Part shown: positions 1 through 64,000 of the stretch, piece after piece
Layout of the letters: every line of letters starts with the position of its first letter
How positions within the stretch are numbered: the first letter of the stretch is position 1
IMG/VR virus record: IMGVR_UViG_3300033463_000097
Strand: one strand, 5' to 3'
DNA length: 64,000 bases
Source: a virus
The notes under the pieces: model-generated
Databases searched by the model: none
The model's input: only the letters and a program-made list of their open reading frames with translations
Told to the model about the DNA's origin: nothing
Program-made: the position numbers and the translations under genes

Positions 1-3000
1 TATTGTGTTACTGCAAATGATAACAGTAATAATAACAATACAGATAACGATTGGGTTGCAATCCAAACGGCTGTTGAAGGCCCGTTATTTAGAGGCTCAA
101 CTCAATATACCGGAGGATTGGTTTTAATTTCTAATGGCACTACCGGGCTAGTATCAGAAAGTGGATATAGTATTGGAGCAAGTATACTCAATGGTAATAT
201 TAATAAAATAGCATATTATTCATCTACCAATACTATTGGTCCTGCATCAACTCATTATATAGATAATTCTCGCATCGCAATTAATAGTACAGGAATGCGT
301 ACTACTGGCACAGGAAGTGAAACGTTATATGTAAATGGCGATGCTGCAATTTATGGCGGATTAAGATTTTATAATAGTAGCGGAAGTAATTATTCAGAAA
401 TTTCTTCTACTTTGTCCGCTAATACATCATAGAATGTTTATTTACCAAACTATGCTGGCAATATTTATATTACTCACACTGGTTCTACAACCGCTGTTGG
501 TAGTTCAACATAGCCAGTATATGTTGATACTAATGGAAGAATAACTGCATTGGGATATACAGCAGGTAGACTATATTATAGTGAAAGTACAACATCGTTC
601 GCTGAAACTAGTCATTATGCAACAACTACAAAACTTGCAATAAATGGAGCGGCAATTCCAGATGAAAACAGTCCTACTTTATATGTAAATGGTAATACTC
701 GCATATATGGTAAAGTTATGGAAGGAAATTCAAACACCGTAGCATAGGGCGCTAATTCCCATGCAGAAGGCTCATGGACGATAGCTTTTGGTGATTTATC
801 TCATGCTGAAGGCTATTATACAACTGCTTTTGGAAATGACTCACACGCTGAAGGTTCTGGTTAGTTATTAAACGGAAGTAGTTAGGCATCAATTCAGATA
901 GAAGGCAGCGGACCAAGTTATACTGCTTCAAGTACAATTCCAACTGTTATAAAAGTGGGTATGTTTTTACGAGATGCTAATAATAATGTTAGAAAAATTA
1001 CAGCTATCAATGGGACTACAATTACAGTAGATTCAGCTTTTCCTGGAGGTTCATTAACTAGTGCCACTGTGTAGGTTGGCACTGGAGCAGGAGGCAGTTG
1101 CTCTCATAGTGAAGGAGTAAGAACAACTGCTTATGGTAATTCGTCTCATACTGAAGGAACAAATACAATTGCAATGAGTAGAAGCTAGCACGTATTTGGT
1201 GAATATAATATTATTGATACGACTGGTACAACAAGTACGCAAGGAACATATGTAGAAATTGTCGGCTGCGGTAATAGTGAGGAAAATAGAAAAAATGCCA
1301 GAACATTAGAATGGACTGGTACTGAATCTATTGCTGGAAACTTTTTGCCTATGGCTTCTAATACTTAGGATATTGGTAATACAGATACATATTGGAATAA
1401 TTTATATATTAATAATGAATATATAAATGGTGGAATCGTTAGATCTTAGGTAGAAGTTGATAATAATACTAATTATAAAATTCATCATATTGTTTCTCCT
1501 GGAGGAGGAGCTTTACATCCTAGCCAGTATAGAGGTTTAGTTACCGGGGCTTTAAAAATTAATTTACCAATAAGTTGGACAGGAACAATGCTTCGTTTTT
1601 CAATTGACATTTACGATTCTCGCGCTAATTCTTCCTATACTCATGGGGCCATAGCCACATACGTTATAGGAGGTTATTTAAGAAATGCTAGTGGAACTAA
1701 TAAATGGGAAAGGGTTACCGCATATTCCTATGGCACTGGCGCTAATCATAATTTATCAGTCAGATTTTAGTATGATAATACTAATTCTAAATGTTGTATA
1801 ACCATAGGCGAAATTAATACTTTATGGAATTATCCATAGGTGATAGTTAGAGATATATGCGCCGGTTATCTTGGTAACGAAGCTAGTAGTTTAGTAAATA
1901 ATTGGGATATAAGTTTCGTTAGCAGCTTTACCGGTTTAACTGAAACCGCTAATACAATAGTTACTAATCCAGCATAGTTTGGTGCGTCTATATTTAAACC
2001 TAATTCATCTGGTAATTTTGTAAGAAATTGGTATTTTATTGGCGCTGGCAATGGTAATATAGGAGTTTTTCCAATTAATACTCGAAAAGAAAATATTTAT
2101 ACTCAAAATGCTTATGGTATTGATAATTGGTATATATATAGTGCAGGATCAATGCAAATTGATCAATATACTAATGATAATTTTAATACTTTGCGTTTTA
2201 ATGGTAATTCTACAACTAGTGGTAGTATAATGCGTTAGATATTATTACCAAAAACATTAGCGATAGGAAATACATATACTCTTACTGTAAAAGTAAGTGG
2301 TATTTAGACGGGAACTCCCCAGGTTTCTGCGGCGTTAGTTGGTTTTAATGCAATAAATCAAAGTACAATTAATCAAATGGGATCAGTTACACTTAATCCA
2401 GGTGTTAATACAGTAACTGTAACTATAACATCTAGTAATTTAACTTCTAATTATTTAGGTGTTTAGATTACATCTCCAAAAGCTGATAATACTCAAGCAA
2501 TTTGGATACAAGCTATTAAAGTAGAACAAGGTTCTGTTTCAACACTATGCGATTAGTCTACTGGAAATTTATTAGATACTCCTCAATATAATGAAGAAAT
2601 ATATAGATGTAAAATAGGTTTTTTAACTTATGAAGAATAGTTATGGGTTTAGGGATCTGGAATTTTTGAAGGGAATCTTTAGACTGGAATAAAAACTTCC
2701 ACCTCACAAAGAGCTATTAATTTATTTACTACTGGAGGACAAATATCTTTAGTAAATAATGTTGGTGATACTAGTGAAAGAGGATTATATGTAAGAAATA
2801 AAACATAGCAAGAAAATAATTCTACTGGTGCGTGGGTATTTGCGGTTAATTAGAATAATGCAATTAGTAGGCTTGCAAATTTTGAAACAAATATAATTCC
2901 TAACGCACATAATACATATACTTTAGGTGCAAGTGGAACATCTTCAACATAGAGACATTGGAAAGATGCATATATAGTTACTACACATGGTTCTTTAGAT

Positions 3001-4302
3001 GGTAATGCTACTACGGCAACAACACTATAGACTGCAAGAACTATAACTATTAAAGATAATTCTGGGACATATAGTGGGGATAGTGTTTCATTTAATGGTA
3101 GTGCAAATATTATTTTAAAGATGCCAGCGACTATTGAAGCAACTAAATTAAAAACCGCAGTAAATTTAACGATAAAAGATAGCGATTCTTCAAACTCCGG
3201 AACAGCCGTTTCATTTAATGGCTCAGCCTCGGTAAACTTGCTTTTACCAGCGACTATTAAAGCGACATTACAAGGAAATGCTTCTACTGCATCAGCTTTG
3301 AGTCCAGGGAGAACTATTAATGGTACTACTTTTACTGGAGCAAGCAATATTACTACTGCAAATTGGGGTACTGCACGAAATATAACAATTGGAAATACCA
3401 CAAGAGCCGTTAATGGAAGTACAACCTATTCTTGGTCATTAAGTGATATTGGGGCAGCTGCCGCAACTCATACTCATAGTTATCTTCCACTCGGTGGAGG
3501 TATTATGACAGGATCTATTGGATATAACCATAGCACATAGAAAGGAACAGATCCTAGCTCTGCAGAAAGCTGGGCAATTAATTTAAAAGATTCTACAGGT
3601 CAAAACAATAATAGCCATTTTATGGCAAGGCTTTATCATGGGTTAGATGCAACTAATGGAAATAGAATTGGTCTTTATGTATATAAACCAGTTGCTGGTA
3701 CAACTAATGCAAGTTTTGTTATGCAATATATTAAAACCAATAGTGTTGCAGTAACAACCTTAGCAGGTAGTATATTAAAAGTTACATATACTGCCGATGC
3801 AACTAATCTTACATCAGGAGCACTTTAGGTATCTGGAGGTATTGGATGTGCAAAAACAATTCGTGGAAATCTTGTTTATGGAGCAGTCTGGAATGACTAT
3901 GCTGAATTTAGAAAAACAGAAATAAAAATAGAACCAGGTAGATGTATTAAAGAAATAGGCAATGATTCACTTGAATTAACTACAAAGCGTTTAGAACGAG
4001 GATGTGAAATAGTATCTGATACATTTGGATTTGCTATAGGTGAAACAGAAGAGTGCCAAACTCCAATTGCATCTAGTGGGCGTGTTCTTGCATATCCATA
4101 TGAATCTCGTGAAGAATTCGCTAAACACATTGGATGGGCAGTATGTTCTGGCCCAAATGGAACTGTTTCAATTATGACAGAAGAAGAGGAAGAAAAGTAT
4201 CCAAGTCGCATTATTGGTACAATTTCTGCGGTTCCCGATTATGAAGAGTGGGGCAGCGGAAATGTAAAAGTTAATGGGCGAGTTTGGATTCGTATTCGAT
4301 AA
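1..4302 (+). CDS. Giant tail fibre / receptor-binding protein (5' partial). Frame 1 reads through about 25 in-frame TAG codons and ends at TAA 4300-4302.
   Basis: All + strand track ORFs in this region (118, 550, 1588, 3121, 3622) are in the same frame. That frame has no TAA or TGA for 4.3 kb, only TAGs. The protein has fibre-like repeats (SHAEG..T.A.GN.SHxEG; TLYVNG..IYG) and a C-terminal region resembling the intramolecular chaperone of endosialidase-type fibres. Confidence 0.75.
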
Positions 4303-4312
4303 ACAAAAAAAA

Positions 4313-4346
4313 GGGAGTAGGTTAATATCCTACTCCCTTAATTTTA
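4313..4346. terminator. GC hairpin gggagtag/ctactccc followed by a T-run, shared by convergent genes
   Basis: The stem is 4313-4320 / 4330-4337 with the loop ttaatatc, followed by ttaatttta. Confidence 0.6.
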
Positions 4347-4642
4347 TTAAATATCCTATTTGTAACTTCAATAATTTCTTCGCCATAAGTCGCAATCAAA
4401 TCTGCCACTAATTCTTCCTAATCAACTGTCATATAGACTTCATAACTAAACATTGCAGCGTGCGTAATTTCATGACATAGAACCTTTTTGAGTTTCCAAC
4501 TAGGTATATTCCAACTAAGATAAATGGTCTTGGTATCGTCATCGCAAGCCGCGAGCGCATATTCCCCATTCTATCTCTTTACTTTTGGATGGTTTGGTGA
4601 AACTCTTTTAATGTTCCACCAAACCCCGTTAATATTAAACAT
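4322..4642 (-). CDS. small HExxH (HEITH) metallopeptidase-like protein (ImmA/IrrE-like), 2 in-frame TAG
   Basis: Hand translation gives MFNINGVWWNIKRVSPNHPKVKRqNGEYALAACDDDTKTIYLSWNIPSWKLKKVLCHEITHAAMF..., where q marks an in-frame TAG here and in the other hand translations. The gene overlaps the next one in a different frame. Confidence 0.4.
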
Positions 4643-5186
4643 TTTGTAACTTTGTTACCAAAGTATTCATTTTACGCTATAATAGTGTCTTCTCTTCTGG
4701 AGTGGCGCCCGCAATCATTTCAGTAATATCACTAGTCAATTCTTTCATATATTCATCTAGTTCTTGCATTTTCTTTGGCTAATCATGATTCATTTCTTTT
4801 GATTCCATATACATCTTGCGCTTTTGGCCGGCGCGACCTTCTCTATCATCGTGCATCATAGGATACATTTCTTCATAATAGTGAGTGTCGCCTCCAGAAG
4901 GCTAACCATCATAGTACATTCTACCATGGCGATAATCTTTATCTCTTTCGCCATATGGATAATATGGTAAGTATTTCTCCATATAGTAATATGTGCGTTT
5001 TTCATCGCCGTCTTCTTTTGCTTCCTCCATCGCTTTAACAACGGTGCAGTAGTAAATAGATTTAGATAAATCATAAATCATATCAATAACTTCGCCAAGT
5101 TCTTTTGTATCAACGCAGCGCAAGTCCACCATTTGAGTTTCAACTTGTGAAATTAATTGATCTTTTATCGTTTTCATTCTTTCCAT
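4635..5186 (-). CDS. hypothetical Tyr-rich protein, 3 in-frame TAG (extends track ORF 4902..5186)
   Basis: The codon after 4902 is cta (TAG on the minus strand). The same frame continues to TAA at 4635-4637. An RBS gagaggg lies upstream of the ATG at 5186. Confidence 0.5.
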
Positions 5187-5218
5187 TATGCAACCCTCTC
5201 AATCATAAAGTTTGCATT

Positions 5219-5611
5219 CTAGACATCTACTGGAATAGTGCTTGTATTTTCAACACTAACCTGACTGCAACATCCAACAGGAACATCAATAAAAATGCCA
5301 GCACTGACATTATTATATTCTTCAACGGCTGCTGGAGTTGAAATCATTGTTGAAGTAGCAACTGGTTCACCGTTAATTGCAATTGCTAAAGAAATAGGCC
5401 CTACTGTTTCGCCAGTAGGAACAGCGATATTAGCACTAAAATTAACGAGGAATCTTGCGCGAAGCTGTCCATTTGTCAGCCCGCGCAAGCCAACCAGTCC
5501 ACTACCCTCTCTATGTATCATAGAGATATTACCTGGCACAGCAGTTTCGGTAAAAATAACTACCTAACCCACACCAACGGTTTGAATAGCATTAGCGGTT
5601 ATTTCCATCAT
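5219..5611 (-). CDS. hypothetical (possible structural protein), 1 in-frame TAG
   Basis: A GGAGG RBS precedes ATG 5611. The track ORF 5219..5539 is the C-terminal part of this gene, in the same frame. Confidence 0.5.
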
Positions 5612-5623
5612 GTATCCTCCTTA

Positions 5624-6412
5624 TCAAGCGACAAAGCCATTGCTTAAAGCGCCGCCATAGAGGGCATTATAACCATATGTGCCATAAATACCAGTGTAGG
5701 GGTTAGCTACAAGGTATGCTGGCTGTGCGGCAGGACGCAATGCGTCAATGAGATAAGCATTTTGCTCACTCTGAGAAATTTGGCCCTTAAGAGCCTGATT
5801 TTCAGTTTGAAGAGCGGTAATGCGGTCTTGTACTAAGAAGTCAAGAATAGCACGAGTATTATTGTTAGCATTATCAATAATATCACGAGCGCCAGTTGTA
5901 ATAGCAGCACGATCAGCGCACGCCTCTGTTGCCAGATTGTAATTGAGAGCTGCAAAACCATTAGAGATATTATTGTTTGTCTGGCAATTGCCAAGCTGTA
6001 AAGCAGAAGCATTTGCTGCTAACTGACTTTGGATAGCATTAGTATTTTGTAATCCAGATACTGTACCTGCATTAATAGCCTGAATTGTTTCAAAACCACT
6101 ATTGGCGATTTGAGCCTGTGTGCCCATTAATCCCTGGTTAACTGAAGCAAAACCACTGCAAACACTACTACTAAGATCACGTATTCCGCTACTAATTCCG
6201 GCAACATCAAAGTTATATGCTACATCGGCAGTTACATTACCGGCGCCTCCGCCGTAACCGCCCCAACCATTTCCCCATCCGCCAAAAGCGAATAAAAACA
6301 GTAGGATAATCCACCAGCCGCCGGCGCCAAAACCATCACCGAACATGCCACCGCGGCCGCCAGAAACGGCAGCAATGTCAGATAAACTATAACCTTCGCT
6401 AGAATTGAACAT
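5624..6412 (-). CDS. glycine-rich membrane-associated protein (GGWGNGWGGYGGG segment followed by a hydrophobic stretch)
   Basis: This is the intact 262-aa ORF, with a GGAGG RBS. Function is unknown. Confidence 0.55.
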   Translation of the reverse strand: MFNSSEGYSLSDIAAVSGGRGGMFGDGFGAGGWWIILLFLFAFGGWGNGWGGYGGGAGNVTADVAYNFDVAGISSGIRDLSSSVCSGFASVNQGLMGTQAQIANSGFETIQAINAGTVSGLQNTNAIQSQLAANASALQLGNCQTNNNISNGFAALNYNLATEACADRAAITTGARDIIDNANNNTRAILDFLVQDRITALQTENQALKGQISQSEQNAYLIDALRPAAQPAYLVANPYTGIYGTYGYNALYGGALSNGFVA

Positions 6413-6424
6413 TTAAGTTCCTCC

Positions 6425-6661
6425 TTATAATCCAAATTGTTGTTTGAATTTAGCGAATTCAGTATCAAAGTCGAGACCTCTTTGAGCACATAAATTGCGA
6501 GCAACTTGTTCAATTCCTTTACCATCATTGTTCTGCGCCATTTTTAGTAGATTCTAACCCATTGGCGTATTACCCATTCTTTGTTCTAACATATTCATTG
6601 CTAATTGCTGAGGATTTTGTCCTCCTCTTATCGCTGCTATAAATTGCATTATGTTCTACAT
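6425..6661 (-). CDS. small hypothetical protein, TAG as 2nd codon and one internal TAG
   Basis: GAGGAGG RBS with 7 nt spacing to ATG 6661. The frame is continuous to TAA 6425-6427. Confidence 0.45.
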
Positions 6662-6675
6662 TCAGAAACCTCCTC

Positions 6676-7062
6676 TTAAAATCTGAACTCTTCTTTAGAA
6701 GTCTGCTGCGATTGAGTTTGATCAGGACTCTTCTCAACAAGATTAGTCTATGCTAATGCCTATTTAATTGCGGTTAATGCAGAATTAAATTCTTCTCGCG
6801 TTACGTATTCATTCCCCGCCGGGGCGGTTGGAATATCTTTTAATTCATACATATTTAATGCTGCGGTGCCGTCCAGATTGCATTGTTTAGTATAAATCTT
6901 CCCGTTGGCCAAATCGGGAAAAAATGTTACCGAGCCATCAAAATCGACCGCCGCCGCTCTTACTTCTTCCAGTCCAGATACCGGACGCCCCTTTAATCCT
7001 ATCATTTGCCGAGCCGTTGTATTTGGTGGAGTATAATAATAATTTTGTGGTTGATATGGCAT
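6676..7062 (-). CDS. hypothetical protein, 2 in-frame TAG after track ORF 6760..7062
   Basis: AAGGAGG RBS. The stop listed at 6760 is cta (TAG on minus). The frame continues to TAA at 6676. Confidence 0.55.
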
Positions 7063-7404
7063 TACTGACTAAACCTCCTTTTTTATAAAATTCATGGAAT
7101 TTCTTCCACTACTTCATAAAATTTCGGATAGCAAATTTTACCAAAAACGCCCAAAATTTTCCGGAAAAAATTGGAAACGGGCAAAAAGTATCAAATTATC
7201 TCTCATAGAAATTAATAAGTATAGTGAGAGTAAAAGGAGAACTTAGAAAGGAGTTGAGTGTTCTTGATTGCAGAAATAATAATCAAATACTGGGTACAAT
7301 GGGTTTGCGCTCTTATTGCTGGTGGTGTCATTCTATTTGCGAAACACTATGTTAAATTACAGAAGTAGTCTATGGAAGAAAAATGGAAAGAAAAAGAAAA
7401 GAAT

Positions 7405-7746
7405 ATGTGTGGTAAGATTATTACCACAATAGAAGAAGAAATTAAAAAAGTTGAATCTGCTTCTAAAGAAGAAGATTAGAAAATCCATTGTGAATTAGAT
7501 GAAGTTCATACTGACATAGATATTGTTAGCTCAGGAGTACTCTCTATCTAGGGTAAGCAGTTTAGAGATTATTGTGAATATCTTTTATAGGCAGGACATT
7601 ATATAACCGTTGATGAATATGAAGAGTTTGAATCTGAATATGAAGTATATAAATGCCTTGGCGGCAATCACCGTGGCGATGCTCTACATGCTAGAGTAGT
7701 AGATAAGGTCCAAGCACAAATGCGTGCAGAAAATAAAGTTGAATAA
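7405..7746 (+). CDS. acidic hypothetical protein, 3 in-frame TAG
   Basis: Frame 1 from ATG 7405 to TAA 7744 reads MCGKIITTIEEEIKKVESASKEEDqKIH... I tested ATG 7373 as a start and it is out of frame. Confidence 0.45.
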
Positions 7747-7750
7747 ACTA

Positions 7751-7792
7751 AAAAAGGGGCGGTAGTCAATTAAGACTACCGCCCCTTTTTTA
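7751..7792. terminator. bidirectional intrinsic terminator (ggggcggtagtc / gactaccgcccc, flanked by A-run and T-run)
   Basis: A perfect 12-bp stem sits between convergent genes. Confidence 0.65.
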
Positions 7793-7795
7793 GTT

Positions 7796-8206
7796 TTACG
7801 CAGCAATTTTTATCATCTTATTTTCTTTAACTGCTTCTTCAATTTTTGTTTTAATATATTCATCCAAATCGCCGATAGCCTCACTTAAATATCTATCGGC
7901 CTCTTCTGTCATTGTAACAATGATTGTTTCATAGACACGCTTAAAAGCCTCTTCTTGTGCTTCTTTTGTAAATGCATTCTTTTCTTTAAGAGCATCTACA
8001 TAAGTTTGATTAACCGCAATTACCGCAGAAACAATTGTGTCATTCAACATTTCCACATACTTCTGGACTTTTTGGTCTTTTGCACTGGCCTTGATTTCAT
8101 TTGCCTTTGCATTAATCCATTTTACTGCATATCCAACAAGAGCAATTAGAAGTGGAATTAACACTGTCTAAGTAATAGTTTTTAATAGTTCTTGAAAGTC
8201 TGCCAT
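7796..8206 (-). CDS. membrane-anchored protein, Holin_LLH-like (one N-terminal TM, then a charged helical tail), 1 in-frame TAG
   Basis: The protein reads MADFQELLKTITqTVLIPLLIALVGYAVKW... A GGGGAG RBS precedes the start, and the frame matches track ORF 7796..8164. Confidence 0.4.
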
Positions 8207-8207
8207 A

Positions 8208-8696
8208 TTATTCTCCCCAATCATAAGAATTGTTTTGTTGTTTTATTATATGGGCTCCAATACATATAGCATCACATTCATCTTGTGTAGGAGTAACACC
8301 ATAGTTTGTAGTAACCCACTATTGCGCGGCGCGTTTTTGTTCGGGACGGGTTTTACCCTTTATACCAAGAGTAGATTTCCATGTTCCGGCAAGAACCGCC
8401 GTATTTTTTATTTCCATATCAGTAAATAGTTCATAACAAACTCCAAATACTTCGGCAAGTATTTTAAATGTTGAGACATTGTTTATTCGCTATCCATCCA
8501 TATATATATCTTCAAAAGCGACTTCATCAATATCAAAATTCATAATTAATTCCGCGATGCGGTCCCGCAACTAATTCAGCCGCAGACCTATGTCGTCAGT
8601 TGTCAAATCAATCTTACCATACTCTTGGAGTTCGCCATCTTTAAAATAAGCCCATCCGGTTATTCTGCTGCTTTGGTCTAGCGCAAGCAGTCTCAT
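8208..8696 (-). CDS. ruvC: RuvC-like Holliday junction resolvase, 3 in-frame TAG
   Basis: It begins MRLLALDQSSRITGWAYF and contains VAFEDIYMD and DECDAICIGAHII, carrying the catalytic D, E, D and H residues. The ATG overlaps the dut stop (ATGA). Confidence 0.7.
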
Positions 8697-9262
8697 GATG
8701 TAGAACCAAAACCGCCTTTACGCTTTTGATAACGCTCTTGGAGAGCAATATCATCTTCGGTAATTAGGTAAGGCAGAATAACACCTTGACCTATACGGTC
8801 TCCTTTTTTGAGCTGAATATCAAATGGAGAAAGATTAATCAACTGGAATTGAATATGACCTTCATTATCTTCGTTATTGTAATAATCTCTGTCGATAATA
8901 CCTACTCCATTAGCAAGAATTAACCAATTTTTTAGCGGGGTAGATGAACGAACACTTATTTGTAAATAAGTATCATGGTCTAATTTACACTTAATTCCAG
9001 TAGGAACAAGTGTTGGACGGGCCTTTGTGGTTTTGGTTAAATTTGCCAGTTCTTCTAAATTCAGGGTTAGACGATTATGATAAGTATATTCTTTTTCATC
9101 GGGAAGATATGAGAAATATATCTTATCTTGATGCCCGAGAATACTCGGTACCACAGTATCTTGCGCGACGAAAAAATCATAACCTACGCTACCATCTGTT
9201 GCGCGACGCGGCAGTAATTCTTTATTATCTTTATAGTCGGTAATTAGTTCAAACTTACTCAT
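8693..9262 (-). CDS. dut: dUTP diphosphatase
   Basis: dUTPase motifs are present (RSS, GIIDRDYYNNEDNEGHIQFQLINLS, RIGQGVILP). Confidence 0.85.
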   Translation of the reverse strand: MSKFELITDYKDNKELLPRRATDGSVGYDFFVAQDTVVPSILGHQDKIYFSYLPDEKEYTYHNRLTLNLEELANLTKTTKARPTLVPTGIKCKLDHDTYLQISVRSSTPLKNWLILANGVGIIDRDYYNNEDNEGHIQFQLINLSPFDIQLKKGDRIGQGVILPYLITEDDIALQERYQKRKGGFGSTS

Positions 9263-9525
9263 TAAAACTGCACCTCAAAATCCTTTACATTATAACTTAC
9301 GTCAGCCTGCACTAAGGGGTCTTTTTCATCAGTAAATACTTTGGTAAGACTTAATCTATACCATTCGTCAATTACTTCACCCTTTGCTTTCTTTTCCTTT
9401 TTAATGCAACTATATTTAGCAAGGATAAAACTTGGATTACTTTTCTCTTCTTCGATAATATTTTTTGCTTCGTCAGCATCGTCAACGCGATATGTTTCTG
9501 TAGTTGAAATTAAATATTTAGACAT
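9262..9525 (-). CDS. hypothetical protein
   Basis: Intact 87-aa ORF in the operon. Confidence 0.45.
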   Translation of the reverse strand: MSKYLISTTETYRVDDADEAKNIIEEEKSNPSFILAKYSCIKKEKKAKGEVIDEWYRLSLTKVFTDEKDPLVQADVSYNVKDFEVQF

Positions 9526-9836
9526 TAAAAATCTCCTCCGATTGGATTAATATATACTTCTACATTATTATATGCAAAATTAGTCTTATTCTTTAATATG
9601 TTTTGCCTTACTCTTTCAATATGGGTAACTGGGCCGTATAATGCCACTGTTTTAATCTCAACATTCTTACATAAGTCTGAGATTGTTTCTGCGGCATGAA
9701 TAAATGGAGTTGTTTCTTGAAATAGAGTATGTCCTTCGCCAAGCACATAAATAGTGCAATTCAAATAACCATTTTGGTCTAGTTTACAAACTATTGATTT
9801 TGATTTATCCATGATAATAAACACATCCTTCATCAT
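9525..9836 (-). CDS. hypothetical protein
   Basis: Intact 103-aa ORF. Confidence 0.45.
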   Translation of the reverse strand: MMKDVFIIMDKSKSIVCKLDQNGYLNCTIYVLGEGHTLFQETTPFIHAAETISDLCKNVEIKTVALYGPVTHIERVRQNILKNKTNFAYNNVEVYINPIGGDF

Positions 9837-10311
9837 AAGGAATTAGTATAAACATTTTAGAACCTTTATCAGTTTTTAGCCAAATCTCAGCATATCCTTC
9901 ATAAATATCATATCCTTTTAGCGCACCAACGTAATGCATACAATCAACAAGAGAATCGGCAAATGAATCTAATGTATCGTCATCTCGCTGAAAGATTGTA
10001 ATATATTTATAATCATGCTGTAGAAACACCAATGTCTTATAGGCTTCTGAAAATTTGCCAATATCTTCTTTAAACTTTTCAATATCTTCGAAGTCTGGCA
10101 TTTGGTCCATAAGTTGCTCGTTCAATTCCATTAGCGAGAATGTAATTTCGCTACCAATCGGAGCAACCCAATCCCCATCTTTATATGTAAATACTTTATG
10201 ATTTTCATCTACAATTGCGGTATCGCCTTCAGTAAAATGGTGCATAATCTTCGGGATAGACCGCAATATTTTTTCTGTTTCATAATGATATATAGCCAAA
10301 AATTTCACCAA
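9805..10311 (-). CDS. hypothetical protein
   Basis: Intact 168-aa ORF with a promoter directly upstream. Confidence 0.5.
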   Translation of the reverse strand: MVKFLAIYHYETEKILRSIPKIMHHFTEGDTAIVDENHKVFTYKDGDWVAPIGSEITFSLMELNEQLMDQMPDFEDIEKFKEDIGKFSEAYKTLVFLQHDYKYITIFQRDDDTLDSFADSLVDCMHYVGALKGYDIYEGYAEIWLKTDKGSKMFILIPYDEGCVYYHG

Positions 10312-10323
10312 CTTTTTTCTTTT

Positions 10324-10352
10324 ATTATATCATATTTTTTTTATTCATGCAA
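10324..10352 (-). promoter_or_regulatory. sigmaA-type promoter TTGCAT-17-TGaTATAAT
   Basis: The reverse complement gives TTGCATgaataaaaaaaatatgaTATAAT upstream of the 10311 start. Confidence 0.55.
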
Positions 10353-10364
10353 TTTTATAATTCT

Positions 10365-10817
10365 CTAATTTGGACTCCCGCGCATCTCCAACGTAATATC
10401 TCTGTTGGCCAATTCAAAACGGCCATCTATCAAAACATCAGCCATTTCTAATATATGATTTAATTTTGTTTCATTACGAGCTTGAAGTTCCTCGTAGGTA
10501 TATCCAGTCCAAATATAAACTGTGACCATAGGGAATTTTTCTTTAACGCTAGCAACTACTAATTGTGTTAAAAATAAATTTTCCGGACATAAAGGTTCTC
10601 CGCCCATAATACTTAAATTTCTTTGAACACCATTTTTATCCATTGATTCAATAATTTCATTTAATGTATCGCTAGTAAATTCTTTACCACCATCAAAATC
10701 CCATGTCTCTGGATTATGGCAGCCGTAGCAATGATGCGGACACCCCTATGTAAAAAATGTGAGATTTATACCTTTTCCAGCGGCAATATCATTTTTGATA
10801 ATTCCTGCGTAACGCAT
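10365..10817 (-). CDS. nrdG: anaerobic ribonucleotide reductase activating protein (radical SAM), 1 in-frame TAG
   Basis: The N-terminus reads MRYAGIIKNDIAAGKGINLTFFTqGCPHHCYGCHNPETW (CxxxCxxC motif). The C-terminal part matches track ORF 10365..10643. Confidence 0.8.
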
Positions 10818-13051
10818 TATTCCATCACTCCAACGTGCTTGGTTCTATGATGAACCTCATCTTGTTTTCCAAGATTAAAAGCAGTGGTATAATTTCCGGT
10901 TAAATATCCGGTTACACGACGTAGCTGTTGAATATTGTGTCCGCCGCAAGCGGGGCATGTATCATTAATCTCACCTTGAAAACCGCAATCCAAACAAGTA
11001 TCACTTGGAACATTAATTGCGAAATATGGAATATCCTTATCCATAGCATAATTTACAATTTGTTCTAATGCTTCTGTATTATGCACAGCAGAAGCATCAA
11101 GTTCAACGTATGTAATACAACCCGCACTAGAATATCCGGTTAATTGACTTTCAATATCAATTTTTTCAAATGGACTGACTTGACGCCATACTGGAACATG
11201 CATACTATTTGTAAAGAACTCTTTATCGCTAACATTTAAAATAACTCCATACTTTTCGCGGAATTTCTTCAATGCAGTATAGCAAAGATTTTCTGCAGGA
11301 GTATAATAAACACCAAAGTTTAGTGAATATTCTTTCTTAAATTCGGCGCAGCGGTCTTTAAATAGTTGCTCTATTCTTTTAGCCAACTTCATTCCATCAG
11401 GAGTAGTATGGTCGCAACCAATTAGAATTTGTAAGCATTCTGCCAATCCTAATTGACCAATAACAATAGTGCCATGTTTAAGAGCGCTTCGAATTCCTTC
11501 TTCTGGAATATAACCTGCCATTGTATGATTTTCATACATAAATTTTGCACTTGAAGCATCTTGTGAGCAAATCCAATTAAAACGCTCAATTAACATATCT
11601 TTTGCTTCATGGATTTTTTTATCCAGGAGTTGCATAAATACTTCAACGATGCTATCATCATATTCACACATATATGCTTCTTTTGCCATCATAGCCAACG
11701 TTGGAAGAATAATAGTTACTGGACAGATATTGCCGCGACCATCTTTCAGCTGGCCGAGACCGTTTACATCCCACCCATTTGCGGTGCGGCAGCCCATTGT
11801 GCTAAAATATGTTCTCGGGTCATTAATATCATATCCTGCGTTACCAGACCAGTCAACATTGGCATAGTTTGGATATAAGCGTTTTGCAGTAGATTGTAAT
11901 GCTAATTGATATAAATCATAGTTGGGGTCTCCTGGCTTACGATTAACGCCTTTCATGCATTGAAATATTCCACAAGGGAAAATAGATGTTTTATGCAATT
12001 TGCCTAATCCTTCAATACTAACATCTAGTAATGCTTTTGTAACCATCCTTCCTTCTGGAAGAGTACATGTGCCATAATTAATAGAAGTAAAAGGCAATTG
12101 ATTTCCGCTTCTGGACTGAAGTGTGTTGAGGTTGTGGTACATTCCTTCAACGGCTTGATGGACTTCTCGTTCTGTCATATTCATAGCATATTGATAAACT
12201 TTATTCATTGTATCCTTATCAATATCTGAAAGTTCTTTATAACTAATGCTTTCAATAGGTTCATTTACAAAAATAAACTCATTAGCACGCTAGTAATTGG
12301 CAAGATAGATTAAACCATCTTTCCAATGTTTATAAAAACTTTTTCTCACATATGGAACCATAGTCCAGTCAAGATGAGTTGCACTTACTCCACCAAACTG
12401 TTGCAGACTTTGCAACTGAAAAATTACTGCTACGAGCTGGAACGCTGTGTTCACTGAACCGGCCGGCCGCACATCTGTTTGGCGAGTATTAAATCCATTG
12501 GCAAGTAAATCATCGAATGGAATACTTAAACAGTTATGAGAACCAACAGCATAGGCGTCAAGGTCATGAATATAAATCATATTACCTTCATGATTCTCCC
12601 TTGCCATTTTTGAAACTAAATTATCCAAAGCGTATTGCTTTGTCATATAGGAAGACGCTTCACCAATGCGGCCACCGAATGAATGTTCGTCAACATTAGC
12701 ATTCTGATTTTGAACGTTTCTTGCTTCCAGCTTTTCTCCAATAGCATCAAAGAAGTCAGACTTGATTTCTCTTGCTACTTCTTTCTTATAACGAAAACGA
12801 ATATACGCACGAGCCACATCAGGGCGTTCAGAGCGCATTAAATAATTTTCAACTAAATCTTGAATATCTTCAACTGAATAAGCATCAGCATCTATGCTAC
12901 ACTGTCCATAGATATCGTTTGCAATATCTCTTGCGGTATCATCTTCGTATAGCTATCCATCAACTTCAATAAAAGCACCATTGATAGCATTTATAATTTT
13001 TTGTTTGTCAAAAGGAACTCTTGTTCCGTCTCGTTTTACAACTTCTATCAT
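10817..13051 (-). CDS. nrdD: anaerobic (class III) ribonucleoside-triphosphate reductase, at least 2 in-frame TAG
   Basis: It has an ATP-cone (MIEVVKRDGTRVPFDKQKIINAI) and a glycyl-radical C-terminus (CGFQGEINDTCPACGG...RRVTGYL). Track ORFs 12953.., 12290.. and 10817.. are in one frame, and the separators at 12953 and 12290 are cta (TAG on minus). Confidence 0.85.
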
Positions 13052-13128
13052 ATATATCCTCCAATCTAAAAATTGTAGTATTTTTTTTGGGCCACTACAA
13101 TATTTAGGTTTTGTGATTAGAAAATTAA

Positions 13129-13410
13129 TTAGTTTTGCCCGATGTGGCGAATGAGGTAGTCTATATACCATTTAGCCTTTTCCAGGTCTTGGACACCATT
13201 CTTATGCTTCCATCGCCACAGATATTTAATTGCATTTGCGGTGCATACTGCTTCAATACCTTCAAGCCCAGTCGTGGCCGCAGCAAGCCCATCAATACAT
13301 TCAATACCCCCCGCCGTGTAATGGGCGGGGTGATTTACCATATCATTTGCTGCTTTATCTTTTTCATATTGCTCTGCTATATCAATAGCCCGCTTGTAAT
13401 AATCATCCAT
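13129..13410 (-). CDS. DUF3310-family protein (HPAHY motif)
   Basis: Contains VNHPAHYTAGGIECID. This family often sits next to phage polymerases. Confidence 0.55.
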   Translation of the reverse strand: MDDYYKRAIDIAEQYEKDKAANDMVNHPAHYTAGGIECIDGLAAATTGLEGIEAVCTANAIKYLWRWKHKNGVQDLEKAKWYIDYLIRHIGQN

Positions 13411-16400
13411 TATTCAGCCCCATACCTTTCTGTTGTCAATTCTAAATCTGTATTATTAACTATTTTGTTTATTTTATATAACTGATGCCCCGCAGAAGAA
13501 GCATACTTTTTCGTAATAAAGTCATCGCCGGAGCGAATACCTTGAACTACAATCATTTGTCCGCGGTTAAACCAACTCTTCTCTTTAACTTTCTTTGTCC
13601 CATCTTCTTGCTTCTCAGAGATTTGTTTATCAAATAGAGCAAAATATTCTTTACGGAACTTGACATTAACTACTCCGGTAGGAGTGAGAAGAGATACACT
13701 ACTCTTTACCTTATTCTTTGCTATGCATGTGCCGCAGATGCGATACAGTTTAAAGATATTAATTGTCTTGCCGGCCTTAGTAAATGTTCTTTCTACTTCT
13801 GGATTTTCTGGCAATTTAAAGAAATCGCTTATACCATACTTCTGGAAATTAATATCTTTTAATTCGTGGTCATGATAATAGAAACACATCGCTTCCATTT
13901 CCCATGATGAATAATTACCTTCGGCATATTTATCCCAATCCTGTTTAAATATCAGGCCATTGAGATTATTGAGAATAGCTTCTTTATCGGAGGCAATCCA
14001 CTCTCTAAATATATCCATCCAATGTTGGTATTCTTTTTCCCAAACTTTAATTTCGAGAAACTCATTCTCTTGAATTAATGCATCATATCCCATTTCTTGT
14101 AGAAACGATATTGCGCGTGCATCTAAGAAATACCATGTTGGACTTTCTTTATTCTTACAGACTGCTTTAAGATAACGATTGAACTCATATACTCTACGAG
14201 CCATTATTCGTTCATCTGTATCTTCGGGCAGCAGATTATATCTAATAAGCCCCGGCAGATTTTGTAATGTCAAACGAGATTTCTTATCACACGTTTCCCA
14301 TATGAACCAGGCCATACATAATTTGCGCTCCATCATATTATCAAATGCTCCACTTTTAATTAATGAAACCATTGCCTGTTTCTTTGGATTTACTTTATAA
14401 TAAAAATCTTTTGGAGATACATATGGACGCTTTGCAATAATATCTTTTACAACATCATCATTAACATTTAACAATGCCTTCATACCGAATAGAATTTGAT
14501 TATTTTCAATATCGGGTTTAAATCCGAAGCCTGAACGATTTATATCAACTGTACTTACTTTAATTCCGGCGCTGATAATGTCTCCAAGAGCCTTTGCGAC
14601 TTTTCCATAATCAGTACTTGTGTTCTTGCTTTCAGTTTCTTCTTCTTCCTCAAAATCTTCTTCATCCTCTTCAAGAGAGCCGCTATTTACAATCAAACAT
14701 GCGGTATCCCAATAAATTGGGTTCCAATGTGTCGCTATATATAATGTCTGCGCTCCAATGAAAGAATACGCTAGGGCGTGAATACGAGAGAATGAATAGC
14801 CCATCTGAGGACCGCATCCATGTTTCCATACGTATCGACCAAGAGCTGGAGATTTAGCCTGGTCTAATACTTGCTGCCGCAATGCTGGGATTTTCTTCAT
14901 TTGCTTTTTACCAACAATCTTGCGGGCTGCGTTAGCATCTGCTAAACTGAAATCGCAAATATTTTTATCCATTAGCATCAACATTAGACTTTCCTGGTCG
15001 GGAGGAACGCCATAGTCTGCGAGAAAGTATGGTTCAAGAGTTTTCTGCTCTTCCTTTGTTAATCCTTCTCTATCCATTTCTTTATACCATAGACTTATAT
15101 CATTCTTTTGCTTATAATATTTATCCAATGGTCTCTCTTCATCTTCTTCGCCCATTAATCGCATCAAACCATTTGCGGAAGACATTTCTTGGATAGAATG
15201 AGGTTTAAGTTTCTTTGCTACCTGTGCTCCAACTTGGCTATCAAATTGGAATGTATTAATTACACTTACATTGCCTAGTGCTTCCCAAATCTTTTCATCA
15301 TTAATGGGAAGAACATTAGGATGGAAGTATTTATCATAAACTTCTTTAAGAGATAGATTTTTTTCAATCTCACCATCTTCTTGCAGAAGTTGAATTGTTT
15401 GAACTAATTTATCTTGAACTTCGGTTACGAGGAAGTCATATTTTGTGGCGCCGCAATATTCTACATCATGTAGATTAAACTGACTGATAATCTCTCCTTT
15501 TGGAGTTCTCATAAAAGCACAATACTCAAATGGGTCACCATCTAGTAGAATAACACCAGAAGCATGAGAAGAGCGTTTATTAATTACACTATTAATACCC
15601 ATGATGATTTCCAGTAGTCCAGGATATTTACTTACTTCTCTTATAAATGTGGGAATTGGTTTACGATTCTTCTCTTCATTACCATTGATAACATCATCAA
15701 TATCCCATAGAAAACCACGCTCAGATGGAATAAGAGATGCCATATACTGTGCCTGGTCTACATCAATACCATCGGGATAGTCATCACTACGATAGCCTCG
15801 GCAAGCAGTTAGGATAGCAGATTTTGTGCCTTCGGTTCCAAAAGTAGCAATTCTAACACAACCAAGGTTATCTTTGGCCCATTGCGGCACGTCATCATTA
15901 AACATCTTGCTGCGCTCTTCGGCAATCTTCTTAATAACTATGCCAACTTTACTTGGACACAGGTCAAGATCAATATCGCCCAACTCAACACGTTCATCAT
16001 TAAGATAGCGGAAGAACGGCAAATTCCAAACGATTGGGTCTAACTGTGTAATACCCATTAGATAATGGTTTAGAGCCGCGCAACTTGAGCCACGTCCTGC
16101 GCCCACCATAGAACCGCACTCCCACATCAAATCAATATAGTGTTGAAGTGTATTTGGATAACGGAACATATTAGTTTCCAGTTTCTCACCAATGATGCGT
16201 TTTACTCTTGCTTCTTCTTCAAGACGTGCTAGATATGTATCGTCACCAGTTTCTAATAAATGGTTCCAACCTTTTCCTAATTCGTTGAGTTTATCCCAGC
16301 ATTGATTGACCCAATATCTATCTTGAATATCTTCTGACGCCAAAAGATATTTAAGATTTGGGAACTTTTCCATTTCATCAGCATATGGATTATTGTTTCC

Positions 16401-17363
16401 AAAACCACCACGAGGATAATTCTTTACTTCTACACTTGGAATGTTCTGTTTGCGGAAAAGAGAGAATGGCTGTATTTTATCCTGTATTTCAAGAGTGTTC
16501 TTTATAATCACATCAGCCCAATTTTCTTCGTGAATACTCTGTATTAATAATTCTTTTAATTCATCATATGACATTAGATAGGTGAATTCATAGAATGCAT
16601 CAACCTCACGGTCTCCTTCCTTGGAGTTAAGATATGCTTTATGAATTGGTCTATCTTCTGGACGAGCATAGTGCGCGTCGGTTGCTACAACAACTGTCGT
16701 ATGCGTAACTAATGAAATGGATAGAAGCGTTTGATTAACCAATATTTGTTCTGGAGAATTGCCGGGGGCGCACTCCAAATAAAAATCTTCTCCAAATAAT
16801 CTTTGACAAAAGTCAATAAATTCAAGGATTTTATTATAATATAAACGCGCATTATCCATATCACCAATCTTCTGCGCTGTTTTATATAACATAATTAACT
16901 GCGGCAACTCGCCACCAATACATGCGGTTGTGGCAATTAAATGTCCTTTAAATTTGCTGACCACTTCAATTAAATCTGCTTTTGTAGTTGGAACTCTTTC
17001 CATTTTGCGGTCTGTGTAACTTTCCAACCACGCCTTTGTAGATAACTCTTTTAAGGCCCTGTAACCAATAGCATCCTTTGCAATAAGTATGAAGTGATAA
17101 TACTTTTGGCCCGAACCTTTTTTATCTACAAGATATATTTCATTTCCAAACGCCAGTTTGAAGTCTGGGTATTTTTCTTTAATTTCATTGTAATATTTTT
17201 CGGCTTCAACATGTGCTGCTAGGACTTCATGGTCTGTTATAGCAACACCTGAAAGTCCTAATTTAATTGCAGTATCTATTAACTTTTTTGGGGAATTAAT
17301 AGCATCAAGAAGCCGAATGTTTGAATAATAAGTATGATTATGATAACTAAAATATGATGACAT
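13410..17363 (-). CDS. DNA polymerase III alpha-subunit-like replicative polymerase (N-terminal PHP domain)
   Basis: 1317 aa with no TAG. The N-terminus YHNHTYYSNIRLLDA...GVAITDHEV is PHP-like. Confidence 0.8.
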   Translation of the reverse strand: MSSYFSYHNHTYYSNIRLLDAINSPKKLIDTAIKLGLSGVAITDHEVLAAHVEAEKYYNEIKEKYPDFKLAFGNEIYLVDKKGSGQKYYHFILIAKDAIGYRALKELSTKAWLESYTDRKMERVPTTKADLIEVVSKFKGHLIATTACIGGELPQLIMLYKTAQKIGDMDNARLYYNKILEFIDFCQRLFGEDFYLECAPGNSPEQILVNQTLLSISLVTHTTVVVATDAHYARPEDRPIHKAYLNSKEGDREVDAFYEFTYLMSYDELKELLIQSIHEENWADVIIKNTLEIQDKIQPFSLFRKQNIPSVEVKNYPRGGFGNNNPYADEMEKFPNLKYLLASEDIQDRYWVNQCWDKLNELGKGWNHLLETGDDTYLARLEEEARVKRIIGEKLETNMFRYPNTLQHYIDLMWECGSMVGAGRGSSCAALNHYLMGITQLDPIVWNLPFFRYLNDERVELGDIDLDLCPSKVGIVIKKIAEERSKMFNDDVPQWAKDNLGCVRIATFGTEGTKSAILTACRGYRSDDYPDGIDVDQAQYMASLIPSERGFLWDIDDVINGNEEKNRKPIPTFIREVSKYPGLLEIIMGINSVINKRSSHASGVILLDGDPFEYCAFMRTPKGEIISQFNLHDVEYCGATKYDFLVTEVQDKLVQTIQLLQEDGEIEKNLSLKEVYDKYFHPNVLPINDEKIWEALGNVSVINTFQFDSQVGAQVAKKLKPHSIQEMSSANGLMRLMGEEDEERPLDKYYKQKNDISLWYKEMDREGLTKEEQKTLEPYFLADYGVPPDQESLMLMLMDKNICDFSLADANAARKIVGKKQMKKIPALRQQVLDQAKSPALGRYVWKHGCGPQMGYSFSRIHALAYSFIGAQTLYIATHWNPIYWDTACLIVNSGSLEEDEEDFEEEEETESKNTSTDYGKVAKALGDIISAGIKVSTVDINRSGFGFKPDIENNQILFGMKALLNVNDDVVKDIIAKRPYVSPKDFYYKVNPKKQAMVSLIKSGAFDNMMERKLCMAWFIWETCDKKSRLTLQNLPGLIRYNLLPEDTDERIMARRVYEFNRYLKAVCKNKESPTWYFLDARAISFLQEMGYDALIQENEFLEIKVWEKEYQHWMDIFREWIASDKEAILNNLNGLIFKQDWDKYAEGNYSSWEMEAMCFYYHDHELKDINFQKYGISDFFKLPENPEVERTFTKAGKTINIFKLYRICGTCIAKNKVKSSVSLLTPTGVVNVKFRKEYFALFDKQISEKQEDGTKKVKEKSWFNRGQMIVVQGIRSGDDFITKKYASSAGHQLYKINKIVNNTDLELTTERYGAE

Positions 17364-17392
17364 AAATTTCCCCCATTCTTATATCTATTATA

Positions 17393-17421
17393 TCATATTT
17401 TTTAAGTAATGACAACTATTT
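17393..17421 (-). promoter_or_regulatory. sigmaA-type promoter TTGTCA-17-TGaTATAAT
   Basis: It lies upstream of the polymerase start and overlaps the helicase stop. Confidence 0.55.
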
Positions 17422-18613
17422 TCTCTTTTGCGCGCGTTATACCGGTATAGAGATATTTGCGTTTCATAACTGGCTCTCGCGGCCAGCCTTCATTAAATAG
17501 CACTATTTTATCCCACTCACTACCTTGAGATTTCCAAACTGTAATTGCATATCCATAGGTAAACATAAGTGGCACTTCCTCTTTCAACTTGTTGAGTATG
17601 ATATATTTTGCCCGACCACTTAATATCATCTGCATATTGTTGATTAGATTATAATCGAGGGTAATGTCTTTAAATACCTCGCCTTCTTCGTCTCCGCTCA
17701 TATCACAGCGGATTACTGGCACAGATATGTCTGATACTCTCTTCATTACCCAACCTGGATATAAGCATATATCTGTATTTGAGTAATTTACTATTTTACC
17801 AATTACCCCATTGGTTAATGGATTTTCCAATGTAGATAACATACCCCACTCATTATGGCGATTGATTATCTTATCGCCAATCTGCGGGTCACCAGAGAAG
17901 CCAAGAGCTGAGCGCATCTGCGTGTTCAATAACTCTGTCATTTTATTTGTCGCACATAATACCTGGTCGCCCCATAGCAACACATCAGAGTTACATTGCC
18001 CCTTTTCCATAATCATAACTTCTTTATTTTCACATGGAAAGGTGTATAGAGGTTTTCCCTCTCGAACATGCATAGATAAGCGAATAATTTCACTTTCTTG
18101 CGCTTGTCGCATTATCTCGTCCAAAAAGATATGCGGATTGTCAAGCACATGGTTGTTTGGGTCTTCGCCATCTTCATCGGGGACGGGAGGTAATTGTTCG
18201 GGGTCGCCGCAGGCCAATATATAAACACTGTGGCGGCATAACTGTTCCCACATCTTCTTTGGCAGCATAGAAATTTCATCAACTACTATTACTGCTGGAT
18301 TACCTTCCAAAACAGTGCGCGGATAGAAAGTATAGTTACCACTGGGCAGCATTTTTGCTTGATAAAGCAGTTTATGTGCGGTCATTGCGCCGGGGCAGCC
18401 TTTGTTTTTTAAAACATTAGACGCTTTACCAGTATATGCAATATAGCGCACATCTTCATCAGGTCTTATACCTGGGAGGGCAGAGATAATAAACTTTACT
18501 AGCGTGCTCTTTCCAGTGCCAGCGTAACCGGAAATGCAGGTATATTTTTCATGGTTATTAAAGCGTTCAATCGCTATCTTTAATCCTTCTTCTTGTTTTT
18601 TCGTAAGCTCCAT
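17402..18613 (-). CDS. RecD/Dda-like ATP-dependent DNA helicase (AAA_30/UvrD_C)
   Basis: Walker A GYAGTGKST, VIVVDEISML, and the C-terminal motifs YAITVWKSQGSEWDKIVL and GITRAKEKIVVI. Confidence 0.85.
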   Translation of the reverse strand: MELTKKQEEGLKIAIERFNNHEKYTCISGYAGTGKSTLVKFIISALPGIRPDEDVRYIAYTGKASNVLKNKGCPGAMTAHKLLYQAKMLPSGNYTFYPRTVLEGNPAVIVVDEISMLPKKMWEQLCRHSVYILACGDPEQLPPVPDEDGEDPNNHVLDNPHIFLDEIMRQAQESEIIRLSMHVREGKPLYTFPCENKEVMIMEKGQCNSDVLLWGDQVLCATNKMTELLNTQMRSALGFSGDPQIGDKIINRHNEWGMLSTLENPLTNGVIGKIVNYSNTDICLYPGWVMKRVSDISVPVIRCDMSGDEEGEVFKDITLDYNLINNMQMILSGRAKYIILNKLKEEVPLMFTYGYAITVWKSQGSEWDKIVLFNEGWPREPVMKRKYLYTGITRAKEKIVVIT

Positions 18614-18962
18614 TATCGTGTCTCACCACCCAATCTGTATATTCTTGGAACCATACGTTGTATCGGCTTGCAAAATACATGGTTGAATCGAAACCATCCA
18701 TATCATCGAATAAATAGATACCATATTTATCAAAAGCTTCTTTATCATACTTATCTTCAATGGCATCACGCAAGTCCCATAAACTTCTTCCATCTGTTAA
18801 AAATTCGCTAAAATCATATTTATCTAAAATTTCTATACTATATTTAAATGCTTCATCAAAATTACTATTTTCCTCAAGGTGCTTTTCCGCAGATGTAATT
18901 CTGTTGTTAATATAGGTTTGTTTTATTTCTTCATCCTATTTCAAATTATCTACTACTGACAT
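18567..18962 (-). CDS. hypothetical protein, 1 in-frame TAG
   Basis: An AAGGAG RBS precedes ATG 18962. It reads MSVVDNLKqDEEIKQTY... Confidence 0.5.
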
Positions 18963-18992
18963 AATAAATCTCCTTATTTTTATTCTATATAT

Positions 18993-19021
18993 ATTATAAC
19001 ATAAAATTAGTATTCCGTCAA
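18993..19021 (-). promoter_or_regulatory. sigmaA-type promoter TTGACG-17-TGtTATAAT
   Basis: Consensus elements with 17-nt spacing. Confidence 0.5.
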
Positions 19022-19067
19022 ATTAGAGTAAAAATTTTGAAAAGCACTTTTTAATCGCGGAGACGGG

Positions 19068-19125
19068 GGTGCGCAGTCGCTGGCGGCGCAGCGACCTCAA
19101 GAGAAAAAACGCTGGGTCAAAGACC
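19068..19125. terminator. two consecutive GC-rich hairpins (gtcgctg..cagcgac; cgctgggtc..gacccagcg)
   Basis: Locally ~65% GC in an AT-rich genome, immediately downstream of the gene ending at 19133. Confidence 0.45.
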
Positions 19126-19132
19126 CAGCGCC

Positions 19133-19891
19133 TTATGTCATAAAATATTCAAATGCTTGATTGGCATATTGTTGTCTTAGATACCAGGAACCCGAACCGC
19201 ATCGTTCATAGCATGCCGCAAAAGCGAGTGCCGCATCGGCCGCAGTAGAACTTAATACAAATGTTTCAAATGTATATCCTGTTCTAAATGTTTTTCCGAA
19301 AGCATCAAATTGAGATTCTATGGTTTCGATAAGATATTCGCATTGAAAAATCAAATCTTTTCCTCTTACTTCTGGAAACCAAGTTTTTCCCCATTGACAT
19401 AATCCATAATAAAAACCGCCATCGTATGAATAAAGCCAATATTGAAGATTTAAAGTTGTACCACCAACTTCAGCAATCATATTGCCAATAATTCCAGCCG
19501 CAACTTCGGGACTAAAACCAACTGTTCTTGTTAGATAGAGCCAAACATATGTAGCGTATGGATATTCTTCATATCTCGTCTACCAACGCTCTTTGCTAAT
19601 ATTATTTAACTCTATATTGGCTTGTGCGACATGCCATTCAGCCTTGGCGATTTTAATTACTTCACAATCTTCGTCATAGCCAAGCGCTCTCGCACATTCT
19701 GCCATAGTATGCGCTATTTCTTGTCTTTTTATAAATTCTTCATTTTGGCCTAATTGAGCAAAATATTCGTCAATTCGTTCATCTAAGTCCGGAGTTTCAA
19801 TAAATGGGGATGCCGCATGGGCGTTCCCGCAAGAGTAAGAACAGAACAATAACGAACAAATTACTAAAACAATACATAAAATCTTTTTCAT
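19133..19891 (-). CDS. secreted/lipoprotein with a C-terminal lysozyme-like domain (GIIGNMIAEVGG...GLCQWGKTW), 1 in-frame TAG
   Basis: It has a signal peptide (MKKILCIVLVICSLLFCSYSCGNAHA). Track ORFs 19580.. and 19133.. share a frame and are separated by cta (TAG on minus) at 19580. Confidence 0.45.
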
Positions 19892-20021
19892 ATCTCTCTC
19901 CTTAAAAATAATACGCTAATCTACTTACTATTTCATAATCCTTGATAATTATCTATGGTGAAACATTTCCATTCCAAATATTCTATTTGCAAGTTCCAAT
20001 AACGTTTATTTTTACAGAACC

Positions 20022-21674
20022 CTATTCACTAAATAAACTCTCATACTCTTCTTGTTTTACTTTAAATTTTATTAAACAAATATTATTACCAAGAACGATT
20101 TTGATTGTAGGACTTTTATCAGGAGACATTAGAACGAGATTCTGAGCAGTAACTATAACATCGGTTATTGCAACAAGAGGCTCCGCGAATCCTTGGCCCC
20201 ACATTCCATCCAATTCTCCTATTTTTAATATTGTTTCTTTTTCTTCACCAATATTTTTTGCGTCCCATACAAAATCAACTTTATATGTGGTCGAGAAATC
20301 GGTAACTTTTAAACGAGCATCTATATAAGTAACTAAATCTTCTACTTTTCCTTCTGGAATTGAAACGCCGAAAGCACTTGCATGTCCAGAAGCATAATTA
20401 ACTAAACCGCTATTTAAGATAAACTCTCTAAAATTCTCCAACTTCACATTTGATGGGCAGCGTCCGCTTCCCATCCAGTCAAATCTTTTAATTTCACCAT
20501 TATCATCAGTTTCTATTTCCGGCCTCAATAACAAAACAGGTCGTTGATATTTACTAACAAGTTGGTTAGCAATAAGGCCAGTTAAATTTTGATTTAATTC
20601 ATCAGTTACTTTAATCACCAAAACAGGATGTTCCAATAACTCTTCTGTTTCAATTATTTCCTCAATTCTGTCAGCACTTGCTTCACAGGCTTTATTCTAA
20701 TGGTTTTTAGCATTCGCGCATACTCTACAACTCTAATCAACTCTAAATTCCATTTCGCCTTTACATCCCCGTTTTGTTGAAGGGATTTTTTCAAATGCTT
20801 TATAATCAAGCATACTTTCAAACAGAACAGTTTTTTCTTCTTGACTACCCACTCTAATAACAGCATTAATATATGGTGCTATATAGAATGATACTCCAAC
20901 AGGCGTTACGCCATCTCTTAATGAATATTCTTGTTTTTCTACAAATGCTTCTAAAAATGGATTACAAATATGACTTAATCCAAGACTAATAATTTCCTTT
21001 GTTTCGGCGTCTCGAATATCCATCATATCCGCAATAATTCCAATGGCAGCCAAATCTACCAAATCATCAGAGTAGTTTTTACCTATTACAGAATCAATAT
21101 ACTAACAAAATTTAAATACTACTCCTGCGCCAGATAGTGATTTATTTGGATAATCTCCCAGTTGATTATTAACGATACAAGCAATACTATTTGCGCTTTC
21201 CAGTTCATGGTGGTCTAGAACTAGAACCTCAATGCCACGGTCGCGCAATTTCTTATGCTCTGCTATATCGTTACTACCAGCATCGGGAACTATAACCAAC
21301 TATATACCATCGGGTACATTGTCAGATATAATACCGTGCTATTTTCCTTCTTGTAGCCGATAAAAGAAGTTATTTAGCACGGTGCTAGGGGCAATTTGAT
21401 AAGCATAATTCATTAAGAGTGCTGCTGATGTAAATCCATCAACATCGCTATCTACTTGAACAAAAATTTTATGATCATTGGCTAGATGTGATATAAACAT
21501 CTTTGCGCCTTTTTCCATATTGTGAAGTAGTAGCGGGTCAAGAAGGTCTCTTTCTGTGGTGTTTAAGTAATGATGAATTGCTTCGGGGACAATACCCCGA
21601 CTTGCAAATATCCGTTCAATCGGTGTGTATCCATTATTTACCGAGAGTTCCGGATATATAAGTTGATAGTCCAT
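20022..21674 (-). CDS. recJ: RecJ-like DHH-family single-strand DNA exonuclease, 3 in-frame TAG
   Basis: Four track ORFs share one frame. The protein has DHH motifs VQVDSDVDGFTSAA and VLVLDHHE, and a DHHA1 motif YASGHASAFG. Confidence 0.8.
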
Positions 21675-21692
21675 AGGCTAGTCAACCTCCTT

Positions 21693-22796
21693 TCATAAGA
21701 ACACCCTCTCTTTGAATAATTGTAAAAATACTTCTTTACCCTTATCCACAGGAGCATCCTTATAATCGGTTAACTTATTCTTATCCCAAATAAAACTTAT
21801 ATTTATATAATTTTTATACTTACTATATATACTTACTAATTTCTTTTTCTACTTCTAAAATTCTTCGTCGCCTATATACTAAAACTATCTGTCAAACGCG
21901 ATAATAATTTCTTGCGCTCCTGCGTCCATCAGCAACTACATTTGGAAGGCTGTTAAGTTACTGCCGCAGCAGGCCGCAGAAATATCGCAATCAAAACCAA
22001 AATAGGTTTGATATTTTAATACACTCTTTTCTCCTTCAAACACTATTGCTTTCTTTACTCTTGGAATGTTTCTTCGGCTATTATTAAAATTGTATAAATT
22101 CATTCCAAGAGGATGATTATATAATTGTCCATTTGTATAGACTGGCCTATATTTTCCATATAGTTCACAGTCTGCCTCGCACAGATACCGACCGCGCAGA
22201 CCTATAAATCTACCATCTTTATCGAAGTGCGGAATGGTAATTTGGTCAGCACCGGGGAAGTATCCTATTTCAGCATTATTTAATACTTCTTGTGAAATAC
22301 CTTCATCAAGCCAGGGCCGAATTTTTACATCATAGTTAAAGCGTGATAATATTGTATCATCATATTCTTTTAATACGATATTTGGCACTCTGTTTTGAAT
22401 TTCCTATATACGGCTATATCCTGCGAATATTTTCCAATCTTCCAGCTAATCCGTTTCAGGCGCATTTTCTTCACGCCCAGACAAGCCAAAGCGCTAGGCT
22501 ATCCATCTTACAGCATCATTTAAATCAAAATCCAAATCATGCTGTAATTTCATAACTTTAATACATAATTCAAAAATATCAAAAGTGCCGCAATTACTAT
22601 AACATTGAAATAACCCTGTATTAGAGTAAAAATATAATTTGCGAGACGCTTCCTCGGTCAGAGGATTGTGGCATATGGTTTTTGCTATAATACCCGTATT
22701 TACATACTGCGGTTCGGCGCCCCAATCCTCCAACAAATCAAAAATTTGTTCGTCCGATAAGCAATCTCGTATCTCTTGCTTATCAAAAACTAACAT
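21693..22796 (-). CDS. dnaG: DnaG-type DNA primase (zinc finger plus TOPRIM), about 7 in-frame TAG
   Basis: A CHC2 zinc finger (CHNPLTEEASRKLYFYSNTGLFQCYSNCG) and TOPRIM motifs (AIVFEGEKSV, LLMDAGAQEIIIAFD). The frame runs continuously to TGA at 21693. Confidence 0.75.
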
Positions 22797-22797
22797 A

Positions 22798-22998
22798 TTA
22801 CTTCAAGGTTACTCTAACGCAATGATGAAGAAGCCCGCACTCTTCATTTACATACTTTACCAAGAACTCTTGCGGGTTCATATTTTTATCGGTTCCCTTG
22901 CGGGATTTCAAAACTTCGGCCGCAAAGTTCTGCGGCATGATATACTCTACACTTCCAGTTTTTTCATGTAGAGTTCCTGTCATTCTTACAATTGCCAT
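22798..22998 (-). CDS. hypothetical protein
   Basis: 66-aa ORF whose TAA overlaps the primase ATG. Confidence 0.4.
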   Translation of the reverse strand: MAIVRMTGTLHEKTGSVEYIMPQNFAAEVLKSRKGTDKNMNPQEFLVKYVNEECGLLHHCVRVTLK

Positions 22999-22999
22999 A

Positions 23000-24529
23000 T
23001 TAAAAAGCGCTCTCTTCCTCTAATTTTATTTTAATATCATCCATTTGAATTAATTCATAGTCCCATCCAGTAGCAAACATAGGTTGGATGCGGCAGCAGC
23101 CCAAATCGGCTTTACACCATAAATAAATACCTTTATACCTGCCGCGTCTATTCTTATAAATAGACATTTTAATTACTGGCTTTGGGAATGTTGATTTTGC
23201 TAGGATATTTTCAAGAGATTTTAAATCTTTCTCTTTCACTGGTAATAGCACAGAACCATAGTCTATTTTATCGGCTATACTCTTAGCGCCACGCAGAAGG
23301 TTTTGGTCAGGAGTTTCGCTATCTTGATAATCAGCGTTTAACTGTGTTGAGGATAGAATAAATACTCCATATTGGTTGCATAGGTCTTTCAATTTATTTG
23401 ATAGCATAAATAGAACATTATCTTCGCGCAATCTTACTCCTCCACTACGCCGCGTAATTTCTTCCAAAATCTTCATACTGGTATGGATATAATCGTGAAA
23501 TACATACTTTACATCGTGGTCTCGGATATTTTTCTTGATATGGTTTTCTATATCTTGTAAAGAGAAATCGGGTAACTCATCGATATATACTTTGCCTTCG
23601 CTTAGCACAGAAGCAGCCTGCATAATGCGTTCTTCTTCATTTCCTTCATATTTACCATTAATGATATGTTCTTCATTTACATTAGCGAGGAAAGCAAGCA
23701 TCATTGTTTGCACTTCTTCTTTTTCCTGCTCGGTAGTGATAAATAAAGTTGGCTGTGGCGCACCTGTCTTAATCCATCCAAGATATTCATCATATATCTT
23801 AGCACATCCTATATAGCAGGCATCGGCAACCATTGCTCTGGACTTGCCAACGCCGGTAGGCGCTGACCGCAAGTAAAACTTTTTTAGTCTCGCCCCGCGA
23901 GTAACAGTATTAATAAATGGCCCATATAGAGGCACACCTACTTCCGGATGAAATTTGAAACTCTCAATGAGTTCATATATTCCATCGCCGGCTTGCTCGG
24001 CTTCTTCATAACAATCATCTACATATTTCATTCTGATATTATCAATCTTTTCGTCGATAATATCAGCTATTTGAGTTAATGTAGAGTTATCTAGAACATC
24101 TTCTTGCTGCTGTCGTTTTTTAGAGTCTAGGATATTGTCAACATCATATATATCACTTATATCAAGTCCAAAATTATCATATGCTCTTAATAGAGAAAAT
24201 TTCTTCACTCTATTATAATAGTAATTAAACGAGTCTGGAATGATAACATCAATAATTTTAGTCAGCCATTCATCACCTTTTTGACTTTTATAAATTGCTT
24301 CGCTTTTTGGTCGCGTTGCTAAGAAGTCATTGATATTCGCCAGCGTGATTGTTTTTGCTCCTAGTTCATGTAATTTGAAGATAGAACCAAAAATCACTTT
24401 ATGAAACTGGTCTGGAAAATCTTCGTCAGTAAGGACATATTTATCTGTTTCGTCCAAAAGTGAAGGATTAGCGAAGACGTTGCCAATAACTTGCATAATT
24501 GCGGTTGTATCTACATATTTAGAACTCAT
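23000..24529 (-). CDS. dnaB: DnaB-family replicative DNA helicase
   Basis: A RecA-like domain with Walker A (PTGVGKSRAM) and DnaB C-terminal motifs. 509 aa with no TAG. Confidence 0.8.
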   Translation of the reverse strand: MSSKYVDTTAIMQVIGNVFANPSLLDETDKYVLTDEDFPDQFHKVIFGSIFKLHELGAKTITLANINDFLATRPKSEAIYKSQKGDEWLTKIIDVIIPDSFNYYYNRVKKFSLLRAYDNFGLDISDIYDVDNILDSKKRQQQEDVLDNSTLTQIADIIDEKIDNIRMKYVDDCYEEAEQAGDGIYELIESFKFHPEVGVPLYGPFINTVTRGARLKKFYLRSAPTGVGKSRAMVADACYIGCAKIYDEYLGWIKTGAPQPTLFITTEQEKEEVQTMMLAFLANVNEEHIINGKYEGNEEERIMQAASVLSEGKVYIDELPDFSLQDIENHIKKNIRDHDVKYVFHDYIHTSMKILEEITRRSGGVRLREDNVLFMLSNKLKDLCNQYGVFILSSTQLNADYQDSETPDQNLLRGAKSIADKIDYGSVLLPVKEKDLKSLENILAKSTFPKPVIKMSIYKNRRGRYKGIYLWCKADLGCCRIQPMFATGWDYELIQMDDIKIKLEEESAF

Positions 24530-25050
24530 ACAGTATTGGCCTCCTCGTCCAAAAATTTAAACAACTTTCTTTTCTTGATTTTCCTCTGCGGGGGTTTAAT
24601 TGTAATTATTATTTCATTGGGTTTATACTCTTCAATATTTTTATCTTCGTTTTGTTGCTGTGCTGCCCAAATGTTGTAATAATAATTATAGGCATCCTAA
24701 TAGATGTATGGAACAATACCAATTCCACCATTTGCTTTTTCAATAGGATTATGTTTAATTTCAAAAAAATAGATTAAACTTCTATGGATACCCGAATAAG
24801 TATATTTCTCTTCTTTAATATATTTATCCAGTTGCTTTTTTATTTTAGGAGTAAGCGAAGAAATATTAAGTAATTTCTTGATATAATCTTCCAATGCTTG
24901 TTTTGCTTTTTCTTCTTCGGTTAGAGATGCTTCATGTTTCTTTGCGCAAGCCTCGTGCGCATATCTATTTGCGCGAGCCATCACAAATGGCTCTTTTGAA
25001 GCATCAAAGGTTTCACCACAGTAAAAACATTTTACTAAGTGTTTTGCCAT
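24526..25050 (-). CDS. hypothetical zinc-ribbon protein (possible helicase loader), 1 in-frame TAG
   Basis: Contains CFYCGETF...HEAC. Its TGA overlaps the dnaB ATG (ATGA). Confidence 0.45.
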
Positions 25051-25105
25051 AACATCACTCCATAAAAAACTAAGCCAGAAAACTTATTTTCTGGCTTAGC
25101 AGGCA

Positions 25106-26083
25106 TTACTTTAAGTCTTCTTTCAATTCAGTAACAACCAGATGAATCAAATCTACCTGGTCGATTGTACTATCCGCAATCTTCTTACCCTTACCGAGAT
25201 ATTTTTCTACGATAGAAACGATACGAGGACCATAATAATTAGGGTCTTTCTGCATCAAGGGAGCAACATAATCATTAAATTCAGCAATTTCAGCATCATA
25301 ATCATAGGTAACCGACTCTGGTGTTGTTGAACGCTCGTCAGTGACAAACTGATTATTATTTTCTTTTGCTTCTTTATCAATTGCTTCGTTCAATGCCTTC
25401 ACTAAAGCATCATAGTCCAAATCGACATCATTCTGCATATATTTGAAGCGACATCCACACTCAATTGTATTATCAAGAGAGCGCATAATGAGTTTGCGGC
25501 TTTTTGATACTTCGTCAATTTGAGCATAGGTGTAAATATCACTCATGTCTTTGGCAATGTTATTAATAGACTTCTGTGCTGTCGGCACAGTCATATTAAA
25601 TTCTGTTCCATCCTTACGCTTGAATGTCTTCTCCTGGTCATGAGAAATGAACACAAGAGCATATCCCTGCATAGTGATGGTGCGGAAGGTTTCTTCAAAC
25701 TCCTTCTTGTATTTAGACCAACCATTATTGCTCCAACCGCCATCGCCGATATTATCAATACCAAGTTGATTACAGATATACTTTTCGCAAGCGCTTCCCG
25801 CAAAATCAACTGTATCAATGATAACTGTCTTAAACTTTTCCTTTACTTCTGGCTTTTTCAGTTCACGAACAACTTCTTTAAGTTCAGACCATTTTTCAAT
25901 TGGCTGAGCGTAAATCCCTGGGATAGCATTATATCCCTTTTCAAAAGCGAGAAGTAGAGCGCCGGGGAATTTGGAGCAAAGGGTGGTTTTACCCACCTTT
26001 GCTGGCCCATAGATGTAGGTAATGTAACCGCTAAGGTCACGAGAAACTTTATTAGGCTGAATAGCCAACAGATTAATAGCCAT
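25106..26083 (-). CDS. AAA_24-family ATPase (Sak4-like recombination/annealing protein)
   Basis: Walker A YGPAKVGKTTL and Walker B VIIDTVD. Confidence 0.65.
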   Translation of the reverse strand: MAINLLAIQPNKVSRDLSGYITYIYGPAKVGKTTLCSKFPGALLLAFEKGYNAIPGIYAQPIEKWSELKEVVRELKKPEVKEKFKTVIIDTVDFAGSACEKYICNQLGIDNIGDGGWSNNGWSKYKKEFEETFRTITMQGYALVFISHDQEKTFKRKDGTEFNMTVPTAQKSINNIAKDMSDIYTYAQIDEVSKSRKLIMRSLDNTIECGCRFKYMQNDVDLDYDALVKALNEAIDKEAKENNNQFVTDERSTTPESVTYDYDAEIAEFNDYVAPLMQKDPNYYGPRIVSIVEKYLGKGKKIADSTIDQVDLIHLVVTELKEDLK

Positions 26084-26101
26084 AGTTACTATCTCTCCTT
26101 A

Positions 26102-27043
26102 TTAGAAGTTGAAACCTCCGGCTGCGGGTGCCGCAGCAGCAGGAGCAGCCTTGGATGCCTTATAATCATCCTGACGCTTCTTAATAGTGGCGAGATAGGT
26201 TTCTCTATCCTCACTAGCCTTTTTGAGGAAGGAAGGTGTCATATCACACTCTTCGTCGGTACCATAACTATAAAGTTCCTTAGCACTACCAGTGATAACC
26301 CAATCCTTGCGGGTACTAGATACTGTTCTCACATTATCTTCGCCCCAAGCAGATTCATCAACGTAGGTCTTGGTAACAGTTTGAGAAATCTGCTTACCCC
26401 AAAGACAAGTAAACACAGGACGTGTAGAAGAGGCTTCAAGCCCTTCATAATAACTAATGGCGCCCGGATTTGTTGCTGTGAATTCCACAGGAAGGATAGC
26501 GCCACGGAAATCAAATACGCAGCCCTTTACAACTGCATGCTCGTCAATCTTGCGCTCTTCATTTGGCTCAACATGAACTACATTGGTGATAACCATATCA
26601 GCCTTAAATGTATTACGCTGACTCTCATCTTCGTTAAGAGTATCGGTAAGATGAACAAAACCACCTTCATTGCGCTTTGCGGAAACAAGTTCCTCAACGC
26701 CATTGCGATTAGAATAAAATTCGTTAAGACCAATGGCAGAGTCAATACGAACCTTAACCGCATTTTCCTTACCGCCATTCATAACAGTGGCATGCTTGCC
26801 TTCTACAATATCCTTGAGGACAGTGTAAGTTGCATTAGCGGCGCCCTTTGTGGTTGTGGCGGTAACATATGTGAAATGGATTGGCACAATATTAGTCAAA
26901 GCATTATCTGTTGCGATATCAAGAGTACCCATGATAAAAGCAGTACCTGGGTTCTTGGAGTTCTCTCCGCTCACGCGGGATTCCAACTTATGGTCGTAAA
27001 CATATCCCTCAATGTGTGAAGTATTAATAAAACTTTTCTTCAT
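26102..27043 (-). CDS. putative phage single-strand DNA-binding protein (DUF2815-like partner of Sak4)
   Basis: Its position next to the AAA_24 gene and an SSB-like C-terminal tail (...AAPAAGGFNF). Confidence 0.45.
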   Translation of the reverse strand: MKKSFINTSHIEGYVYDHKLESRVSGENSKNPGTAFIMGTLDIATDNALTNIVPIHFTYVTATTTKGAANATYTVLKDIVEGKHATVMNGGKENAVKVRIDSAIGLNEFYSNRNGVEELVSAKRNEGGFVHLTDTLNEDESQRNTFKADMVITNVVHVEPNEERKIDEHAVVKGCVFDFRGAILPVEFTATNPGAISYYEGLEASSTRPVFTCLWGKQISQTVTKTYVDESAWGEDNVRTVSSTRKDWVITGSAKELYSYGTDEECDMTPSFLKKASEDRETYLATIKKRQDDYKASKAAPAAAAPAAGGFNF

Positions 27044-27055
27044 TATTTAATCTCC

Positions 27056-27418
27056 TTATTCTTCATCTAAATTTGCATTTTTACCTTTTTCAGTTAACAT
27101 ATAAAATATTGGGTCAGACCCCACTTTTTCAAGATAACCATCAGTTACCAACTTACGAGAACTACCTGAGACACTTCTGGACGACAGTCCAAGAGCCTCT
27201 GCAACATCTTTCGTTTTCCATGTTTCAATATTTTGATTATCTTTAAAAAACTTTAAAATGATTTTGCCATTTTCTGTAAATGGCGGCTTTTCTGTACTTT
27301 TTTCTGCGATGAGGGCTTTCCAGTAATCCCATGCATCATCGGGGATATCGCCATTCTGGACGTGGTCCTCACCAAATAAACGCGACACATAATTAATAAA
27401 TGCTTGTTTCTTTGACAT
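27056..27418 (-). CDS. winged-helix DNA-binding protein
   Basis: A wHTH is predicted in the C-terminal half (DVAEALGLSSRSVSGSSRKLVTDGYLEK). Confidence 0.5.
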   Translation of the reverse strand: MSKKQAFINYVSRLFGEDHVQNGDIPDDAWDYWKALIAEKSTEKPPFTENGKIILKFFKDNQNIETWKTKDVAEALGLSSRSVSGSSRKLVTDGYLEKVGSDPIFYMLTEKGKNANLDEE

Positions 27419-27450
27419 AATATTTATACCTTTCTTTATCTTATATATCT

Positions 27451-27479
27451 ATTATATCATTTTTTTTGTAACTCAGCAA
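27451..27479 (-). promoter_or_regulatory. sigmaA-type promoter TTGCTG-17-TGaTATAAT
   Basis: Upstream of the 27418 start. Confidence 0.5.
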
Positions 27480-28245
27480 CCTTTTTAGCAATCTCTGGTT
27501 TCGCTTCGTCCATTTGCTCTTTCCAATCGTCCCAATAAGAATATGTTAAATCATTTGAATAAGAGTTAATACGATTTACATATCCTTGGAGCATATCGAA
27601 GTCCCGAGCATAACAATGATAACTATTTGCGCGATGGGTATAAGTTCCTATTTTAACACCTACTTGTTCTGCAATCCTAGATTGTAATTGAATAAGTGCA
27701 AAGGCGTTCATAAATGCGGCTTTGCATGCATCATTTGAACGGAATAACACCTTCATATGAAGTTTATTATCGCGGATAAAGAATTGCGCATGTTGCCAAC
27801 AGGCAGGGTCATCACTATACATATCTTCTGAATTATCTCTAATATCAATAACCGCACGACGGGAGTATGGGTTACGCTTTAATTCATCAATTACAAAATC
27901 TATTTGATTAACTTCATGAGTATCAGGAAATTTTGTACAATTATCTACATAGTATCTTGTCATTCTATCGTGATAAGTATAAACCCAATTTCCTTTATAT
28001 ATCTCAAAATCCATAATTCCATCAAGCATCTCTTGGCAATACTGCTCCAAACTCACAGGGTCACAAAAAGATAGTTTACTAATCATATCATCTTGTAAAG
28101 GATGCTCAACTACAAATGTCATAGATACTTCTTTCTGTTCTGTATTCCAATCCGGACATGGAACAATTGGCGCTTCATTTAACATTACCAATGACTGATG
28201 GTAAGCCATTGGTAATGTCTTTCCATAACATAAAATTTCTTCCAT
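27457..28245 (-). CDS. thymidylate-synthase-family enzyme (divergent ThyA / possible dUMP hydroxymethylase)
   Basis: It aligns with the ThyA core: YSRRAVIDIRD to RRIIVSAWN, and DPACWQHAQFFI to APCHAFFQFYV with the catalytic Cys retained. FRSNDA and NAFALIQL match ThyA. The N-terminal GDRTGTG-like motif is absent. Confidence 0.6.
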   Translation of the reverse strand: MEEILCYGKTLPMAYHQSLVMLNEAPIVPCPDWNTEQKEVSMTFVVEHPLQDDMISKLSFCDPVSLEQYCQEMLDGIMDFEIYKGNWVYTYHDRMTRYYVDNCTKFPDTHEVNQIDFVIDELKRNPYSRRAVIDIRDNSEDMYSDDPACWQHAQFFIRDNKLHMKVLFRSNDACKAAFMNAFALIQLQSRIAEQVGVKIGTYTHRANSYHCYARDFDMLQGYVNRINSYSNDLTYSYWDDWKEQMDEAKPEIAKKVAELQKK

Positions 28246-28246
28246 T

Positions 28247-28534
28247 TTACTGATTTACTGCAATATTTGAGGTTGTTGTTCCAGTAGTAAAGTTATTAAT
28301 GCATATGTCGTCCGTATTCGCTGAAGTAGCGCTAGTTAAAGTAATACTACCGGTTGTTCCATTATATGTGGTGGTATAAATATACGGAGAACAGATGCTT
28401 GGAGAAGTATAAGTCCAAGTCGTGCCCTGGCCGTTTCTATATCCTTCCCAGTAGGAATCATCAAGTAATTGTTTTAATTCTTTTTCAGTTAATTCAATTT
28501 TTCCATTCTTATTTAGTGTAAATACTTTAATCAT
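28247..28534 (-). CDS. hypothetical Thr/Gly-rich protein
   Basis: 95-aa ORF with a GGAGG RBS. Confidence 0.45.
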   Translation of the reverse strand: MIKVFTLNKNGKIELTEKELKQLLDDSYWEGYRNGQGTTWTYTSPSICSPYIYTTTYNGTTGSITLTSATSANTDDICINNFTTGTTTSNIAVNQ

Positions 28535-28535
28535 A

Positions 28536-28814
28536 TTAGTCCTCCAAACTTAGTGTATAGCCCTAAATAGAATCGCCTAAATAATAGAGAAAACTATCTA
28601 TTTCATCAATAAAAACTGGTTTACAGTCTATATTAAAATCAGGATTCTATAACTCTCTATATGATACAATATCAAATCCAGTAAGACCATAAGCATGCGC
28701 TTTTTCACGCATGGCATATGGATTGCCGCATACTAATATTCCGTTGTTTTCTTTTGCCAGAAGCATGAGTCTACTTGTTTTTCCAGAACCTCGTTTATCA
28801 ATAATTTGGTACAT
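28536..28814 (-). CDS. small P-loop NTPase (DKRGSGKTS), 1 in-frame TAG
   Basis: Hand translation gives MYQIIDKRGSGKTSRLMLLAKENNGILVCGNPYAM... Confidence 0.45.
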
Positions 28815-28823
28815 AATTTTTCC

Positions 28824-29792
28824 TCATTTTATACTATATCCAAAATCTTTGGCATGAAAATAAAGTTGCCAATAATCTTCGCGTTCGTTTAACTTATCTC
28901 TATCGCACTCTTCTACTACTTCAAAAGTAAAGTTCTCTACTCCAATAGAGTACATAGCGGGATAGAGTTTATTCTATGTCCAGTCCTCGGCACCTACGCC
29001 GCGCTTTACATGCTACTTCCAACGGTCTGCAATATTTGCGGCCTGTCCTACGTAACACATACCATTGTTAATATTGGTAATTTTATATATGCCGGTGCGG
29101 ACATTAGGACCGACCACTCTACCAATCATATCGGTAAGCGGCCTCTCATAATATACTTTATAAATTACTTTATTTAGCGGTGTTTTATCTCGTAGATATG
29201 GAAGTACTTCGCGCAAACGCGCAATCTCAGCAATATCTTCACTGGATAAACATATCCTATAAAAATCTTGCTGTGTTTCCATTGCCATCTTGCGCTATGC
29301 TGCCTCAAGCGCGACTTGAACATCTCGCTAAAGTGCAATTATACGTCCATTCCAATATGAGAATTCTTTTTGCTCTTTTTCAATCGCTTCTTGAAACTCT
29401 TCTGCTGCCTCTTGGAGAGTTTTAGCATACTCTTCTTTTGCTTCTTCTCTGCTAGTTTCTAATTGATTAGCAATATTTTCAATTTCTTTATCAAAACTAT
29501 TCTAAGCAATTTCTAATGCTTGATTATAATAATCCTATGCAGCCTTTGCCTAAGTTTCTTTTAGCGTTTCAAAATGCTACTAAATTTCAACATTTTGAGC
29601 CTAAACAATTTCATAGGTTTTTTCTTCTCGTTCTAACTTTTTAGTTAAAACATTGTACTCTTCTGATAACTATTTATTTTTTTGTTCTAACTCAAAATCA
29701 TACTATTTTGTAGATTGTATTTTCGGTCTTAATATAAGGTATGCCCCACAACATCCTACTATAAGACCGATAAGTATATATAGGATAGTCAT
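28824..29792 (-). CDS. GIY-YIG nuclease domain protein with an N-terminal TM helix plus a glutamine(TAG)-rich coiled-coil; about 14 in-frame TAG
   Basis: GIYKITNINNGMCYVGQAANIADRW...YFHAKDFGYS is a GIY-YIG domain. The reading frame is continuous from ATG 29792 (MTILYILIGLIVGCCGAYLIL...) through track ORF 29013..29288. Confidence 0.5.
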
Positions 29793-29795
29793 AAG

Positions 29796-29829
29796 ATAAA
29801 AAAAACGAGGTGAGTTTTATCCCACCTCG
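29796..29829 (-). terminator. intrinsic terminator (cgaggtg..cacctcg, followed by a T-run on the minus strand)
   Basis: Downstream of the 29843..30109 gene. Confidence 0.5.
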
Positions 29830-29842
29830 TTAATTTACTTCA

Positions 29843-30109
29843 TTACTCAGCGTCAGCGGTTGGATCGAAAGCCATGCCAGCCTCGGTGAGAGAGAGGAAC
29901 TTGACCTGCTTGTGGGTACCATCAGGAAGTTCAACCTCAGCAGGAGTGCGGATACCCAGACCCTTGCGCTGGATAGCACTAGTAAAGATACCGTCGACAG
30001 AACGCTTCTCTAGATGAAGAGCCTCAGCAACGTCAGCAGCGGTCACGTCCTGACCATTAACCTTCTTAAGATAATTGAGAACAGCAGCACTATTTTCCTT
30101 CATAGCCAT
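29843..30109 (-). CDS. hypothetical small protein encoded in a GC-rich (~55%) island
   Basis: Intact 88-aa ORF whose composition is unlike its neighbours. A strong promoter lies upstream. Confidence 0.5.
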   Translation of the reverse strand: MAMKENSAAVLNYLKKVNGQDVTAADVAEALHLEKRSVDGIFTSAIQRKGLGIRTPAEVELPDGTHKQVKFLSLTEAGMAFDPTADAE

Positions 30110-30164
30110 GATAAATAATCTCCTTTTTAAATAAATATTTTTTTAATTTTTTCTTTGTGTAAAA

Positions 30165-30193
30165 ATTATATCAAAAAATTTTTTCTTAGTCAA
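30165..30193 (-). promoter_or_regulatory. sigmaA-type promoter TTGACT-17-TGaTATAAT
   Basis: Exact consensus elements. Confidence 0.6.
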
Positions 30194-30381
30194 GAATTCT
30201 GTAAAATTTCCTAAATCATTTCATCCAATAGGTCTAGGTCTTGCCAATCTGTAACGTGGCTTGTATATTTCATAATGTCTTCCTTAGCCTTTTGGATAGC
30301 ATCTTCATCGGGACTGTTTTGAATACAGAGTTCTGCCTTCGCGATTTTCTTTGCTAATGCTTGTAAATCTTTTTTCTTCAT
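30190..30381 (-). CDS. small hypothetical protein, 1 in-frame TAG
   Basis: Hand translation gives MKKKDLQALAKKIAKAELCIQNSPDED...MIqEILQNS. Confidence 0.4.
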
Positions 30382-30414
30382 GTGAATTATTTTTTCCTTA
30401 ATTTTTACGATTTA

Positions 30415-30443
30415 ATTATACAAAATTTTTTTAAGTTAGTCAA
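30415..30443 (-). promoter_or_regulatory. sigmaA-type promoter TTGACT-17-TGtATAAT
   Basis: Consensus elements; it overlaps the ligA stop. Confidence 0.55.
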
Positions 30444-32343
30444 TGTATTTCGCTAAAAACTCTTCTTCTGTAATGATAGGGATATTGAGTTTCTTCGCGG
30501 CAACATTTTTGGCAGAAGTACTGGTTATATCATTATTAATCAATATATCAGTATTCTTTGTTACTGACGATACAGTTTTACCGCCAGCGCTTTCAATTAC
30601 AGATTGTAATTCTGCTCTATTTTTAAAACGAGATAGCGTTCCGGTAATACAAATTTTCTTACCGGATAAAGTATTACTAGTTTCTTTGGGAGCATCATAT
30701 GAGATATTTAAAATTAAAGTCAGATTATCTGCCTCTGTATAATCAAAATCACGGATAGCATCTAATGTAATATAACCAAAATCGTCTAAAAGGGTAAAAT
30801 CATAATTTTCAATAATTGCTTTCCTAAAATTATTCCATGTGCCAAAAGCCTTTGCCAATGTTTTAGACATTGAAGTTCCAATCAGCGGAATACCAATGGC
30901 GCAAATAAATTTATCTAATTGACAATCTTTACTTGCTTCAATGGCGGCGAGCATATTATCAACAGACTTCTCACCAAAACCAGGTTTTTTAGACCATTCT
31001 ATTTTATATTGTTTTAAATTATAAATATCCTCAATACAATTTACCCAACCATACTCAATAAGTTTTTCTAATGTGGCAACCGAAATACCCTTTACATCAA
31101 GTCCTTTTTTGCCAAGGAAGTGATCTAATTTGTTTACAAGTTTTCCTTCACAAGTAGGATTCATACAGTATAATTCCAAAACTCCAGTATCAGATTCTCG
31201 CTGTTCAGTGGCACCGCCGCAGATTGGACAGATTTTAGGCATATCAATATGCTTATCAGTAAAGAAACTTCGCTTACTGGCTTTACTAATTTGCGGAATT
31301 ATCATATTTGCCTTGTATACCCAAATTCTTTCTCCTACATACGGCAGGGTTCCGAGAATATCACTTGCTACACTAATATTGTGTAAACTTGCTCTTTCAA
31401 CTGTGCTACCATCAATATCTACTGGTTCAAAAATAGCAACTGGCGTTAAAATACCAGTTCTACCCATAGACCATTCAATATCTTTTAGTGTAGTTTCATA
31501 TTCATCATCATAAAATTTATATGCAATAGCATTTTTAAAATGATGACCAGTCTCACCGAGAGATTTACCATAAGCAATATTATCAAACTTGAAAACAACC
31601 CCATCTATTGGATAATTATGGTCTGCGCAGAAGTCTTTTACATCATTTATAGCATATGTTGGATTTTCCTTAACCCAAGGTACAACTTCAAAACCATACT
31701 TCTGTAATGCTTCAAGGTTTTCAGTCACAGTATCAAAACCAATACCTTTGATTACATCCCAAGCAATAAATGTGAGTTTTCGTTGAGCACACACCTTTGA
31801 ATCCAAGAGACGAATAGAACCTGCAGCAAAATTACGAGGATTTTTATAGTTGGTAATGAATGTTTGAAAATCGTTCCACATACAAACTATTTCACCATCA
31901 ACTATTAATTCGTCCTGGTAATCAATCTTTTTAGGGATTGACGGAATTACTTTGGCATTATGGGTAACGTCTTCACCAATAATTCCATTGCCGCGAGTTT
32001 CTGCGGAAACCAATTCTCCATTTAAATAACGCAATGAACAAGTTAAACCGTCCATCTTTGCCATCGCAATAAATTCATGGTTGCCTAAAAAACTATTAAC
32101 TTCATCTTCACTCTTGGTTTTATCCAAAGACAGCATTTTGTGGTTATGCTCTACTTTTGGTAGAGCATTTACCACATCATATATTACTTTTTGAGTTGGA
32201 GAATCGGCAAGCGTAATACCAGTTTCTCGTTCTAAATCAAGGAGTTTAAAATAAAGATTGTCCCATTCTTCATCGGTCATAATGGGATGACCTTCATCAT
32301 ATGCCTTGGTTGCATCATTCAGTTTAGCAACTAATTCTTCCAT
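30436..32343 (-). CDS. ligA: NAD-dependent DNA ligase
   Basis: Adenylation motif AMAKMDGL, the OB/Zn/HhH region, and a C-terminal BRCT domain. 635 aa with no TAG. Confidence 0.9.
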   Translation of the reverse strand: MEELVAKLNDATKAYDEGHPIMTDEEWDNLYFKLLDLERETGITLADSPTQKVIYDVVNALPKVEHNHKMLSLDKTKSEDEVNSFLGNHEFIAMAKMDGLTCSLRYLNGELVSAETRGNGIIGEDVTHNAKVIPSIPKKIDYQDELIVDGEIVCMWNDFQTFITNYKNPRNFAAGSIRLLDSKVCAQRKLTFIAWDVIKGIGFDTVTENLEALQKYGFEVVPWVKENPTYAINDVKDFCADHNYPIDGVVFKFDNIAYGKSLGETGHHFKNAIAYKFYDDEYETTLKDIEWSMGRTGILTPVAIFEPVDIDGSTVERASLHNISVASDILGTLPYVGERIWVYKANMIIPQISKASKRSFFTDKHIDMPKICPICGGATEQRESDTGVLELYCMNPTCEGKLVNKLDHFLGKKGLDVKGISVATLEKLIEYGWVNCIEDIYNLKQYKIEWSKKPGFGEKSVDNMLAAIEASKDCQLDKFICAIGIPLIGTSMSKTLAKAFGTWNNFRKAIIENYDFTLLDDFGYITLDAIRDFDYTEADNLTLILNISYDAPKETSNTLSGKKICITGTLSRFKNRAELQSVIESAGGKTVSSVTKNTDILINNDITSTSAKNVAAKKLNIPIITEEEFLAKYID

Positions 32344-32366
32344 ATTTGCTCCTTATTTACAAATAT

Positions 32367-32395
32367 ATTATATAAAAAATTTTTTATTTAGTCAA
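32367..32395 (-). promoter_or_regulatory. sigmaA-type promoter TTGACT-17-TATAAT
   Basis: Upstream of ligA. Confidence 0.55.
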
Positions 32396-32398
32396 ATA

Positions 32399-34741
32399 TT
32401 ATACTTTACTTACTCCGATTACTTTATTACCCTTGATAATCTGATTTCCTACGGTAGTTCTTGCGCCAACTGGTATATCCTTTGCGCTGACGCAAATAGA
32501 GTTTTTATTGCCAACTACCAAAATCATATCTTCATCAGAGATAAGTACCGCGGCAGAAGCAGGTTCTTTACTGTAAATTAAACCCTTACCACCACGATTT
32601 TGAAGTGGAATATCTTTTGTAGCAAATTTCTTTGCGGTCCCCGCTTCTGCGAACACGGCGAGGCTGTCATTGAGGTCTCTAATCGGGAGGCCGCACACTA
32701 CTTCATCAGTCCGCGCAAGCGCAATACCTTTAACACCCATTGTTACACGACCAGATGCCGCAACATCGGTAGACGCAATTTTTATCCCAAAACCCGCTTT
32801 TGAGAGTAAGATTACATCTTCATCTTTCACCAAGAATACCGACGCAAGGCTATCTCCATCCTTCAAACTAATCGCCGCAATACCATTTTTCTTCTTTGTC
32901 TTCAAATATTCTTCCAAACTTGTCTTTTTGACAATACCCTGTTTTGTAACAAAGAATACATATTGAGCATTTGTATCTCTATAAATAGAGTAAATAACCT
33001 GGGCGTATTCATCCGCAGCCATTTGAACAAGCGCATCAATTGGATATCCCTTCGATTGATTAGTTCCTTCTGGAATTTCATCGACCAAGAGACGATACAT
33101 ATTACCCTTGTTGGTAAAAATCATTAGATTATCAAGAGTATTGGTGCGGATAATCATTGATGTAATATCCTCTTGGTTCTTTACGCCCTTACCGTTGCGC
33201 TTCTGTGCTACAAAGTTTTTAGTGGGGATACGCTTCAAAGTATTGCCTTCTGTTAGCACAACGATACAGTTTTCGGCAACAATATCTTGAAGTTCGCCAT
33301 CAGCATTTTCTTCGGCAATATGAACTACTTTTGTTCTGCGGTCATCGCCATATTTCTTGATAATTTCTTGCCAACCCTTAATCAATTCTTGATTAAATTT
33401 ATTTTGGTCGTTCAAAATTTCTTCAATGCGCTGACGCTCTTTCTCTAAATCAGTTTTTTCATCTTCTAACTTCTTAACTTCAAGATTAGCCAAACGGCTA
33501 AGTTTCATATCAAGAACAGCCTTGGCCTGTTCTGCATCGAGAAGGAATCTCTCTTGCAGAGCCTTACTCGCAGTTGCTGCGCTTTCAGAAGATTTAATTA
33601 TCTGTACGACTTCATCAATCGAAGCAAGGCATATTAACAATCCATCAAGTATATGTATTCTATGCTTAATTTTTGTTAAATCAAAGTTAAAACCTCTGCG
33701 ATAGATAATCTTTTCATGGTCAATATGGGCTTGTAATGCTTCTTTCCAGCCAAAAATCTTTGGAAATCTACCATTATCCAGCATAGTCATATTGATGCCG
33801 TAATAATATTGTAATGATGTATTTTTATATAGATATTTAATTACTCTATCAGGGTTTATATTTTTATGTAAATAAATCTTAATATTTACGGTTTCGCCAG
33901 TTAGGTCATTATGTCTTTCTATACCGGGATTTTCTTCTGACATTTCAATTTCTTCCAACTGACCGCAGATTGTATTTGTATAAACTCCATAGGGAATTTC
34001 TTTTACAATTAGACAATGGTCTGATACATCATACTCAATAACTGACCGCAGTTTGCAAGCAGAACCATTCCCTGTCTTTAATGCCTGCTTTACTTCTGGT
34101 TCATTAAGCAACATAGCGCCAGTTGCAAAGTCTGGAACACAATAAATTTCATCAAAATCGCAATCCGGATTTTGCAGTAGATGTATTAGTGCATTATTTA
34201 CATCTTTTATATTGAACTGCGGAATAGAGCCTGCAAGTCCAATACCAATTCCCATTGTACCATTGACGATATTGTAAAATCCCTTACTTGGTAAAACTCC
34301 AGGGTATTTCTCAGTGTCATCATAATTATCTCTCCAATCGGTTATAGTATCTTTTTCTATATCATCAAATAGATGCCCGCAAACGCTACTTAAGCGACTT
34401 GAAGTGTAACGCTGATGTGCCCAGTTGCCTGAATCAAGAAGCGTTCCGACATTACCTTCAACATCCATGAGAGGATATCTCATAGCAAATGACTGGCCAG
34501 AGCGCATCAACACTCCAACGGCGCTACTATCGCCGTGGATATAGAAACGAGATAGAGAGCCAACCGCTTTTAAAGACTTTTTATATGGCTTGTCATATGT
34601 AAATTTATCTGTATATAGCGCATAAAAAATTTGTCTTGCGGAAGGTTTTAAACAATCACGCACATCAACCAGAGCACGAGACTGTAGAACAGCACCGGAA
34701 TACTGTGTAAATGACTGTTCAATTATATCTTTAAAATCCAT
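32399..34741 (-). CDS. type IIA topoisomerase subunit A (GyrA/ParC-like)
   Basis: The active-site region reads YIHGDSSAVGVLMRSGQSFAMRYPLMDVEGNVG, followed by a C-terminal beta-pinwheel region. 780 aa with no TAG. Confidence 0.85.
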   Translation of the reverse strand: MDFKDIIEQSFTQYSGAVLQSRALVDVRDCLKPSARQIFYALYTDKFTYDKPYKKSLKAVGSLSRFYIHGDSSAVGVLMRSGQSFAMRYPLMDVEGNVGTLLDSGNWAHQRYTSSRLSSVCGHLFDDIEKDTITDWRDNYDDTEKYPGVLPSKGFYNIVNGTMGIGIGLAGSIPQFNIKDVNNALIHLLQNPDCDFDEIYCVPDFATGAMLLNEPEVKQALKTGNGSACKLRSVIEYDVSDHCLIVKEIPYGVYTNTICGQLEEIEMSEENPGIERHNDLTGETVNIKIYLHKNINPDRVIKYLYKNTSLQYYYGINMTMLDNGRFPKIFGWKEALQAHIDHEKIIYRRGFNFDLTKIKHRIHILDGLLICLASIDEVVQIIKSSESAATASKALQERFLLDAEQAKAVLDMKLSRLANLEVKKLEDEKTDLEKERQRIEEILNDQNKFNQELIKGWQEIIKKYGDDRRTKVVHIAEENADGELQDIVAENCIVVLTEGNTLKRIPTKNFVAQKRNGKGVKNQEDITSMIIRTNTLDNLMIFTNKGNMYRLLVDEIPEGTNQSKGYPIDALVQMAADEYAQVIYSIYRDTNAQYVFFVTKQGIVKKTSLEEYLKTKKKNGIAAISLKDGDSLASVFLVKDEDVILLSKAGFGIKIASTDVAASGRVTMGVKGIALARTDEVVCGLPIRDLNDSLAVFAEAGTAKKFATKDIPLQNRGGKGLIYSKEPASAAVLISDEDMILVVGNKNSICVSAKDIPVGARTTVGNQIIKGNKVIGVSKV

Positions 34742-34752
34742 ATTTTATCTCC

Positions 34753-36606
34753 TTACTCTGAAATCGTGCTAAAATCTACATTTTTGAAAATGAAATCTCT
34801 GCGCGGCTCAACCTGTGGCCCCATCAATTGTTTCAACAAATCAATTGCTTTTTCATCATATTCCATTACATCAATTCGTTGATTTTTTGGCTCAAACATT
34901 GAGTTGCGGGCAGTTTGCGGCGACAATTGACCAAGTCCCTTGGCTCTTGTTACCTCTCCGCGTATTCTTCCTCTTACCTTTGAATATTCTTCATCATCAA
35001 AATAGTAAGATTCAGTACCTCTATTATTCACAATATACAGCGGAGACCGCAGCCAACACAGGCGCCCCTCTTTGATGAAATCTGGCGCAAGATATGTCAT
35101 CGCTGACATAATCAGCAAACCGATATGATACCCATCAGAGTCAGCATCGGTACAGATGCCAAGCCGGCCATAGCGCAGTTTCTTTGCGTCATACTTACCA
35201 GGGGTGATATTTAATGCGCTCAAAAGAAGTTTGATTTCTTCATTTTGGAATATATCTTCATCATCGTTTGATAGGCAGTTTATCATCTTACCCCGAATAG
35301 CCAATAGACCATAGGTTCGTGAGTCACGGGCCTGTGACATGGCTCCAAGAGCAGAGTCACCCTCGCAGATTAACAGAGTTGAATTTTGACCTAAAAACTC
35401 GGCATCTTTCAACTTGTCAGATGCAAATACCTTGCGCTTTTGATTCTTTTCAATGTCTTTTGTTGCTTCCAATACTTGGCGGCGTGCCCGTTCAGCGGCC
35501 GCTTCGGCACGGGAAATCTTGCGTAGAAGTTCAACAATTGTATTGAACTCGTCTTTATAGCTGCGCTCCATTTCTTTCAATGCATCGCTAAAGCAATTTG
35601 ATGCAAGAGTGCGCAAACTCGCATTATTTATCTTGCTCTTGGTCTGGTTGGCAAAACTTGGCTGCGCCACAGAGCAGTTGATAACATAAAATAGATTGCC
35701 TCTGATAGCATCGCCATCAAAGTTTTCATGCGAGAGAGTATTAAATGTGCGGGTAATCGCAGTCTTCGCGCCGGTTATTGGGGTACCACCTTCGGGACAC
35801 CGCAAACCGTTTACAAACACATAACCCTCTTCTCTCTTGGAACCCCACTGAAATGCTATTTCAACCATATCATCGCCATCTTTGGTAGAATTATAGATAA
35901 TATGATTATGTAGTGGAGTAGATAGATTTTCTTTTATAAAATCCTTAATGCCATTTTTGGCACAATAGGTATTTTTCTTTTTAGTTTCTATATTTGTAAT
36001 GGTGAATGTAATTCCACTATAAAGAAATGAAATATCTTTTATATCCTTACAAATCTTGTCAAATGAATAGCCAATTTCACCATTTTTAAACACTTCTGGA
36101 TCTGGACTAAACGATATTAATGTACCATTTGGTTCCGTGGTCGCGGATTCTTCATATTTTTCCAAATTGCCCTGTAAAAATTTTGCATGAGCACTTTTTC
36201 CATCTCTATATGTGTAAACCTCAAACCACTTTGCTGACAGACAAACACACTTAGCCCCGATGCCATTCAGGCCCGAGGCGTTTTTATATACGCTTTCATT
36301 GAACTTACCACCAGTATGAGAACGAGAATATATTGAAACCAATACATTTTCGCCGTCTTCTCGCATACCAAAAGGCACTCCACGACCGTAGTCTCTAACG
36401 CAGACTGAATTTCCTTTTTCGCTTACATAAATCTCAATTTTATCTCCAAAACCGGCCAATGCTTCATCTGTGGAGTTATTGATAATCTCTTTAAATGCTT
36501 GGTATGTTCCCTCATTATCATCCGATCCAAGGTACATTTGGATACGAGTACGCACACCTTCACGGAAATCAAGAGATTGTATGGCTTCAATACCATAATT
36601 ATCCAT
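34753..36606 (-). CDS. type IIA topoisomerase subunit B (GyrB/ParE-like)
   Basis: GHKL ATPase motifs (EIINNSTDEALAGFGDKIEI; DYGRGVPFG) and TOPRIM (LLICEGDSALG). Confidence 0.85.
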   Translation of the reverse strand: MDNYGIEAIQSLDFREGVRTRIQMYLGSDDNEGTYQAFKEIINNSTDEALAGFGDKIEIYVSEKGNSVCVRDYGRGVPFGMREDGENVLVSIYSRSHTGGKFNESVYKNASGLNGIGAKCVCLSAKWFEVYTYRDGKSAHAKFLQGNLEKYEESATTEPNGTLISFSPDPEVFKNGEIGYSFDKICKDIKDISFLYSGITFTITNIETKKKNTYCAKNGIKDFIKENLSTPLHNHIIYNSTKDGDDMVEIAFQWGSKREEGYVFVNGLRCPEGGTPITGAKTAITRTFNTLSHENFDGDAIRGNLFYVINCSVAQPSFANQTKSKINNASLRTLASNCFSDALKEMERSYKDEFNTIVELLRKISRAEAAAERARRQVLEATKDIEKNQKRKVFASDKLKDAEFLGQNSTLLICEGDSALGAMSQARDSRTYGLLAIRGKMINCLSNDDEDIFQNEEIKLLLSALNITPGKYDAKKLRYGRLGICTDADSDGYHIGLLIMSAMTYLAPDFIKEGRLCWLRSPLYIVNNRGTESYYFDDEEYSKVRGRIRGEVTRAKGLGQLSPQTARNSMFEPKNQRIDVMEYDEKAIDLLKQLMGPQVEPRRDFIFKNVDFSTISE

Positions 36607-37060
36607 ATTTTCGCATTACCTCCTCTTCGGTCATACGGCCAGTAGCAAGAGCATCGGCTAGTTCATTGCCTAAAATACCCTTATGACCGTCGATTTTTAT
36701 TAATTCAATTTTATATCCTTTTTCTTCTATTTTATCATATTTTTGTATAATTTGCAAGTTTTCTGGCGTTTTTTTATCACTTTTTATCCATCCGTTATAC
36801 TTCCAATTATTTTTCCATTTAGTTAATGTATTTATTGTATATGCACTATCACAATATACAATTGGAACAAAGAAATTGTATTCATGACCAAAACGAATTA
36901 GTGCATATAAAGCCGCTGATAATTCCATTTCATTATTTGTAGTATTTTTAAATTGTTCTTGGTGGCAGAATACAACTTTATCATCGCTATCTAATTTTAC
37001 AACAGCGAATCCACCGGGACCAGGATTAGGATGCGCCGAGCCATCAATGTATATAGCCAT
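36599..37060 (-). CDS. rnhA: ribonuclease HI
   Basis: RNase H fold motifs (IYIDGSAHPNPGPGGFAVV, ELSAALYAL, DSAYTIN, IDGHKGILGNELADALA). Confidence 0.85.
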   Translation of the reverse strand: MAIYIDGSAHPNPGPGGFAVVKLDSDDKVVFCHQEQFKNTTNNEMELSAALYALIRFGHEYNFFVPIVYCDSAYTINTLTKWKNNWKYNGWIKSDKKTPENLQIIQKYDKIEEKGYKIELIKIDGHKGILGNELADALATGRMTEEEVMRKYG

Positions 37061-37227
37061 CAAAAACCTCTTTCTTCATCTTCACCTGGTAGTATTCGCA
37101 CATCTATATCTTCTGGAATACAAATGACTATATCATTAGGATAAGCCATTTCAAATGTTTTGTGAATCTGTTGAATTACTTCCCAGTCATATTTATCAGT
37201 TGGAAAAGTTACTATAATTCTCTTCAT
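37060..37227 (-). CDS. small hypothetical protein
   Basis: 55-aa ORF with ATGA overlaps to both neighbouring genes. Confidence 0.4.
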   Translation of the reverse strand: MKRIIVTFPTDKYDWEVIQQIHKTFEMAYPNDIVICIPEDIDVRILPGEDEERGF

Positions 37228-37928
37228 TCTAAACTCCAATCTATTGGTTTACTACCCATTTTCTCTAAAAATTCATTAGCCCGTGAGAAACAATAACTTC
37301 CAAAAAATGGGATACTTCCTCTTGATGCGCTTAACGGACTTGGATGACTACATAAAATACAAGACTTTTTCTTTTCTTCTAAGATTTTTATCCAATATTG
37401 AGTATTAAACTCTGGTAAAAATGTCGTTCTCAGCACGTCCTGAGCGTAATTTCCCCACGCCATAAATACGATTGGCTGCTCTAAAAAGGCTGTTTTTAAT
37501 ACAACATTTCGTGTAAAATCTTGCCATCCCCAATTAGAGTGACTATTTGCATGATGTGCTTCAACGGTCAGTGTTGCGTTGAGTAGCAGCACTCCCCGTT
37601 CAGCCCATGGGGTTAAGTCTGTTGTTGTAGGCATTGCGCAACCGATATCGGCGCACATTTCTTTAAATATATTCCGTAAACTAGGTTGAATCGGATTTCC
37701 ATTCGCAATTGAAAATGCTAACCCGTTAGCCTGACCTGGCGTATGATATGGGTCTTGCCCTATAATTACTACTTTTACATTGTCCGGAGGTGTTAATTCA
37801 AACGCGCGGAATATCTAATCCTACGGAGGGCAAATTATCTTACCATTTTCTCGCTCTGTTTTTGCGGATGCGGCAAGACATTGTGCTTTAAAAATTGCTT
37901 CTGGGGCTAAAATATCTGTCCATTTCAT
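37224..37928 (-). CDS. ung: uracil-DNA glycosylase (family 1), 2 in-frame TAG
   Basis: GQDPYH and HPSPLSASRGSIPFFGS motifs. The first TAG aligns with the Gln of the conserved E. coli PPQ motif, and the second sits in the position of the human PPPHQ Gln. Confidence 0.8.
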
Positions 37929-37959
37929 AAAAATTCATTCCTTTTTCCTATATATAAAT

Positions 37960-37988
37960 ATTATAACATATTTTTTTATAGAAAACAA
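37960..37988 (-). promoter_or_regulatory. sigmaA-type promoter TTGTTT-17-TGtTATAAT
   Basis: Upstream of ung. Confidence 0.5.
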
Positions 37989-37989
37989 T

Positions 37990-38020
37990 AAACCCCGTAG
38001 ATAAAAATCTACGGGGTTTA
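37990..38020. terminator. intrinsic terminator (aaccccgtagat / atctacggggtt)
   Basis: A perfect 12-bp stem follows the holin gene. Confidence 0.65.
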
Positions 38021-38023
38021 TAA

Positions 38024-38353
38024 TCATATACCATAATCAGTATTTATGTCAATCGGTTCTTCCTCTTGGCCAGGCTCAAAAGGCAATATTTCATCATCAA
38101 GCAAGTCATTTAGAATTGCTTCATATTTAATACCATTTTTAGTATTTTCTGCTTTTGCCTTATTGTAGTAGAAACCTTGACTTACGCCATATGCGCTCCA
38201 CGCTACACCGGGGATAACGCTAAGCCAAGGTAGAGAACCGGTATATCCGTTGATAACACATAAAAAGGCTAGAACAATATAAGAAATTGTTATAATCCAG
38301 ATTAGTAACCCTTCCCAAATTAGTAATTTTTTGGAAAATTCTTTTTGTTTCAT
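38024..38353 (-). CDS. putative holin (two TM helices, charged C-terminal tail)
   Basis: It lies immediately downstream of the endolysin, and its ATG overlaps the lysin TGA (ATGA). Confidence 0.5.
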   Translation of the reverse strand: MKQKEFSKKLLIWEGLLIWIITISYIVLAFLCVINGYTGSLPWLSVIPGVAWSAYGVSQGFYYNKAKAENTKNGIKYEAILNDLLDDEILPFEPGQEEEPIDINTDYGI

Positions 38354-40056
38354 TTTAGTAATCCCAATTTCTTCAAAATTCTATGAACTACTGTAATGAA
38401 TTCCTCTCTGGTAATATATTTCTTATACATCTTGCGGCCCTTGTCATCACCTTGAATGAAACCATTTTGCTCGGCCCAAGCACGTGCTTCGGCAGACCAA
38501 CTTTCATTTGTGTCTTTATTTGCCTGTTCGACAATCCAAGTTTCCATCATTTCATTAAATCTTTCCTGTGTCATATCTTCATCCTCCTCTGCTAATGCAT
38601 TAGTGACAGTTGTAGCCAATTCGCCCAAACGATTATATAGCCAATCGCCGGGGCAGGATTTATTTGCGAACCAACGATGGACTGTAATAATCATTTCATC
38701 TGCTTTTGGTTCATAACCTAATGCCATAGTCTTATCACTAAACCAGATTAATTTTGTTTTATTATAACGTTTGCATATGTCAATACATAGTCTTATTAAT
38801 GACTAGAAGACAACTTCATTCATACGATATGGGTCAAATGTATCGCTTGCGCATTCAATAGTAATAGCGCGATTATCATTTGCCGTGTTTGAAGAACACC
38901 AACTTCTATCTTTTTCCTCAACATATAGTCCAATGCGGCCGTCCTTATCAATGCCATAATTTGAAGAAGCCTAAGTGGTTGAACGAGCAAACCACGCTCC
39001 AAGTGCTTCTGCAGTGCATTGTCCTACAACGCAATGAGGAGTAATTCTATCAATAGAATGAGTGCGATTTGCAGTCTTATTTGGTGATATTGTTTTTACT
39101 GCGATTAATGGACTATTGCTCATTTCTTGTTTTTCCTCCTCAACTTTTGGCTTTTCTGTTTCATTTACGTTAGTTTTTTTTTCAGTTACAATAAATGGAC
39201 TATATCCTTTTGATTGTAAATCTCTTAACATATTTTCAGCATTACTTCTTACTGAAAATGCTCCTACCTATACTTTATAATATGGGGCAACATATGTAAC
39301 AAAAGCATTTTTATAATTAGCCCCAAGGGTTTTGATTTTATCACAAAAAGCATTTGCATTTTGTTTCGATGCGAAAGCGCCAACCTATATTCTATATATC
39401 ATAGAAATAGTTTCAGTTGGCTATTCAACTGTTTTATATTCATCTTTAAAATAAATAGCAACCATGTTATCAACAGGACGATTGTAAGAAGCAACTGCAT
39501 ATGGCTTTCCACTATATAGTAATCTTGTGCTGCCTCCGCCATCTAAGTTAATAGCATAAGTGCAACCAGTTTTTAATACTATATCAGCCGCTTCGTTAAA
39601 TGTGGCTCCTGGACTATCAATAGAAAATGTATAGACATAATTTTCATCATACCCAATAATAGTTCTACGTGCGCGTCCAGAAATTTCTGTTGCCATAGAA
39701 ATGGGAGCTTTCTATCCGTTTACCACAAGTGGCGGATATCCAGAAATAAAATCTATCCAATTTCTTTCATTATCTCTACCATAGCATAAATTTCCAGTAG
39801 TATCAATACCCATACCATAAATTAAGCCAGTATCAACAGCTTTAATTATTCCATTATCAATATAATCCATTGTTGGTTTTCCATCGCTGAAATTAAAAAA
39901 TCCGCCATTAATTAGAATGTCGGGCTTATTATTTACACTATTATAATAATTATCTAGCGTCTAAGTTGGCTCCTTAGCTGAAACAAAATCAATTTTTTGA
40001 ATATGTTCTTTCTTTGTTTTTGTAATAAATACATTTGACTAAACCTATAATCCCAT
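38350..40056 (-). CDS. multi-domain endolysin: phosphodiester-glycosidase-like domain, two SPOR repeats, Amidase_2-like domain and a C-terminal SLH domain; about 8 in-frame TAG
   Basis: Track ORFs 39421.., 38971.. and 38350.. are in one frame. The domains show AINLDGGGST (NAGPA-like), VGAFASKQNA/VGAFSVRSNAENMLRDLQSKGY (SPOR), a PGRP-like YGIDKDGRIGLYVEEKDRSW...RAITIE, and SWSAEARAWAEQNGFIQGDDKGRKMYKKYITREEFITVVHRIL (SLH). Confidence 0.7.
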
Positions 40057-40102
40057 TCATTTCACCCCTTTATAAAAAAGTAGAGGCTATAAATTATAGC
40101 CT

Positions 40103-41359
40103 CTACGCAATTTCTGCTATTCTACTACGGTGAATTTGTTTCAATTCAACTTCACCATATATATCTTCGCCTCTAAATACTTTTGAGACGCGTCTCATTC
40201 CATTATTTATACCTTCATAATCAACTAAATCAACCTGACTTTTTGTATCGCCATCAAGTATAATGATGGAATCTTCTCCAACTCTTTGAAGAGCAAGTTT
40301 TAATAATTCTACATCCAAATTCTGCGCTTCCGTTATATAAATACCTGCGTTCATTCCAGAGGTGTCATAGCCTCGAATATCGCTCATTGGAAGTAGAATT
40401 AATTTTTCATTATCAATTAACTATTCAACAGCAATCTTTCCACCAATTTTACTTGAAAGAAAATTACCAATTTGTGAATCTAATAGTTTTTCATCACGAG
40501 ACCCAGGATAAAATCCCAATTTTGCTGCATTTTTAGTAGCAACAGTATTGCAAAATATAATAATTTTATCTATTTTTCCCCTATCCAAAAGTGAAAATAA
40601 ATAACCTACAGCAAGATGTGATTTACCTGCGCCCGCAGGACCTTTTATCATTGTAATTTTATTATTCATTAAACTGTCCGCGGCCATAGCCTGATAAATA
40701 TCGCCACGATATGGTTTAACTTCACCTAATTGTTTTGAATAAAAACTTTTATATTTTAGTTGTCTAAATTCTTTTCCAGTCCACAGTAATGTATCTACTC
40801 TCTCTTGGCTTTTTTTATCATATATATTAATATATTCATTGATATATAGCTCTTCACTATATTCCTATTGGTTAGAGTAGAAGTAAGCCATTTCTTCTTC
40901 GTTAAAGTAATATTCTTTATATCCAGTATAATCATCATTATCTATTTTAATGCTTTCGATATTATCTATTCCAAAAATTGGTATCGCGAGCATTTTTAAT
41001 GCAACATCATTCGTAACAAATTTTGGTAATTGTTGAACCATATTACTGTGATGATATACCATAGCAAGAATTTTTGTATCATTGGTTACTTCATATTTAA
41101 ATTCTTCTAATATATCCAGACAATCTATATTATAGGGCAAGCATTCCCATTTATCTGGATTTTCATCAAGTTTATGAAGAAGCTGGCGAGCAGTATACTT
41201 GACGCTTTGGTCCTTATTAGCGGAAGTTTTGATATGCTCTAATTCATTAAGTGTAATGGATGTAATTATAATATTTTCATCCTCTTTTTTATTTTCAAAG
41301 AGCGAATCGGCTACTAATAATAAACTACTTGTATCATAATATTTATTCGTCATCTTCAT
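40103..41359 (-). CDS. phoH: PhoH-like ATPase with N-terminal PIN domain (YlaK-like), 1-2 in-frame TAG
   Basis: PhoH motifs are GPAGAGKSHLAV and LGFYPGSRDEKL. Track ORFs 40865.., 40421.. and 40103.. share a frame. Confidence 0.75.
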
Positions 41360-41663
41360 ATTCTTCTTCTTCCTCTTCTTCATTAGAAATACAAAACCCA
41401 ATGGCCTAGGTTTTGTTGTTTGATGATTTTTTATCTGCAATTTCCTATGTTTTAAGATTTATTTCGGCAATTTTTATTGCCATATTACCTTTTTTTGTTT
41501 CAAGCCACGATAAAAAAGTTGCTTGTAATTCATCTAATATTGGGGCTATCCACTAGCAAAAGGCAAAACCTGCGAAAAAAATAAGTAAAACTTTAATAAA
41601 AATCACCCTTTCTACTGGCTATATATTTTAAGTTAGGTGATTTAAAAATTAATCATTTTTGCC

Positions 41664-42074
41664 CTATCTTTTCTTTCGTATATATTTATAAAAATCATCT
41701 TTATCTTCAATATATTGCTTTAAACTCGCTTTTTCAAAATTTATTTTATTATTACACCATTTAATTTTTTCTTCAAGATTTTTAATTTCTTTTAACAATC
41801 TTTTATATACATAATCTGATGTTGAAATTTTTGGACTTATTGTGCTTTTAAAATGGGCTAGTCCGGTAAGTTCATTATGAGCAATCTTACGCTTTGCTTT
41901 AAAATAGTTAATACGAGCGCGCCTTAGAGCAATTTCACATCCAACCTTTTCACTTTTCATATCTTCATCTTCAGCGGCGACATGTGACTGTCCAATATAT
42001 ATGTCCTATCCTTCCCAAATAGCGCATAGGGCCAGACCGTTTTCTTCATCCCATTCAAAATAAGGTTCCGTCAA
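41664..42074 (-). CDS. hypothetical protein, 1 in-frame TAG (probable TTG start)
   Basis: Extends track ORF 41664..41960 upstream to a GGAG RBS. Confidence 0.4.
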
Positions 42075-42123
42075 TTTATTCAACTCCTTTTTTTATTTTA
42101 TTATAGCAAAAAAAATAAAAAAA

Positions 42124-42153
42124 AGCAACCGAGAGAATGTTCTCTCGGTTGCT
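42124..42153 (-). terminator. intrinsic terminator (agcaaccgagaga / tctctcggttgct, followed by a T-run on the minus strand)
   Basis: A 13-bp stem immediately after the stop of the 42154 gene. Confidence 0.65.
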
Positions 42154-42735
42154 TTATATAAGTCCAAAATTTGATTTTTGATTTATAAAAAATCCAGCAT
42201 CTGTATAGATTTCGTTTAAAATATCTTTATTGTCAAGCATTTCTTGATAAGTCAGCCATTGACACTGAACAAGTAAAATAGAGATATAAGTAAGAATAAT
42301 TTGCAGATTATATTTGTTCAATGTAATTATTTTGAAAGGTTTTAATAAATCTATATTTTCAGTAATAAAATCAATTAACGCATCGACATCATCAAGTTTT
42401 TTAGAGTCAAATTGACGCACTTGTGTTATTGTGATAAATTCCTCTGCCGTGATTTCATCGTTAAAAACTAGCTCTAAGAAATTAGTATTATTTATAAACT
42501 TTTGTATTAATAGGCAATATTTATCATAATTTTTTTTAGATGAATAGAATTCTATAAATTGATAAAAAGATGTTAATTGATTTTCGGTTGCCTCTTCATC
42601 CGTTAAAACAATCGGATAAAATATAATATCATCAATACTAATTAAGTCACTATCTAATTCTTCATCTTGTTCAAGATAATCAATAATATTCATTTTAGTT
42701 TTTTGTATATATAAAAGGTTACTTTCATTAGACAT
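42154..42735 (-). CDS. hypothetical protein (last gene of the radical-SAM operon)
   Basis: 193-aa ORF. An AGGAGG RBS precedes it and its start overlaps the radical-SAM stop. Confidence 0.5.
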   Translation of the reverse strand: MSNESNLLYIQKTKMNIIDYLEQDEELDSDLISIDDIIFYPIVLTDEEATENQLTSFYQFIEFYSSKKNYDKYCLLIQKFINNTNFLELVFNDEITAEEFITITQVRQFDSKKLDDVDALIDFITENIDLLKPFKIITLNKYNLQIILTYISILLVQCQWLTYQEMLDNKDILNEIYTDAGFFINQKSNFGLI

Positions 42736-44074
42736 TTTTATTTGCCTCCTTTGATAGCTATAATAAAGAATTAAATTCCTCTTCTGAAATAATTTGTAGT
42801 GCCCAATCTTTTGGGACTAAAAGAGGCATTGGATTTTGTATATGTGTTTTTAAATAGCTTTTATTTTTTAGATAACTAGATGCTAAAACTCTTGCTATAT
42901 GAGTAATACAATGATAGTTAGTTCTATATCCTATTTCATTAGATACCTCATATGAGTATGCCGCACAATCTCCGCATCCTTCTTGTATTGGACAATCAAT
43001 ACAATCTTTATGACAACTTAGCTATTTTTGACGATTAACGGTTTTAAACTGTTCAATTATTTTTTCCTATTCATCATTATAAATAAAACCATGCTCAACA
43101 TCACCAATTTTCATTTTAATTGCTTTTTCATATCCAATTGAGCTTGGGCAATATCTTAAACAAGGATAAATATCTCCTCTTGGGTCAAGGCATATCATTG
43201 AGCCAGAACCTCCACACCAGGGTATATCTTTTTCGTACCGTGTAACGCCACATTCATCATCCAAAATTGTAATATATATATCATCTTGTAGATTATTTTC
43301 TAATAAATAATCATTTAATTGTTTTAATTGTTCATATAAAATTTTTCCATCAACATCTGTCCACCCTTCTTCATAGACGCAGTTAATAAAAATAATTTTA
43401 TATTTTTCTATACTAATTAAATCATGTAATGCTATATAAACCTTATCAACATTAGAAGGAGATATAGTAATTTTGGTCTAGTCTAAGAGTTGATTTTTTC
43501 TCCAATCTTCAACTGCCCTATGTACAATATCATATGACCCTTTTCCATCTGGAAATAATCTACACGTATCATGTAAATCTTTATTCCCATCAATTGTAAT
43601 TGTCATATTTATATACTATTTATACTTATTTAAATAGTTTTGAACCTTTGGCTCAAAATATAACGTACCATTTGTAGCAATATTGAATCTAAAACGAAAT
43701 AACCACGGATGATTTAATCTAATTAATTCATCAATAAAATATTCACTCACCTAATCGATAAGTTCAATTTCTAATAATGGCTCTCCACCAATGAAATCAA
43801 TTATGGCTCCCTTGCTTTCCCATGAATTAATATATTTTTTACTTCTATCATCGCCTGCTAATAAAATATCTATAAATTTTTTAGCTGTATTAAAATCTAA
43901 TTTGGTAGATGTTTTTTCATGCTAATAACAATATGAACATTTGAGGTTGCAAAATTCAGTTACCTATAATGTTATTGTATAGACGTGATTTCCACCAACC
44001 CTAGTATTAATACGCTCATTTGGATAGAATAACCTGATAATCTAATCTGAGAATTGCTCATTTTTTATTTTCAT
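42728..44074 (-). CDS. radical SAM / SPASM-domain maturase (anSME-like), 6 or more in-frame TAG
   Basis: The N-terminal part reads MKIKNEQFSDqIIRLF...TITLqVTEFCNLKCSYCYqHEKT (CxxxCxxC) with a glycine-rich GGEPLL motif. The C-terminal auxiliary-cluster cysteines are ...DDECGVTRYEKDIPWCGGSGSMICLDPRGDIYPCLRYCPSS...CHKDCIDCPIQEGCGDC. The frame is 449 codons. Confidence 0.75.
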
Positions 44075-44079
44075 AGCAT

Positions 44080-44373
44080 TTAATCTTCTTGAACATTAAT
44101 TTTTAATTCCCTATTATAAAAGGTTAATTCCCAATTAATTACCTGTGGGTATTTTTCTCTTATATAGGTAAATTCAAAATTCTTTTTTGCTAAATCATAT
44201 TTAACAAAAAATTCTTGGTACTCAGAAAAATATTTATCAAATAGTTTTTCGTTTACATCTGGCTTTTCGCTTAAAAAGTCTAGTAAATTTTTTCTAGATT
44301 CAACTTCATAACTTAAAGCTTCTAAGAAGTTTACAGTTTCTTCTCCTATTGTTTCTATATATGTTTTTATCAT
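44080..44373 (-). CDS. small hypothetical protein between the Cys-repeat protein and the radical-SAM enzyme (candidate recognition or chaperone component)
   Basis: 97-aa intact ORF whose stop abuts the radical-SAM ATG. Confidence 0.5.
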   Translation of the reverse strand: MIKTYIETIGEETVNFLEALSYEVESRKNLLDFLSEKPDVNEKLFDKYFSEYQEFFVKYDLAKKNFEFTYIREKYPQVINWELTFYNRELKINVQED

Positions 44374-44390
44374 AATAATCTCCTTTTATA

Positions 44391-45278
44391 TTATCCTACT
44401 CCTGCATTACTACTACATCCACCTTCACATCCAATGCCACAAGAGCCAGTGCATTGGTCATTACATGCAGTATAGCATCCACCAACACACTGAGTCCCAC
44501 ATCCACCTTGACAACTTCCTCTACACCCGAGGCATCCGGTAGTACATTGAGATAGACATGTATCTAAACACGAATCTAAGCATCCGTTTTCACAATTGCC
44601 ATAACAACTAGAATAACATTCTCCTTCGCATCCAGTAGTACAATCTTCTCCACACGATGTGTCACAGGAACCTGTGCATCCCCCAGTGCAATTTCCACCA
44701 CAGTTTACTTGACACCCAGAACCACATCCAGCTCCGCAAGCTCCTCCACAACCTGTCGCACAGCTTGTTCCACACTATCCAGTACATCCTGTTGCACATC
44801 CGGTGCCGCAAGTTGTACCACATCCACTACATGTTCCAGTGCTTTTCATACGACATACGCCAACACAGCCGCCGTAGCATAATCCTGTGCATCCACTTGA
44901 ACAATCTGTTCCATCCACATCACTTTGACTACCTCTAACTCTTGATGCATAAGTAGCAACATACTATTCCATTTCACCTACAAATGCTTCAGTAATTTTT
45001 GTTGTACCACCAGATGTAAGGGTTGTAGTTGCAGGATGTTGGTTATGAATTGCATTCATTGGAGTAGCAATTTCTTTATAGTGTGTAACAGTTATTTTTA
45101 CTCCTGCGGCAGGCGTTGTTGTAAAATTCCCGACCTAATTTGATACAGATTTTGATCCAGATGCTGAACCAATACCATCTCTTCTACTGCATTCATAGTT
45201 AATATCTGTTTTTAAGGTGGTAATTCTTTCTGCTGTTATTGTTTCACCAATTGCCACATACACCAACTCCTTTTTCAT
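44391..45278 (-). CDS. cysteine-repeat protein: ~115-aa N-terminal domain followed by about 43 Cys in tandem C-x3 units, 3 in-frame TAG
   Basis: The C-terminal half reads ...DCSSGCTGLCYGGCVGVCRMKSTGTCSGCGTTCGTGCATGCTGqCGTSCATGCGGACGAGCGSGCQVNCGGNCTGGCTGSCDTSCGEDCTTGCEGECYSSCYGNCENGCLDSCLDTCLSQCTTGCLGCRGSCQGGCGTQCVGGCYTACNDQCTGSCGIGCEGGCSSNAGVG. I checked the reverse complement by hand. The track does not list this ORF because it has no start codon after the last TAG. Confidence 0.7.
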
Positions 45279-45484
45279 ATTTTTTCTATATAAAATATAA
45301 AAAATAAATAAATTAAATTAAATATATATGTCCAATCTATTTCTATATATATTATAGCAAAAAAATACTAGAAAAGCAAGTTTTCTACATTTTTCTCAAA
45401 AAATTTGCTGACGCCTAAGCGCGCGGGGCAAGGGCCGTTCGCGAGGTCTGATTATAAAGAAGGAGAGGCTCAATTAAGAGCCTC

Positions 45485-46273
45485 TCAACCGTAATATCCA
45501 CCATCAGGCGGGTCGCGCTTATATTCTATCCCATTCGGGCATTTTATTTTATCTGAAATAACCGGTCCCGAGCAACTATTACCCTGCCATACGCACTTAT
45601 CACAATTTGATGATTTATAGTAATATAAATCCCAATTTGCTTCGACAAGACGTCTTTCTTCTTTAACTTTTGTTACTGCTGCTGATTCTTCTTCAATATC
45701 GAGAAAATCTTTACACTCTTTTACTTTTGCATACATTTCCTCAATAATATCATCAAGCAGCACTGGCTTGCAGTCATGGCTATCAACGCCAACGTGATAC
45801 ATATAAGGCATATCCATGTAGAAGTTTGTCTTTTGATGCGTATGACCGAAAAGGTTGAGAGTCATCTGCTTTAGACTTTCCTTTTCAAGATTGCCCGTCA
45901 ACGTGGGATAATGGCTCATATAGAAGTGATGCTTTTTATACTTGAGCGTATCGACATTGCTAACATCTTCCACATTGTCGAGATTCAGATATGCTTGTAT
46001 ACGCTTTTCAGTATCATGGTTACCGAGTACAATATGTAGATGGCCATGCATCTGACGAATCCACTCTAGACCACTTCTCATACTCTCTGCGCCGCCAAGC
46101 ATTAGGTCACCCAGGACGTACACTTCATCGTCGGGAGATACGAGAGTGTTGTGTCTTTCGACAAGTGCTATATTCATATCTTGAATGGATTCAAAACCAC
46201 GCGGTTTCCAGATGAATTCTCTATCGTGGTTAAAATGCCAGTCGCTAGTTACCCAAATCTTAGGTTCAGCCAC
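45485..46273 (-). CDS. calcineurin-like metallophosphoesterase (phosphatase component of a kinase-phosphatase pair)
   Basis: MPP motifs are present (DWHFNHD, GDLMLGG, GNHD, GHTH). Confidence 0.75.
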   Translation of the reverse strand: MAEPKIWVTSDWHFNHDREFIWKPRGFESIQDMNIALVERHNTLVSPDDEVYVLGDLMLGGAESMRSGLEWIRQMHGHLHIVLGNHDTEKRIQAYLNLDNVEDVSNVDTLKYKKHHFYMSHYPTLTGNLEKESLKQMTLNLFGHTHQKTNFYMDMPYMYHVGVDSHDCKPVLLDDIIEEMYAKVKECKDFLDIEEESAAVTKVKEERRLVEANWDLYYYKSSNCDKCVWQGNSCSGPVISDKIKCPNGIEYKRDPPDGGYYG

Positions 46274-46757
46274 GATGCATCTCCTCCTCTGCTCCGTCTT
46301 CGTAGATGTTCTTAATCATGTGGTAAGTATAGGGGTCGCTAAGAGGGTGCGTCAGAGTGCCGCGCATTTGATAGATGACCTTAGTGGGGACTTGTGCCAG
46401 TCCCTCACGACCAGAATTGCGTTCCACGCAAGTTTCCACAGCGGTCTTAAAGACAATGCAACTCACATCTACGCCTTCCAGATTCAGATGACTAATGAGT
46501 TTGTTGCGCGAAGCCCAGTTCAGATGAGTAGCATCCGCAATCACATCTTCTCCGTGGTCCAGATGATACTGAATTTCGTGCAAAAACTTGGAATAAACCA
46601 TGCGCTCATGCTTAAAATACTCTTCGTCACGCTTCAGCAACTGGAAACGAATTGCATCACGAGAGACATATGCGGCATCGCCCTGATTCTTTTTAGCCCA
46701 ATAGGACTTGCCGCTACCCGGCAGACCGACAAGTATCCACAGATTCTTGTGCTTCAT
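46266..46757 (-). CDS. P-loop polynucleotide kinase-like protein (AAA_33)
   Basis: Walker A WILVGLPGSGKSYWA. It overlaps the phosphoesterase gene. Confidence 0.65.
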   Translation of the reverse strand: MKHKNLWILVGLPGSGKSYWAKKNQGDAAYVSRDAIRFQLLKRDEEYFKHERMVYSKFLHEIQYHLDHGEDVIADATHLNWASRNKLISHLNLEGVDVSCIVFKTAVETCVERNSGREGLAQVPTKVIYQMRGTLTHPLSDPYTYHMIKNIYEDGAEEEMHRG

Positions 46758-46968
46758 CTTTATACACCCCATTCTCAAAATTTTCTAGGAATTCCTCTTT
46801 TTCTTCACTGTTACGCACCTCAATATGATTGACCTCTACTTTACAGTAGGGACAATACAATTTTTTTCGGTGCATTGCTCCATGTAGGTATCCCGCTTTT
46901 CGTCTCAGCGGGATACCTGGTCGGCCGCAAAGCAAACAGTAAAACTGATGTTCTTCATATTTAGCCAT
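46714..46968 (-). CDS. small zinc-ribbon protein
   Basis: Cysteine pairs CLLCG...CPYC. Confidence 0.4.
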   Translation of the reverse strand: MAKYEEHQFYCLLCGRPGIPLRRKAGYLHGAMHRKKLYCPYCKVEVNHIEVRNSEEKEEFLENFENGVYKDEAQESVDTCRSAG

Positions 46969-46969
46969 A

Positions 46970-47194
46970 TCATTTATCCTTCTTTGTAGTGATACGCGCT
47001 CCAGGAAGAAGGATATGAAGCAGAATCATCAGCCCATAAAACTGCCAGAAGGTAAGAGCAGGAAGGCCAAAAATATTGACCATAATTGCTCCCCAAAGCA
47101 GCATGCCAATCCACGCGCCAAAAAGCGCCAGGATAAGAGAAATGACAATAACGCCGATTGCGATACCGACCGCTTCCCAATCAGAGGATCTCAT
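46970..47194 (-). CDS. small membrane protein (two TM helices)
   Basis: A hydrophobic 74-aa ORF sitting behind a strong promoter. Confidence 0.45.
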   Translation of the reverse strand: MRSSDWEAVGIAIGVIVISLILALFGAWIGMLLWGAIMVNIFGLPALTFWQFYGLMILLHILLPGARITTKKDK

Positions 47195-47227
47195 TTAATA
47201 ACAACTCCTTTTTCATTTTCTATATAT

Positions 47228-47256
47228 ATTATATCATATTTTTTTATAAAAATCAA
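47228..47256 (-). promoter_or_regulatory. sigmaA-type promoter TTGATT-17-TGaTATAAT
   Basis: Consensus elements. The upstream terminator hairpin (gcctcct..aggaggc) abuts the -35 element. Confidence 0.6.
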
Positions 47257-47289
47257 ATAAGCCTCCTAGCAACCAGGAGGCTTATATTT

Positions 47290-47481
47290 TTATTTATATT
47301 GTTTATTTAATTCTCCATGACAGAAGTATAGCCGAATTTCATTGCTTGGTTCATGATTATTCACATTACCATCTTTGAAAATTTCAAGACGACAATTTGA
47401 ACCTTGAATGGGTCTTAACTGCCAGGCTTCATATTCAGATCTTGACATAAGAAGTTCAATAAAAAATTCTAAATCGCTCAT
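47290..47481 (-). CDS. hypothetical protein
   Basis: 63-aa ORF. Confidence 0.35.
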   Translation of the reverse strand: MSDLEFFIELLMSRSEYEAWQLRPIQGSNCRLEIFKDGNVNNHEPSNEIRLYFCHGELNKQYK

Positions 47482-48425
47482 TCTGTCAAATCAATCATAT
47501 AATTACTACTATCTCCAAGAACTGTACTCGGCAGCACGCCATCCCACTGCTTAATCCAATAGTAGTTAATAAGATCTGGTGTCAATGCGGCCGCAATACG
47601 CTCGTTCATATTGGCTTCGCGCTCACCGGCATACAGAGCCGCGTCTGCCTGAACCTTGACAACTTCAAGGTCTGCTTTCGCTGCAATAATGTCCTGTTCA
47701 GCCTTGGCGTTTGCTGCAATAATAGCGCGTTCCGCTTCTGCTTCTTGCTCCATTGTTTTCTGCGCCTGCTGGGTTTCTGCTGTCAGTTTGTTCTGTGCTG
47801 CAACTTGTTTTGCTTCAACAGCCGAAGTAAAAGCATCGGTAAAGTCAAGGTCTTCAACAGCGATTGAAATAATTTGAATCCCATATCCCTGCATATCTTC
47901 TCGCATCAAATCAACAATGGAAGAAGATAGGATTTCTCGTTTTGAAATTAGGTTTTCCGCAGTATATTGAGAGAAGATTGCCTTCGTATTCTCCTGGATG
48001 CGAGGGTACATAATGCTTTCATAGTAATTCTTACCAACGGTACGATACAATTCTCGCGCAGTCTGCTGGTCGATACAATAGTTTACTGACATAATAATAT
48101 CGACCTGCTGGATATCACTAGAAAACGCGGAAGTTGTGATTTCTACCTTCTGGGCTCGATTATCCATTGTTACAACTCTCTGCCAAGGAGCAATAAAGTT
48201 GATACCAGCACTTACTGTACGCTCTTCAACTGCTCCAAACGTCGTTAAAATACCAGTATATCCAGTCGGTACGATACCAATACAACTAACAATAAAAAGA
48301 ATAATTGCTATAATTAAAAATACTACTCCAACAACTTTTGGAACTGATTCTTTTATAGCAATACCCCATACGAATGCAACAATTGCTCCAATAATAAGCA
48401 GAATTGCAAGAATAAACCAAATCAT
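47478..48425 (-). CDS. SPFH/band-7 domain membrane protein
   Basis: An N-terminal TM helix, an SPFH core and a coiled-coil tail (AEAERAIIAANAKAEQD). Confidence 0.65.
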   Translation of the reverse strand: MIWFILAILLIIGAIVAFVWGIAIKESVPKVVGVVFLIIAIILFIVSCIGIVPTGYTGILTTFGAVEERTVSAGINFIAPWQRVVTMDNRAQKVEITTSAFSSDIQQVDIIMSVNYCIDQQTARELYRTVGKNYYESIMYPRIQENTKAIFSQYTAENLISKREILSSSIVDLMREDMQGYGIQIISIAVEDLDFTDAFTSAVEAKQVAAQNKLTAETQQAQKTMEQEAEAERAIIAANAKAEQDIIAAKADLEVVKVQADAALYAGEREANMNERIAAALTPDLINYYWIKQWDGVLPSTVLGDSSNYMIDLTE

Positions 48426-48440
48426 TATTTTTCTCCTTTT

Positions 48441-48821
48441 TTAATTTTTTGTACAGGTTGGGCCACCTGGTGCATATAGATTATAGAACATACATTCTGA
48501 TTGAACACAGGGAAGAAATTCCTCTTCCATCCACTCTGCTCTTGGAAGATTCAGCATAACTTTTTCTCCTTCGATATGAGTAGCATAATCATTCTGATAG
48601 AAGATAGTCTTCTTGCGAAAAGGACAGAGCTTTGGCTTTATTGGCTCAGGTTGAGAAATTGCTGTAGTAGAGGGTTGGGACCAATCCGGCTGAGGATCTC
48701 CAGTTCCTCCGTTGCTCTTAAACGGTTTCCACGGGTAAGGGTAATCATCTTCTCTGAAGGTAGGAGCTTGTGGAAGTTCCATTTCTTCTTTTGAAACAAT
48801 TAAATTATCTGGATTATACAT
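48441..48821 (-). CDS. hypothetical protein
   Basis: 126-aa ORF. Confidence 0.4.
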   Translation of the reverse strand: MYNPDNLIVSKEEMELPQAPTFREDDYPYPWKPFKSNGGTGDPQPDWSQPSTTAISQPEPIKPKLCPFRKKTIFYQNDYATHIEGEKVMLNLPRAEWMEEEFLPCVQSECMFYNLYAPGGPTCTKN

Positions 48822-49109
48822 TTATTCACCATCCATTTTTGCGCCACAGTTGGGACAATAGTTATGTGCAAATTGATGTAAAGCTCCAAGATATATTTCT
48901 TCACCGCATTTACTGCATAGAGCAATATCATCTTGTGGAGAATATTTTAATATTCCATGTATTACTGGCGCTACATCTGCGGCTGGTATGTTTTTTATTT
49001 CTTCTAATGCCCACTTAGTCTCTACTTCAATATAAGAAGCGTTACAGGACCAGTCTATAAGAGTTTCTTTAAGTGTGTCTTTGGTTACATATTCATCCAT
49101 TTTCTTCAT
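48822..49109 (-). CDS. hypothetical zinc-ribbon protein
   Basis: Contains CSKCGEE...CPNCG. Confidence 0.4.
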   Translation of the reverse strand: MKKMDEYVTKDTLKETLIDWSCNASYIEVETKWALEEIKNIPAADVAPVIHGILKYSPQDDIALCSKCGEEIYLGALHQFAHNYCPNCGAKMDGE

Positions 49110-49275
49110 CCTCTCTTTCTAAAAAACACGGACAAGGTTCATCTTTATCGGTAAGTGAATACTTGCCACAATGATAGGTATGATTTCCGTCCATATACAG
49201 AGAGAAAACATGGATATTCTCACAGCGCTGACATTGCGCTGCAAGTTCATCCCAATGTCCTTGACAGTATATCAT
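49093..49275 (-). CDS. hypothetical Cys/His-rich small protein
   Basis: 60-aa ORF. Confidence 0.35.
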   Translation of the reverse strand: MIYCQGHWDELAAQCQRCENIHVFSLYMDGNHTYHCGKYSLTDKDEPCPCFLEREDEENG

Positions 49276-49295
49276 TTTTGAACCTCCGCTTCATC

Positions 49296-49538
49296 TTACG
49301 CTACAGGCATAGGTCCAACCGGTTCTGCGGGCAACGCTCTTACCTGCTCAATGATGCTATTCAATACTTGCTCAGTTTCATCTGAACAAGCACAGAACTC
49401 ACCAAAGACAATATCAAAGATACTGTCTTTGGTGACATATTCGGGGGTTGGATGCTCTGTTTTCTGAATCAGTCTGTCTATGGCAGAATCTAATTCATCT
49501 ATGCAGGCACAGAACTTATCTAATTCGGCATCATTCAT
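49296..49538 (-). CDS. hypothetical protein
   Basis: 80-aa ORF. Confidence 0.35.
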   Translation of the reverse strand: MNDAELDKFCACIDELDSAIDRLIQKTEHPTPEYVTKDSIFDIVFGEFCACSDETEQVLNSIIEQVRALPAEPVGPMPVA

Positions 49539-49643
49539 CCTGAACCTCCTGGGCCTCTTTTATTTTATTCATAAGATAATCATAACTCATTTTATCAATT
49601 TCCCAATATGGAATTCTAACTAAAGGAGGCTAATCAATTAATC

Positions 49644-50987
49644 TCAAATGTCCTGTGCTTCCTCGCCAATTAGTTCCTCTCGCTCCTCCATATCAGGCTC
49701 GGCCGCAAGGTCCTTGGCCAGGCCTTCGAGAACCTTGAAACTAAAGTTCTTATGCTTGTAGGCGCAGAACTTCGGACGGTTTACAATGCGGATAACAACG
49801 CCCTCGCGCACGTGAGTCTTGCCGATAGGGTCGGGACCATCGTAAAACATTTCTGCCATCTCCTTGACATAGTTGCCGGGAGATGCCCAGCCGCCGCAGT
49901 TATCGGGGATAATGCCGCGGAACAGAAGAGGAACGCAGTTAGCGCCCATCTGCTCGCAGCGATAGCGTAGATAGTCAGGCGGATACTCTGTAACGTCGCC
50001 ATCCTCATTGGTAATGGTCATACGATAGACATAGCAGGCGGACTGAGGAGGCTCGCAGCCATAAGAGAAAACAGTAGTCTTGCCATACTGCTTAGAGAAC
50101 TCCTTATCAGAAATCTTGCTGTTGGAAACAGAAGGCATGATAGGAGCGCCGGTGTCGGTAAAGCCGACAATCTCGTAGTAGACAGTCTCACCCTTGCGCA
50201 GCTTACCCTCGAAGAACTTTGCGTGCGGCGCACGGAACGCATTATTGCCGTAATATCCGCCATCATCGAAGTCATTGAGAACAACACGGCGAGTTCCGGT
50301 TACATAGCCCCAGTCATAGATGGGAGTACCCTCACGACGGAAAATCTTGTCCCAGAAAGTGCGCTTGTAACCCTGGAACTTAGGCAGATAGCCAGTACGT
50401 CCAGAAGTACCATGCATCTTCAAAGTAATCTCAATCAGATCCTTCTCTTTGAACGCACCGAGGTTATATGCCAACTGCTCAGTATCGGCGTGCTCTGCAA
50501 ACAGAGGAGCCAGAGGGACACTCTTTTTGCGAGTACGATTACCCTCACTGACATGACCCTGACGAATATTGCTCTTCGGGATATACTTACGGCAAATTTC
50601 ATGCCCGTTCAGCATCTCAATCTTATCACCGACCTCGAACTTGGTCTCGCCAGTGTAAGCCAGAGACTCAAGCGGCATATACAGCCCTTCGGACTTCTCG
50701 CCGCGCAACTTCATCGCGCGAATATTGCGCTTATCGGGGTCAAGATAACCACCGATGTTATTTCCATTTTCGTCCTTTTTACGGACAAGGTTATTCTGAG
50801 CGCAGTACTCCTCGCTCAACTGGAGGTCGATAGGGAAGTATACTCCGATATCGCCAACCTTAACATCCAGACCAACGATAACAGAAGCGCCGAAGATAGT
50901 CGCAATCTGAAGACGGTCTGCATTAGAGTGCGGACTCAACTCTGCGATTTTTACAACGTAGCCAACATGCTCGCTCATTTTTATCAC
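49644..50987 (-). CDS. ATP-dependent RNA ligase (Rnl2-like KxHG nucleotidyltransferase) with an N-terminal tRNA-binding OB domain; GC-rich gene
   Basis: The N-terminal region reads VVKIAELSPHSNADRLQIATI (tRNA-binding domain-like) and motif I is KMHGTSGR (T4 Rnl2 has KIHGTN). The gene is ~55% GC, carries a long antisense ORF and has no TAG. Confidence 0.6.
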   Translation of the reverse strand: MIKMSEHVGYVVKIAELSPHSNADRLQIATIFGASVIVGLDVKVGDIGVYFPIDLQLSEEYCAQNNLVRKKDENGNNIGGYLDPDKRNIRAMKLRGEKSEGLYMPLESLAYTGETKFEVGDKIEMLNGHEICRKYIPKSNIRQGHVSEGNRTRKKSVPLAPLFAEHADTEQLAYNLGAFKEKDLIEITLKMHGTSGRTGYLPKFQGYKRTFWDKIFRREGTPIYDWGYVTGTRRVVLNDFDDGGYYGNNAFRAPHAKFFEGKLRKGETVYYEIVGFTDTGAPIMPSVSNSKISDKEFSKQYGKTTVFSYGCEPPQSACYVYRMTITNEDGDVTEYPPDYLRYRCEQMGANCVPLLFRGIIPDNCGGWASPGNYVKEMAEMFYDGPDPIGKTHVREGVVIRIVNRPKFCAYKHKNFSFKVLEGLAKDLAAEPDMEEREELIGEEAQDI

Positions 50988-51007
50988 TCCTTTATTTTTC
51001 TATATAT

Positions 51008-51036
51008 ATTATATCATTTTTTTTTATAAAAATCAA
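51008..51036 (-). promoter_or_regulatory. sigmaA-type promoter TTGATT-17-TGaTATAAT
   Basis: Consensus elements upstream of the RNA ligase. Confidence 0.6.
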
Positions 51037-51046
51037 GAGGGGAATT

Positions 51047-51316
51047 TTAATTCCCCTCTATAAGATAATGTTTGTAGATTGTGTCGATTTCTATCTGCGC
51101 AATGTCATCAATATAGAAATCTTCGCGGCGAGGGTCATCATCATCCCAGGTATTAACAATATCATGATGTTTATCTAGCCAATCATCAATACCTTCATTA
51201 ATTGATGCGCCATACCAATCCCAATTATCAACTCCACCGCTTTCAAGATAACTAAGTTTAATTGAATCTTGAAGCATATTTTTTAATACATCTTCTGCAA
51301 TTTTATAATATCTCAT
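51047..51316 (-). CDS. hypothetical acidic protein
   Basis: 89-aa ORF. Confidence 0.4.
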   Translation of the reverse strand: MRYYKIAEDVLKNMLQDSIKLSYLESGGVDNWDWYGASINEGIDDWLDKHHDIVNTWDDDDPRREDFYIDDIAQIEIDTIYKHYLIEGN

Positions 51317-51585
51317 CTGAATCCCTGAGCCTCCAGTTGTGACATAGCCATATATAGCATACGCCCTGACTTACTTTTGGTTTTCTCAACCATACCCATT
51401 TCAACAAGTTCATTGAGACATCGTGCCATTTTCTGACTTGTCTGGCCAGCGAGACTTACACGCTGCGCGCAAATTTCATTGATAGTCAATGCTACTGGAC
51501 TTTCATTTAGAACATCCAATGCGTCTAGGGTGATTGCTTGCGTCTGTTCCTTAGTGTATTTTGATGTTTTTCTATATGCTGGCAT
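51313..51585 (-). CDS. winged-helix DNA-binding protein
   Basis: A wHTH is predicted (MARCLNELVEMGMVEKTKSKSGRMLYMA). Confidence 0.45.
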   Translation of the reverse strand: MPAYRKTSKYTKEQTQAITLDALDVLNESPVALTINEICAQRVSLAGQTSQKMARCLNELVEMGMVEKTKSKSGRMLYMAMSQLEAQGFR

Positions 51586-51586
51586 G

Positions 51587-51703
51587 TTACTTCTCCTTAT
51601 GATTTTTATGCTGCCGTTCAGTGATGAATGAGCCTAGCGCCATTCCCGCAAAAAATAGGACGAGCGCCGCACAGCCCGCTACAAAATACAAATATACATT
51701 CAT
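51587..51703 (-). CDS. very small membrane peptide (MNVYLYFVAGCAALVLFFAGMALGSFITERQHKNHKEK)
   Basis: Sits between a promoter and the wHTH gene; the stop overlaps the next ATG. Confidence 0.35.
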   Translation of the reverse strand: MNVYLYFVAGCAALVLFFAGMALGSFITERQHKNHKEK

Positions 51704-51731
51704 AAACAACATTCCTTTACTTTATATATCT

Positions 51732-51760
51732 ATTATATCATATTTTTTATATAAAGTCAA
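51732..51760 (-). promoter_or_regulatory. sigmaA-type promoter TTGACT-17-TGaTATAAT
   Basis: Exact consensus elements. Confidence 0.6.
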
Positions 51761-52668
51761 AGACAAGGCCATTTTGAACTTTCATTTACCGGTTTCCAAC
51801 CTAAACATTTATTGTTTTCATCTACATGGTCGCACATACATCCACCAAACCACCCACAATTATCACAGGTCTAGTCGTCATCAATGTGAAAATATGGACT
51901 TTTTATAAGCCACCAGTCTAATTCGCCAGTTGCATCATAGTTTTGCCACCGATGCCAAATATCATCAATATTTTCTGTATCTTTGAAAAACTGCTCTACA
52001 TGCGGTCTCTCCAGGCGGTCGGCATGATAATGTCCGAAACACCAGATATTTCCAATCATATTATGTTTAATGTTTTCAAGAAAAATTTCCATTTTCTTTT
52101 CAACTTTGCTTTGGTCAATAAAGCCTAGAAACAAATCGGTTGGCTCCCATTGAATTGGGCAAGTATGAGTTAGCATGAAATCAACTTTTTGATTGGAAAA
52201 ATATTGAAGTGCTGCGCTCATTTCATACGAATCTAGTTGTTCGTCTTGAAACCATTGTGCACCACGCTCTAAACGATAGAATTTATCAACCGAGTATGCG
52301 CCACCAATAATACCAATTTTATAATTGAGAATGTAGTAGATGCCAAAATCTCTAAAATATCTAATATTAGGCCACCGCGGTTGATAATAAACCTCGCCAT
52401 TTACATCGCGGTCATAGACCATTTCCATACCGTCAACATTCTGCGGCCGCGCCTCATGGTTCCCACGAACACAATAAATTTTAAATTTATAAGTTTTACT
52501 TATTTTATTTTTAAGATGACTGTCTCTGTCATCGAGAAAATAGTTAAATCCTGCGTCGCCAAGGATAATTACCGCAGTGTTTTCATCCTGTTGGATTTCT
52601 TTATCATAGTTGCGAAAACGAGAAAAATCAGCATGAGTGTCTCCCGTAATCAGCACTTTATTAATCAT
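51757..52668 (-). CDS. second calcineurin-like metallophosphoesterase with a Cys-rich C-terminal tail, 1 in-frame TAG
   Basis: MPP motifs ITGDTHAD, ILGDAGFNY, VRGNHE and GHYHAD. The track stop at 51871 is cta (TAG on minus), and the frame continues through CDNCGWFGGCMCDH. Confidence 0.7.
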
Positions 52669-52768
52669 TTTATCACATACTTTCTATAAAAATACTCCCA
52701 AAGGGTATGATAAAGAAAGATGCTATTCAAAGCATATTCATCATACCATTTCATTTTTTTAATCCTCC

Positions 52769-53173
52769 TTATTTATTATACCATGCTACAAAAGTAGTTC
52801 CTTTTGGATATCTATACGGACGACTCCAATTAATGGGACCGAGTTCTTCTCCACCAAAAGCAATATAATCTCCCTGTCCATCATAGGCGTTGAAAGATCC
52901 ATTTTCTACCATTTTGGCAAATATATCCGCTAAAAATAATTCTCCAAAAGTAAATTTTTTGTTGTAAACAAGATAAATCATTTGTTCACACAACTGTTGA
53001 AGTTGTTCCTTTTCTTCAGTAGCATTATATGTTTTATCTTTTTGTTTATTTTCTTCTATCAACGCTGCTGAATAATAAAATTGATTAAGAATACTATTAA
53101 TCATATAAGAATCAGGTTTTTCCATTATCATACTCCCATTTATACCAGTCATAAATTTCTTCTGGTGAATCAA
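52769..53173 (-). CDS. hypothetical protein
   Basis: 134-aa ORF. Confidence 0.4.
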   Translation of the reverse strand: MIHQKKFMTGINGSMIMEKPDSYMINSILNQFYYSAALIEENKQKDKTYNATEEKEQLQQLCEQMIYLVYNKKFTFGELFLADIFAKMVENGSFNAYDGQGDYIAFGGEELGPINWSRPYRYPKGTTFVAWYNK

Positions 53174-53303
53174 AAACTTGTTTAGTAGTCCAACCGCAAT
53201 GAGTGCAAACAGGATAATAATACACCAGTAAAGAATGCCAATTAATGTTTTTAGCGATATATAGTTGAGTTTTGCATTTGGGGCAGTAAATTTTTTTATT
53301 CAT
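53112..53303 (-). CDS. small zinc-ribbon protein
   Basis: Contains CPKC...CTHCG. Confidence 0.35.
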   Translation of the reverse strand: MNKKIYCPKCKTQLYIAKNINWHSLLVYYYPVCTHCGWTTKQVFDSPEEIYDWYKWEYDNGKT

Positions 53304-54120
53304 TTACTGCCTCCATATCTCTTTGAACACTAATTTTCATAATTTCATATGCAACATCATCTAGAAGTTCATCAATAGTACGATCAACTGGGTCTTTTTC
53401 GTGAATAGTAATAAAATTATCGCAAATAGAGTGAATTTCATCATAAGTTTCTTTTGCGATTTTTCTAGCATCTTCCAAATTATGGCAACCGAGTTTTACC
53501 TCTTTCAAATATTCTGGCTGTTTAGTAATGAGGCAACTGCCATAATCTTCTCCAGAGATATATCTTTTTAGATATTCAGATACTCGTAGGAGGTGTGAAA
53601 GTTGTTTCGGGTCGTAGCCGTATTTCTCAATCCAAGGCATGCGCGCAGGATAGTGATGTTCCATGGCGAAATACTTTTCAGACGCAATACCCATCATAGA
53701 CTTGACGCTGCGCACACGGTCGTAGTGAGTGATTTCCTCGCGATGCTCAATTAGACGTTCCCATTCGTGGTAGAAGCCGGTATTTGGACACCAAAAGTAT
53801 GGAGTATAGAGAATCTCAAGGAAGTTGAGATTCTGCTTGCGGAAAGTCTGAACGTAGAGCCGAATGTCTTTGAGGTCAATATGCTCTTCGTTTTCTCTGA
53901 TGTGTGTGGTGCTTAGAGGCTTCCGCGCAAGCGCAATCTCTTTGAAACTCGGTGTCACAATGCATTTTGTATCAATATCAGAACCTTCATAATCCAGACC
54001 GTAGTTTTGACTACCCTGTAGGAAGATGCCAACAATATGCTTTTCGGGGACAAGAGTACGAGCTTCATCAAGATGCTCCATTACTCGTTTCATAATTTCT
54101 TTATCAGAATGGTAATTCAT
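53296..54120 (-). CDS. nucleotidyltransferase-fold protein (Pol-beta superfamily GS...DxD)
   Basis: Contains GIFLQGSQNYGLDYEGSDIDT. Confidence 0.55.
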   Translation of the reverse strand: MNYHSDKEIMKRVMEHLDEARTLVPEKHIVGIFLQGSQNYGLDYEGSDIDTKCIVTPSFKEIALARKPLSTTHIRENEEHIDLKDIRLYVQTFRKQNLNFLEILYTPYFWCPNTGFYHEWERLIEHREEITHYDRVRSVKSMMGIASEKYFAMEHHYPARMPWIEKYGYDPKQLSHLLRVSEYLKRYISGEDYGSCLITKQPEYLKEVKLGCHNLEDARKIAKETYDEIHSICDNFITIHEKDPVDRTIDELLDDVAYEIMKISVQRDMEAVNE

Positions 54121-54166
54121 TTACAGCCCTCCTTCATGAAAATGGTTCAAATGTCCATTCTTTTTT

Positions 54167-54649
54167 CTACTTATTAGAAGCCCGCCCAGCGCATCTCCGC
54201 AATTCTTCAATCATAGCATCTTGCTCTTTTTGAAGTTGTTCTACTCTCTTGGCGCCTTCTTCGCGGACCGTTTTTGCCAAGGCGAGAACTTCCTGGGTAT
54301 TTTCATAATCCTCGCCACGCTTTTCTAATTCTTTTTTATATTTGAGATACTTGCGATAATCTTTTCTCGTTAAAAATTTGATATAAATATATTTCCATTT
54401 ACGATATTGATTACTATTATATATATTCTTTCTATATACTGGAAGATAATAATATCGACTATCATCCCAATTGGAGTTTAACATATGCTCCCAATGATCT
54501 GGGTCTGCATTATAGAAAGTGAGCCATTGATCAAATGTTAGCCAGGTAACTCTTTCAGGACAAGATGATAATTCTTCATCATCCTGTCCGAATCTGGCTT
54601 TTTTATGCCATTTATACCTTAACATTCTTAAACAGTTTCTCCTTTCCAA
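54167..54649 (-). CDS. hypothetical basic protein
   Basis: 160-aa ORF. Confidence 0.4.
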   Translation of the reverse strand: MERRNCLRMLRYKWHKKARFGQDDEELSSCPERVTWLTFDQWLTFYNADPDHWEHMLNSNWDDSRYYYLPVYRKNIYNSNQYRKWKYIYIKFLTRKDYRKYLKYKKELEKRGEDYENTQEVLALAKTVREEGAKRVEQLQKEQDAMIEELRRCAGRASNK

Positions 54650-54851
54650 AATCTGTCAGCCAATAAACCATCTTGCCGGCCGCGCCAGACTTACCAACGT
54701 AACCAGCAGAGACGAGCGGCCGCAGCGTTCCAGAAATAGACTGAGGAGTAACAACCTCATTATATTTGCGGTAAATGAATCCCTTAATTTCAAAACTATT
54801 GAGGCAGGGATGCTCGTCCAGAACCTTAACAATCATATCCTTGTTAGCCAT
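54612..54851 (-). CDS. hypothetical small protein
   Basis: 79-aa ORF. Confidence 0.4.
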   Translation of the reverse strand: MANKDMIVKVLDEHPCLNSFEIKGFIYRKYNEVVTPQSISGTLRPLVSAGYVGKSGAAGKMVYWLTDFGKEKLFKNVKV

Positions 54852-54886
54852 TTTTTATTACTCCTTTATCATTTATTTCTATATAT

Positions 54887-54915
54887 ATTATATCATTTAT
54901 TTTTATAAAAATCAA
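54887..54915 (-). promoter_or_regulatory. sigmaA-type promoter TTGATT-17-TGaTATAAT
   Basis: Consensus elements. Confidence 0.55.
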
Positions 54916-55328
54916 TTAGAAATTCTACTGTGATAGAACCTATCTATTGGTTCCCAATCCTCTACCGCAATACCGCCACAATGATATTTCTCAAACAAGT
55001 TATAATAACAAATTGTTAGATATGTATCATCCATCCAGTCAGGATATACTTCTTCTTTTGAAAGAATTGTGTAATTTGGTTTAAGAGAAATAATTTTCTG
55101 CCATACACTTTCCATCGTGCGATAGCCACGTTTCATCATCTCTTGGCGAATAAGCCAGGAGTATGTGATAAAATGGTCATAATCATACTTAAGAACTTTA
55201 TTTACTAAGATATGATTTGGTGTGCCGTCTTTGATGATTCCTCCTGCAATTGCACTACACTCACGCCATTGCGCTACAAGATGTTCGCGTGACAATAACG
55301 GAATAAGATCTTTATGCCATAATCTCAT
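54912..55328 (-). CDS. hypothetical protein (first gene of the minus block)
   Basis: 138-aa ORF with a promoter directly upstream. Confidence 0.45.
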   Translation of the reverse strand: MRLWHKDLIPLLSREHLVAQWRECSAIAGGIIKDGTPNHILVNKVLKYDYDHFITYSWLIRQEMMKRGYRTMESVWQKIISLKPNYTILSKEEVYPDWMDDTYLTICYYNLFEKYHCGGIAVEDWEPIDRFYHSRISN

Positions 55329-55349
55329 AATATACTCCTTTTTTATTTT

Positions 55350-55378
55350 ATTATACCATATTTTTTATATAAAGTCAA
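55350..55378 (-). promoter_or_regulatory. sigmaA-type promoter TTGACT-17-TGgTATAAT in the divergent region
   Basis: Consensus elements. Confidence 0.55.
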
Positions 55379-55454
55379 ATGGGCGAAATAGAGCAATTGA
55401 AATAAATTAATTTTTACATTTTATAGAAATATCTGATAGAAAGGAGCAATTCAT

Positions 55455-55622
55455 ATGGATTTAACTGATATCGTTACCATTGGTAAAAATGAATATTTTA
55501 TTACCGAGTTTAATAAACTCCTGGCTTTATCTACTTTTGCCATTCCTGGCTCAAAAGTATATTGCACTGAAACTGAAAAGACATATATATGTGTCGATGC
55601 TAATAAGTGGGTGAGTATGTAA
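55455..55622 (+). CDS. small hypothetical protein (first gene of the + strand structural block)
   Basis: RBS AAGGAG. It reads MDLTDIVTIGKNEYF... Confidence 0.45.
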   Translation: MDLTDIVTIGKNEYFITEFNKLLALSTFAIPGSKVYCTETEKTYICVDANKWVSM

Positions 55623-56077
55623 TGGATTTATTTACATTTGCTTTAATGAAAAAGAATTCCTCCGGTGGCGGAGGAAGTGCGCCAGATTTAAGTGCATACG
55701 CTAAAAAAACAGACTTAAATATTTATGCTAAAAAAGATGAGGTAAGGGCATATGTGCCGTTTCCCGATGGATGGATTACGGTTGCGCAAGATAGCAGCAA
55801 AACCATTAAGGATTTATGCGATGTGATTAAAAATGATGAACTTGCCATTGGCGGTCGTGTATTTTTAGGTGGTATTCTATGCGGCTTAAGTGGAATTACT
55901 GGCTTAGCCAATGCTGATGCTGTCGTTGAGATTATTAGCGGCAATACTCCAAACACAAAAGTAATTCATGTTGTAATGACAAGTGGTAGTGTTGCTCCAT
56001 ATAGATGGGAATATACCTATTGGAATGGAGGTAATTCTCATACCGCAGACTGGGTAAGTTGGGAACTGGCAACTTAA
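55622..56077 (+). CDS. hypothetical structural protein
   Basis: ATG 55622 (MDLFTFALMKK) is in frame with track ORF 55607..56077. Confidence 0.5.
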   Translation: MDLFTFALMKKNSSGGGGSAPDLSAYAKKTDLNIYAKKDEVRAYVPFPDGWITVAQDSSKTIKDLCDVIKNDELAIGGRVFLGGILCGLSGITGLANADAVVEIISGNTPNTKVIHVVMTSGSVAPYRWEYTYWNGGNSHTADWVSWELAT

Positions 56078-56106
56078 TTTATTTTAAAATGGAAAGGAGA
56101 ATATGA

Positions 56107-56616
56107 ATGGATTTAATAACATATAATACAATTAAGAACAAGAAAAATGTTGTAAATAATTATGTTTCTTATTATCCTTATTATTATTGTCCTACTCCCA
56201 TACAAAAAGAAAAAACTACCGTAGTAAAGTCTTGTCCAATTACACACAATTATTATTATCCATATGGCTATTATCATCCATATTTTCCAATGCCATAGCC
56301 AATTAAACCAAAATAGCGCCCATTTACTACAACTATTATCTCAGCATATGATATAGCCGTAAAAAATGGATTTGAAGGAACCGAACAAGAGTGGTTAAGT
56401 AGCTTAATTCCATCCATAGGAGAAAATGGACATTGGTTTATAAATAATATTGATACAGGGCTAATTGCAACATTAGATAAAAATATAGATTATAATGATT
56501 TAATAAATAAGCCTACATTAAATGGACAATTATTATAGGGCGATATTAATTTAGAAAATATTTCAGAAGAATTTATTAATGATTTATTTGCAGAAAAAAT
56601 AAATCAAAATAATTAA
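56107..56616 (+). CDS. Tyr/Pro-rich N-terminal protein (YYPYYYCP...YYYPYGYYHPYFP), 3 in-frame TAG
   Basis: Frame 1 is continuous through the TAGs to TAA 56614. Confidence 0.45.
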
Positions 56617-56644
56617 TAAAAAATATGAGAGAAAGGAGTTAAAA

Positions 56645-56890
56645 ATGGCAAATAAACAATGGCTTGATGCAGAAGGTCTAGAAACACTAGTTGAGCATAT
56701 TAAATTATTACATAATTAGCAGCAAGAAGTTATTGACACTTTAAATGCCTCTAATAATACTCCTGGCTCTATTGGCAAAATGATAAATGATGCTATTGCA
56801 CAGTTAGACACAGCCAATTTATTCCACGGAGATACTATATATTTGTATGGTGGTTCTGCTTCTGAAGTAATGGAGGAGGCAGATGAATGA
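56645..56890 (+). CDS. hypothetical small protein, 1 in-frame TAG
   Basis: RBS GAAAGGAG. It reads MANKQWLDAEGLETLVEHIKLLHNqQQEV... Confidence 0.45.
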
Positions 56891-57408
56891 AAAAAGTAAT
56901 TAATGCAATTATTTAGTTGCGACGAGATAATGATTATAATTTTGAAAATATAAAAAATACTTTTGTACCAGCAAATGGCGAAGTTGTTTTAGTAGATACG
57001 GCTTAGGGAGGATTACGAGCCAAGGTTGGGAATGGATATAGCACATATGCAGAATTATAGTTTACAGATTAGGATATTCGTAATACAGTTCAATAGGGGT
57101 ATTATAGTGGGGGAGAATTTTATAAAGACCAAACTTTAAATACCCCTTTTGAAAAGATGATTAATAAAATTTACATAGATAAACCTCATAGTAAAATTTT
57201 TTATTTTAATGGAGTTGAATATGTTCCAATAGATGCTACATTAACGACCGCATCAAGTGAATTAGCAGGAACTATGAAATTATATAACACTATTGGATAT
57301 AATATAGATGGTACTATGACACAAAAAAGTATTACTGATGAATTAGATTTAAGGTATAAAACCAATATTGATGATGATAATGAATTATTAATATTTTCAT
57401 TAAATTAA
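56887..57408 (+). CDS. hypothetical tail-associated protein, 5 in-frame TAG
   Basis: ATGA overlap with the previous gene; in frame with track ORF 57157..57408. Confidence 0.45.
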
Positions 57409-57422
57409 GGGGGATATAAAAT

Positions 57423-58703
57423 ATGGCGCAAACATATACACATACACCAGTTCTTTCTAAAGTAAAGATGGGTAATACCACCTATTACTTAAAAGATGCT
57501 GATGTTCGTGCGATTTTAGATACTTTTGGTAATTCTGTGACATATAGCGTTGCTAATTCTATCGCAGATGGTAGTGAAGGACTCGTTACTTCGGATCAAG
57601 TATACGATTTTGTTAACCGTTAGATTGGCGCAGTCGGAGATATTTTAAATTTACGTTCTGAAACCGATCATACTGATGTCGAAACTCCAGCAGCAGGCGA
57701 TTTTGTTGTTGAAGATGATGGCTCTGAATGGTTATATGATGGTACAACATGGCGTGAAGTTGGTTCTGAAGCTGCATATGTATTAAAAACATTTACCATT
57801 GCCGGCGTTAATATGCAAGATAATATTACTGCGGCAGAATTACAAACTGCATTAGGACTTAAAGCTCTTGCATATAAAGATAAGGGTTCTGTTTCAATCA
57901 CAACTGTTGATGGAATAAACGCTTTCTCAACTGGTAAAGCTGGCTCATATAGCGTAAGCTCTACTCCAGTTTCAGTTCCTGCTACATATAGTGCTCTTGA
58001 TGTAACTCCTGCAGGTTCGGTTTCCATTACCGCCGGAACGGCAGCCGCAGCTAGCTATGATAAAGCTACTTCGGTTTCAGTTGCAACGGCAGCCCCTGCG
58101 GAGGGCCAAAGTGCAACCTATACTCCTGCCGGTAGCGTATCGATAACAGATGTTACAGTTACTCCGGCTACTGGTGAAGTAGCAACCGTTACCAGTGCTG
58201 GTACTGCTTATCAACTAACTGCAGGTAGTGTTACACATGCAAGTGATACAACAGGAACTTTTACTACTGAGGGGGTTGTTGCTTCAGTCGGCACGGGCAC
58301 CGATGCAGAAACTTTAATTTTAAGCTCTGCTAACACTGGCTCTGCTGTGACAGCAGTTGGTACAATTTCTTATACGAGTCCCTCATTGACTGGAACACTT
58401 CCAACTTTTGGAACTGCAAGTGTTGTTACTGGAATTTCTGGAGCTTCTGCAACTGCTTCATTTTCTGGTGAGGGCGTTATGATTAATGCAACTCCTGGTT
58501 ATACTACGACTGCTGCAACAGTTACACAACCTACTTTCACAGGCAGTTTTTCTGGTACATCAAAAAGTGTTACACCTACTGTAGCAACTACTGTTTCCGC
58601 AGCAGGTACAGATGGAAGCGTTACTGTCGCTTCCGAATCTATTACTCCAACATTTACAAGTTCTGAAAAAACAGCATAGGTTACTTTTGGAGTAAATTCT
58701 TAA
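57423..58703 (+). CDS. tail fibre protein with Ig-like Ser/Thr/Ala/Gly-rich repeats (TPAGSVSIT ...), 2 in-frame TAG
   Basis: Track ORFs 57423.. and 57813.. share a frame. The frame continues through tag 58677 to TAA 58701. Confidence 0.6.
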
Positions 58704-58781
58704 TTTCTTGAAAACGATAGAAATTATATAAAAAAAATAAATTATATAACCTTTGAAAACGATAAGGGATATAATTTTTTC

Positions 58782-58826
58782 TCGGGTAGAGGATAATTAT
58801 ATCCTTTACCCGTTTTTTTTATTTAA
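58782..58826 (+). terminator. hairpin cgggta..tacccg followed by a T8 run
   Basis: Downstream of the 57423..58703 gene. Confidence 0.5.
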
Positions 58827-58840
58827 GGAGAAAACATATT

Positions 58841-59068
58841 ATGGAAAAAACAAAAGTTTTTATAAAAAGTGATACAGAAGAAAATTGGAATAAAGCTAAA
58901 AATTTTATTCCAAAAGAAAATGAAGTTATTGTATATACTAATTTTAGTCCAAATGGTATAAAAATTGGCGATGGAAAAACTAAAATACAAGATCTCCCTT
59001 TTGTAAATAATGCAGAATATTTTATAGAAAAAGATACTTTAATTATTAATACAATAAGGGGGGGATAA
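58841..59068 (+). CDS. small hypothetical tail protein
   Basis: 75-aa ORF with RBS AAGGAG. Confidence 0.45.
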   Translation: MEKTKVFIKSDTEENWNKAKNFIPKENEVIVYTNFSPNGIKIGDGKTKIQDLPFVNNAEYFIEKDTLIINTIRGG

Positions 59069-59069
59069 T

Positions 59070-60509
59070 ATGGCCGATCTTTCAAAAATTAATTTAAATA
59101 ATAGTGTATATAATATAAAAGATGCCACTGCCCGAACTAATCTTACAACTCATACTGGTAATACAACAGTACATATTACCGCAGCGGAACGTACTGCTTG
59201 GAATGCAAAGCAAGATGCATTAACTATAGATACAGCTATGAGTTCAACAAGCACTAATCCGGTATAGAATAAAGTTATAAATACTGCGTTAGGAACAAAA
59301 CAAAATACAATTACAGCTGGCGCCGGATTATCTTTTGGAACTGGCACAGCAGCCGCTACACTTGGACATAGTAATAGTATAACTGCGGGGACTGCTGGTA
59401 CATCATCGGCTACATCTGGATCAACATTAGCAGTTCCATATGTCACTTATAACGCATAGGGGCATATAACTGCTGTGGGTACCCACACTCATACTGTTAC
59501 TGGATTTTAGGCGCCAATTACTGCTGGCGCAGGCTTATCATTTGGAACCGGAACAGCGGTAAATACTCTTGGGCATAGCAATAGTATAACCGCCGGCACA
59601 GTAGGAACCTCAAGTGCAACTTCTGGATCCACGTTAGCAGTTCCGTATGTTACATATAATGCACAAGGACATATAACTGCCGTAGGCACCCACACTCATA
59701 CTGTCACTGGCTTTCAGGCTCCTATAACAGCGGGGACAGGGCTAGCATTTGGAACTGGAACGGCAGCAGCTACTTTAGGACACAGTAATAGTGTTACCGC
59801 GGGTTCTGTGGGTACTTCAAGTGCAACATCTGGGTCTACTCTGGCTGTCCCATGGGTTACTTTTGATTCTTGTGGGCATATGACAAACAAGGGTACACAC
59901 ACCCATACGATTAGCGGATTTGTTCCTACTGCCCCTTCTTCAACAGCTGTTGACGCAGCTGCTCAAGCTAATTCAATTGTAATAGGCAAAGCAGCAGCCT
60001 CGTCTGCTAATATTCCCGCTGCCTATGCATCGCTGTATATTAATATGCCGTGGAGCTCAGATTGGGCAACGCAATTTTTAATAAATTCACAAGGCAATGC
60101 ATATTTTAGAATGGCAAACAATACCACAACAAATTCAACAACAACCACAACGGGCACGTGGAAGAGAATTGCGCCTGCTAACGCAGATGGTATTGTTCAA
60201 ATTGCCAACGGTGGAACTGGGGCCAGTGCGTTAACTGGATTACTAGGAAGTAATGGTAGCGCTTTTTATGCTAATTATACTGGAAGTGTTGTAGCTGATT
60301 GTAATAGTGCTACAACTGGAGGACTTTACAGAGTAAATTCCAGCTCTACAAAGACTAATGCACCAGCTAGCGGAACTTATACTGGAATACTAATTGTATT
60401 TTAGTATGCTGCTTCAAACGTGGGTCAATTAGCTGTGCTTTGCCGTGGTAATGGAGTTTACTACCGTCAGTTATATAGTAGTACATGGAGTTCATGGACC
60501 AAATTATAA
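59070..60509 (+). CDS. tail fibre with three tandem ~63-aa repeats (..SITAGT.GTSSATSGSTLAVPYVTYNAQGHITAVGTHTHTVTGFQAP), 4 in-frame TAG
   Basis: Track ORFs 59070.. and 59808.. share a frame. In repeat 1 TAG occupies the positions that are CAA and CAG in repeat 2. Confidence 0.7.
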
Positions 60510-60521
60510 AAAGGAGAAATT

Positions 60522-60878
60522 ATGTATAGACATATTATATATATAGATGAATAGAATAATATTATTGGAGCAGAGAGTTTAACAGAGGATGATGAATTTT
60601 TACTTGAAAATCCTATTATCTTTGAAACGTCGGAAGAAAAGATTTTTGAACCAGAGCCAGGTCATCCTGCTTGGGGTGTCTTTGCTCCAGATAATATGAC
60701 ATGGATACCTTGCTATCGCTATGACGTATCCAATCATTTGATCTTAAAACGATCTCAAGCAGATATCGATAGTGATATAGCAAGCATACCAGAACCTCCT
60801 CCCTCTATTTTAGATAGAATTGAATCATAGGTTTTTTATACTGCAATGATGACAGATACTTTATTGGAGGAGGAATAA
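60522..60878 (+). CDS. hypothetical acidic protein, 2 in-frame TAG
   Basis: RBS AAAGGAG. It reads MYRHIIYIDEqNNIIGAESLTEDDEF... Confidence 0.4.
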
Positions 60879-60881
60879 TAT

Positions 60882-61004
60882 ATGTTTGAAAAAATTAAAA
60901 AATGGTATAAACAAGGATTATGGAATATTGTAATGGTGGCAAATGCTGTTTCTAAAGGAATTATTACTCAACAACAATATGAAGAAATTATTAATCAAAA
61001 ATAA
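60882..61004 (+). CDS. xkdX: XkdX-family small phage protein
   Basis: MFEKIKKWYKQGLWNIVMVANAVSKGIITQQQYEEIINQK matches the XkdX signature. The RBS is GGAGGAGG. Confidence 0.7.
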   Translation: MFEKIKKWYKQGLWNIVMVANAVSKGIITQQQYEEIINQK

Positions 61005-61008
61005 AAAA

Positions 61009-61044
61009 AGGGAGATACCTAAATTGGTATCTCCCTTTTTTTTG
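61009..61044. terminator. bidirectional intrinsic terminator (agggagatacc / ggtatctccct, flanked by A-run and T-run)
   Basis: It sits between convergent genes. Confidence 0.65.
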
Positions 61045-61052
61045 TTTTTGTT

Positions 61053-62600
61053 TTACCGGATGCAAGCGTAACGCTCGGAGTCCAGCTTATCGAACATGAG
61101 GTCGTAGGCAGTGACGCCCTTGAGAACCTGCTCGAAGATGACAGGACTGAAACCAGAGACGTAGCTCACGTGGCCGGAGACACGCATCGGGATGTTATCC
61201 TGACGCGCCTGGACGTTCCAGAATACAAGATTCGGCATCTTGTAGCCAGCAGCGTTCCAGCGCTTTTCGATGGTCTCGAAAAGGGTCTCACTTACACCGG
61301 CGTGGCGCATATAGCCCCAGCGGTCGCGCTCAGTACCGTTGCTGCAAGTGCAAGCATTGAACTCCATGTCGGAGACAATGATTACAGATGCAGGAATCTC
61401 GTCCTGAGAGCAGTGGTTCTGCTTTGCGATGCGGAGCATCTGGTCAAAGACAGCCTCCACGTTGGTGCTTCCATCCCAGTCCGCCTGCGCCATACGGTTC
61501 ACCTTGTCGACAAAGTCGACACCGGTTACTTCGATGAACGTAGGACGATCACTGAAGGTGAAAAAGTGGTCTGCAAATGCGCCACGATTGCGCTCGGCGC
61601 AATACATAGCGATAGACAGAGCAACTGCGAGAGGATCGCCGTACATAGAACCAGAGGTATCGGCAACGCAGATACCATTAAAGGTACAACCCTTAAAGTA
61701 ATCTGCAAGATTCTCCCAGTACTTGTTGACCATCAGACGCTCAGTGTCGTCGAGGTCACCACTCTTACGGCCGCCGAAGTAGCCGCCCCAGTGACCGAAG
61801 CGCATAGCCTCCTTGACAACCTCGTAAGGATACAGAGCCTTGGCGTTAACCTTGGTATTCTTATCCTTAGCGAAGTCCTCATAAGACTGAACAGCCTTTT
61901 CAGACTTCATGCGCTCGATATCGTGACGCGCAAACGCGTTACGATAAATCATACCGGCGCGAGAAGGAATCTTGTCGAATTCAATCTCGTCCCAGCGGCC
62001 CGCAGACATCAGACGCTCCAGAACGCGAATGCGCTCACGGAGGATAGACAGAGTCTTGCGGTACTCCTTGTGATTCATGCCGAAATACTTGCGGGTCTTG
62101 TCCGCCAGCTTACGGGAATCCAAGGAGCTAGTATTCTCACTCTTCAGCCACTTAGCCAGAAGAGAAGGAGTCTTGCACTGAACGTCGAGTGCAAGCTGCT
62201 TATGCATCAGCTTGAACGCGTCCTGCTCCAGCGGAGTGCCGACAAAAACATACAGGTCGTCCCAGCGACCGAACTCTGGGACGTACTGCAGATTAGGACG
62301 CATAGACTCAGTGTACTCCCGCGCCAGATACTTGGTCACGACGCGGAAGAAGCGACGCTCACCCTGTCCCCCACGCACGTCGCGCAGATAGAACAGGCAC
62401 TTCATAGCATAGACAGGCTCTTCATCGAAAGCCTTCATGAAGAGGTTGATAACATCAGCATCGGTGCGGGTACGGTATGCCCCACCGAGCGCGAACAGGT
62501 CGAGCAGACCGTCAAGAGTGCTCTTGTAGGTCAGCGCGCCATTCTCAGTGTAGGTGTAGTTGCTCTCGGCCTTGAGAGCATCCATGAACTTGTTAGCCAT
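61053..62600 (-). CDS. vWA-domain protein of the DUF2828 / Ro60(TROVE)-like family; GC-rich (~50%) gene
   Basis: 515-aa ORF with a vWA-like MIDAS region (VADTSGSM). It carries a full-length antisense ORF (61170..62693), has no TAG, and differs in composition from the surrounding genome. Confidence 0.5.
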   Translation of the reverse strand: MANKFMDALKAESNYTYTENGALTYKSTLDGLLDLFALGGAYRTRTDADVINLFMKAFDEEPVYAMKCLFYLRDVRGGQGERRFFRVVTKYLAREYTESMRPNLQYVPEFGRWDDLYVFVGTPLEQDAFKLMHKQLALDVQCKTPSLLAKWLKSENTSSLDSRKLADKTRKYFGMNHKEYRKTLSILRERIRVLERLMSAGRWDEIEFDKIPSRAGMIYRNAFARHDIERMKSEKAVQSYEDFAKDKNTKVNAKALYPYEVVKEAMRFGHWGGYFGGRKSGDLDDTERLMVNKYWENLADYFKGCTFNGICVADTSGSMYGDPLAVALSIAMYCAERNRGAFADHFFTFSDRPTFIEVTGVDFVDKVNRMAQADWDGSTNVEAVFDQMLRIAKQNHCSQDEIPASVIIVSDMEFNACTCSNGTERDRWGYMRHAGVSETLFETIEKRWNAAGYKMPNLVFWNVQARQDNIPMRVSGHVSYVSGFSPVIFEQVLKGVTAYDLMFDKLDSERYACIR

Positions 62601-62684
62601 AGTAGTTTTTCTCCTTTTTCTCTTATTGATTTCCTCTTGGACAAGAGGATTTTTAAGATTTTCCTTTATTTATCTTACTTATAT

Positions 62685-62713
62685 ATTATATAATATTTTT
62701 TTATAAAAATCAA
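62685..62713 (-). promoter_or_regulatory. sigmaA-type promoter TTGATT-17-TATAAT
   Basis: Upstream of the 62600 start. Confidence 0.55.
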
Positions 62714-62728
62714 ATTAGAGATTTTTTC

Positions 62729-63166
62729 TTAAGCCACTTCAGAGTCTTCCCAGAAGAAATAGTCACAACCATCTGTGTTACGAATAAATTTTAATAGCTT
62801 AGAGTATCTCTCATTCTTAAACCAATCATTAAAGATATAGATATAAGAAACATTTTTAATACCCATTGCTGTGCATAGAGCTTTATATTCAAGAATCTTC
62901 CATGCACACGCACCTAGTTTTTCATCGCATGAGCCTTTTGTGCCTTGCCGCTTCTTCTCGTAAATAATGATTTCATTTGTATTTGGAATAAAGTAAGCTT
63001 CATCTGGTTCAAATTCCCACGATAGATAATCCGTTGGAGTAATACCATGCTTTTTTACCCACGAACAGAATTTCTTTTTAGAAATATCAATTCCATCTGT
63101 TCTGGCAATACGCGCCTGACGTTCAAAAGCAAGTCCAGTTGTAGTATCTCGAGATGCGTGCGTCAT
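62729..63166 (-). CDS. PD-(D/E)xK-like nuclease candidate (restriction-endonuclease-like)
   Basis: FEPDEAYF...NEIIIYEKK resembles a D...ExK motif. It lies directly downstream of the methyltransferase. Confidence 0.35.
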   Translation of the reverse strand: MTHASRDTTTGLAFERQARIARTDGIDISKKKFCSWVKKHGITPTDYLSWEFEPDEAYFIPNTNEIIIYEKKRQGTKGSCDEKLGACAWKILEYKALCTAMGIKNVSYIYIFNDWFKNERYSKLLKFIRNTDGCDYFFWEDSEVA

Positions 63167-63187
63167 AATAATTTTCTCCTTATTTAT

Positions 63188-63739
63188 TTACCTTTCTAAT
63201 TCTTCAATAATTAAATCTCTTGGTAAAAAATTTTTACAAAGATAACAAGATCCAAAAGATACTCCATCTTGAGTTTTTGTCATAGAAATATCTTTATAAT
63301 AATTAATTCGTGCGTCAAAACCTAAATATTGAATATTTTTCATATATGGAAAACGAGCTTGTCCTTGTAATGTGGGAATTGGTAAAAGCATAGCATATGG
63401 TTTATCCAATTCATAAAGTCTTTTTAAAACATCGTCTTTACAGGAAAAAGGTGGATTAGAAATAATTATATCATAATTATCTGGCTCATAATAAAAGAAA
63501 TTTTCTCCATTATCAATATGTGTAGCAATTACTGTTACATTATCAATCTTAGACAAAATTTCTACATACTTACTAAACTACATATCAAATGGACACCAGA
63601 TAATTAGAGAACTTTTCTAATTGCGTTCCATATACTGTTTAATATATTTTACTAATGGCTAAACCGCATAGGCCGGAGTGTAAACTTCATCAGAGGCTTT
63701 GTCGGTTTTCGCAGTTAAATATCCTTTATTAATAGGCAT
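63188..63739 (-). CDS. phage Dam-like N6-adenine DNA methyltransferase (small, NPPF motif), 3 in-frame TAG
   Basis: It reads MPINKGYLTAKTDKASDEVYTPAYAVqPL...DIIISNPPFS. The RBS is AAGGAG and the frame is 184 codons. Confidence 0.6.
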
Positions 63740-63765
63740 AAAAATACTCCTTTAATAGTTATTTT

Positions 63766-63841
63766 TGGACGTACTCCTCGGATTCGAACCGAGACCTCAA
63801 GGCTTTGCAGGCCTGCGCCTTAACCATTTGACTAGAGCACG
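63766..63841 (-). tRNA. tRNA-Cys (GCA)
   Basis: A hand-folded cloverleaf: the acceptor stem CGTGCTC/GAGTACG has one G-U pair, the anticodon loop is CTGCAAA, the discriminator is U73, and CCA is encoded. Confidence 0.7.
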
Positions 63842-63844
63842 ATA

Positions 63845-63920
63845 TGGTGCGCCCTCGGGGATTCGAACCCCGACCTGACAGATTAAAAGTCTGCTGTGCT
63901 ACCGCTAACACCAAGGGCGC
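63845..63920 (-). tRNA. tRNA-Lys (UUU)
   Basis: The acceptor stem GCGCCCT/AGGGCGC is perfectly paired. The anticodon loop is CTTTTAA, the T-loop is TTCGAAT, and CCA is encoded. Confidence 0.7.
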
Positions 63921-63926
63921 ATATTA

Positions 63927-64000
63927 TGGTGGGTCATCAGGGACTTGAACCCTGGTCTCGCAGATTAAGAGTCTGGTATAATAGCCACTATACGAATGAC
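63927..64000 (-). tRNA. tRNA, probably Lys (CUU); the 5' end runs off the window
   Basis: The T-arm is CAGGG-TTCAAGT-CCCTG with ACCA at the 3' end. The anticodon loop is CTCTTAA with a 4-bp stem. Confidence 0.55.

What the first reader, a model, noticed from the sequence alone, without database searches (positions are those of the whole stretch)
42728..45278. Phage operon: protein with ~43 cysteines in C-x3 tandem repeats, a small partner protein, and a radical-SAM/SPASM maturase
Three co-directional, tightly packed genes on the minus strand, with a terminator only after the fourth gene at 42124. (1) 44391-45278 encodes a 295-aa protein. Its ~115-aa N-terminal domain is followed by about 180 residues that are almost entirely C-x-x-x units (GCTG, SCGT, TCGT, ... 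GCEGGC), about 43 Cys in total. I confirmed this by hand reverse-complement. (2) 44080-44373 encodes a 97-aa protein of unknown function. (3) 42728-44074 encodes a radical-SAM enzyme with an N-terminal CNLKCSYCY cluster motif and a C-terminal SPASM-like auxiliary-cluster region (CGGSGSMICLDPRGDIYPCLRYCPSS ... CHKDCIDCPIQEGCGDC). The layout (repeat-rich Cys substrate, small RRE-sized protein, SPASM maturase) is that of thioether-forming RiPP systems such as sactipeptides and ranthipeptides. Here the substrate is protein-sized with dozens of potential crosslink sites, and it is carried by a virus. I do not recognise this precursor architecture. It could be a heavily cross-linked structural or armour protein, or a metal-binding module matured by the radical-SAM enzyme.
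Basis: partly seen in the sequence, partly recalled or inferred. Interest (0 to 1): 0.92.

Follow-up and report, generated by a model that had tools for sequence, protein, structure and literature searches.

The report
Phage cysteine-repeat protein with radical-SAM maturase
A large gut phage that reads the stop codon TAG as glutamine carries a protein with a cysteine at every fourth residue, next to the enzyme predicted to cross-link it; the gene set belongs to a family that was predicted by computer years ago, has not, as far as I could find, been tested in the lab, and turns out to be common in phages.

Summary
On the minus strand, 44391-45278 encodes a 295-aa protein with 42 Cys, 41 of them in residues 126-288, and 37 of the gaps between tail cysteines are exactly 4. 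It is followed by a 97-aa gene, a 448-aa radical-SAM/SPASM gene and a 193-aa gene, and terminator-like hairpins bracket the four. They are only ORFs if TAG encodes Gln, and homologues have Gln at those positions.

The architecture is not unknown. The enzyme matches NCBIfam TIGR04115, "radical SAM peptide maturase, CXXX-repeat target family" (348 bits, cutoff 350). The 97-aa protein is a divergent TIGR04116 partner (hhalign 95.6%), not a PqqD-type RRE. Homologues of the Cys protein carry PF27846/TIGR04114.

The cassette is common in phages: at least 214 IMG/VR contigs, and Bacillota prophages, often beside tail-fibre and lysis genes. The distinctive feature is a conserved helical N-terminal domain of about 110 aa on the phage targets.

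The most likely mechanism is thioether stapling of the Cys tail late in infection. The chemistry and the role of the product (virion part or released peptide) are untested. I rate it a new variant of a known kind, of moderate interest.

The parts
44391..45278 (-). NX: the 295-aa target protein, an N-terminal domain followed by a CXXX-repeat tail. It has 3 in-frame TAG (Gln) codons at 45135-45137, 44964-44966 and 44775-44777.
   Evidence: Translation. TAG positions. 99 homologous protein clusters, many carrying PF27846 tSAM_targ_Cxxx_rpt. The tail hits phrog_6085, of unknown function.
44904..45278 (-). N-terminal domain of NX (residues 1-125). It is conserved among phage and prophage targets and is absent from the bacterial CXXX targets.
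   Evidence: An HMM built from four seed sequences hits the Cys-rich ORF in 74 of the 88 sources of that set (87 loci plus the window), and in 94 loci once the genome loci are added. Nearly invariant residues are K23, E29, R32, R33, S38, Y45, E65, H66, K69 and P73. In the AlphaFold2 model of homologue P0001, helices span 6-22, 51-64 and 81-96 at pLDDT about 70-86. No Pfam or NCBIfam hit, including the Nif11/NHLP leader models.
44415..44903 (-). CXXX-repeat tail (residues 126-288): 41 Cys, 37 gaps of exactly 4, rich in G/T/S. Only 8 of the 41 units contain Asp or Glu.
   Evidence: No DNA tandem repeat. The tail of the homologue model is at pLDDT below 50.
44080..44373 (-). c: the 97-aa partner protein, a divergent member of TIGR04116 (CXXX repeat peptide modification system protein).
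   Evidence: The family is found in 85 of 88 loci, almost always immediately upstream of or overlapping the rSAM gene. hhalign of the phage alignment A4 against bona fide TIGR04116 proteins (A6): probability 95.6%, E 1.2e-8, 90 columns. AlphaFold2 pLDDT 96; strand, helix, helix, strand, strand. 580 representatives at 50% identity among 1.84 billion proteins.
42728..44074 (-). D: the 448-aa radical-SAM/SPASM maturase, with 9 in-frame TAG (Gln) codons.
   Evidence: TIGR04115 rSAM_Cxxx_rpt: E 7.5e-104, 348.0 bits (cutoff 350), residues 33-401 against model positions 3-358 of 359. The next family is PapB at 178.6 bits. phrog_1802 at 186.8 bits. CteB 5wgg: E 2.3e-20, residues 31-399 against 96-445. 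Cysteine motifs.
42154..42735 (-). b: a 193-aa acidic protein of unknown function. It appears to be co-transcribed with the other three genes, but its membership of the system is not established.
   Evidence: It overlaps the rSAM gene by 8 nt, has an AAAGGAGG ribosome-binding site, and lies before the terminator-like hairpin. It has no family hit. Non-Cys ORFs of 120-260 aa (mostly about 170-200 aa) directly follow NX in 64 of 94 loci, but they are not detectably homologous to each other or to this protein. None of its 12 Gln codons is TAG.
45463..45486 (-). Terminator-like hairpin upstream of the operon, at the end of the phosphoesterase gene.
   Evidence: 9-bp stem with 6 G-C pairs.
42122..42155 (-). 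Terminator-like hairpin that closes the four-gene unit.
   Evidence: 15-bp stem with 7 G-C pairs, followed by TTTTTATTTT.

Best explanation
This is a phage-borne copy of the CXXX-repeat radical-SAM maturation system (target TIGR04114/PF27846, maturase TIGR04115, partner TIGR04116), in a ~132-kb SPbeta-like phage of gut Bacillota that decodes TAG as Gln.

Proposed mechanism:
1. The four genes are transcribed as one unit.
2. Full-length maturase (9 TAG) and target (3 TAG) can only be made once TAG is suppressed. By analogy with other recoded phages, that would be late in infection. This timing is inferred.
3. The maturase has no fused RRE domain. The 97-aa partner presumably holds the conserved N-terminal domain and/or the invariant first unit (C-x3-C-T-G-L-C) of the target and presents the tail to the enzyme.
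4. The enzyme abstracts hydrogen atoms by SAM cleavage and joins cysteine sulfurs to carbon atoms of neighbouring residues. This turns the glycine/serine/threonine-rich tail, with up to 41 Cys, into a chain of small thioether rings that tolerates reducing conditions and proteases.
5. No protease or exporter gene is present and the N-domain is strongly conserved. I therefore think the whole protein is the product, and that it is a virion-associated (tail-fibre-region) component released at lysis.

Shown: gene structure, TAG recoding, family membership, conservation and genomic contexts.
Inferred: thioether chemistry (my estimate about 0.5), the partner's role in presenting the substrate (about 0.5), a virion role (about 0.3-0.35).
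For: Family membership:
- TIGR04115 at 348 bits, 170 bits above the next family.
- The partner protein is linked to TIGR04116 by profile-profile comparison.
- Homologues of the target carry PF27846/TIGR04114.
- The rSAM and seven-Cys SPASM motifs are conserved.

Chemistry:
- The nearest characterised relatives all make Cys thioethers: PapB (178.6 bits), SCIFF maturase/CteB (105 bits; 5wgg E 2.3e-20) and QhpD (98 bits). PapB's chemistry is described in PMC12373016.
- The enzyme aligns to CteB only from CteB residue 96, so it lacks CteB's N-terminal RRE. The partner gene abuts the rSAM gene in nearly all loci.

Conservation of the trio:
- 76 of 80 viral loci have a CXXX ORF next to the enzyme, and 85 of 88 have the partner.

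Timing:
- TAG makes up 45% (maturase) and 30% (target) of Gln codons. That is similar to the tail fibre (56%) and the endolysin (50%). It is 0% in PolIII, gyrase and ligase.

Virion or late-function context in relatives:
- L003: tape measure, Dit, Tal, collagen-like fibre, then the cassette, then holin and amidase.
- L001: tail-fibre PHROGs just downstream.
- L171 and L172: among Big_2/DUF6273, Mtd_N and tape-measure genes.
- L175: next to a lysozyme.
- At least 44 of 80 viral loci have tail and/or lysis genes within 8 kb.
- In this window the endolysin lies about 2 kb downstream.

Whole-protein product:
- No peptidase, transporter or signal peptide is seen in the cassettes.
- One homologue (P0008) has about 180 extra residues in front of the N-domain.
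Against: - I found no experimental paper on any member of the TIGR04115 family. The reaction is inferred from homologues that score only 100-180 bits.
- The PapB-type acceptor (Asp/Glu C-terminal to the Cys) is present in only 8 of the 41 units here and at about 3-5% of positions family-wide. The acceptor, and even the type of modification, may differ.
- In this phage and in L170 the cassette sits among nucleotide-metabolism and replication genes, not tail genes.
- No cultured phage in the searched collection carries the N-domain protein, so no virion proteome can be consulted.
- Structure prediction gives no fold for the tail, and fold search gives no functional clue for the N-domain.
- The maturase is 2 bits below the curated TIGR04115 cutoff. 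The window's own target and partner do not reach any NCBIfam model directly.
Confidence: 0.55

Rival explanations
1. Released RiPP-like product. The ~110-aa N-terminal domain is a long leader, as in Nif11/NHLP-type precursors. It is recognised by the partner protein and the maturase and then removed by a host or unlinked protease. The multiply thioether-bridged Cys-rich peptide is set free at lysis, or from lysogens, as a bacteriocin, signalling molecule or superinfection-exclusion factor that benefits the phage or lysogen.
For: - In Finegoldia, Anaerococcus and Peptoniphilus the same enzyme and partner families sit with 50-70-aa leader-plus-CXXX peptides, the classical RiPP layout.
- In prophages the cassette often lies between tail-fibre and lysis genes, a common position for accessory cargo genes.
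- The host phage is SPbeta-like: its PolIII alpha is about 40% identical to SPbeta YorL. From my own knowledge, not tested here, SPbeta itself carries the sublancin RiPP cluster.
- The operon is AT-rich (GC 0.24-0.29 for b, c and D against 0.37 for the window) and bracketed by hairpins, as an acquired module would be.
Against: - No peptidase, exporter or immunity gene appears in any cassette examined.
- There is no double-glycine or other recognisable cleavage motif, and no match to the Nif11/NHLP leader models.
- The N-domain is a predicted folded three-helix unit with conserved charged residues.
- The N-domain can be internal to a larger protein (P0008).
- Tails of 40 to more than 140 Cys are far larger than known RiPP cores.
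Confidence: 0.25
2. Metal- or cluster-binding protein. The Cys tail acts like a metallothionein or poly-Fe-S scaffold. The radical-SAM enzyme performs only a limited modification, or one other than cross-linking.
For: - The tail is 24% Cys with small flanking residues and is predicted disordered without ligands.
- Homologous targets in Bacteroidota, Ignavibacteria and Acidobacteria carry twin-arginine (RRxF) signals. That route exports proteins that are already folded or cofactor-loaded.
- Most units lack the acidic acceptor that PapB uses.
Against: - Strict co-occurrence with a SPASM maturase whose closest characterised relatives consume Cys thiols to form thioethers.
- The exact C-x3 register, conserved over hundreds of diverged repeats, fits an enzyme-read motif better than loose metal chelation.
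- Tat export is equally compatible with a pre-cross-linked protein.
- A phage has no obvious use for a metal sponge.
Confidence: 0.12
3. Not a functional system: pseudogenes interrupted by stop codons, or a chance low-complexity ORF.
For: - Under table 11, the rSAM gene is broken by 9 in-frame stop codons and the Cys gene by 3.
- Spurious ORFs occur in other frames of the repeat region.
Against: - All the interrupting codons are TAG. They fall at positions where homologues have Gln.
- The tail fibre and endolysin of the same phage show the same pattern.
- All catalytic cysteines are intact.
- The trio is conserved in more than 70 independent viral loci.
- The periodicity is far beyond what shuffles give.
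Confidence: 0.02

Closest known systems
CXXX-repeat radical-SAM system of NCBIfam/TIGRFAMs (TIGR04115 maturase, TIGR04116 partner, TIGR04114/TIGR04117 targets; Pfam PF27846). It was defined bioinformatically; from memory, by Haft & Basu 2011, a paper I could not retrieve.
   Same: - The same three protein families in one operon.
- The same C-x3 periodicity with small residues between the cysteines.
- A SPASM maturase without a fused RRE.
   Different: - The target has a conserved ~110-aa helical N-terminal domain. The bacterial targets instead have a short leader (Finegoldia type) or a twin-arginine signal (Bacteroidota, Acidobacteria and Ignavibacteria type).
- The window's target and partner are too diverged to reach the curated models, and the maturase is 2 bits under its cutoff.
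- It is carried by phages and prophages, often in tail or lysis regions.
- Here it is written in genetic code 15.
PapB/PapA (freyrasin), a ranthipeptide system
   Same: - Second-best family match (NF047865, 178.6 bits, E 1.8e-52).
- A SPASM enzyme with three [4Fe-4S] clusters that installs several thioethers along a repeated Cys motif (PMC12373016).
   Different: - The score is far below the PapB cutoff of 340.
- PapA has six C-x3-D units, with Asp/Glu as the acceptor. Here only 8 of 41 units contain Asp or Glu.
- The substrate here is a 295-aa protein, and there is a separate partner protein.
CteB/SCIFF maturase (PDB 5wgg)
   Same: - Closest solved structure: E 2.3e-20 across the rSAM and SPASM domains.
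- Thioether-forming. That it links Cys to Thr C-gamma comes from my own knowledge and PMC10352776.
   Different: - The window enzyme lacks CteB's first ~95 residues, which contain the RRE.
- TIGR03974 scores 105 bits against a cutoff of 425.
- SCIFF peptides are about 45 aa with six Cys.
QhpD/QhpC (quinohemoprotein amine dehydrogenase maturation)
   Same: - A SPASM radical-SAM enzyme that cross-links cysteines inside a protein subunit that stays part of a larger assembly, rather than making a free peptide (my own knowledge).
- TIGR03906 matches at 98 bits.
   Different: - The match is far below the cutoff of 453.
- QhpC has three links to Asp/Glu and is a periplasmic enzyme subunit.
- There is no repeat array and no viral context.
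TAG-to-Gln recoded gut phages (code 15), for example crAss-like phages and the ~133-138-kb phAss-1 group (PMC10607447; bioRxiv 10.1101/2021.08.26.457843; PMC9523058)
   Same: - In-frame TAG at conserved Gln positions.
- TAG is concentrated in structural and lysis genes and some DNA-processing genes, and absent from core replication genes.
- A genome of about 132 kb from a gut sample, with a tRNA array.
   Different: - No nucleotide match for the operon region (42000-46400) in the phage collection.
- GC is 37%, against 44.5% for phAss-1.
- No suppressor tRNA lies inside this window.
- The phAss-1 paper contains no occurrence of the term "radical SAM".

Membership tests
CXXX-repeat rSAM maturation system (TIGR04115/04116/04114) | The maturase scores at or above the curated TIGR04115 cutoff. 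| tested here: inconclusive
   348.0 bits against a cutoff of 350, with E 7.5e-104 and coverage of model positions 3-358 of 359. Nine residues were assumed to be Gln. The best family leads the next by about 170 bits. The orthologue in L001 scores 300.6 bits.
CXXX-repeat rSAM maturation system (TIGR04115/04116/04114) | A radical-SAM CX3CX2C motif plus the seven-cysteine SPASM motif. | tested here: met
   C42/C46/C49. C287-x12-G300-x4-C305. C358-x2-C361-x5-C367-x3-C370. C389. All are invariant in alignment A1. The Pfam SPASM model alone is below threshold at 13.9 against 21.5.
CXXX-repeat rSAM maturation system (TIGR04115/04116/04114) | An adjacent target with tandem C-x-x-x repeats. | tested here: met
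   41 Cys, with 37 gaps of exactly 4. Homologues carry PF27846, and P0052 reaches TIGR04114 (20.5 bits against a cutoff of 20). The window protein itself gave no NCBIfam or Pfam hit at E <= 0.1.
CXXX-repeat rSAM maturation system (TIGR04115/04116/04114) | A small TIGR04116 partner protein in the operon. | tested here: met
   There is no direct hit for the window protein. Two of 21 phage members hit TIGR04116 weakly (best E 0.0059). The phage profile aligns with proteins that score 58-94 bits on TIGR04116 at hhalign probability 95.6%, E 1.2e-8. The phage-built HMM also finds the partners in bacterial loci.
Ranthipeptide (PapB family) | The enzyme reaches the NF047865 cutoff, and the substrate has Cys...Asp/Glu acceptor motifs. 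| tested here: not met
   178.6 bits against a cutoff of 340. Asp or Glu is present in 8 of 41 units.
Ranthipeptide/sactipeptide in general | S-to-C (alpha, beta or gamma) thioether bonds are actually formed. | not testable with these tools
   This needs co-expression and mass spectrometry or NMR.
SCIFF/CteB family | The TIGR03974 cutoff is reached, the enzyme has an N-terminal RRE, and the precursor is a ~45-aa six-Cys peptide. | tested here: not met
   105.4 bits against a cutoff of 425. The alignment starts at CteB residue 96. The substrate is 295 aa.
PqqD-like RRE (for the 97-aa protein) | A PqqD/RRE sequence match, or the winged-helix fold of three strands followed by three helices. | tested here: not met
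Nif11/NHLP long-leader precursors (for the N-domain) | A match to the leader-domain models and a Gly-Gly cleavage motif. | tested here: not met
   No NCBIfam or Pfam match at E <= 0.1. The junction reads ...DVDGTDCSSGC, with no GG motif.
Genetic code 15 (TAG = Gln) phage | In-frame TAG codons at positions where homologues have Gln. | tested here: met
   Across the nine TAG columns, Gln accounts for 231 of about 530 aligned residues, against a background of 3.2%. Four of the positions are almost invariably Gln.
Genetic code 15 (TAG = Gln) phage | A phage-encoded suppressor tRNA(CUA). | tested here: inconclusive
   The window holds only tRNA-Cys and two tRNA-Lys, at 63766-64002. The array runs off the window, and the public contig ends there.

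The most novel reading that the evidence does not exclude
The Cys-repeat protein is a structural part of the virion, such as a tail-fibre accessory or surface whisker. Its tail is turned by the phage's own radical-SAM enzyme into a ladder of dozens of thioether rings. In effect this would be a substitute for disulfides that survives reducing conditions and proteases, suited to life in the anoxic gut. It would be the first case of RiPP-type radical chemistry used to mature a virus particle protein. It would also give the uncharacterised TIGR04115 family a reaction and a biological role.
Probability: 0.3. Interest if true: 0.85.

Novelty: new variant of a known kind. Interest (0 to 1): 0.55.

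Why it matters
- The CXXX-repeat/TIGR04115 system has been in the family databases for years, yet I could find no published reaction, product or function. The phage subfamily described here is abundant in gut viromes and Bacillota prophages.
- The phage version offers compact three- or four-gene cassettes that could be expressed directly. That makes both the chemistry and the biology testable.
- If the product is a multiply thioether-stapled virion protein, it extends radical-SAM peptide chemistry from small natural products to viral structural proteins. It would also suggest how phages stabilise extracellular parts where disulfides cannot form.
- If the product is a released peptide, it is a new class of phage-carried RiPP.
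- Practical point: the operon is invisible to standard gene callers because of TAG recoding. This kind of cargo is therefore probably under-counted.

Tried and rejected
Literature
- Searches for the CXXX-repeat system, TIGR04115, and phage-encoded rSAM, RiPP or thioether tail proteins found nothing relevant.
- Haft & Basu 2011 could not be retrieved.
- The Bacteroidales RiPP-mining paper does not treat this system.

Database searches
- Nucleotide search of the operon against phage genomes: no match.
- tblastn of the N-domain against cultured phages: only the metagenomic record MT835573.
- The N-terminal extension of P0008 matched no phage record, Pfam family or PHROG.

Structure
I modelled the closest homologue, P0001, instead. 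Its tail is unstructured at pLDDT below 50.
- Fold search of that model in BFVD returned only uncharacterised phage family members.

The fourth gene
- I tested whether the 193-aa gene is a conserved fourth component. An ORF of similar size follows the target in 64 of 94 loci. phmmer clustering and all-against-all hhalign show no homology between the clusters or to the window protein (best probability 10%). The apparent "B190" family of 9 loci was only the seed sequences and their near-identical copies.

Other rejected readings
- Pseudogene or chance ORF (see rival 4).
- QueE or NrdG-activase identity for the enzyme. phrog_2076 (QueE-like) scores only 22 bits, against 348 bits for TIGR04115.

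Full report
**1. What is in the sequence**

Four co-directional minus-strand genes occupy 45278-42154.

- Read with TAG as a sense codon, 44391-45278 gives a 295-aa protein. Residues 126-288 hold 41 of its 42 cysteines. 37 of the gaps between successive cysteines are exactly four residues and two are three.
- In 200,000 shuffles of the tail, the count of gaps equal to four averaged 4.3 and never exceeded 15.
- Tandem Repeats Finder sees no DNA repeat there. The register is therefore maintained at the protein level, not by recent slippage.
- The residues between cysteines are mostly G, T and S. Only 8 of the 41 units contain Asp or Glu.
- 44080-44373 encodes 97 aa, 42728-44074 encodes 448 aa and 42154-42735 encodes 193 aa. 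The spacings are 17 nt, 5 nt and an 8-nt overlap.
- Terminator-like hairpins on the same strand lie just upstream (45486-45463) and just downstream (42155-42122, 15-bp stem plus T-run) of the four genes.

**2.

- The table-11 ORF list contains neither the 295-aa nor the 448-aa gene. The first has 3 in-frame stops and the second has 9, and every one is TAG.
- I aligned the enzyme with 59 non-redundant standard-code homologues. At TAG positions 37, 51, 108 and 351 they have Gln in 54, 48, 41 and 56 sequences. Over all nine columns Gln is 231 of about 530 residues, against a 3.2% background. TAG is therefore decoded as Gln (code 15).
- Recoding is gene-specific. TAG supplies 56% of Gln codons in the tail-fibre-like gene (118-4302), 50% in the endolysin (38350-40056), 45% in the rSAM gene and 30% in the Cys gene. 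It supplies none in PolIII alpha, gyrase A/B, ligase or the DnaB-like helicase.
- This matches the pattern described for recoded gut phages (bioRxiv 10.1101/2021.08.26.457843; PMC10607447). It suggests the maturase and its target are made together with late proteins.
- The same phage exists as a 132,035-bp ENA contig whose gene calls are identical: 295, 97, 448 and 193 aa.
- Its PolIII alpha is about 40% identical to SPbeta YorL. The replication and repair gene set in the window fits a large SPbeta-like phage of Bacillota.

**3. Identity of the enzyme**

- The 448-aa protein matches NCBIfam TIGR04115, "radical SAM peptide maturase, CXXX-repeat target family", nearly end to end. E is 7.5e-104 at 348.0 bits, two bits under the curated cutoff of 350, with nine residues assumed to be Gln.
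- The next families are PapB (178.6 bits), CcpM, the SCIFF maturase and QhpD. All are thioether-type SPASM maturases.
- It has C42-x3-C46-x2-C49 and the seven SPASM cysteines, all invariant in four diverged orthologues.
- The closest solved structure is CteB (5wgg, E 2.3e-20). The alignment begins at CteB residue 96, so the phage enzyme lacks CteB's N-terminal recognition domain.
- Pfam's SPASM model alone is sub-threshold. That does not outweigh the full-length family matches and the cysteine motif.

**4. Identity of the small protein**

- It has no direct Pfam, NCBIfam or PHROG hit.
- An HMM iterated over the fetched loci finds the family in 85 of 88 loci, almost always immediately upstream of or overlapping the rSAM gene. 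The same HMM picks out the 85-111-aa proteins of bacterial CXXX loci.
- Those bacterial proteins score 58-94 bits on TIGR04116, "CXXX repeat peptide modification system protein".
- Profile-profile comparison of the phage and bacterial sets gives probability 95.6%, E 1.2e-8 over 90 columns.
- It is thus the system's dedicated partner. It may do what an RRE does, since the enzyme has none, but it is not a member of that family.
- A full HMMER scan finds 580 representatives at 50% identity among 1.84 billion proteins.

**5. Identity of the Cys protein, and how common it is**

- A search of 5.8 billion proteins gave 99 clusters, with the best at 40% identity. Most are 170-310 aa and have the same layout, and many are pre-annotated with PF27846, tSAM_targ_Cxxx_rpt. 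NCBIfam also holds TIGR04114 and TIGR04117 for such targets.
- Scanning IMG/VR with the enzyme alignment found at least 214 viral contigs. In the 80 best loci, 76 have a CXXX-repeat ORF beside the enzyme.
- An HMM of the ~110-aa N-terminal domain hits the Cys-rich ORF in 74 of the 88 sources of that set (87 loci plus the window).
- The commonest gene orders are target-partner-enzyme (26 loci), partner-enzyme-target (12) and target-second target-partner-enzyme (10).
- In genomes, the enzyme's closest relatives are in gut Bacillota MAGs (Oscillospiraceae, Blautia, Lachnospiraceae, Faecalibacterium, "Mollicutes/Tenericutes") and have the phage-type N-domain target.
- Finegoldia, Anaerococcus and Peptoniphilus instead have a 720-aa enzyme, the partner, and 50-70-aa peptides.
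- Bacteroidota, Ignavibacteria and Acidobacteria have 90-210-aa CXXX proteins, most with twin-arginine signals.
- One Tenericutes-MAG protein has at least 144 periodic cysteines.
- So neither the size of the substrate nor viral carriage is exceptional within the family. The N-terminal domain marks the phage/prophage subfamily.
- That domain has nearly invariant K23, E29, R32, R33, S38, Y45, E65, H66, K69 and P73, followed by an invariant first unit C-x3-C-T-G-L-C.
- It is modelled as three helices at pLDDT 70-86 in homologue P0001, while the tail is unmodelled. Fold search finds only uncharacterised phage relatives.

**6. Genomic context**

- L003 (a prophage): tape measure, Dit, Tal, a 1373-aa collagen-like fibre, then target, 192 aa, partner, enzyme, then holin and amidase.
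- L006: the cassette precedes the amidase and holin.
- L001: tail-fibre and tail PHROGs follow the cassette.
- L171 and L172: the cassette lies among Big_2/DUF6273 giants, Mtd_N and tape-measure genes.
- L175: next to a lysozyme.
- A crude seed search finds tail and/or lysis genes within 8 kb in at least 44 of 80 viral loci.
- In this window and in L170 the neighbours are nucleotide-metabolism and replication genes. Here the endolysin is only about 2 kb downstream.
- No cassette contains a peptidase, an exporter or a signal peptide.

**7. The fourth gene**

- An ORF of 120-260 aa (mostly about 170-200 aa) with few cysteines follows the target in 64 of 94 loci, and there are three in a row in L174.
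- The clusters show no mutual homology, and none to the window's 193-aa protein.
- It is co-transcribed here: overlap with the rSAM gene, a strong ribosome-binding site, and the terminator after it.
- Unlike the enzyme, it uses no TAG in 12 Gln codons.
- I list it as an unexplained accessory, not as an established component.

**8. Mechanism and rivals**

The best-supported reading is that the partner and enzyme modify the Cys tail by radical thioether formation, as the nearest characterised relatives do. PapB is described in PMC12373016. The chemistry of CteB and QhpD is from my own knowledge.

The acidic acceptor that PapB needs is mostly absent, so the acceptor atoms are unknown.

I favour the whole protein, with its N-domain retained, as the product, and a virion-associated role. 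The reasons are the tail-region contexts, the late-gene codon pattern, the lack of processing or export genes, and an N-domain that can be internal to a larger protein (P0008).

This last step is the weakest. A released RiPP-like peptide is a serious rival: the Finegoldia-type loci have the classical layout, the cassette often sits in the region between tail-fibre and lysis genes, and SPbeta provides the sublancin precedent. A metal-binding role is less likely but not excluded.

**9. Verdict**

The novelty lies in the phage-specific variant and its context, which I could not find described. I rate it a new variant of a known kind, interest about 0.55.

Noticed in passing
whole window; e.g. 118-4302 (+), 38350-40056 (-), 13410-17363 (-): TAG-to-Gln recoding varies gene by gene. 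TAG supplies 56% of Gln codons in the tail-fibre-like gene, 50% in the endolysin, and 38% in the primase and the RecJ-like gene. It supplies none in PolIII alpha, gyrase, ligase or the DnaB-like helicase. Standard gene calling breaks about a third of the genes.
   Followed up: partly
window 42154-42735 versus 42728-44074: Within one operon the 193-aa gene has 12 Gln codons and no TAG, and the 97-aa gene has 0 of 3. The overlapping rSAM gene has 9 TAG among 20. The cause may be different expression requirements or different ages of acquisition.
   Followed up: no
window 63766-64002 (-): tRNA-Cys(GCA) and two tRNA-Lys lie at the window edge, and the array probably continues beyond it. No suppressor tRNA lies inside the window. 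The public 132-kb contig ends at this point. A phage-encoded tRNA-Cys alongside a 42-Cys protein may be coincidence.
   Followed up: partly
window 49644-50987 (-) and 61053-62600 (-): Two TAG-free genes have GC 0.50 and 0.54, against 0.37 for the window. The b, c and D genes of the operon are unusually AT-rich (0.24-0.29). This compositional mosaic suggests horizontally acquired modules.
   Followed up: no
window 44465-44938, both strands, other frames: The ORF lists show several 50-157-aa ORFs overlapping the Cys-repeat region in other frames. They are by-products of the repetitive codon composition, not genes.
   Followed up: partly
L104:5177-7129; L108:5985-7088: Some relatives are extreme. 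A Tenericutes-MAG protein of 650 aa has the same N-domain and at least 144 periodic cysteines. A Faecalibacterium one has 367 aa and at least 63.
   Followed up: no
L131:7488-7898, L132:5917-6390, L143:7579-7848, L128:4162-4689; P0035, P0053: CXXX-repeat targets in Bacteroidota, Ignavibacteria and Acidobacteria begin with twin-arginine (RRxFFK-like) signals. This implies modification or cofactor loading in the cytoplasm before Tat export.
   Followed up: no
L114-L125 (Finegoldia, Anaerococcus, Peptoniphilus, Lachnospiraceae): In these loci the maturase is about 720-730 aa, so it is fused to an extra domain. It sits with an 88-aa TIGR04116 protein and pairs of 50-70-aa CXXX peptides.
   Followed up: no
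L174:1917-3650; L172:9637-10732; 64 of 94 loci: One to three mutually unrelated ORFs, mostly about 170-200 aa and apparently acidic and helical, directly follow the Cys-repeat gene. Their position is conserved but no sequence homology is detectable.
   Followed up: partly
P0154, P0178, P0181-P0183, P0199, P0238, P0243 (representative search): Some TIGR04116-like partner proteins are tandem duplications of about 203-219 aa, with two matched stretches.
   Followed up: no
window 45485-46273 (-): The upstream metallophosphoesterase (phrog_547) has a C-terminal extension of about 60 aa with five cysteines (…SSNCDKCVWQGNSCSGPVISDKIKCPNG…) that lies outside the phosphoesterase match.
   Followed up: no

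What the first reader, a model, noticed from the sequence alone, without database searches (positions are those of the whole stretch)
59430..59770. Internal proof that TAG encodes glutamine: TAG in repeat 1 sits where CAA and CAG sit in repeat 2
In the tail-fibre gene 59070-60509 two adjacent ~190-nt repeats are near-identical. Repeat 1 reads tat aac gca TAG ggg cat ata act ... gga ttt TAG gcg cca. Repeat 2 reads tat aat gca CAA gga cat ata act ... ggc ttt CAG gct cct. TAG therefore occupies exactly the positions of the two Gln codons (VTYNA-Q-GHITAVGTHTHTVTGF-Q-AP). Independently, in ung (about 37870-37890) the first TAG falls at the Q of the conserved PPQ motif of family-1 UDG, and the second sits in the position of the human PPPHQ Gln. 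So TAG is a sense codon, most simply Gln, as in some crAss-like and Lak phages.
Basis: seen in the sequence. Interest (0 to 1): 0.85.

Follow-up and report, generated by a model that had tools for sequence, protein, structure and literature searches.

The report
Phage reads TAG as glutamine

Summary
Gene 59070-60509 (+) has four in-frame TAGs and ends in TAA. It contains three tandem 207-nt (69-aa) units. The two TAGs of unit 1 (59457, 59508) sit exactly where unit 2 has CAA (59664) and CAG (59715). Units 1 and 2 differ at 44 of 207 bases: 33 synonymous codon changes, 3 non-synonymous.

135 in-frame TAGs lie in 34 of 64 genes. Reading TAG as sense raises ORF coverage from 77% to 95%. Pfam and PDB matches run straight through TAGs. 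A likelihood test on 105 TAG sites aligned to relatives picks Gln, 34 nats ahead of Glu, in 1000 of 1000 bootstraps.

TAGs fall on conserved Gln in the two SPOR-domain repeats, RecJ, uracil-DNA glycosylase (UDG) and a tail-fibre motif.

The suppressor tRNA is not in the window, whose tRNA array is cut at its end. Five relatives with the same array carry two Gln-like tRNA(CUA) genes 1-1.5 kb further on.

Core replication genes have no TAG; fibre and lysis genes use it for 44% of Gln codons.

This is a new, distant member of a known kind.

The parts
59070..60509 (+). Tail-fibre-like gene, 479 codons, TAA stop, with 4 in-frame TAGs (59265, 59457, 59508, 60402).
   Evidence: The tail assignment is weak: PHROG tail protein at E = 2.5e-05, a faint XkdV_N hit, and an XkdX gene next to it. 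The TAG at 59265 lies in TSTNPV-x-NKVIN, which reads TSTNPVQNKVIN in two unrelated phage loci.
59310..59516 (+). Repeat unit 1 (69 codons), carrying TAG at 59457-59459 and 59508-59510.
59517..59723 (+). Repeat unit 2 (69 codons), with CAA at 59664-59666 and CAG at 59715-59717 in register with the two TAGs of unit 1.
   Evidence: 44 of 207 bases differ from unit 1, as 33 synonymous, 3 non-synonymous and 2 TAG/Gln codon differences.
59724..59930 (+). Repeat unit 3 (69 codons), more diverged, with Cys (TGT) and Val (GTT) at the two positions.
37224..37928 (-). Uracil-DNA glycosylase (family 1), with TAGs at 37821-37823 and 37815-37817.
   Evidence: Pfam UDG. PDB matches reach E = 5e-54, and TAG 1 aligns to the Gln of PPQ. 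TAG 2 aligns to the human PHQ Gln.
38350..40056 (-). Lysin (NAGPA + SPOR + amidase_2) with 9 TAGs. Those at 39385-39387 and 39268-39270 fall on the conserved Gln of the two SPOR repeats.
19902..21674 (-). RecJ-like exonuclease with 8 TAGs. Those at 21102-21104 and 19953-19955 align to Gln in RecJ structure 8y30.
21693..22796 (-). DNA primase with 8 TAGs.
   Evidence: PHROG 47, E = 3e-32.
118..4302 (+). Fibre-like protein of 1394 codons with 25 TAGs against 20 CAA/CAG.
   Evidence: No Pfam family was found.
28824..29792 (-). GIY-YIG domain protein with 12 TAGs in 322 codons, the highest density in the window.
10341..13171 (-). Anaerobic ribonucleotide reductase NrdD (10817-13171) and its activase NrdG (10341-10817), 2 TAGs each. 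The NRDD domain match spans a TAG.
13410..17363 (-). DNA polymerase III alpha, 1317 codons with 48 Gln codons and no TAG. It is the largest of the TAG-free core replication genes. The others are helicase 17402-18613, DnaB 23000-24529, AAA_24 ATPase 25106-26083, 26102-27043, thymidylate synthase 27457-28245, ligase 30436-32343, gyrA 32399-34741, gyrB 34753-36606 and RNase H 36599-37063.
   Evidence: These genes have 0 TAG among 168 Gln-type codons, P = 3e-16.
63766..64000 (-). tRNA-Cys(GCA), tRNA-Lys(UUU) and tRNA-Lys(CUU): the start of a tRNA array that is cut by the window end. Relatives continue with Leu(UAA) and two tRNA(CUA) genes.

Best explanation
The window is part of a phage genome at least 132 kb long. 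The nearest cultured relatives are SPbeta- and Tsamsa-like Bacillus phages, at about 40% amino-acid identity. The phage uses genetic code 15: TAG is a glutamine codon, and only TAA and TGA terminate its genes.

Shown here:
- TAG is read through in 34 of 64 genes, at 135 sites.
- The residue inserted behaves in evolution as glutamine.

Inferred from synteny, not seen in the window: just beyond the window end the phage carries two tRNA genes with a CUA anticodon. They share the tRNA-Gln-like acceptor end (U72, G73, weak or unpaired 1:72).

Inferred from established knowledge of amber suppression (supE, and GlnRS recognition of U35, G73 and a weak 1:72 pair): the host machinery charges these tRNAs with Gln, through GlnRS or through GluRS plus GatCAB. 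They then outcompete release factor 1 at UAG.

The distribution of TAG is strongly non-random. Core replication genes contain none and can be translated by the naive host. This set comprises Pol III alpha, the helicases, DnaB, ligase, gyrase A and B, thymidylate synthase and RNase H. Primase, RecJ, NrdDG, UDG, PhoH, the lysin and the fibre genes need the suppressor.

The likely consequence is the model proposed by Borges et al. Full-length products of the TAG-bearing genes, including lysis and virion genes, appear only once the phage tRNA is expressed. This timing step is inference.
For: - Internal paralogue test: TAG faces CAA and CAG, with 33 synonymous against 3 non-synonymous changes.
- Coding density: 77% under the standard code, 95% with TAG as sense, 79% with TGA as sense, 88% with TAA as sense. 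Mean ORF length rises from 173 to 261 aa.
- Terminal stops are TAA in 44 and TGA in 19 of the 63 ORFs of the first, uncorrected gene list.
- Pfam domains span TAGs: NRDD 157-779, DHH 69-213, Radical_SAM 37-203, SPOR and PhoH.
- Likelihood over 105 sites puts Gln first by 33.6 nats, with 1000 of 1000 bootstraps and a validated positive control.
- In relatives at least 65% identical, the codons opposite TAG are CAA 17, TAG 8, CAG 6, AAA 7, GAA 7. The commonest partner is therefore two mutations away from TAG, so this is not just a mutational-neighbour effect.
- Conserved Gln faces TAG in SPOR (twice), RecJ (twice), UDG and the NPVQNKVI motif.
- Relatives L002, L003, L004, L152 and L153 share the order Thg1, CUA, CUA, Leu(UAA), Lys(CUU), Lys(UUU), Cys(GCA). 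The last three are the window's final three genes.
- 39 of 153 related loci carry a tRNA(CUA).
- Of 25 distinct CCA-ending CUA tRNAs, the five commonest acceptor types (22 tRNAs) all have G73 and 20 have U72, as in the phage tRNA-Gln. tRNA-Lys, Glu, Leu and Tyr mostly have G1:C72 and A73.
- TAG use is heterogeneous across genes: G = 234 against a simulated maximum of 130. Core replication genes have 0 of 168, fibre and lysis genes 51 of 116.
- The gene caller of the public collection already gives a 479-aa product for this gene.
Against: - No tRNA(CUA) has been seen in this genome itself. The one public contig found (ERZ27257207 k141_9022181) stops at window position 63754, before the array. 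Exact-match scans of three collections found nothing.
- TAG sites are less conserved than ordinary Gln sites. Gln plus TAG is opposite 53% of them in close relatives, against 67% for CAA/CAG sites. The likelihood margin is 34 nats, against about 77 for hidden true-Gln sites. A minority of sites with another reading, or mixed decoding, cannot be excluded.
- Nine genes have their last TAG within 15 codons of the TAA or TGA; in PhoH the gap is 3 codons. There, termination at TAG cannot be told from read-through.
- The amino-acid composition test was confounded. TAG-bearing genes are generally poorer in G- and C-ending codons.
- There is no proteomic evidence.
Confidence: 0.93

Rival explanations
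1. TAG is read through but encodes another amino acid. Candidates are Glu or Lys (the next best in the likelihood test), pyrrolysine (ARAGORN labels every CUA tRNA 'Pyl'), or Ser, Leu or Tyr through a long-arm tRNA.
For: - Glu and Lys are frequent opposite TAG in distant relatives. The majority residue per site is Gln at 21 sites, Glu at 17 and Lys at 13.
- Some distant relatives and phAss-1 carry 88-95 nt CUA tRNAs with an extra arm.
- A radical SAM gene is present in the window.
Against: - Glu is 33.6 nats and Lys 45.7 nats behind Gln. Ser is 55 behind, Tyr 117 and Leu 141.
- Glu, Lys and Arg are the usual replacements of Gln at variable sites. CAA/CAG Gln sites in the same alignments show the same pattern.
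- The repeat test and the SPOR, RecJ and UDG motifs point specifically to Gln.
- The CUA tRNAs of the closest relatives are 71-76 nt, have ordinary D- and T-loops (GG, GTTCGA), and share U72 and G73 with tRNA-Gln. They do not look like tRNA-Pyl.
- The radical SAM protein matched only general radical SAM and 4Fe-4S families (Pfam, PHROG), with no named Pyl-synthesis family among the hits, and it sits next to a Cys-rich protein. I ran no specific search for pylB, pylC, pylD or pylS.
Confidence: 0.03
2. TAG has a dual meaning. Most internal TAGs are decoded as Gln, but suppression is partial or timed. Early in infection, or at TAGs close to a gene's end, TAG still terminates and gives truncated or slightly shorter products. 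This adds to the main explanation rather than excluding it.
For: - Nine genes have a TAG 3-15 codons before the TAA or TGA.
- Core replication genes avoid TAG completely. That only makes sense if TAG is not always readable.
- Host RF1 is presumably still present. No release-factor or tRNA-synthetase gene was found among the window proteins scanned.
Against: - TAG positions are spread along genes with no pile-up at the 3' ends. Counts per decile are 16, 19, 20, 16, 10, 11, 11, 8, 12, 13.
- Nothing in the sequence can measure suppression efficiency.
Confidence: 0.35
3. TAG is an ordinary stop. The TAG-interrupted genes would then be pseudogenes, assembly or sequencing errors, or genuinely short products.
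For: Under the standard code the window still yields 95 ORFs of at least 60 aa, covering 77%.
Against: - There are 135 interruptions by one codon only. Reading TGA as sense gains nothing.
- Homology and Pfam domains continue across TAGs.
- Synonymous-dominated divergence continues after the TAGs.
- The same TAGs occur in independent assemblies.
- Relatives carry suppressor tRNAs.
Confidence: 0.01

Closest known systems
Genetic code 15 (TAG to Gln) phages of gut microbiomes: crAss-like, Lak, and the Jade, Sapphire, Garnet, Amethyst and Topaz clades (Borges et al., bioRxiv 10.1101/2021.08.26.457843). Validated by metaproteomics for crAss-like phages (PMC9523058).
   Same: - TAG is recoded to Gln, and the host presumably uses the standard code.
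- Phage-encoded tRNA(CUA), seen here in relatives only.
- No dedicated synthetase was found.
- Structural and lysis genes are heavily recoded, and recoding of replication genes is variable.
   Different: No close sequence relative of this phage was found in the GenBank phage collection: PolIII alpha and DUF2828 match at 44% or less, and megablast of 50000-64000 finds nothing. I did not place it in any of the named clades. Here the split runs inside the replication module: polymerase, helicases, gyrase and ligase are TAG-free, while primase and RecJ carry 8 TAGs each.
phAss-1 / proposed 'Phassvirus' group (OQ749652, 135,976 bp; PMC10607447), filed in NCBI's 'Caudoviricetes code 15 clade'.
   Same: - Similar genome size.
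- PolIII-alpha replication module in the same gene order: DUF3310, PolIII alpha, helicase, primase, RecJ, RuvC, NrdG, NrdD, GIY-YIG, gyrA, gyrB, radical SAM, PhoH.
- TAG recoded to Gln in about 28% of ORFs.
- 28-36 tRNAs across the three genomes of the group, with two or three tRNA-Sup-CTA; in phAss-1 a pair lies next to tRNA-Leu.
   Different: Only 14 window proteins match the first 100 kb of phAss-1, at 23-46% identity. The relationship is distant, at best family level, and not the same genus. phAss-1's last 36 kb was not compared.
SPbeta-like and Tsamsa/PBC2-like large Bacillus siphoviruses, and the Enterococcus phages H1 and VRE9.
   Same: These are the nearest cultured relatives by PolIII alpha (YorL, 39.8%) and DUF2828 (about 44%). 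XkdV/XkdX-type fibre genes and a SPOR-amidase lysin point to a Firmicutes host.
   Different: I know of no reports of stop-codon recoding in these phages (own knowledge, not checked here). Amino-acid identity is only about 40%.
E. coli supE (tRNA-Gln with CUA anticodon), the classical amber suppression.
   Same: The mechanism is the same in kind. A tRNA with a CUA anticodon and Gln identity elements is charged by the host and competes with RF1.
   Different: supE is a weak chromosomal suppressor mutation. Here the suppressor is a phage gene, present in two diverged copies in relatives, and it serves 135 codons in this window alone.

Membership tests
Genetic code 15 phage (TAG = Gln, TAA/TGA = stop) | Many in-frame TAGs in genes whose homology continues across them, so that coding density is restored only when TAG is read as sense. 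| tested here: met
   135 TAGs in 34 of 64 genes. Coverage rises from 77% to 95%, while TGA-as-sense gives 79%. Domains span TAGs.
Genetic code 15 phage (TAG = Gln, TAA/TGA = stop) | TAG positions correspond to Gln in homologues and paralogues. | tested here: met
   The repeat test. Maximum likelihood over 105 sites puts Gln first by 33.6 nats with 1000 of 1000 bootstraps. Conserved Gln in SPOR, RecJ, UDG and the fibre motif.
Genetic code 15 phage (TAG = Gln, TAA/TGA = stop) | The genome encodes a suppressor tRNA with a CUA anticodon. | tested here: inconclusive
   None lies in the window. The array is cut at 64000. Five relatives with the same Lys-Lys-Cys array have two tRNA(CUA) genes 1-1.5 kb further on. 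The rest of this genome could not be retrieved.
Genetic code 15 phage (TAG = Gln, TAA/TGA = stop) | Gln is actually inserted at UAG (protein-level evidence). | not testable with these tools
   This needs mass spectrometry. It has been done for crAss-like phages only (PMC9523058).
Genetic code 15 phage (TAG = Gln, TAA/TGA = stop) | TAG is not used as a terminator. | tested here: inconclusive
   Every ORF in the TAG-sense model ends in TAA or TGA, but that is true by construction. Nine genes have a TAG 3-15 codons before the end, and these could be real stops.
Phassvirus (phAss-1 group) | High nucleotide identity and synteny with phAss-1. The three described genomes are 80-86% identical in nucleotides. 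| tested here: not met
   Only 14 proteins match, at 23-46% amino-acid identity, with the replication module in the same order. Megablast of 50000-64000 against the phage collection finds nothing.
Pyrrolysine decoding of UAG | A tRNA-Pyl with its unusual architecture, plus pylS and pylBCD genes. | tested here: not met
   The relatives' CUA tRNAs have canonical D- and T-loops and a Gln-like acceptor end. The proteins scanned with Pfam gave no PylS or PylB-D family among their hits, though no targeted search was run. Lys-like residues are 45.7 nats worse than Gln.

The most novel reading that the evidence does not exclude
The code switch in this lineage may be gated by tRNA maturation rather than by tRNA transcription alone.

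In all five close relatives the two tRNA(CUA) genes lie within about 650 nt of a TAG-free Thg1-like 3'-5' nucleotidyltransferase gene. One suppressor of each pair has an unpaired U1.U72 first position, whereas the phage's own tRNA-Gln have A1:U72. A Thg1-like enzyme could rebuild the 5' end (U1 to A1) and so create or tune Gln identity. That would make suppression, and with it the expression of primase, RecJ, lysin and fibres, depend on an early phage enzyme.

A second unexplained variant in the wider clade is the 88-95 nt tRNA(CUA) with an extra arm. It might carry a different amino acid.
Probability: 0.08. Interest if true: 0.65.

Novelty: new member of a known kind. Interest (0 to 1): 0.25.

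Why it matters
- **Annotation.** Under the standard code about half the genes of this phage, 34 of 64 in this window, are split or truncated. Reading TAG as Gln restores full-length fibre, lysin, primase, RecJ, NrdD, UDG and PhoH proteins.
- **Biology.** This adds a Firmicutes-type phage lineage with a PolIII-alpha replication module to the list of code-15 phages. It has no close relative in GenBank.
- **The split inside the replication module.** There are 0 TAGs among 168 Gln codons in the core replication genes, but 8 each in primase and RecJ. This is a clean natural case for testing the idea that recoding times gene expression.
- **The method.** The internal-repeat argument is a neat self-contained proof, but it does not change what is known about phage genetic codes.

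Tried and rejected
- **Retrieving the rest of this genome to see its own tRNA(CUA).**
  - Exact-pattern scans of viral, metagenome and genome contigs gave 0 hits.
  - Look-up of the 515-aa protein: not on record.
  - The 145-aa protein led to ENA contig k141_9022181, which ends at window position 63754, before the array.
  - A homologue search with the relatives' Thg1 protein and four contig look-ups found only other relatives.
- **Amino-acid and codon composition test.** I asked whether TAG-bearing genes lack one residue. Gln is lower by 0.7 points and CAG is the most depleted G-ending codon. But Asp, Lys, Leu and Glu also differ, and G- and C-ending codons are lower in general, so the test is confounded. 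I used it only as weak support.
- **First alignment tally, on the 51-64 kb genes only.** It gave Glu, Lys and Arg ahead of Gln in raw counts. That reflected many redundant, distant hits at variable sites. Site weighting, more loci and an empirical substitution model resolved it.
- **NrdD.** Both TAGs fall in variable or gapped regions of the PDB alignments and are uninformative.
- **ORF 25520-27019 (+).** This ORF from my first gene list is an antisense artefact. It was replaced by 25106-26083 (-) and 26102-27043 (-), which corrected the TAG count from 136 to 135.
- **Nearest-neighbour identity of the CUA tRNAs among 631 phage tRNAs.** It favours tRNA-Gln only weakly, at 70-76% identity, with Asn, Trp, Met, Gly and Lys tRNAs scoring similarly. 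The acceptor-end features were more discriminating.
Full report
**The observation**

Gene 59070-60509 (+) runs from ATG to TAA and contains four in-frame TAGs, at 59265, 59457, 59508 and 60402. Tandem Repeats Finder reports a 207-nt period. In frame these are three 69-codon units starting at 59310, 59517 and 59724.

The TAGs at 59457 and 59508 in unit 1 are in exact register with CAA (59664) and CAG (59715) in unit 2. Unit 3 has Cys and Val at those positions.

Units 1 and 2 differ at 44 of 207 bases. Of the codons that differ, 33 are synonymous, 3 non-synonymous and 2 are the TAG/Gln pairs. The protein is therefore conserved while the DNA has drifted, and this continues past both TAGs. That is incompatible with termination there. 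It also makes it very unlikely that TAG stands for anything but the residue at the paralogous position.

The period is 207 nt, not about 190. There are three units, not two. The ung TAGs are at 37821-37823 and 37815-37817 rather than 37870-37890.

The same sequence occurs in an independent ENA assembly with one mismatch in 11 kb, at 61400 and outside the gene. A Logan contig carries the neighbouring gene with its three TAGs unchanged.

**The whole window**

With TAG read as sense, a non-overlapping ORF set covers 95% of the window, against 77% under the standard code, 79% with TGA as sense and 88% with TAA as sense. Mean ORF length rises from 173 to 261 aa.

After removing one antisense artefact there are 64 genes, of which 34 carry 135 in-frame TAGs. 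By construction every ORF in this model ends in TAA or TGA; in the first, uncorrected list of 63 ORFs the counts were TAA 44 and TGA 19.

Pfam, PHROG and PDB matches run across TAGs in:
- NrdD and NrdG
- RecJ
- primase
- UDG
- a NAGPA-SPOR-amidase lysin
- PhoH
- a radical SAM enzyme
- a GIY-YIG protein

**Which amino acid**

I fetched 148 related loci from IMG/VR around four TAG-free anchor genes. I translated them with TAG masked as X and aligned every window protein to them.

105 TAG sites had at least one aligned residue. I built a substitution table from the same alignments and gave each site weight one. On that basis Gln is the maximum-likelihood meaning:
- Glu is 33.6 nats behind
- Lys is 45.7 nats behind
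- Ser is 55 nats behind
- every other residue is further behind still

Gln wins 1000 of 1000 bootstraps over sites.

As a positive control I hid 105 sites of a known residue and re-inferred it. The correct residue came back in 40 of 40 trials for all 20 amino acids.

In relatives at least 65% identical, the codons opposite TAG are CAA 17, TAG 8, CAG 6, AAA 7 and GAA 7. The commonest partner, CAA, is two mutations from TAG, so the signal is not a mutational-neighbour artefact.

Proteins from standard-code organisms agree at conserved positions:
- Both SPOR repeats of the lysin (YRI-x-VGAF and YKV-x-VGAF) align to YKVQIGAF of B. subtilis CwlC.
- Two RecJ TAGs align to Gln in structure 8y30.
- The first UDG TAG aligns to the Gln of PPQ, and the second to the human PHQ Gln.
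- The first TAG of the fibre gene lies in TSTNPV-x-NKVIN, which is TSTNPVQNKVIN in two other phages.

So three of the four TAGs in the flagged gene map to Gln.

Caveats:
- TAG sites are less conserved than CAA/CAG sites. Gln plus TAG faces 53% of them, against 67% for CAA/CAG sites in close relatives.
- A composition test was confounded by a general codon-usage difference between TAG-bearing and TAG-free genes.

**The suppressor tRNA**

ARAGORN finds only tRNA-Cys(GCA), tRNA-Lys(UUU) and tRNA-Lys(CUU) in the window, at 63766-64002 (-). The last of these is cut by the window end.

Five relatives have the same three genes in the same order, then Leu(UAA), then two tRNA(CUA) genes, then a Thg1-like gene. 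These relatives are L002 and L003 (85% amino-acid identity in the neighbouring DUF2828 protein), L004, L152 and L153. In all, 39 of 153 related loci carry a tRNA(CUA).

ARAGORN's 'Pyl' label is only a name for the anticodon. These tRNAs are 71-76 nt with ordinary D- and T-loops.

Their acceptor ends nearly always have U72 and G73, mostly with an unpaired U1.U72. That matches the phage tRNA-Gln (A1:U72 or G1.U72, with G73). It differs from tRNA-Lys, Glu, Leu and Tyr, which mostly have G1:C72 and A73. A weak first pair, G73 and U35 are the classical GlnRS identity elements; this is established knowledge, not tested here.

I could not obtain the part of this genome beyond 64000. The suppressor is therefore inferred for this phage, not shown.

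**Distribution of TAG and likely logic**

TAG makes up 19% of Gln-type codons overall, but very unevenly: G = 234 against a simulated maximum of 130 in 20,000 trials.

TAG-free genes:
- Pol III alpha
- two helicases (a RecD/PIF1-like helicase and DnaB)
- an AAA_24 ATPase and its neighbour
- thymidylate synthase
- NAD ligase
- gyrase A and B
- RNase H

Together these have 0 TAG in 168 Gln-type codons (P = 3e-16).

Fibre and lysis genes have 51 of 116. Primase and RecJ have 8 each.

This fits the published proposal that recoding withholds late and lytic functions until the phage has changed the translation environment (bioRxiv 10.1101/2021.08.26.457843). Here the boundary runs through the replication module.

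No release factor or tRNA synthetase was found among the window proteins scanned. Nine genes have a TAG 3-15 codons before their TAA or TGA, and I cannot say whether these are read through or act as stops.

**What the phage is**

- The window matches ENA contig ERZ27257207 k141_9022181, which is 132,035 bp.
- The public gene calls on that contig already give the 479-aa fibre product, so an automatic pipeline has already read TAG through.
- Megablast of 50000-64000 against the GenBank phage collection finds nothing.
- By protein, the nearest cultured phages are SPbeta-like (PolIII alpha YorL, 39.8%), Enterococcus H1/VRE9 (38.6%) and Tsamsa/PBC2-like phages (DUF2828, about 44%).
- phAss-1, a described 136-kb code-15 gut phage, shares the replication module in the same order at 23-46% identity. 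It also has a CUA-CUA-Leu tRNA cluster.
- XkdV/XkdX-type fibre genes, a CwlC-like SPOR amidase and an SLH-domain protein in relatives point to a Firmicutes host. This is inference.

**Comparison with what is known, and verdict**

TAG-to-Gln recoding with phage suppressor tRNAs is established for many gut phage clades. It has been confirmed by metaproteomics for crAss-like phages (PMC9523058), described for a related PolIII-alpha phage group (PMC10607447), and recognised in NCBI taxonomy.

But the finding is a new, distant member of a known kind, not a new phenomenon.

Interest is 0.25. Confidence that TAG is sense is about 0.97, and that it is Gln about 0.93.

Noticed in passing
L002 5205-6041 (also L004, L152 910-1746, L153 146-982); outside the window: A TAG-free Thg1-like tRNA 3'-5' nucleotidyltransferase gene (PF04446) lies about 650 nt from the pair of tRNA(CUA) genes in every close relative. 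One suppressor of each pair has an unpaired U1.U72, whereas the phage tRNA-Gln have A1:U72. Possible 5'-end repair or editing of the suppressor; alternatively the enzyme simply serves a phage tRNA-His.
   Followed up: partly
L005 4564-4654, L006 6905-6995, L021 2832-2926, L042 1115-1206, L048 6276-6365, L062 3072-3160, L075 3153-3241; phAss-1 62445-62532: Long tRNA(CUA) genes of 88-95 nt, with an extra arm in the variable region. Several have a tRNA-Gln-like U1:A72 and G73 acceptor end. Their amino-acid identity is unknown; they may be a second type of amber suppressor in the wider clade.
   Followed up: no
L032 1109-1181: A relative carries a tRNA with anticodon UUA, a candidate ochre (TAA) suppressor. 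This suggests that the stop codon recoded varies within the clade.
   Followed up: no
window 49644-50987 and 61053-62600: Two TAG-free genes, one RNA-ligase-like and one DUF2828/DUF7788. They have GC of 0.50 and 0.54 against 0.37 for the window. Gln is encoded only by CAG (0 CAA). A 507-codon antisense ORF lies at 61170-62693. These are compositional outliers, probably recent acquisitions.
   Followed up: partly
window 42728-44074 and 44391-45278; L002 836-2068 and 2078-2773: A radical SAM enzyme (9 TAGs; PHROG 1802) is paired with a Cys-rich protein full of GCxGxC-type repeats (295 aa). The same pair is conserved next to the tRNA region in relative L002. This looks like a maturase and substrate pair; function unknown.
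   Followed up: no
window 45485-46273, 46266-46883, 49644-50987, 53296-54120: An RNA-repair-like gene set: metallophosphatase, AAA_33 (polynucleotide-kinase-like) kinase, RNA ligase and an RlaP-type nucleotidyltransferase. Together with the large tRNA array, and with Thg1 and tmRNA genes in relatives (L006, L010), this points to heavy investment in tRNA and translation maintenance.
   Followed up: no
window 28824-29792: A GIY-YIG domain protein has the highest TAG density in the window, 12 in 322 codons. Ten of the 12 lie in the N-terminal coiled-coil half, ahead of the nuclease domain.
   Followed up: no
window 40094-41440, 41649-42083, 10341-10817, 57423-58703, 28536-28814, 42728-44074, 5186-5611, 54134-54649, 4635-5186: In nine genes the last TAG lies 3-15 codons before the TAA or TGA stop; in PhoH the gap is 3 codons. 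Sequence alone cannot tell whether these TAGs are decoded or still terminate.
   Followed up: partly
window 25106-27043: The longest ORF here, 25520-27019 (+), 499 codons, is an antisense artefact. It overlies two real TAG-free genes on the minus strand: AAA_24 ATPase 25106-26083 and a 313-aa protein 26102-27043.
   Followed up: yes
whole window: TAG-free genes use more G- and C-ending codons than TAG-bearing genes. Examples: CAG share of CAA+CAG is 0.45 against 0.21, and AAG share of AAA+AAG is 0.40 against 0.25. This is a second layer of codon-usage difference between the two gene sets.
   Followed up: partly
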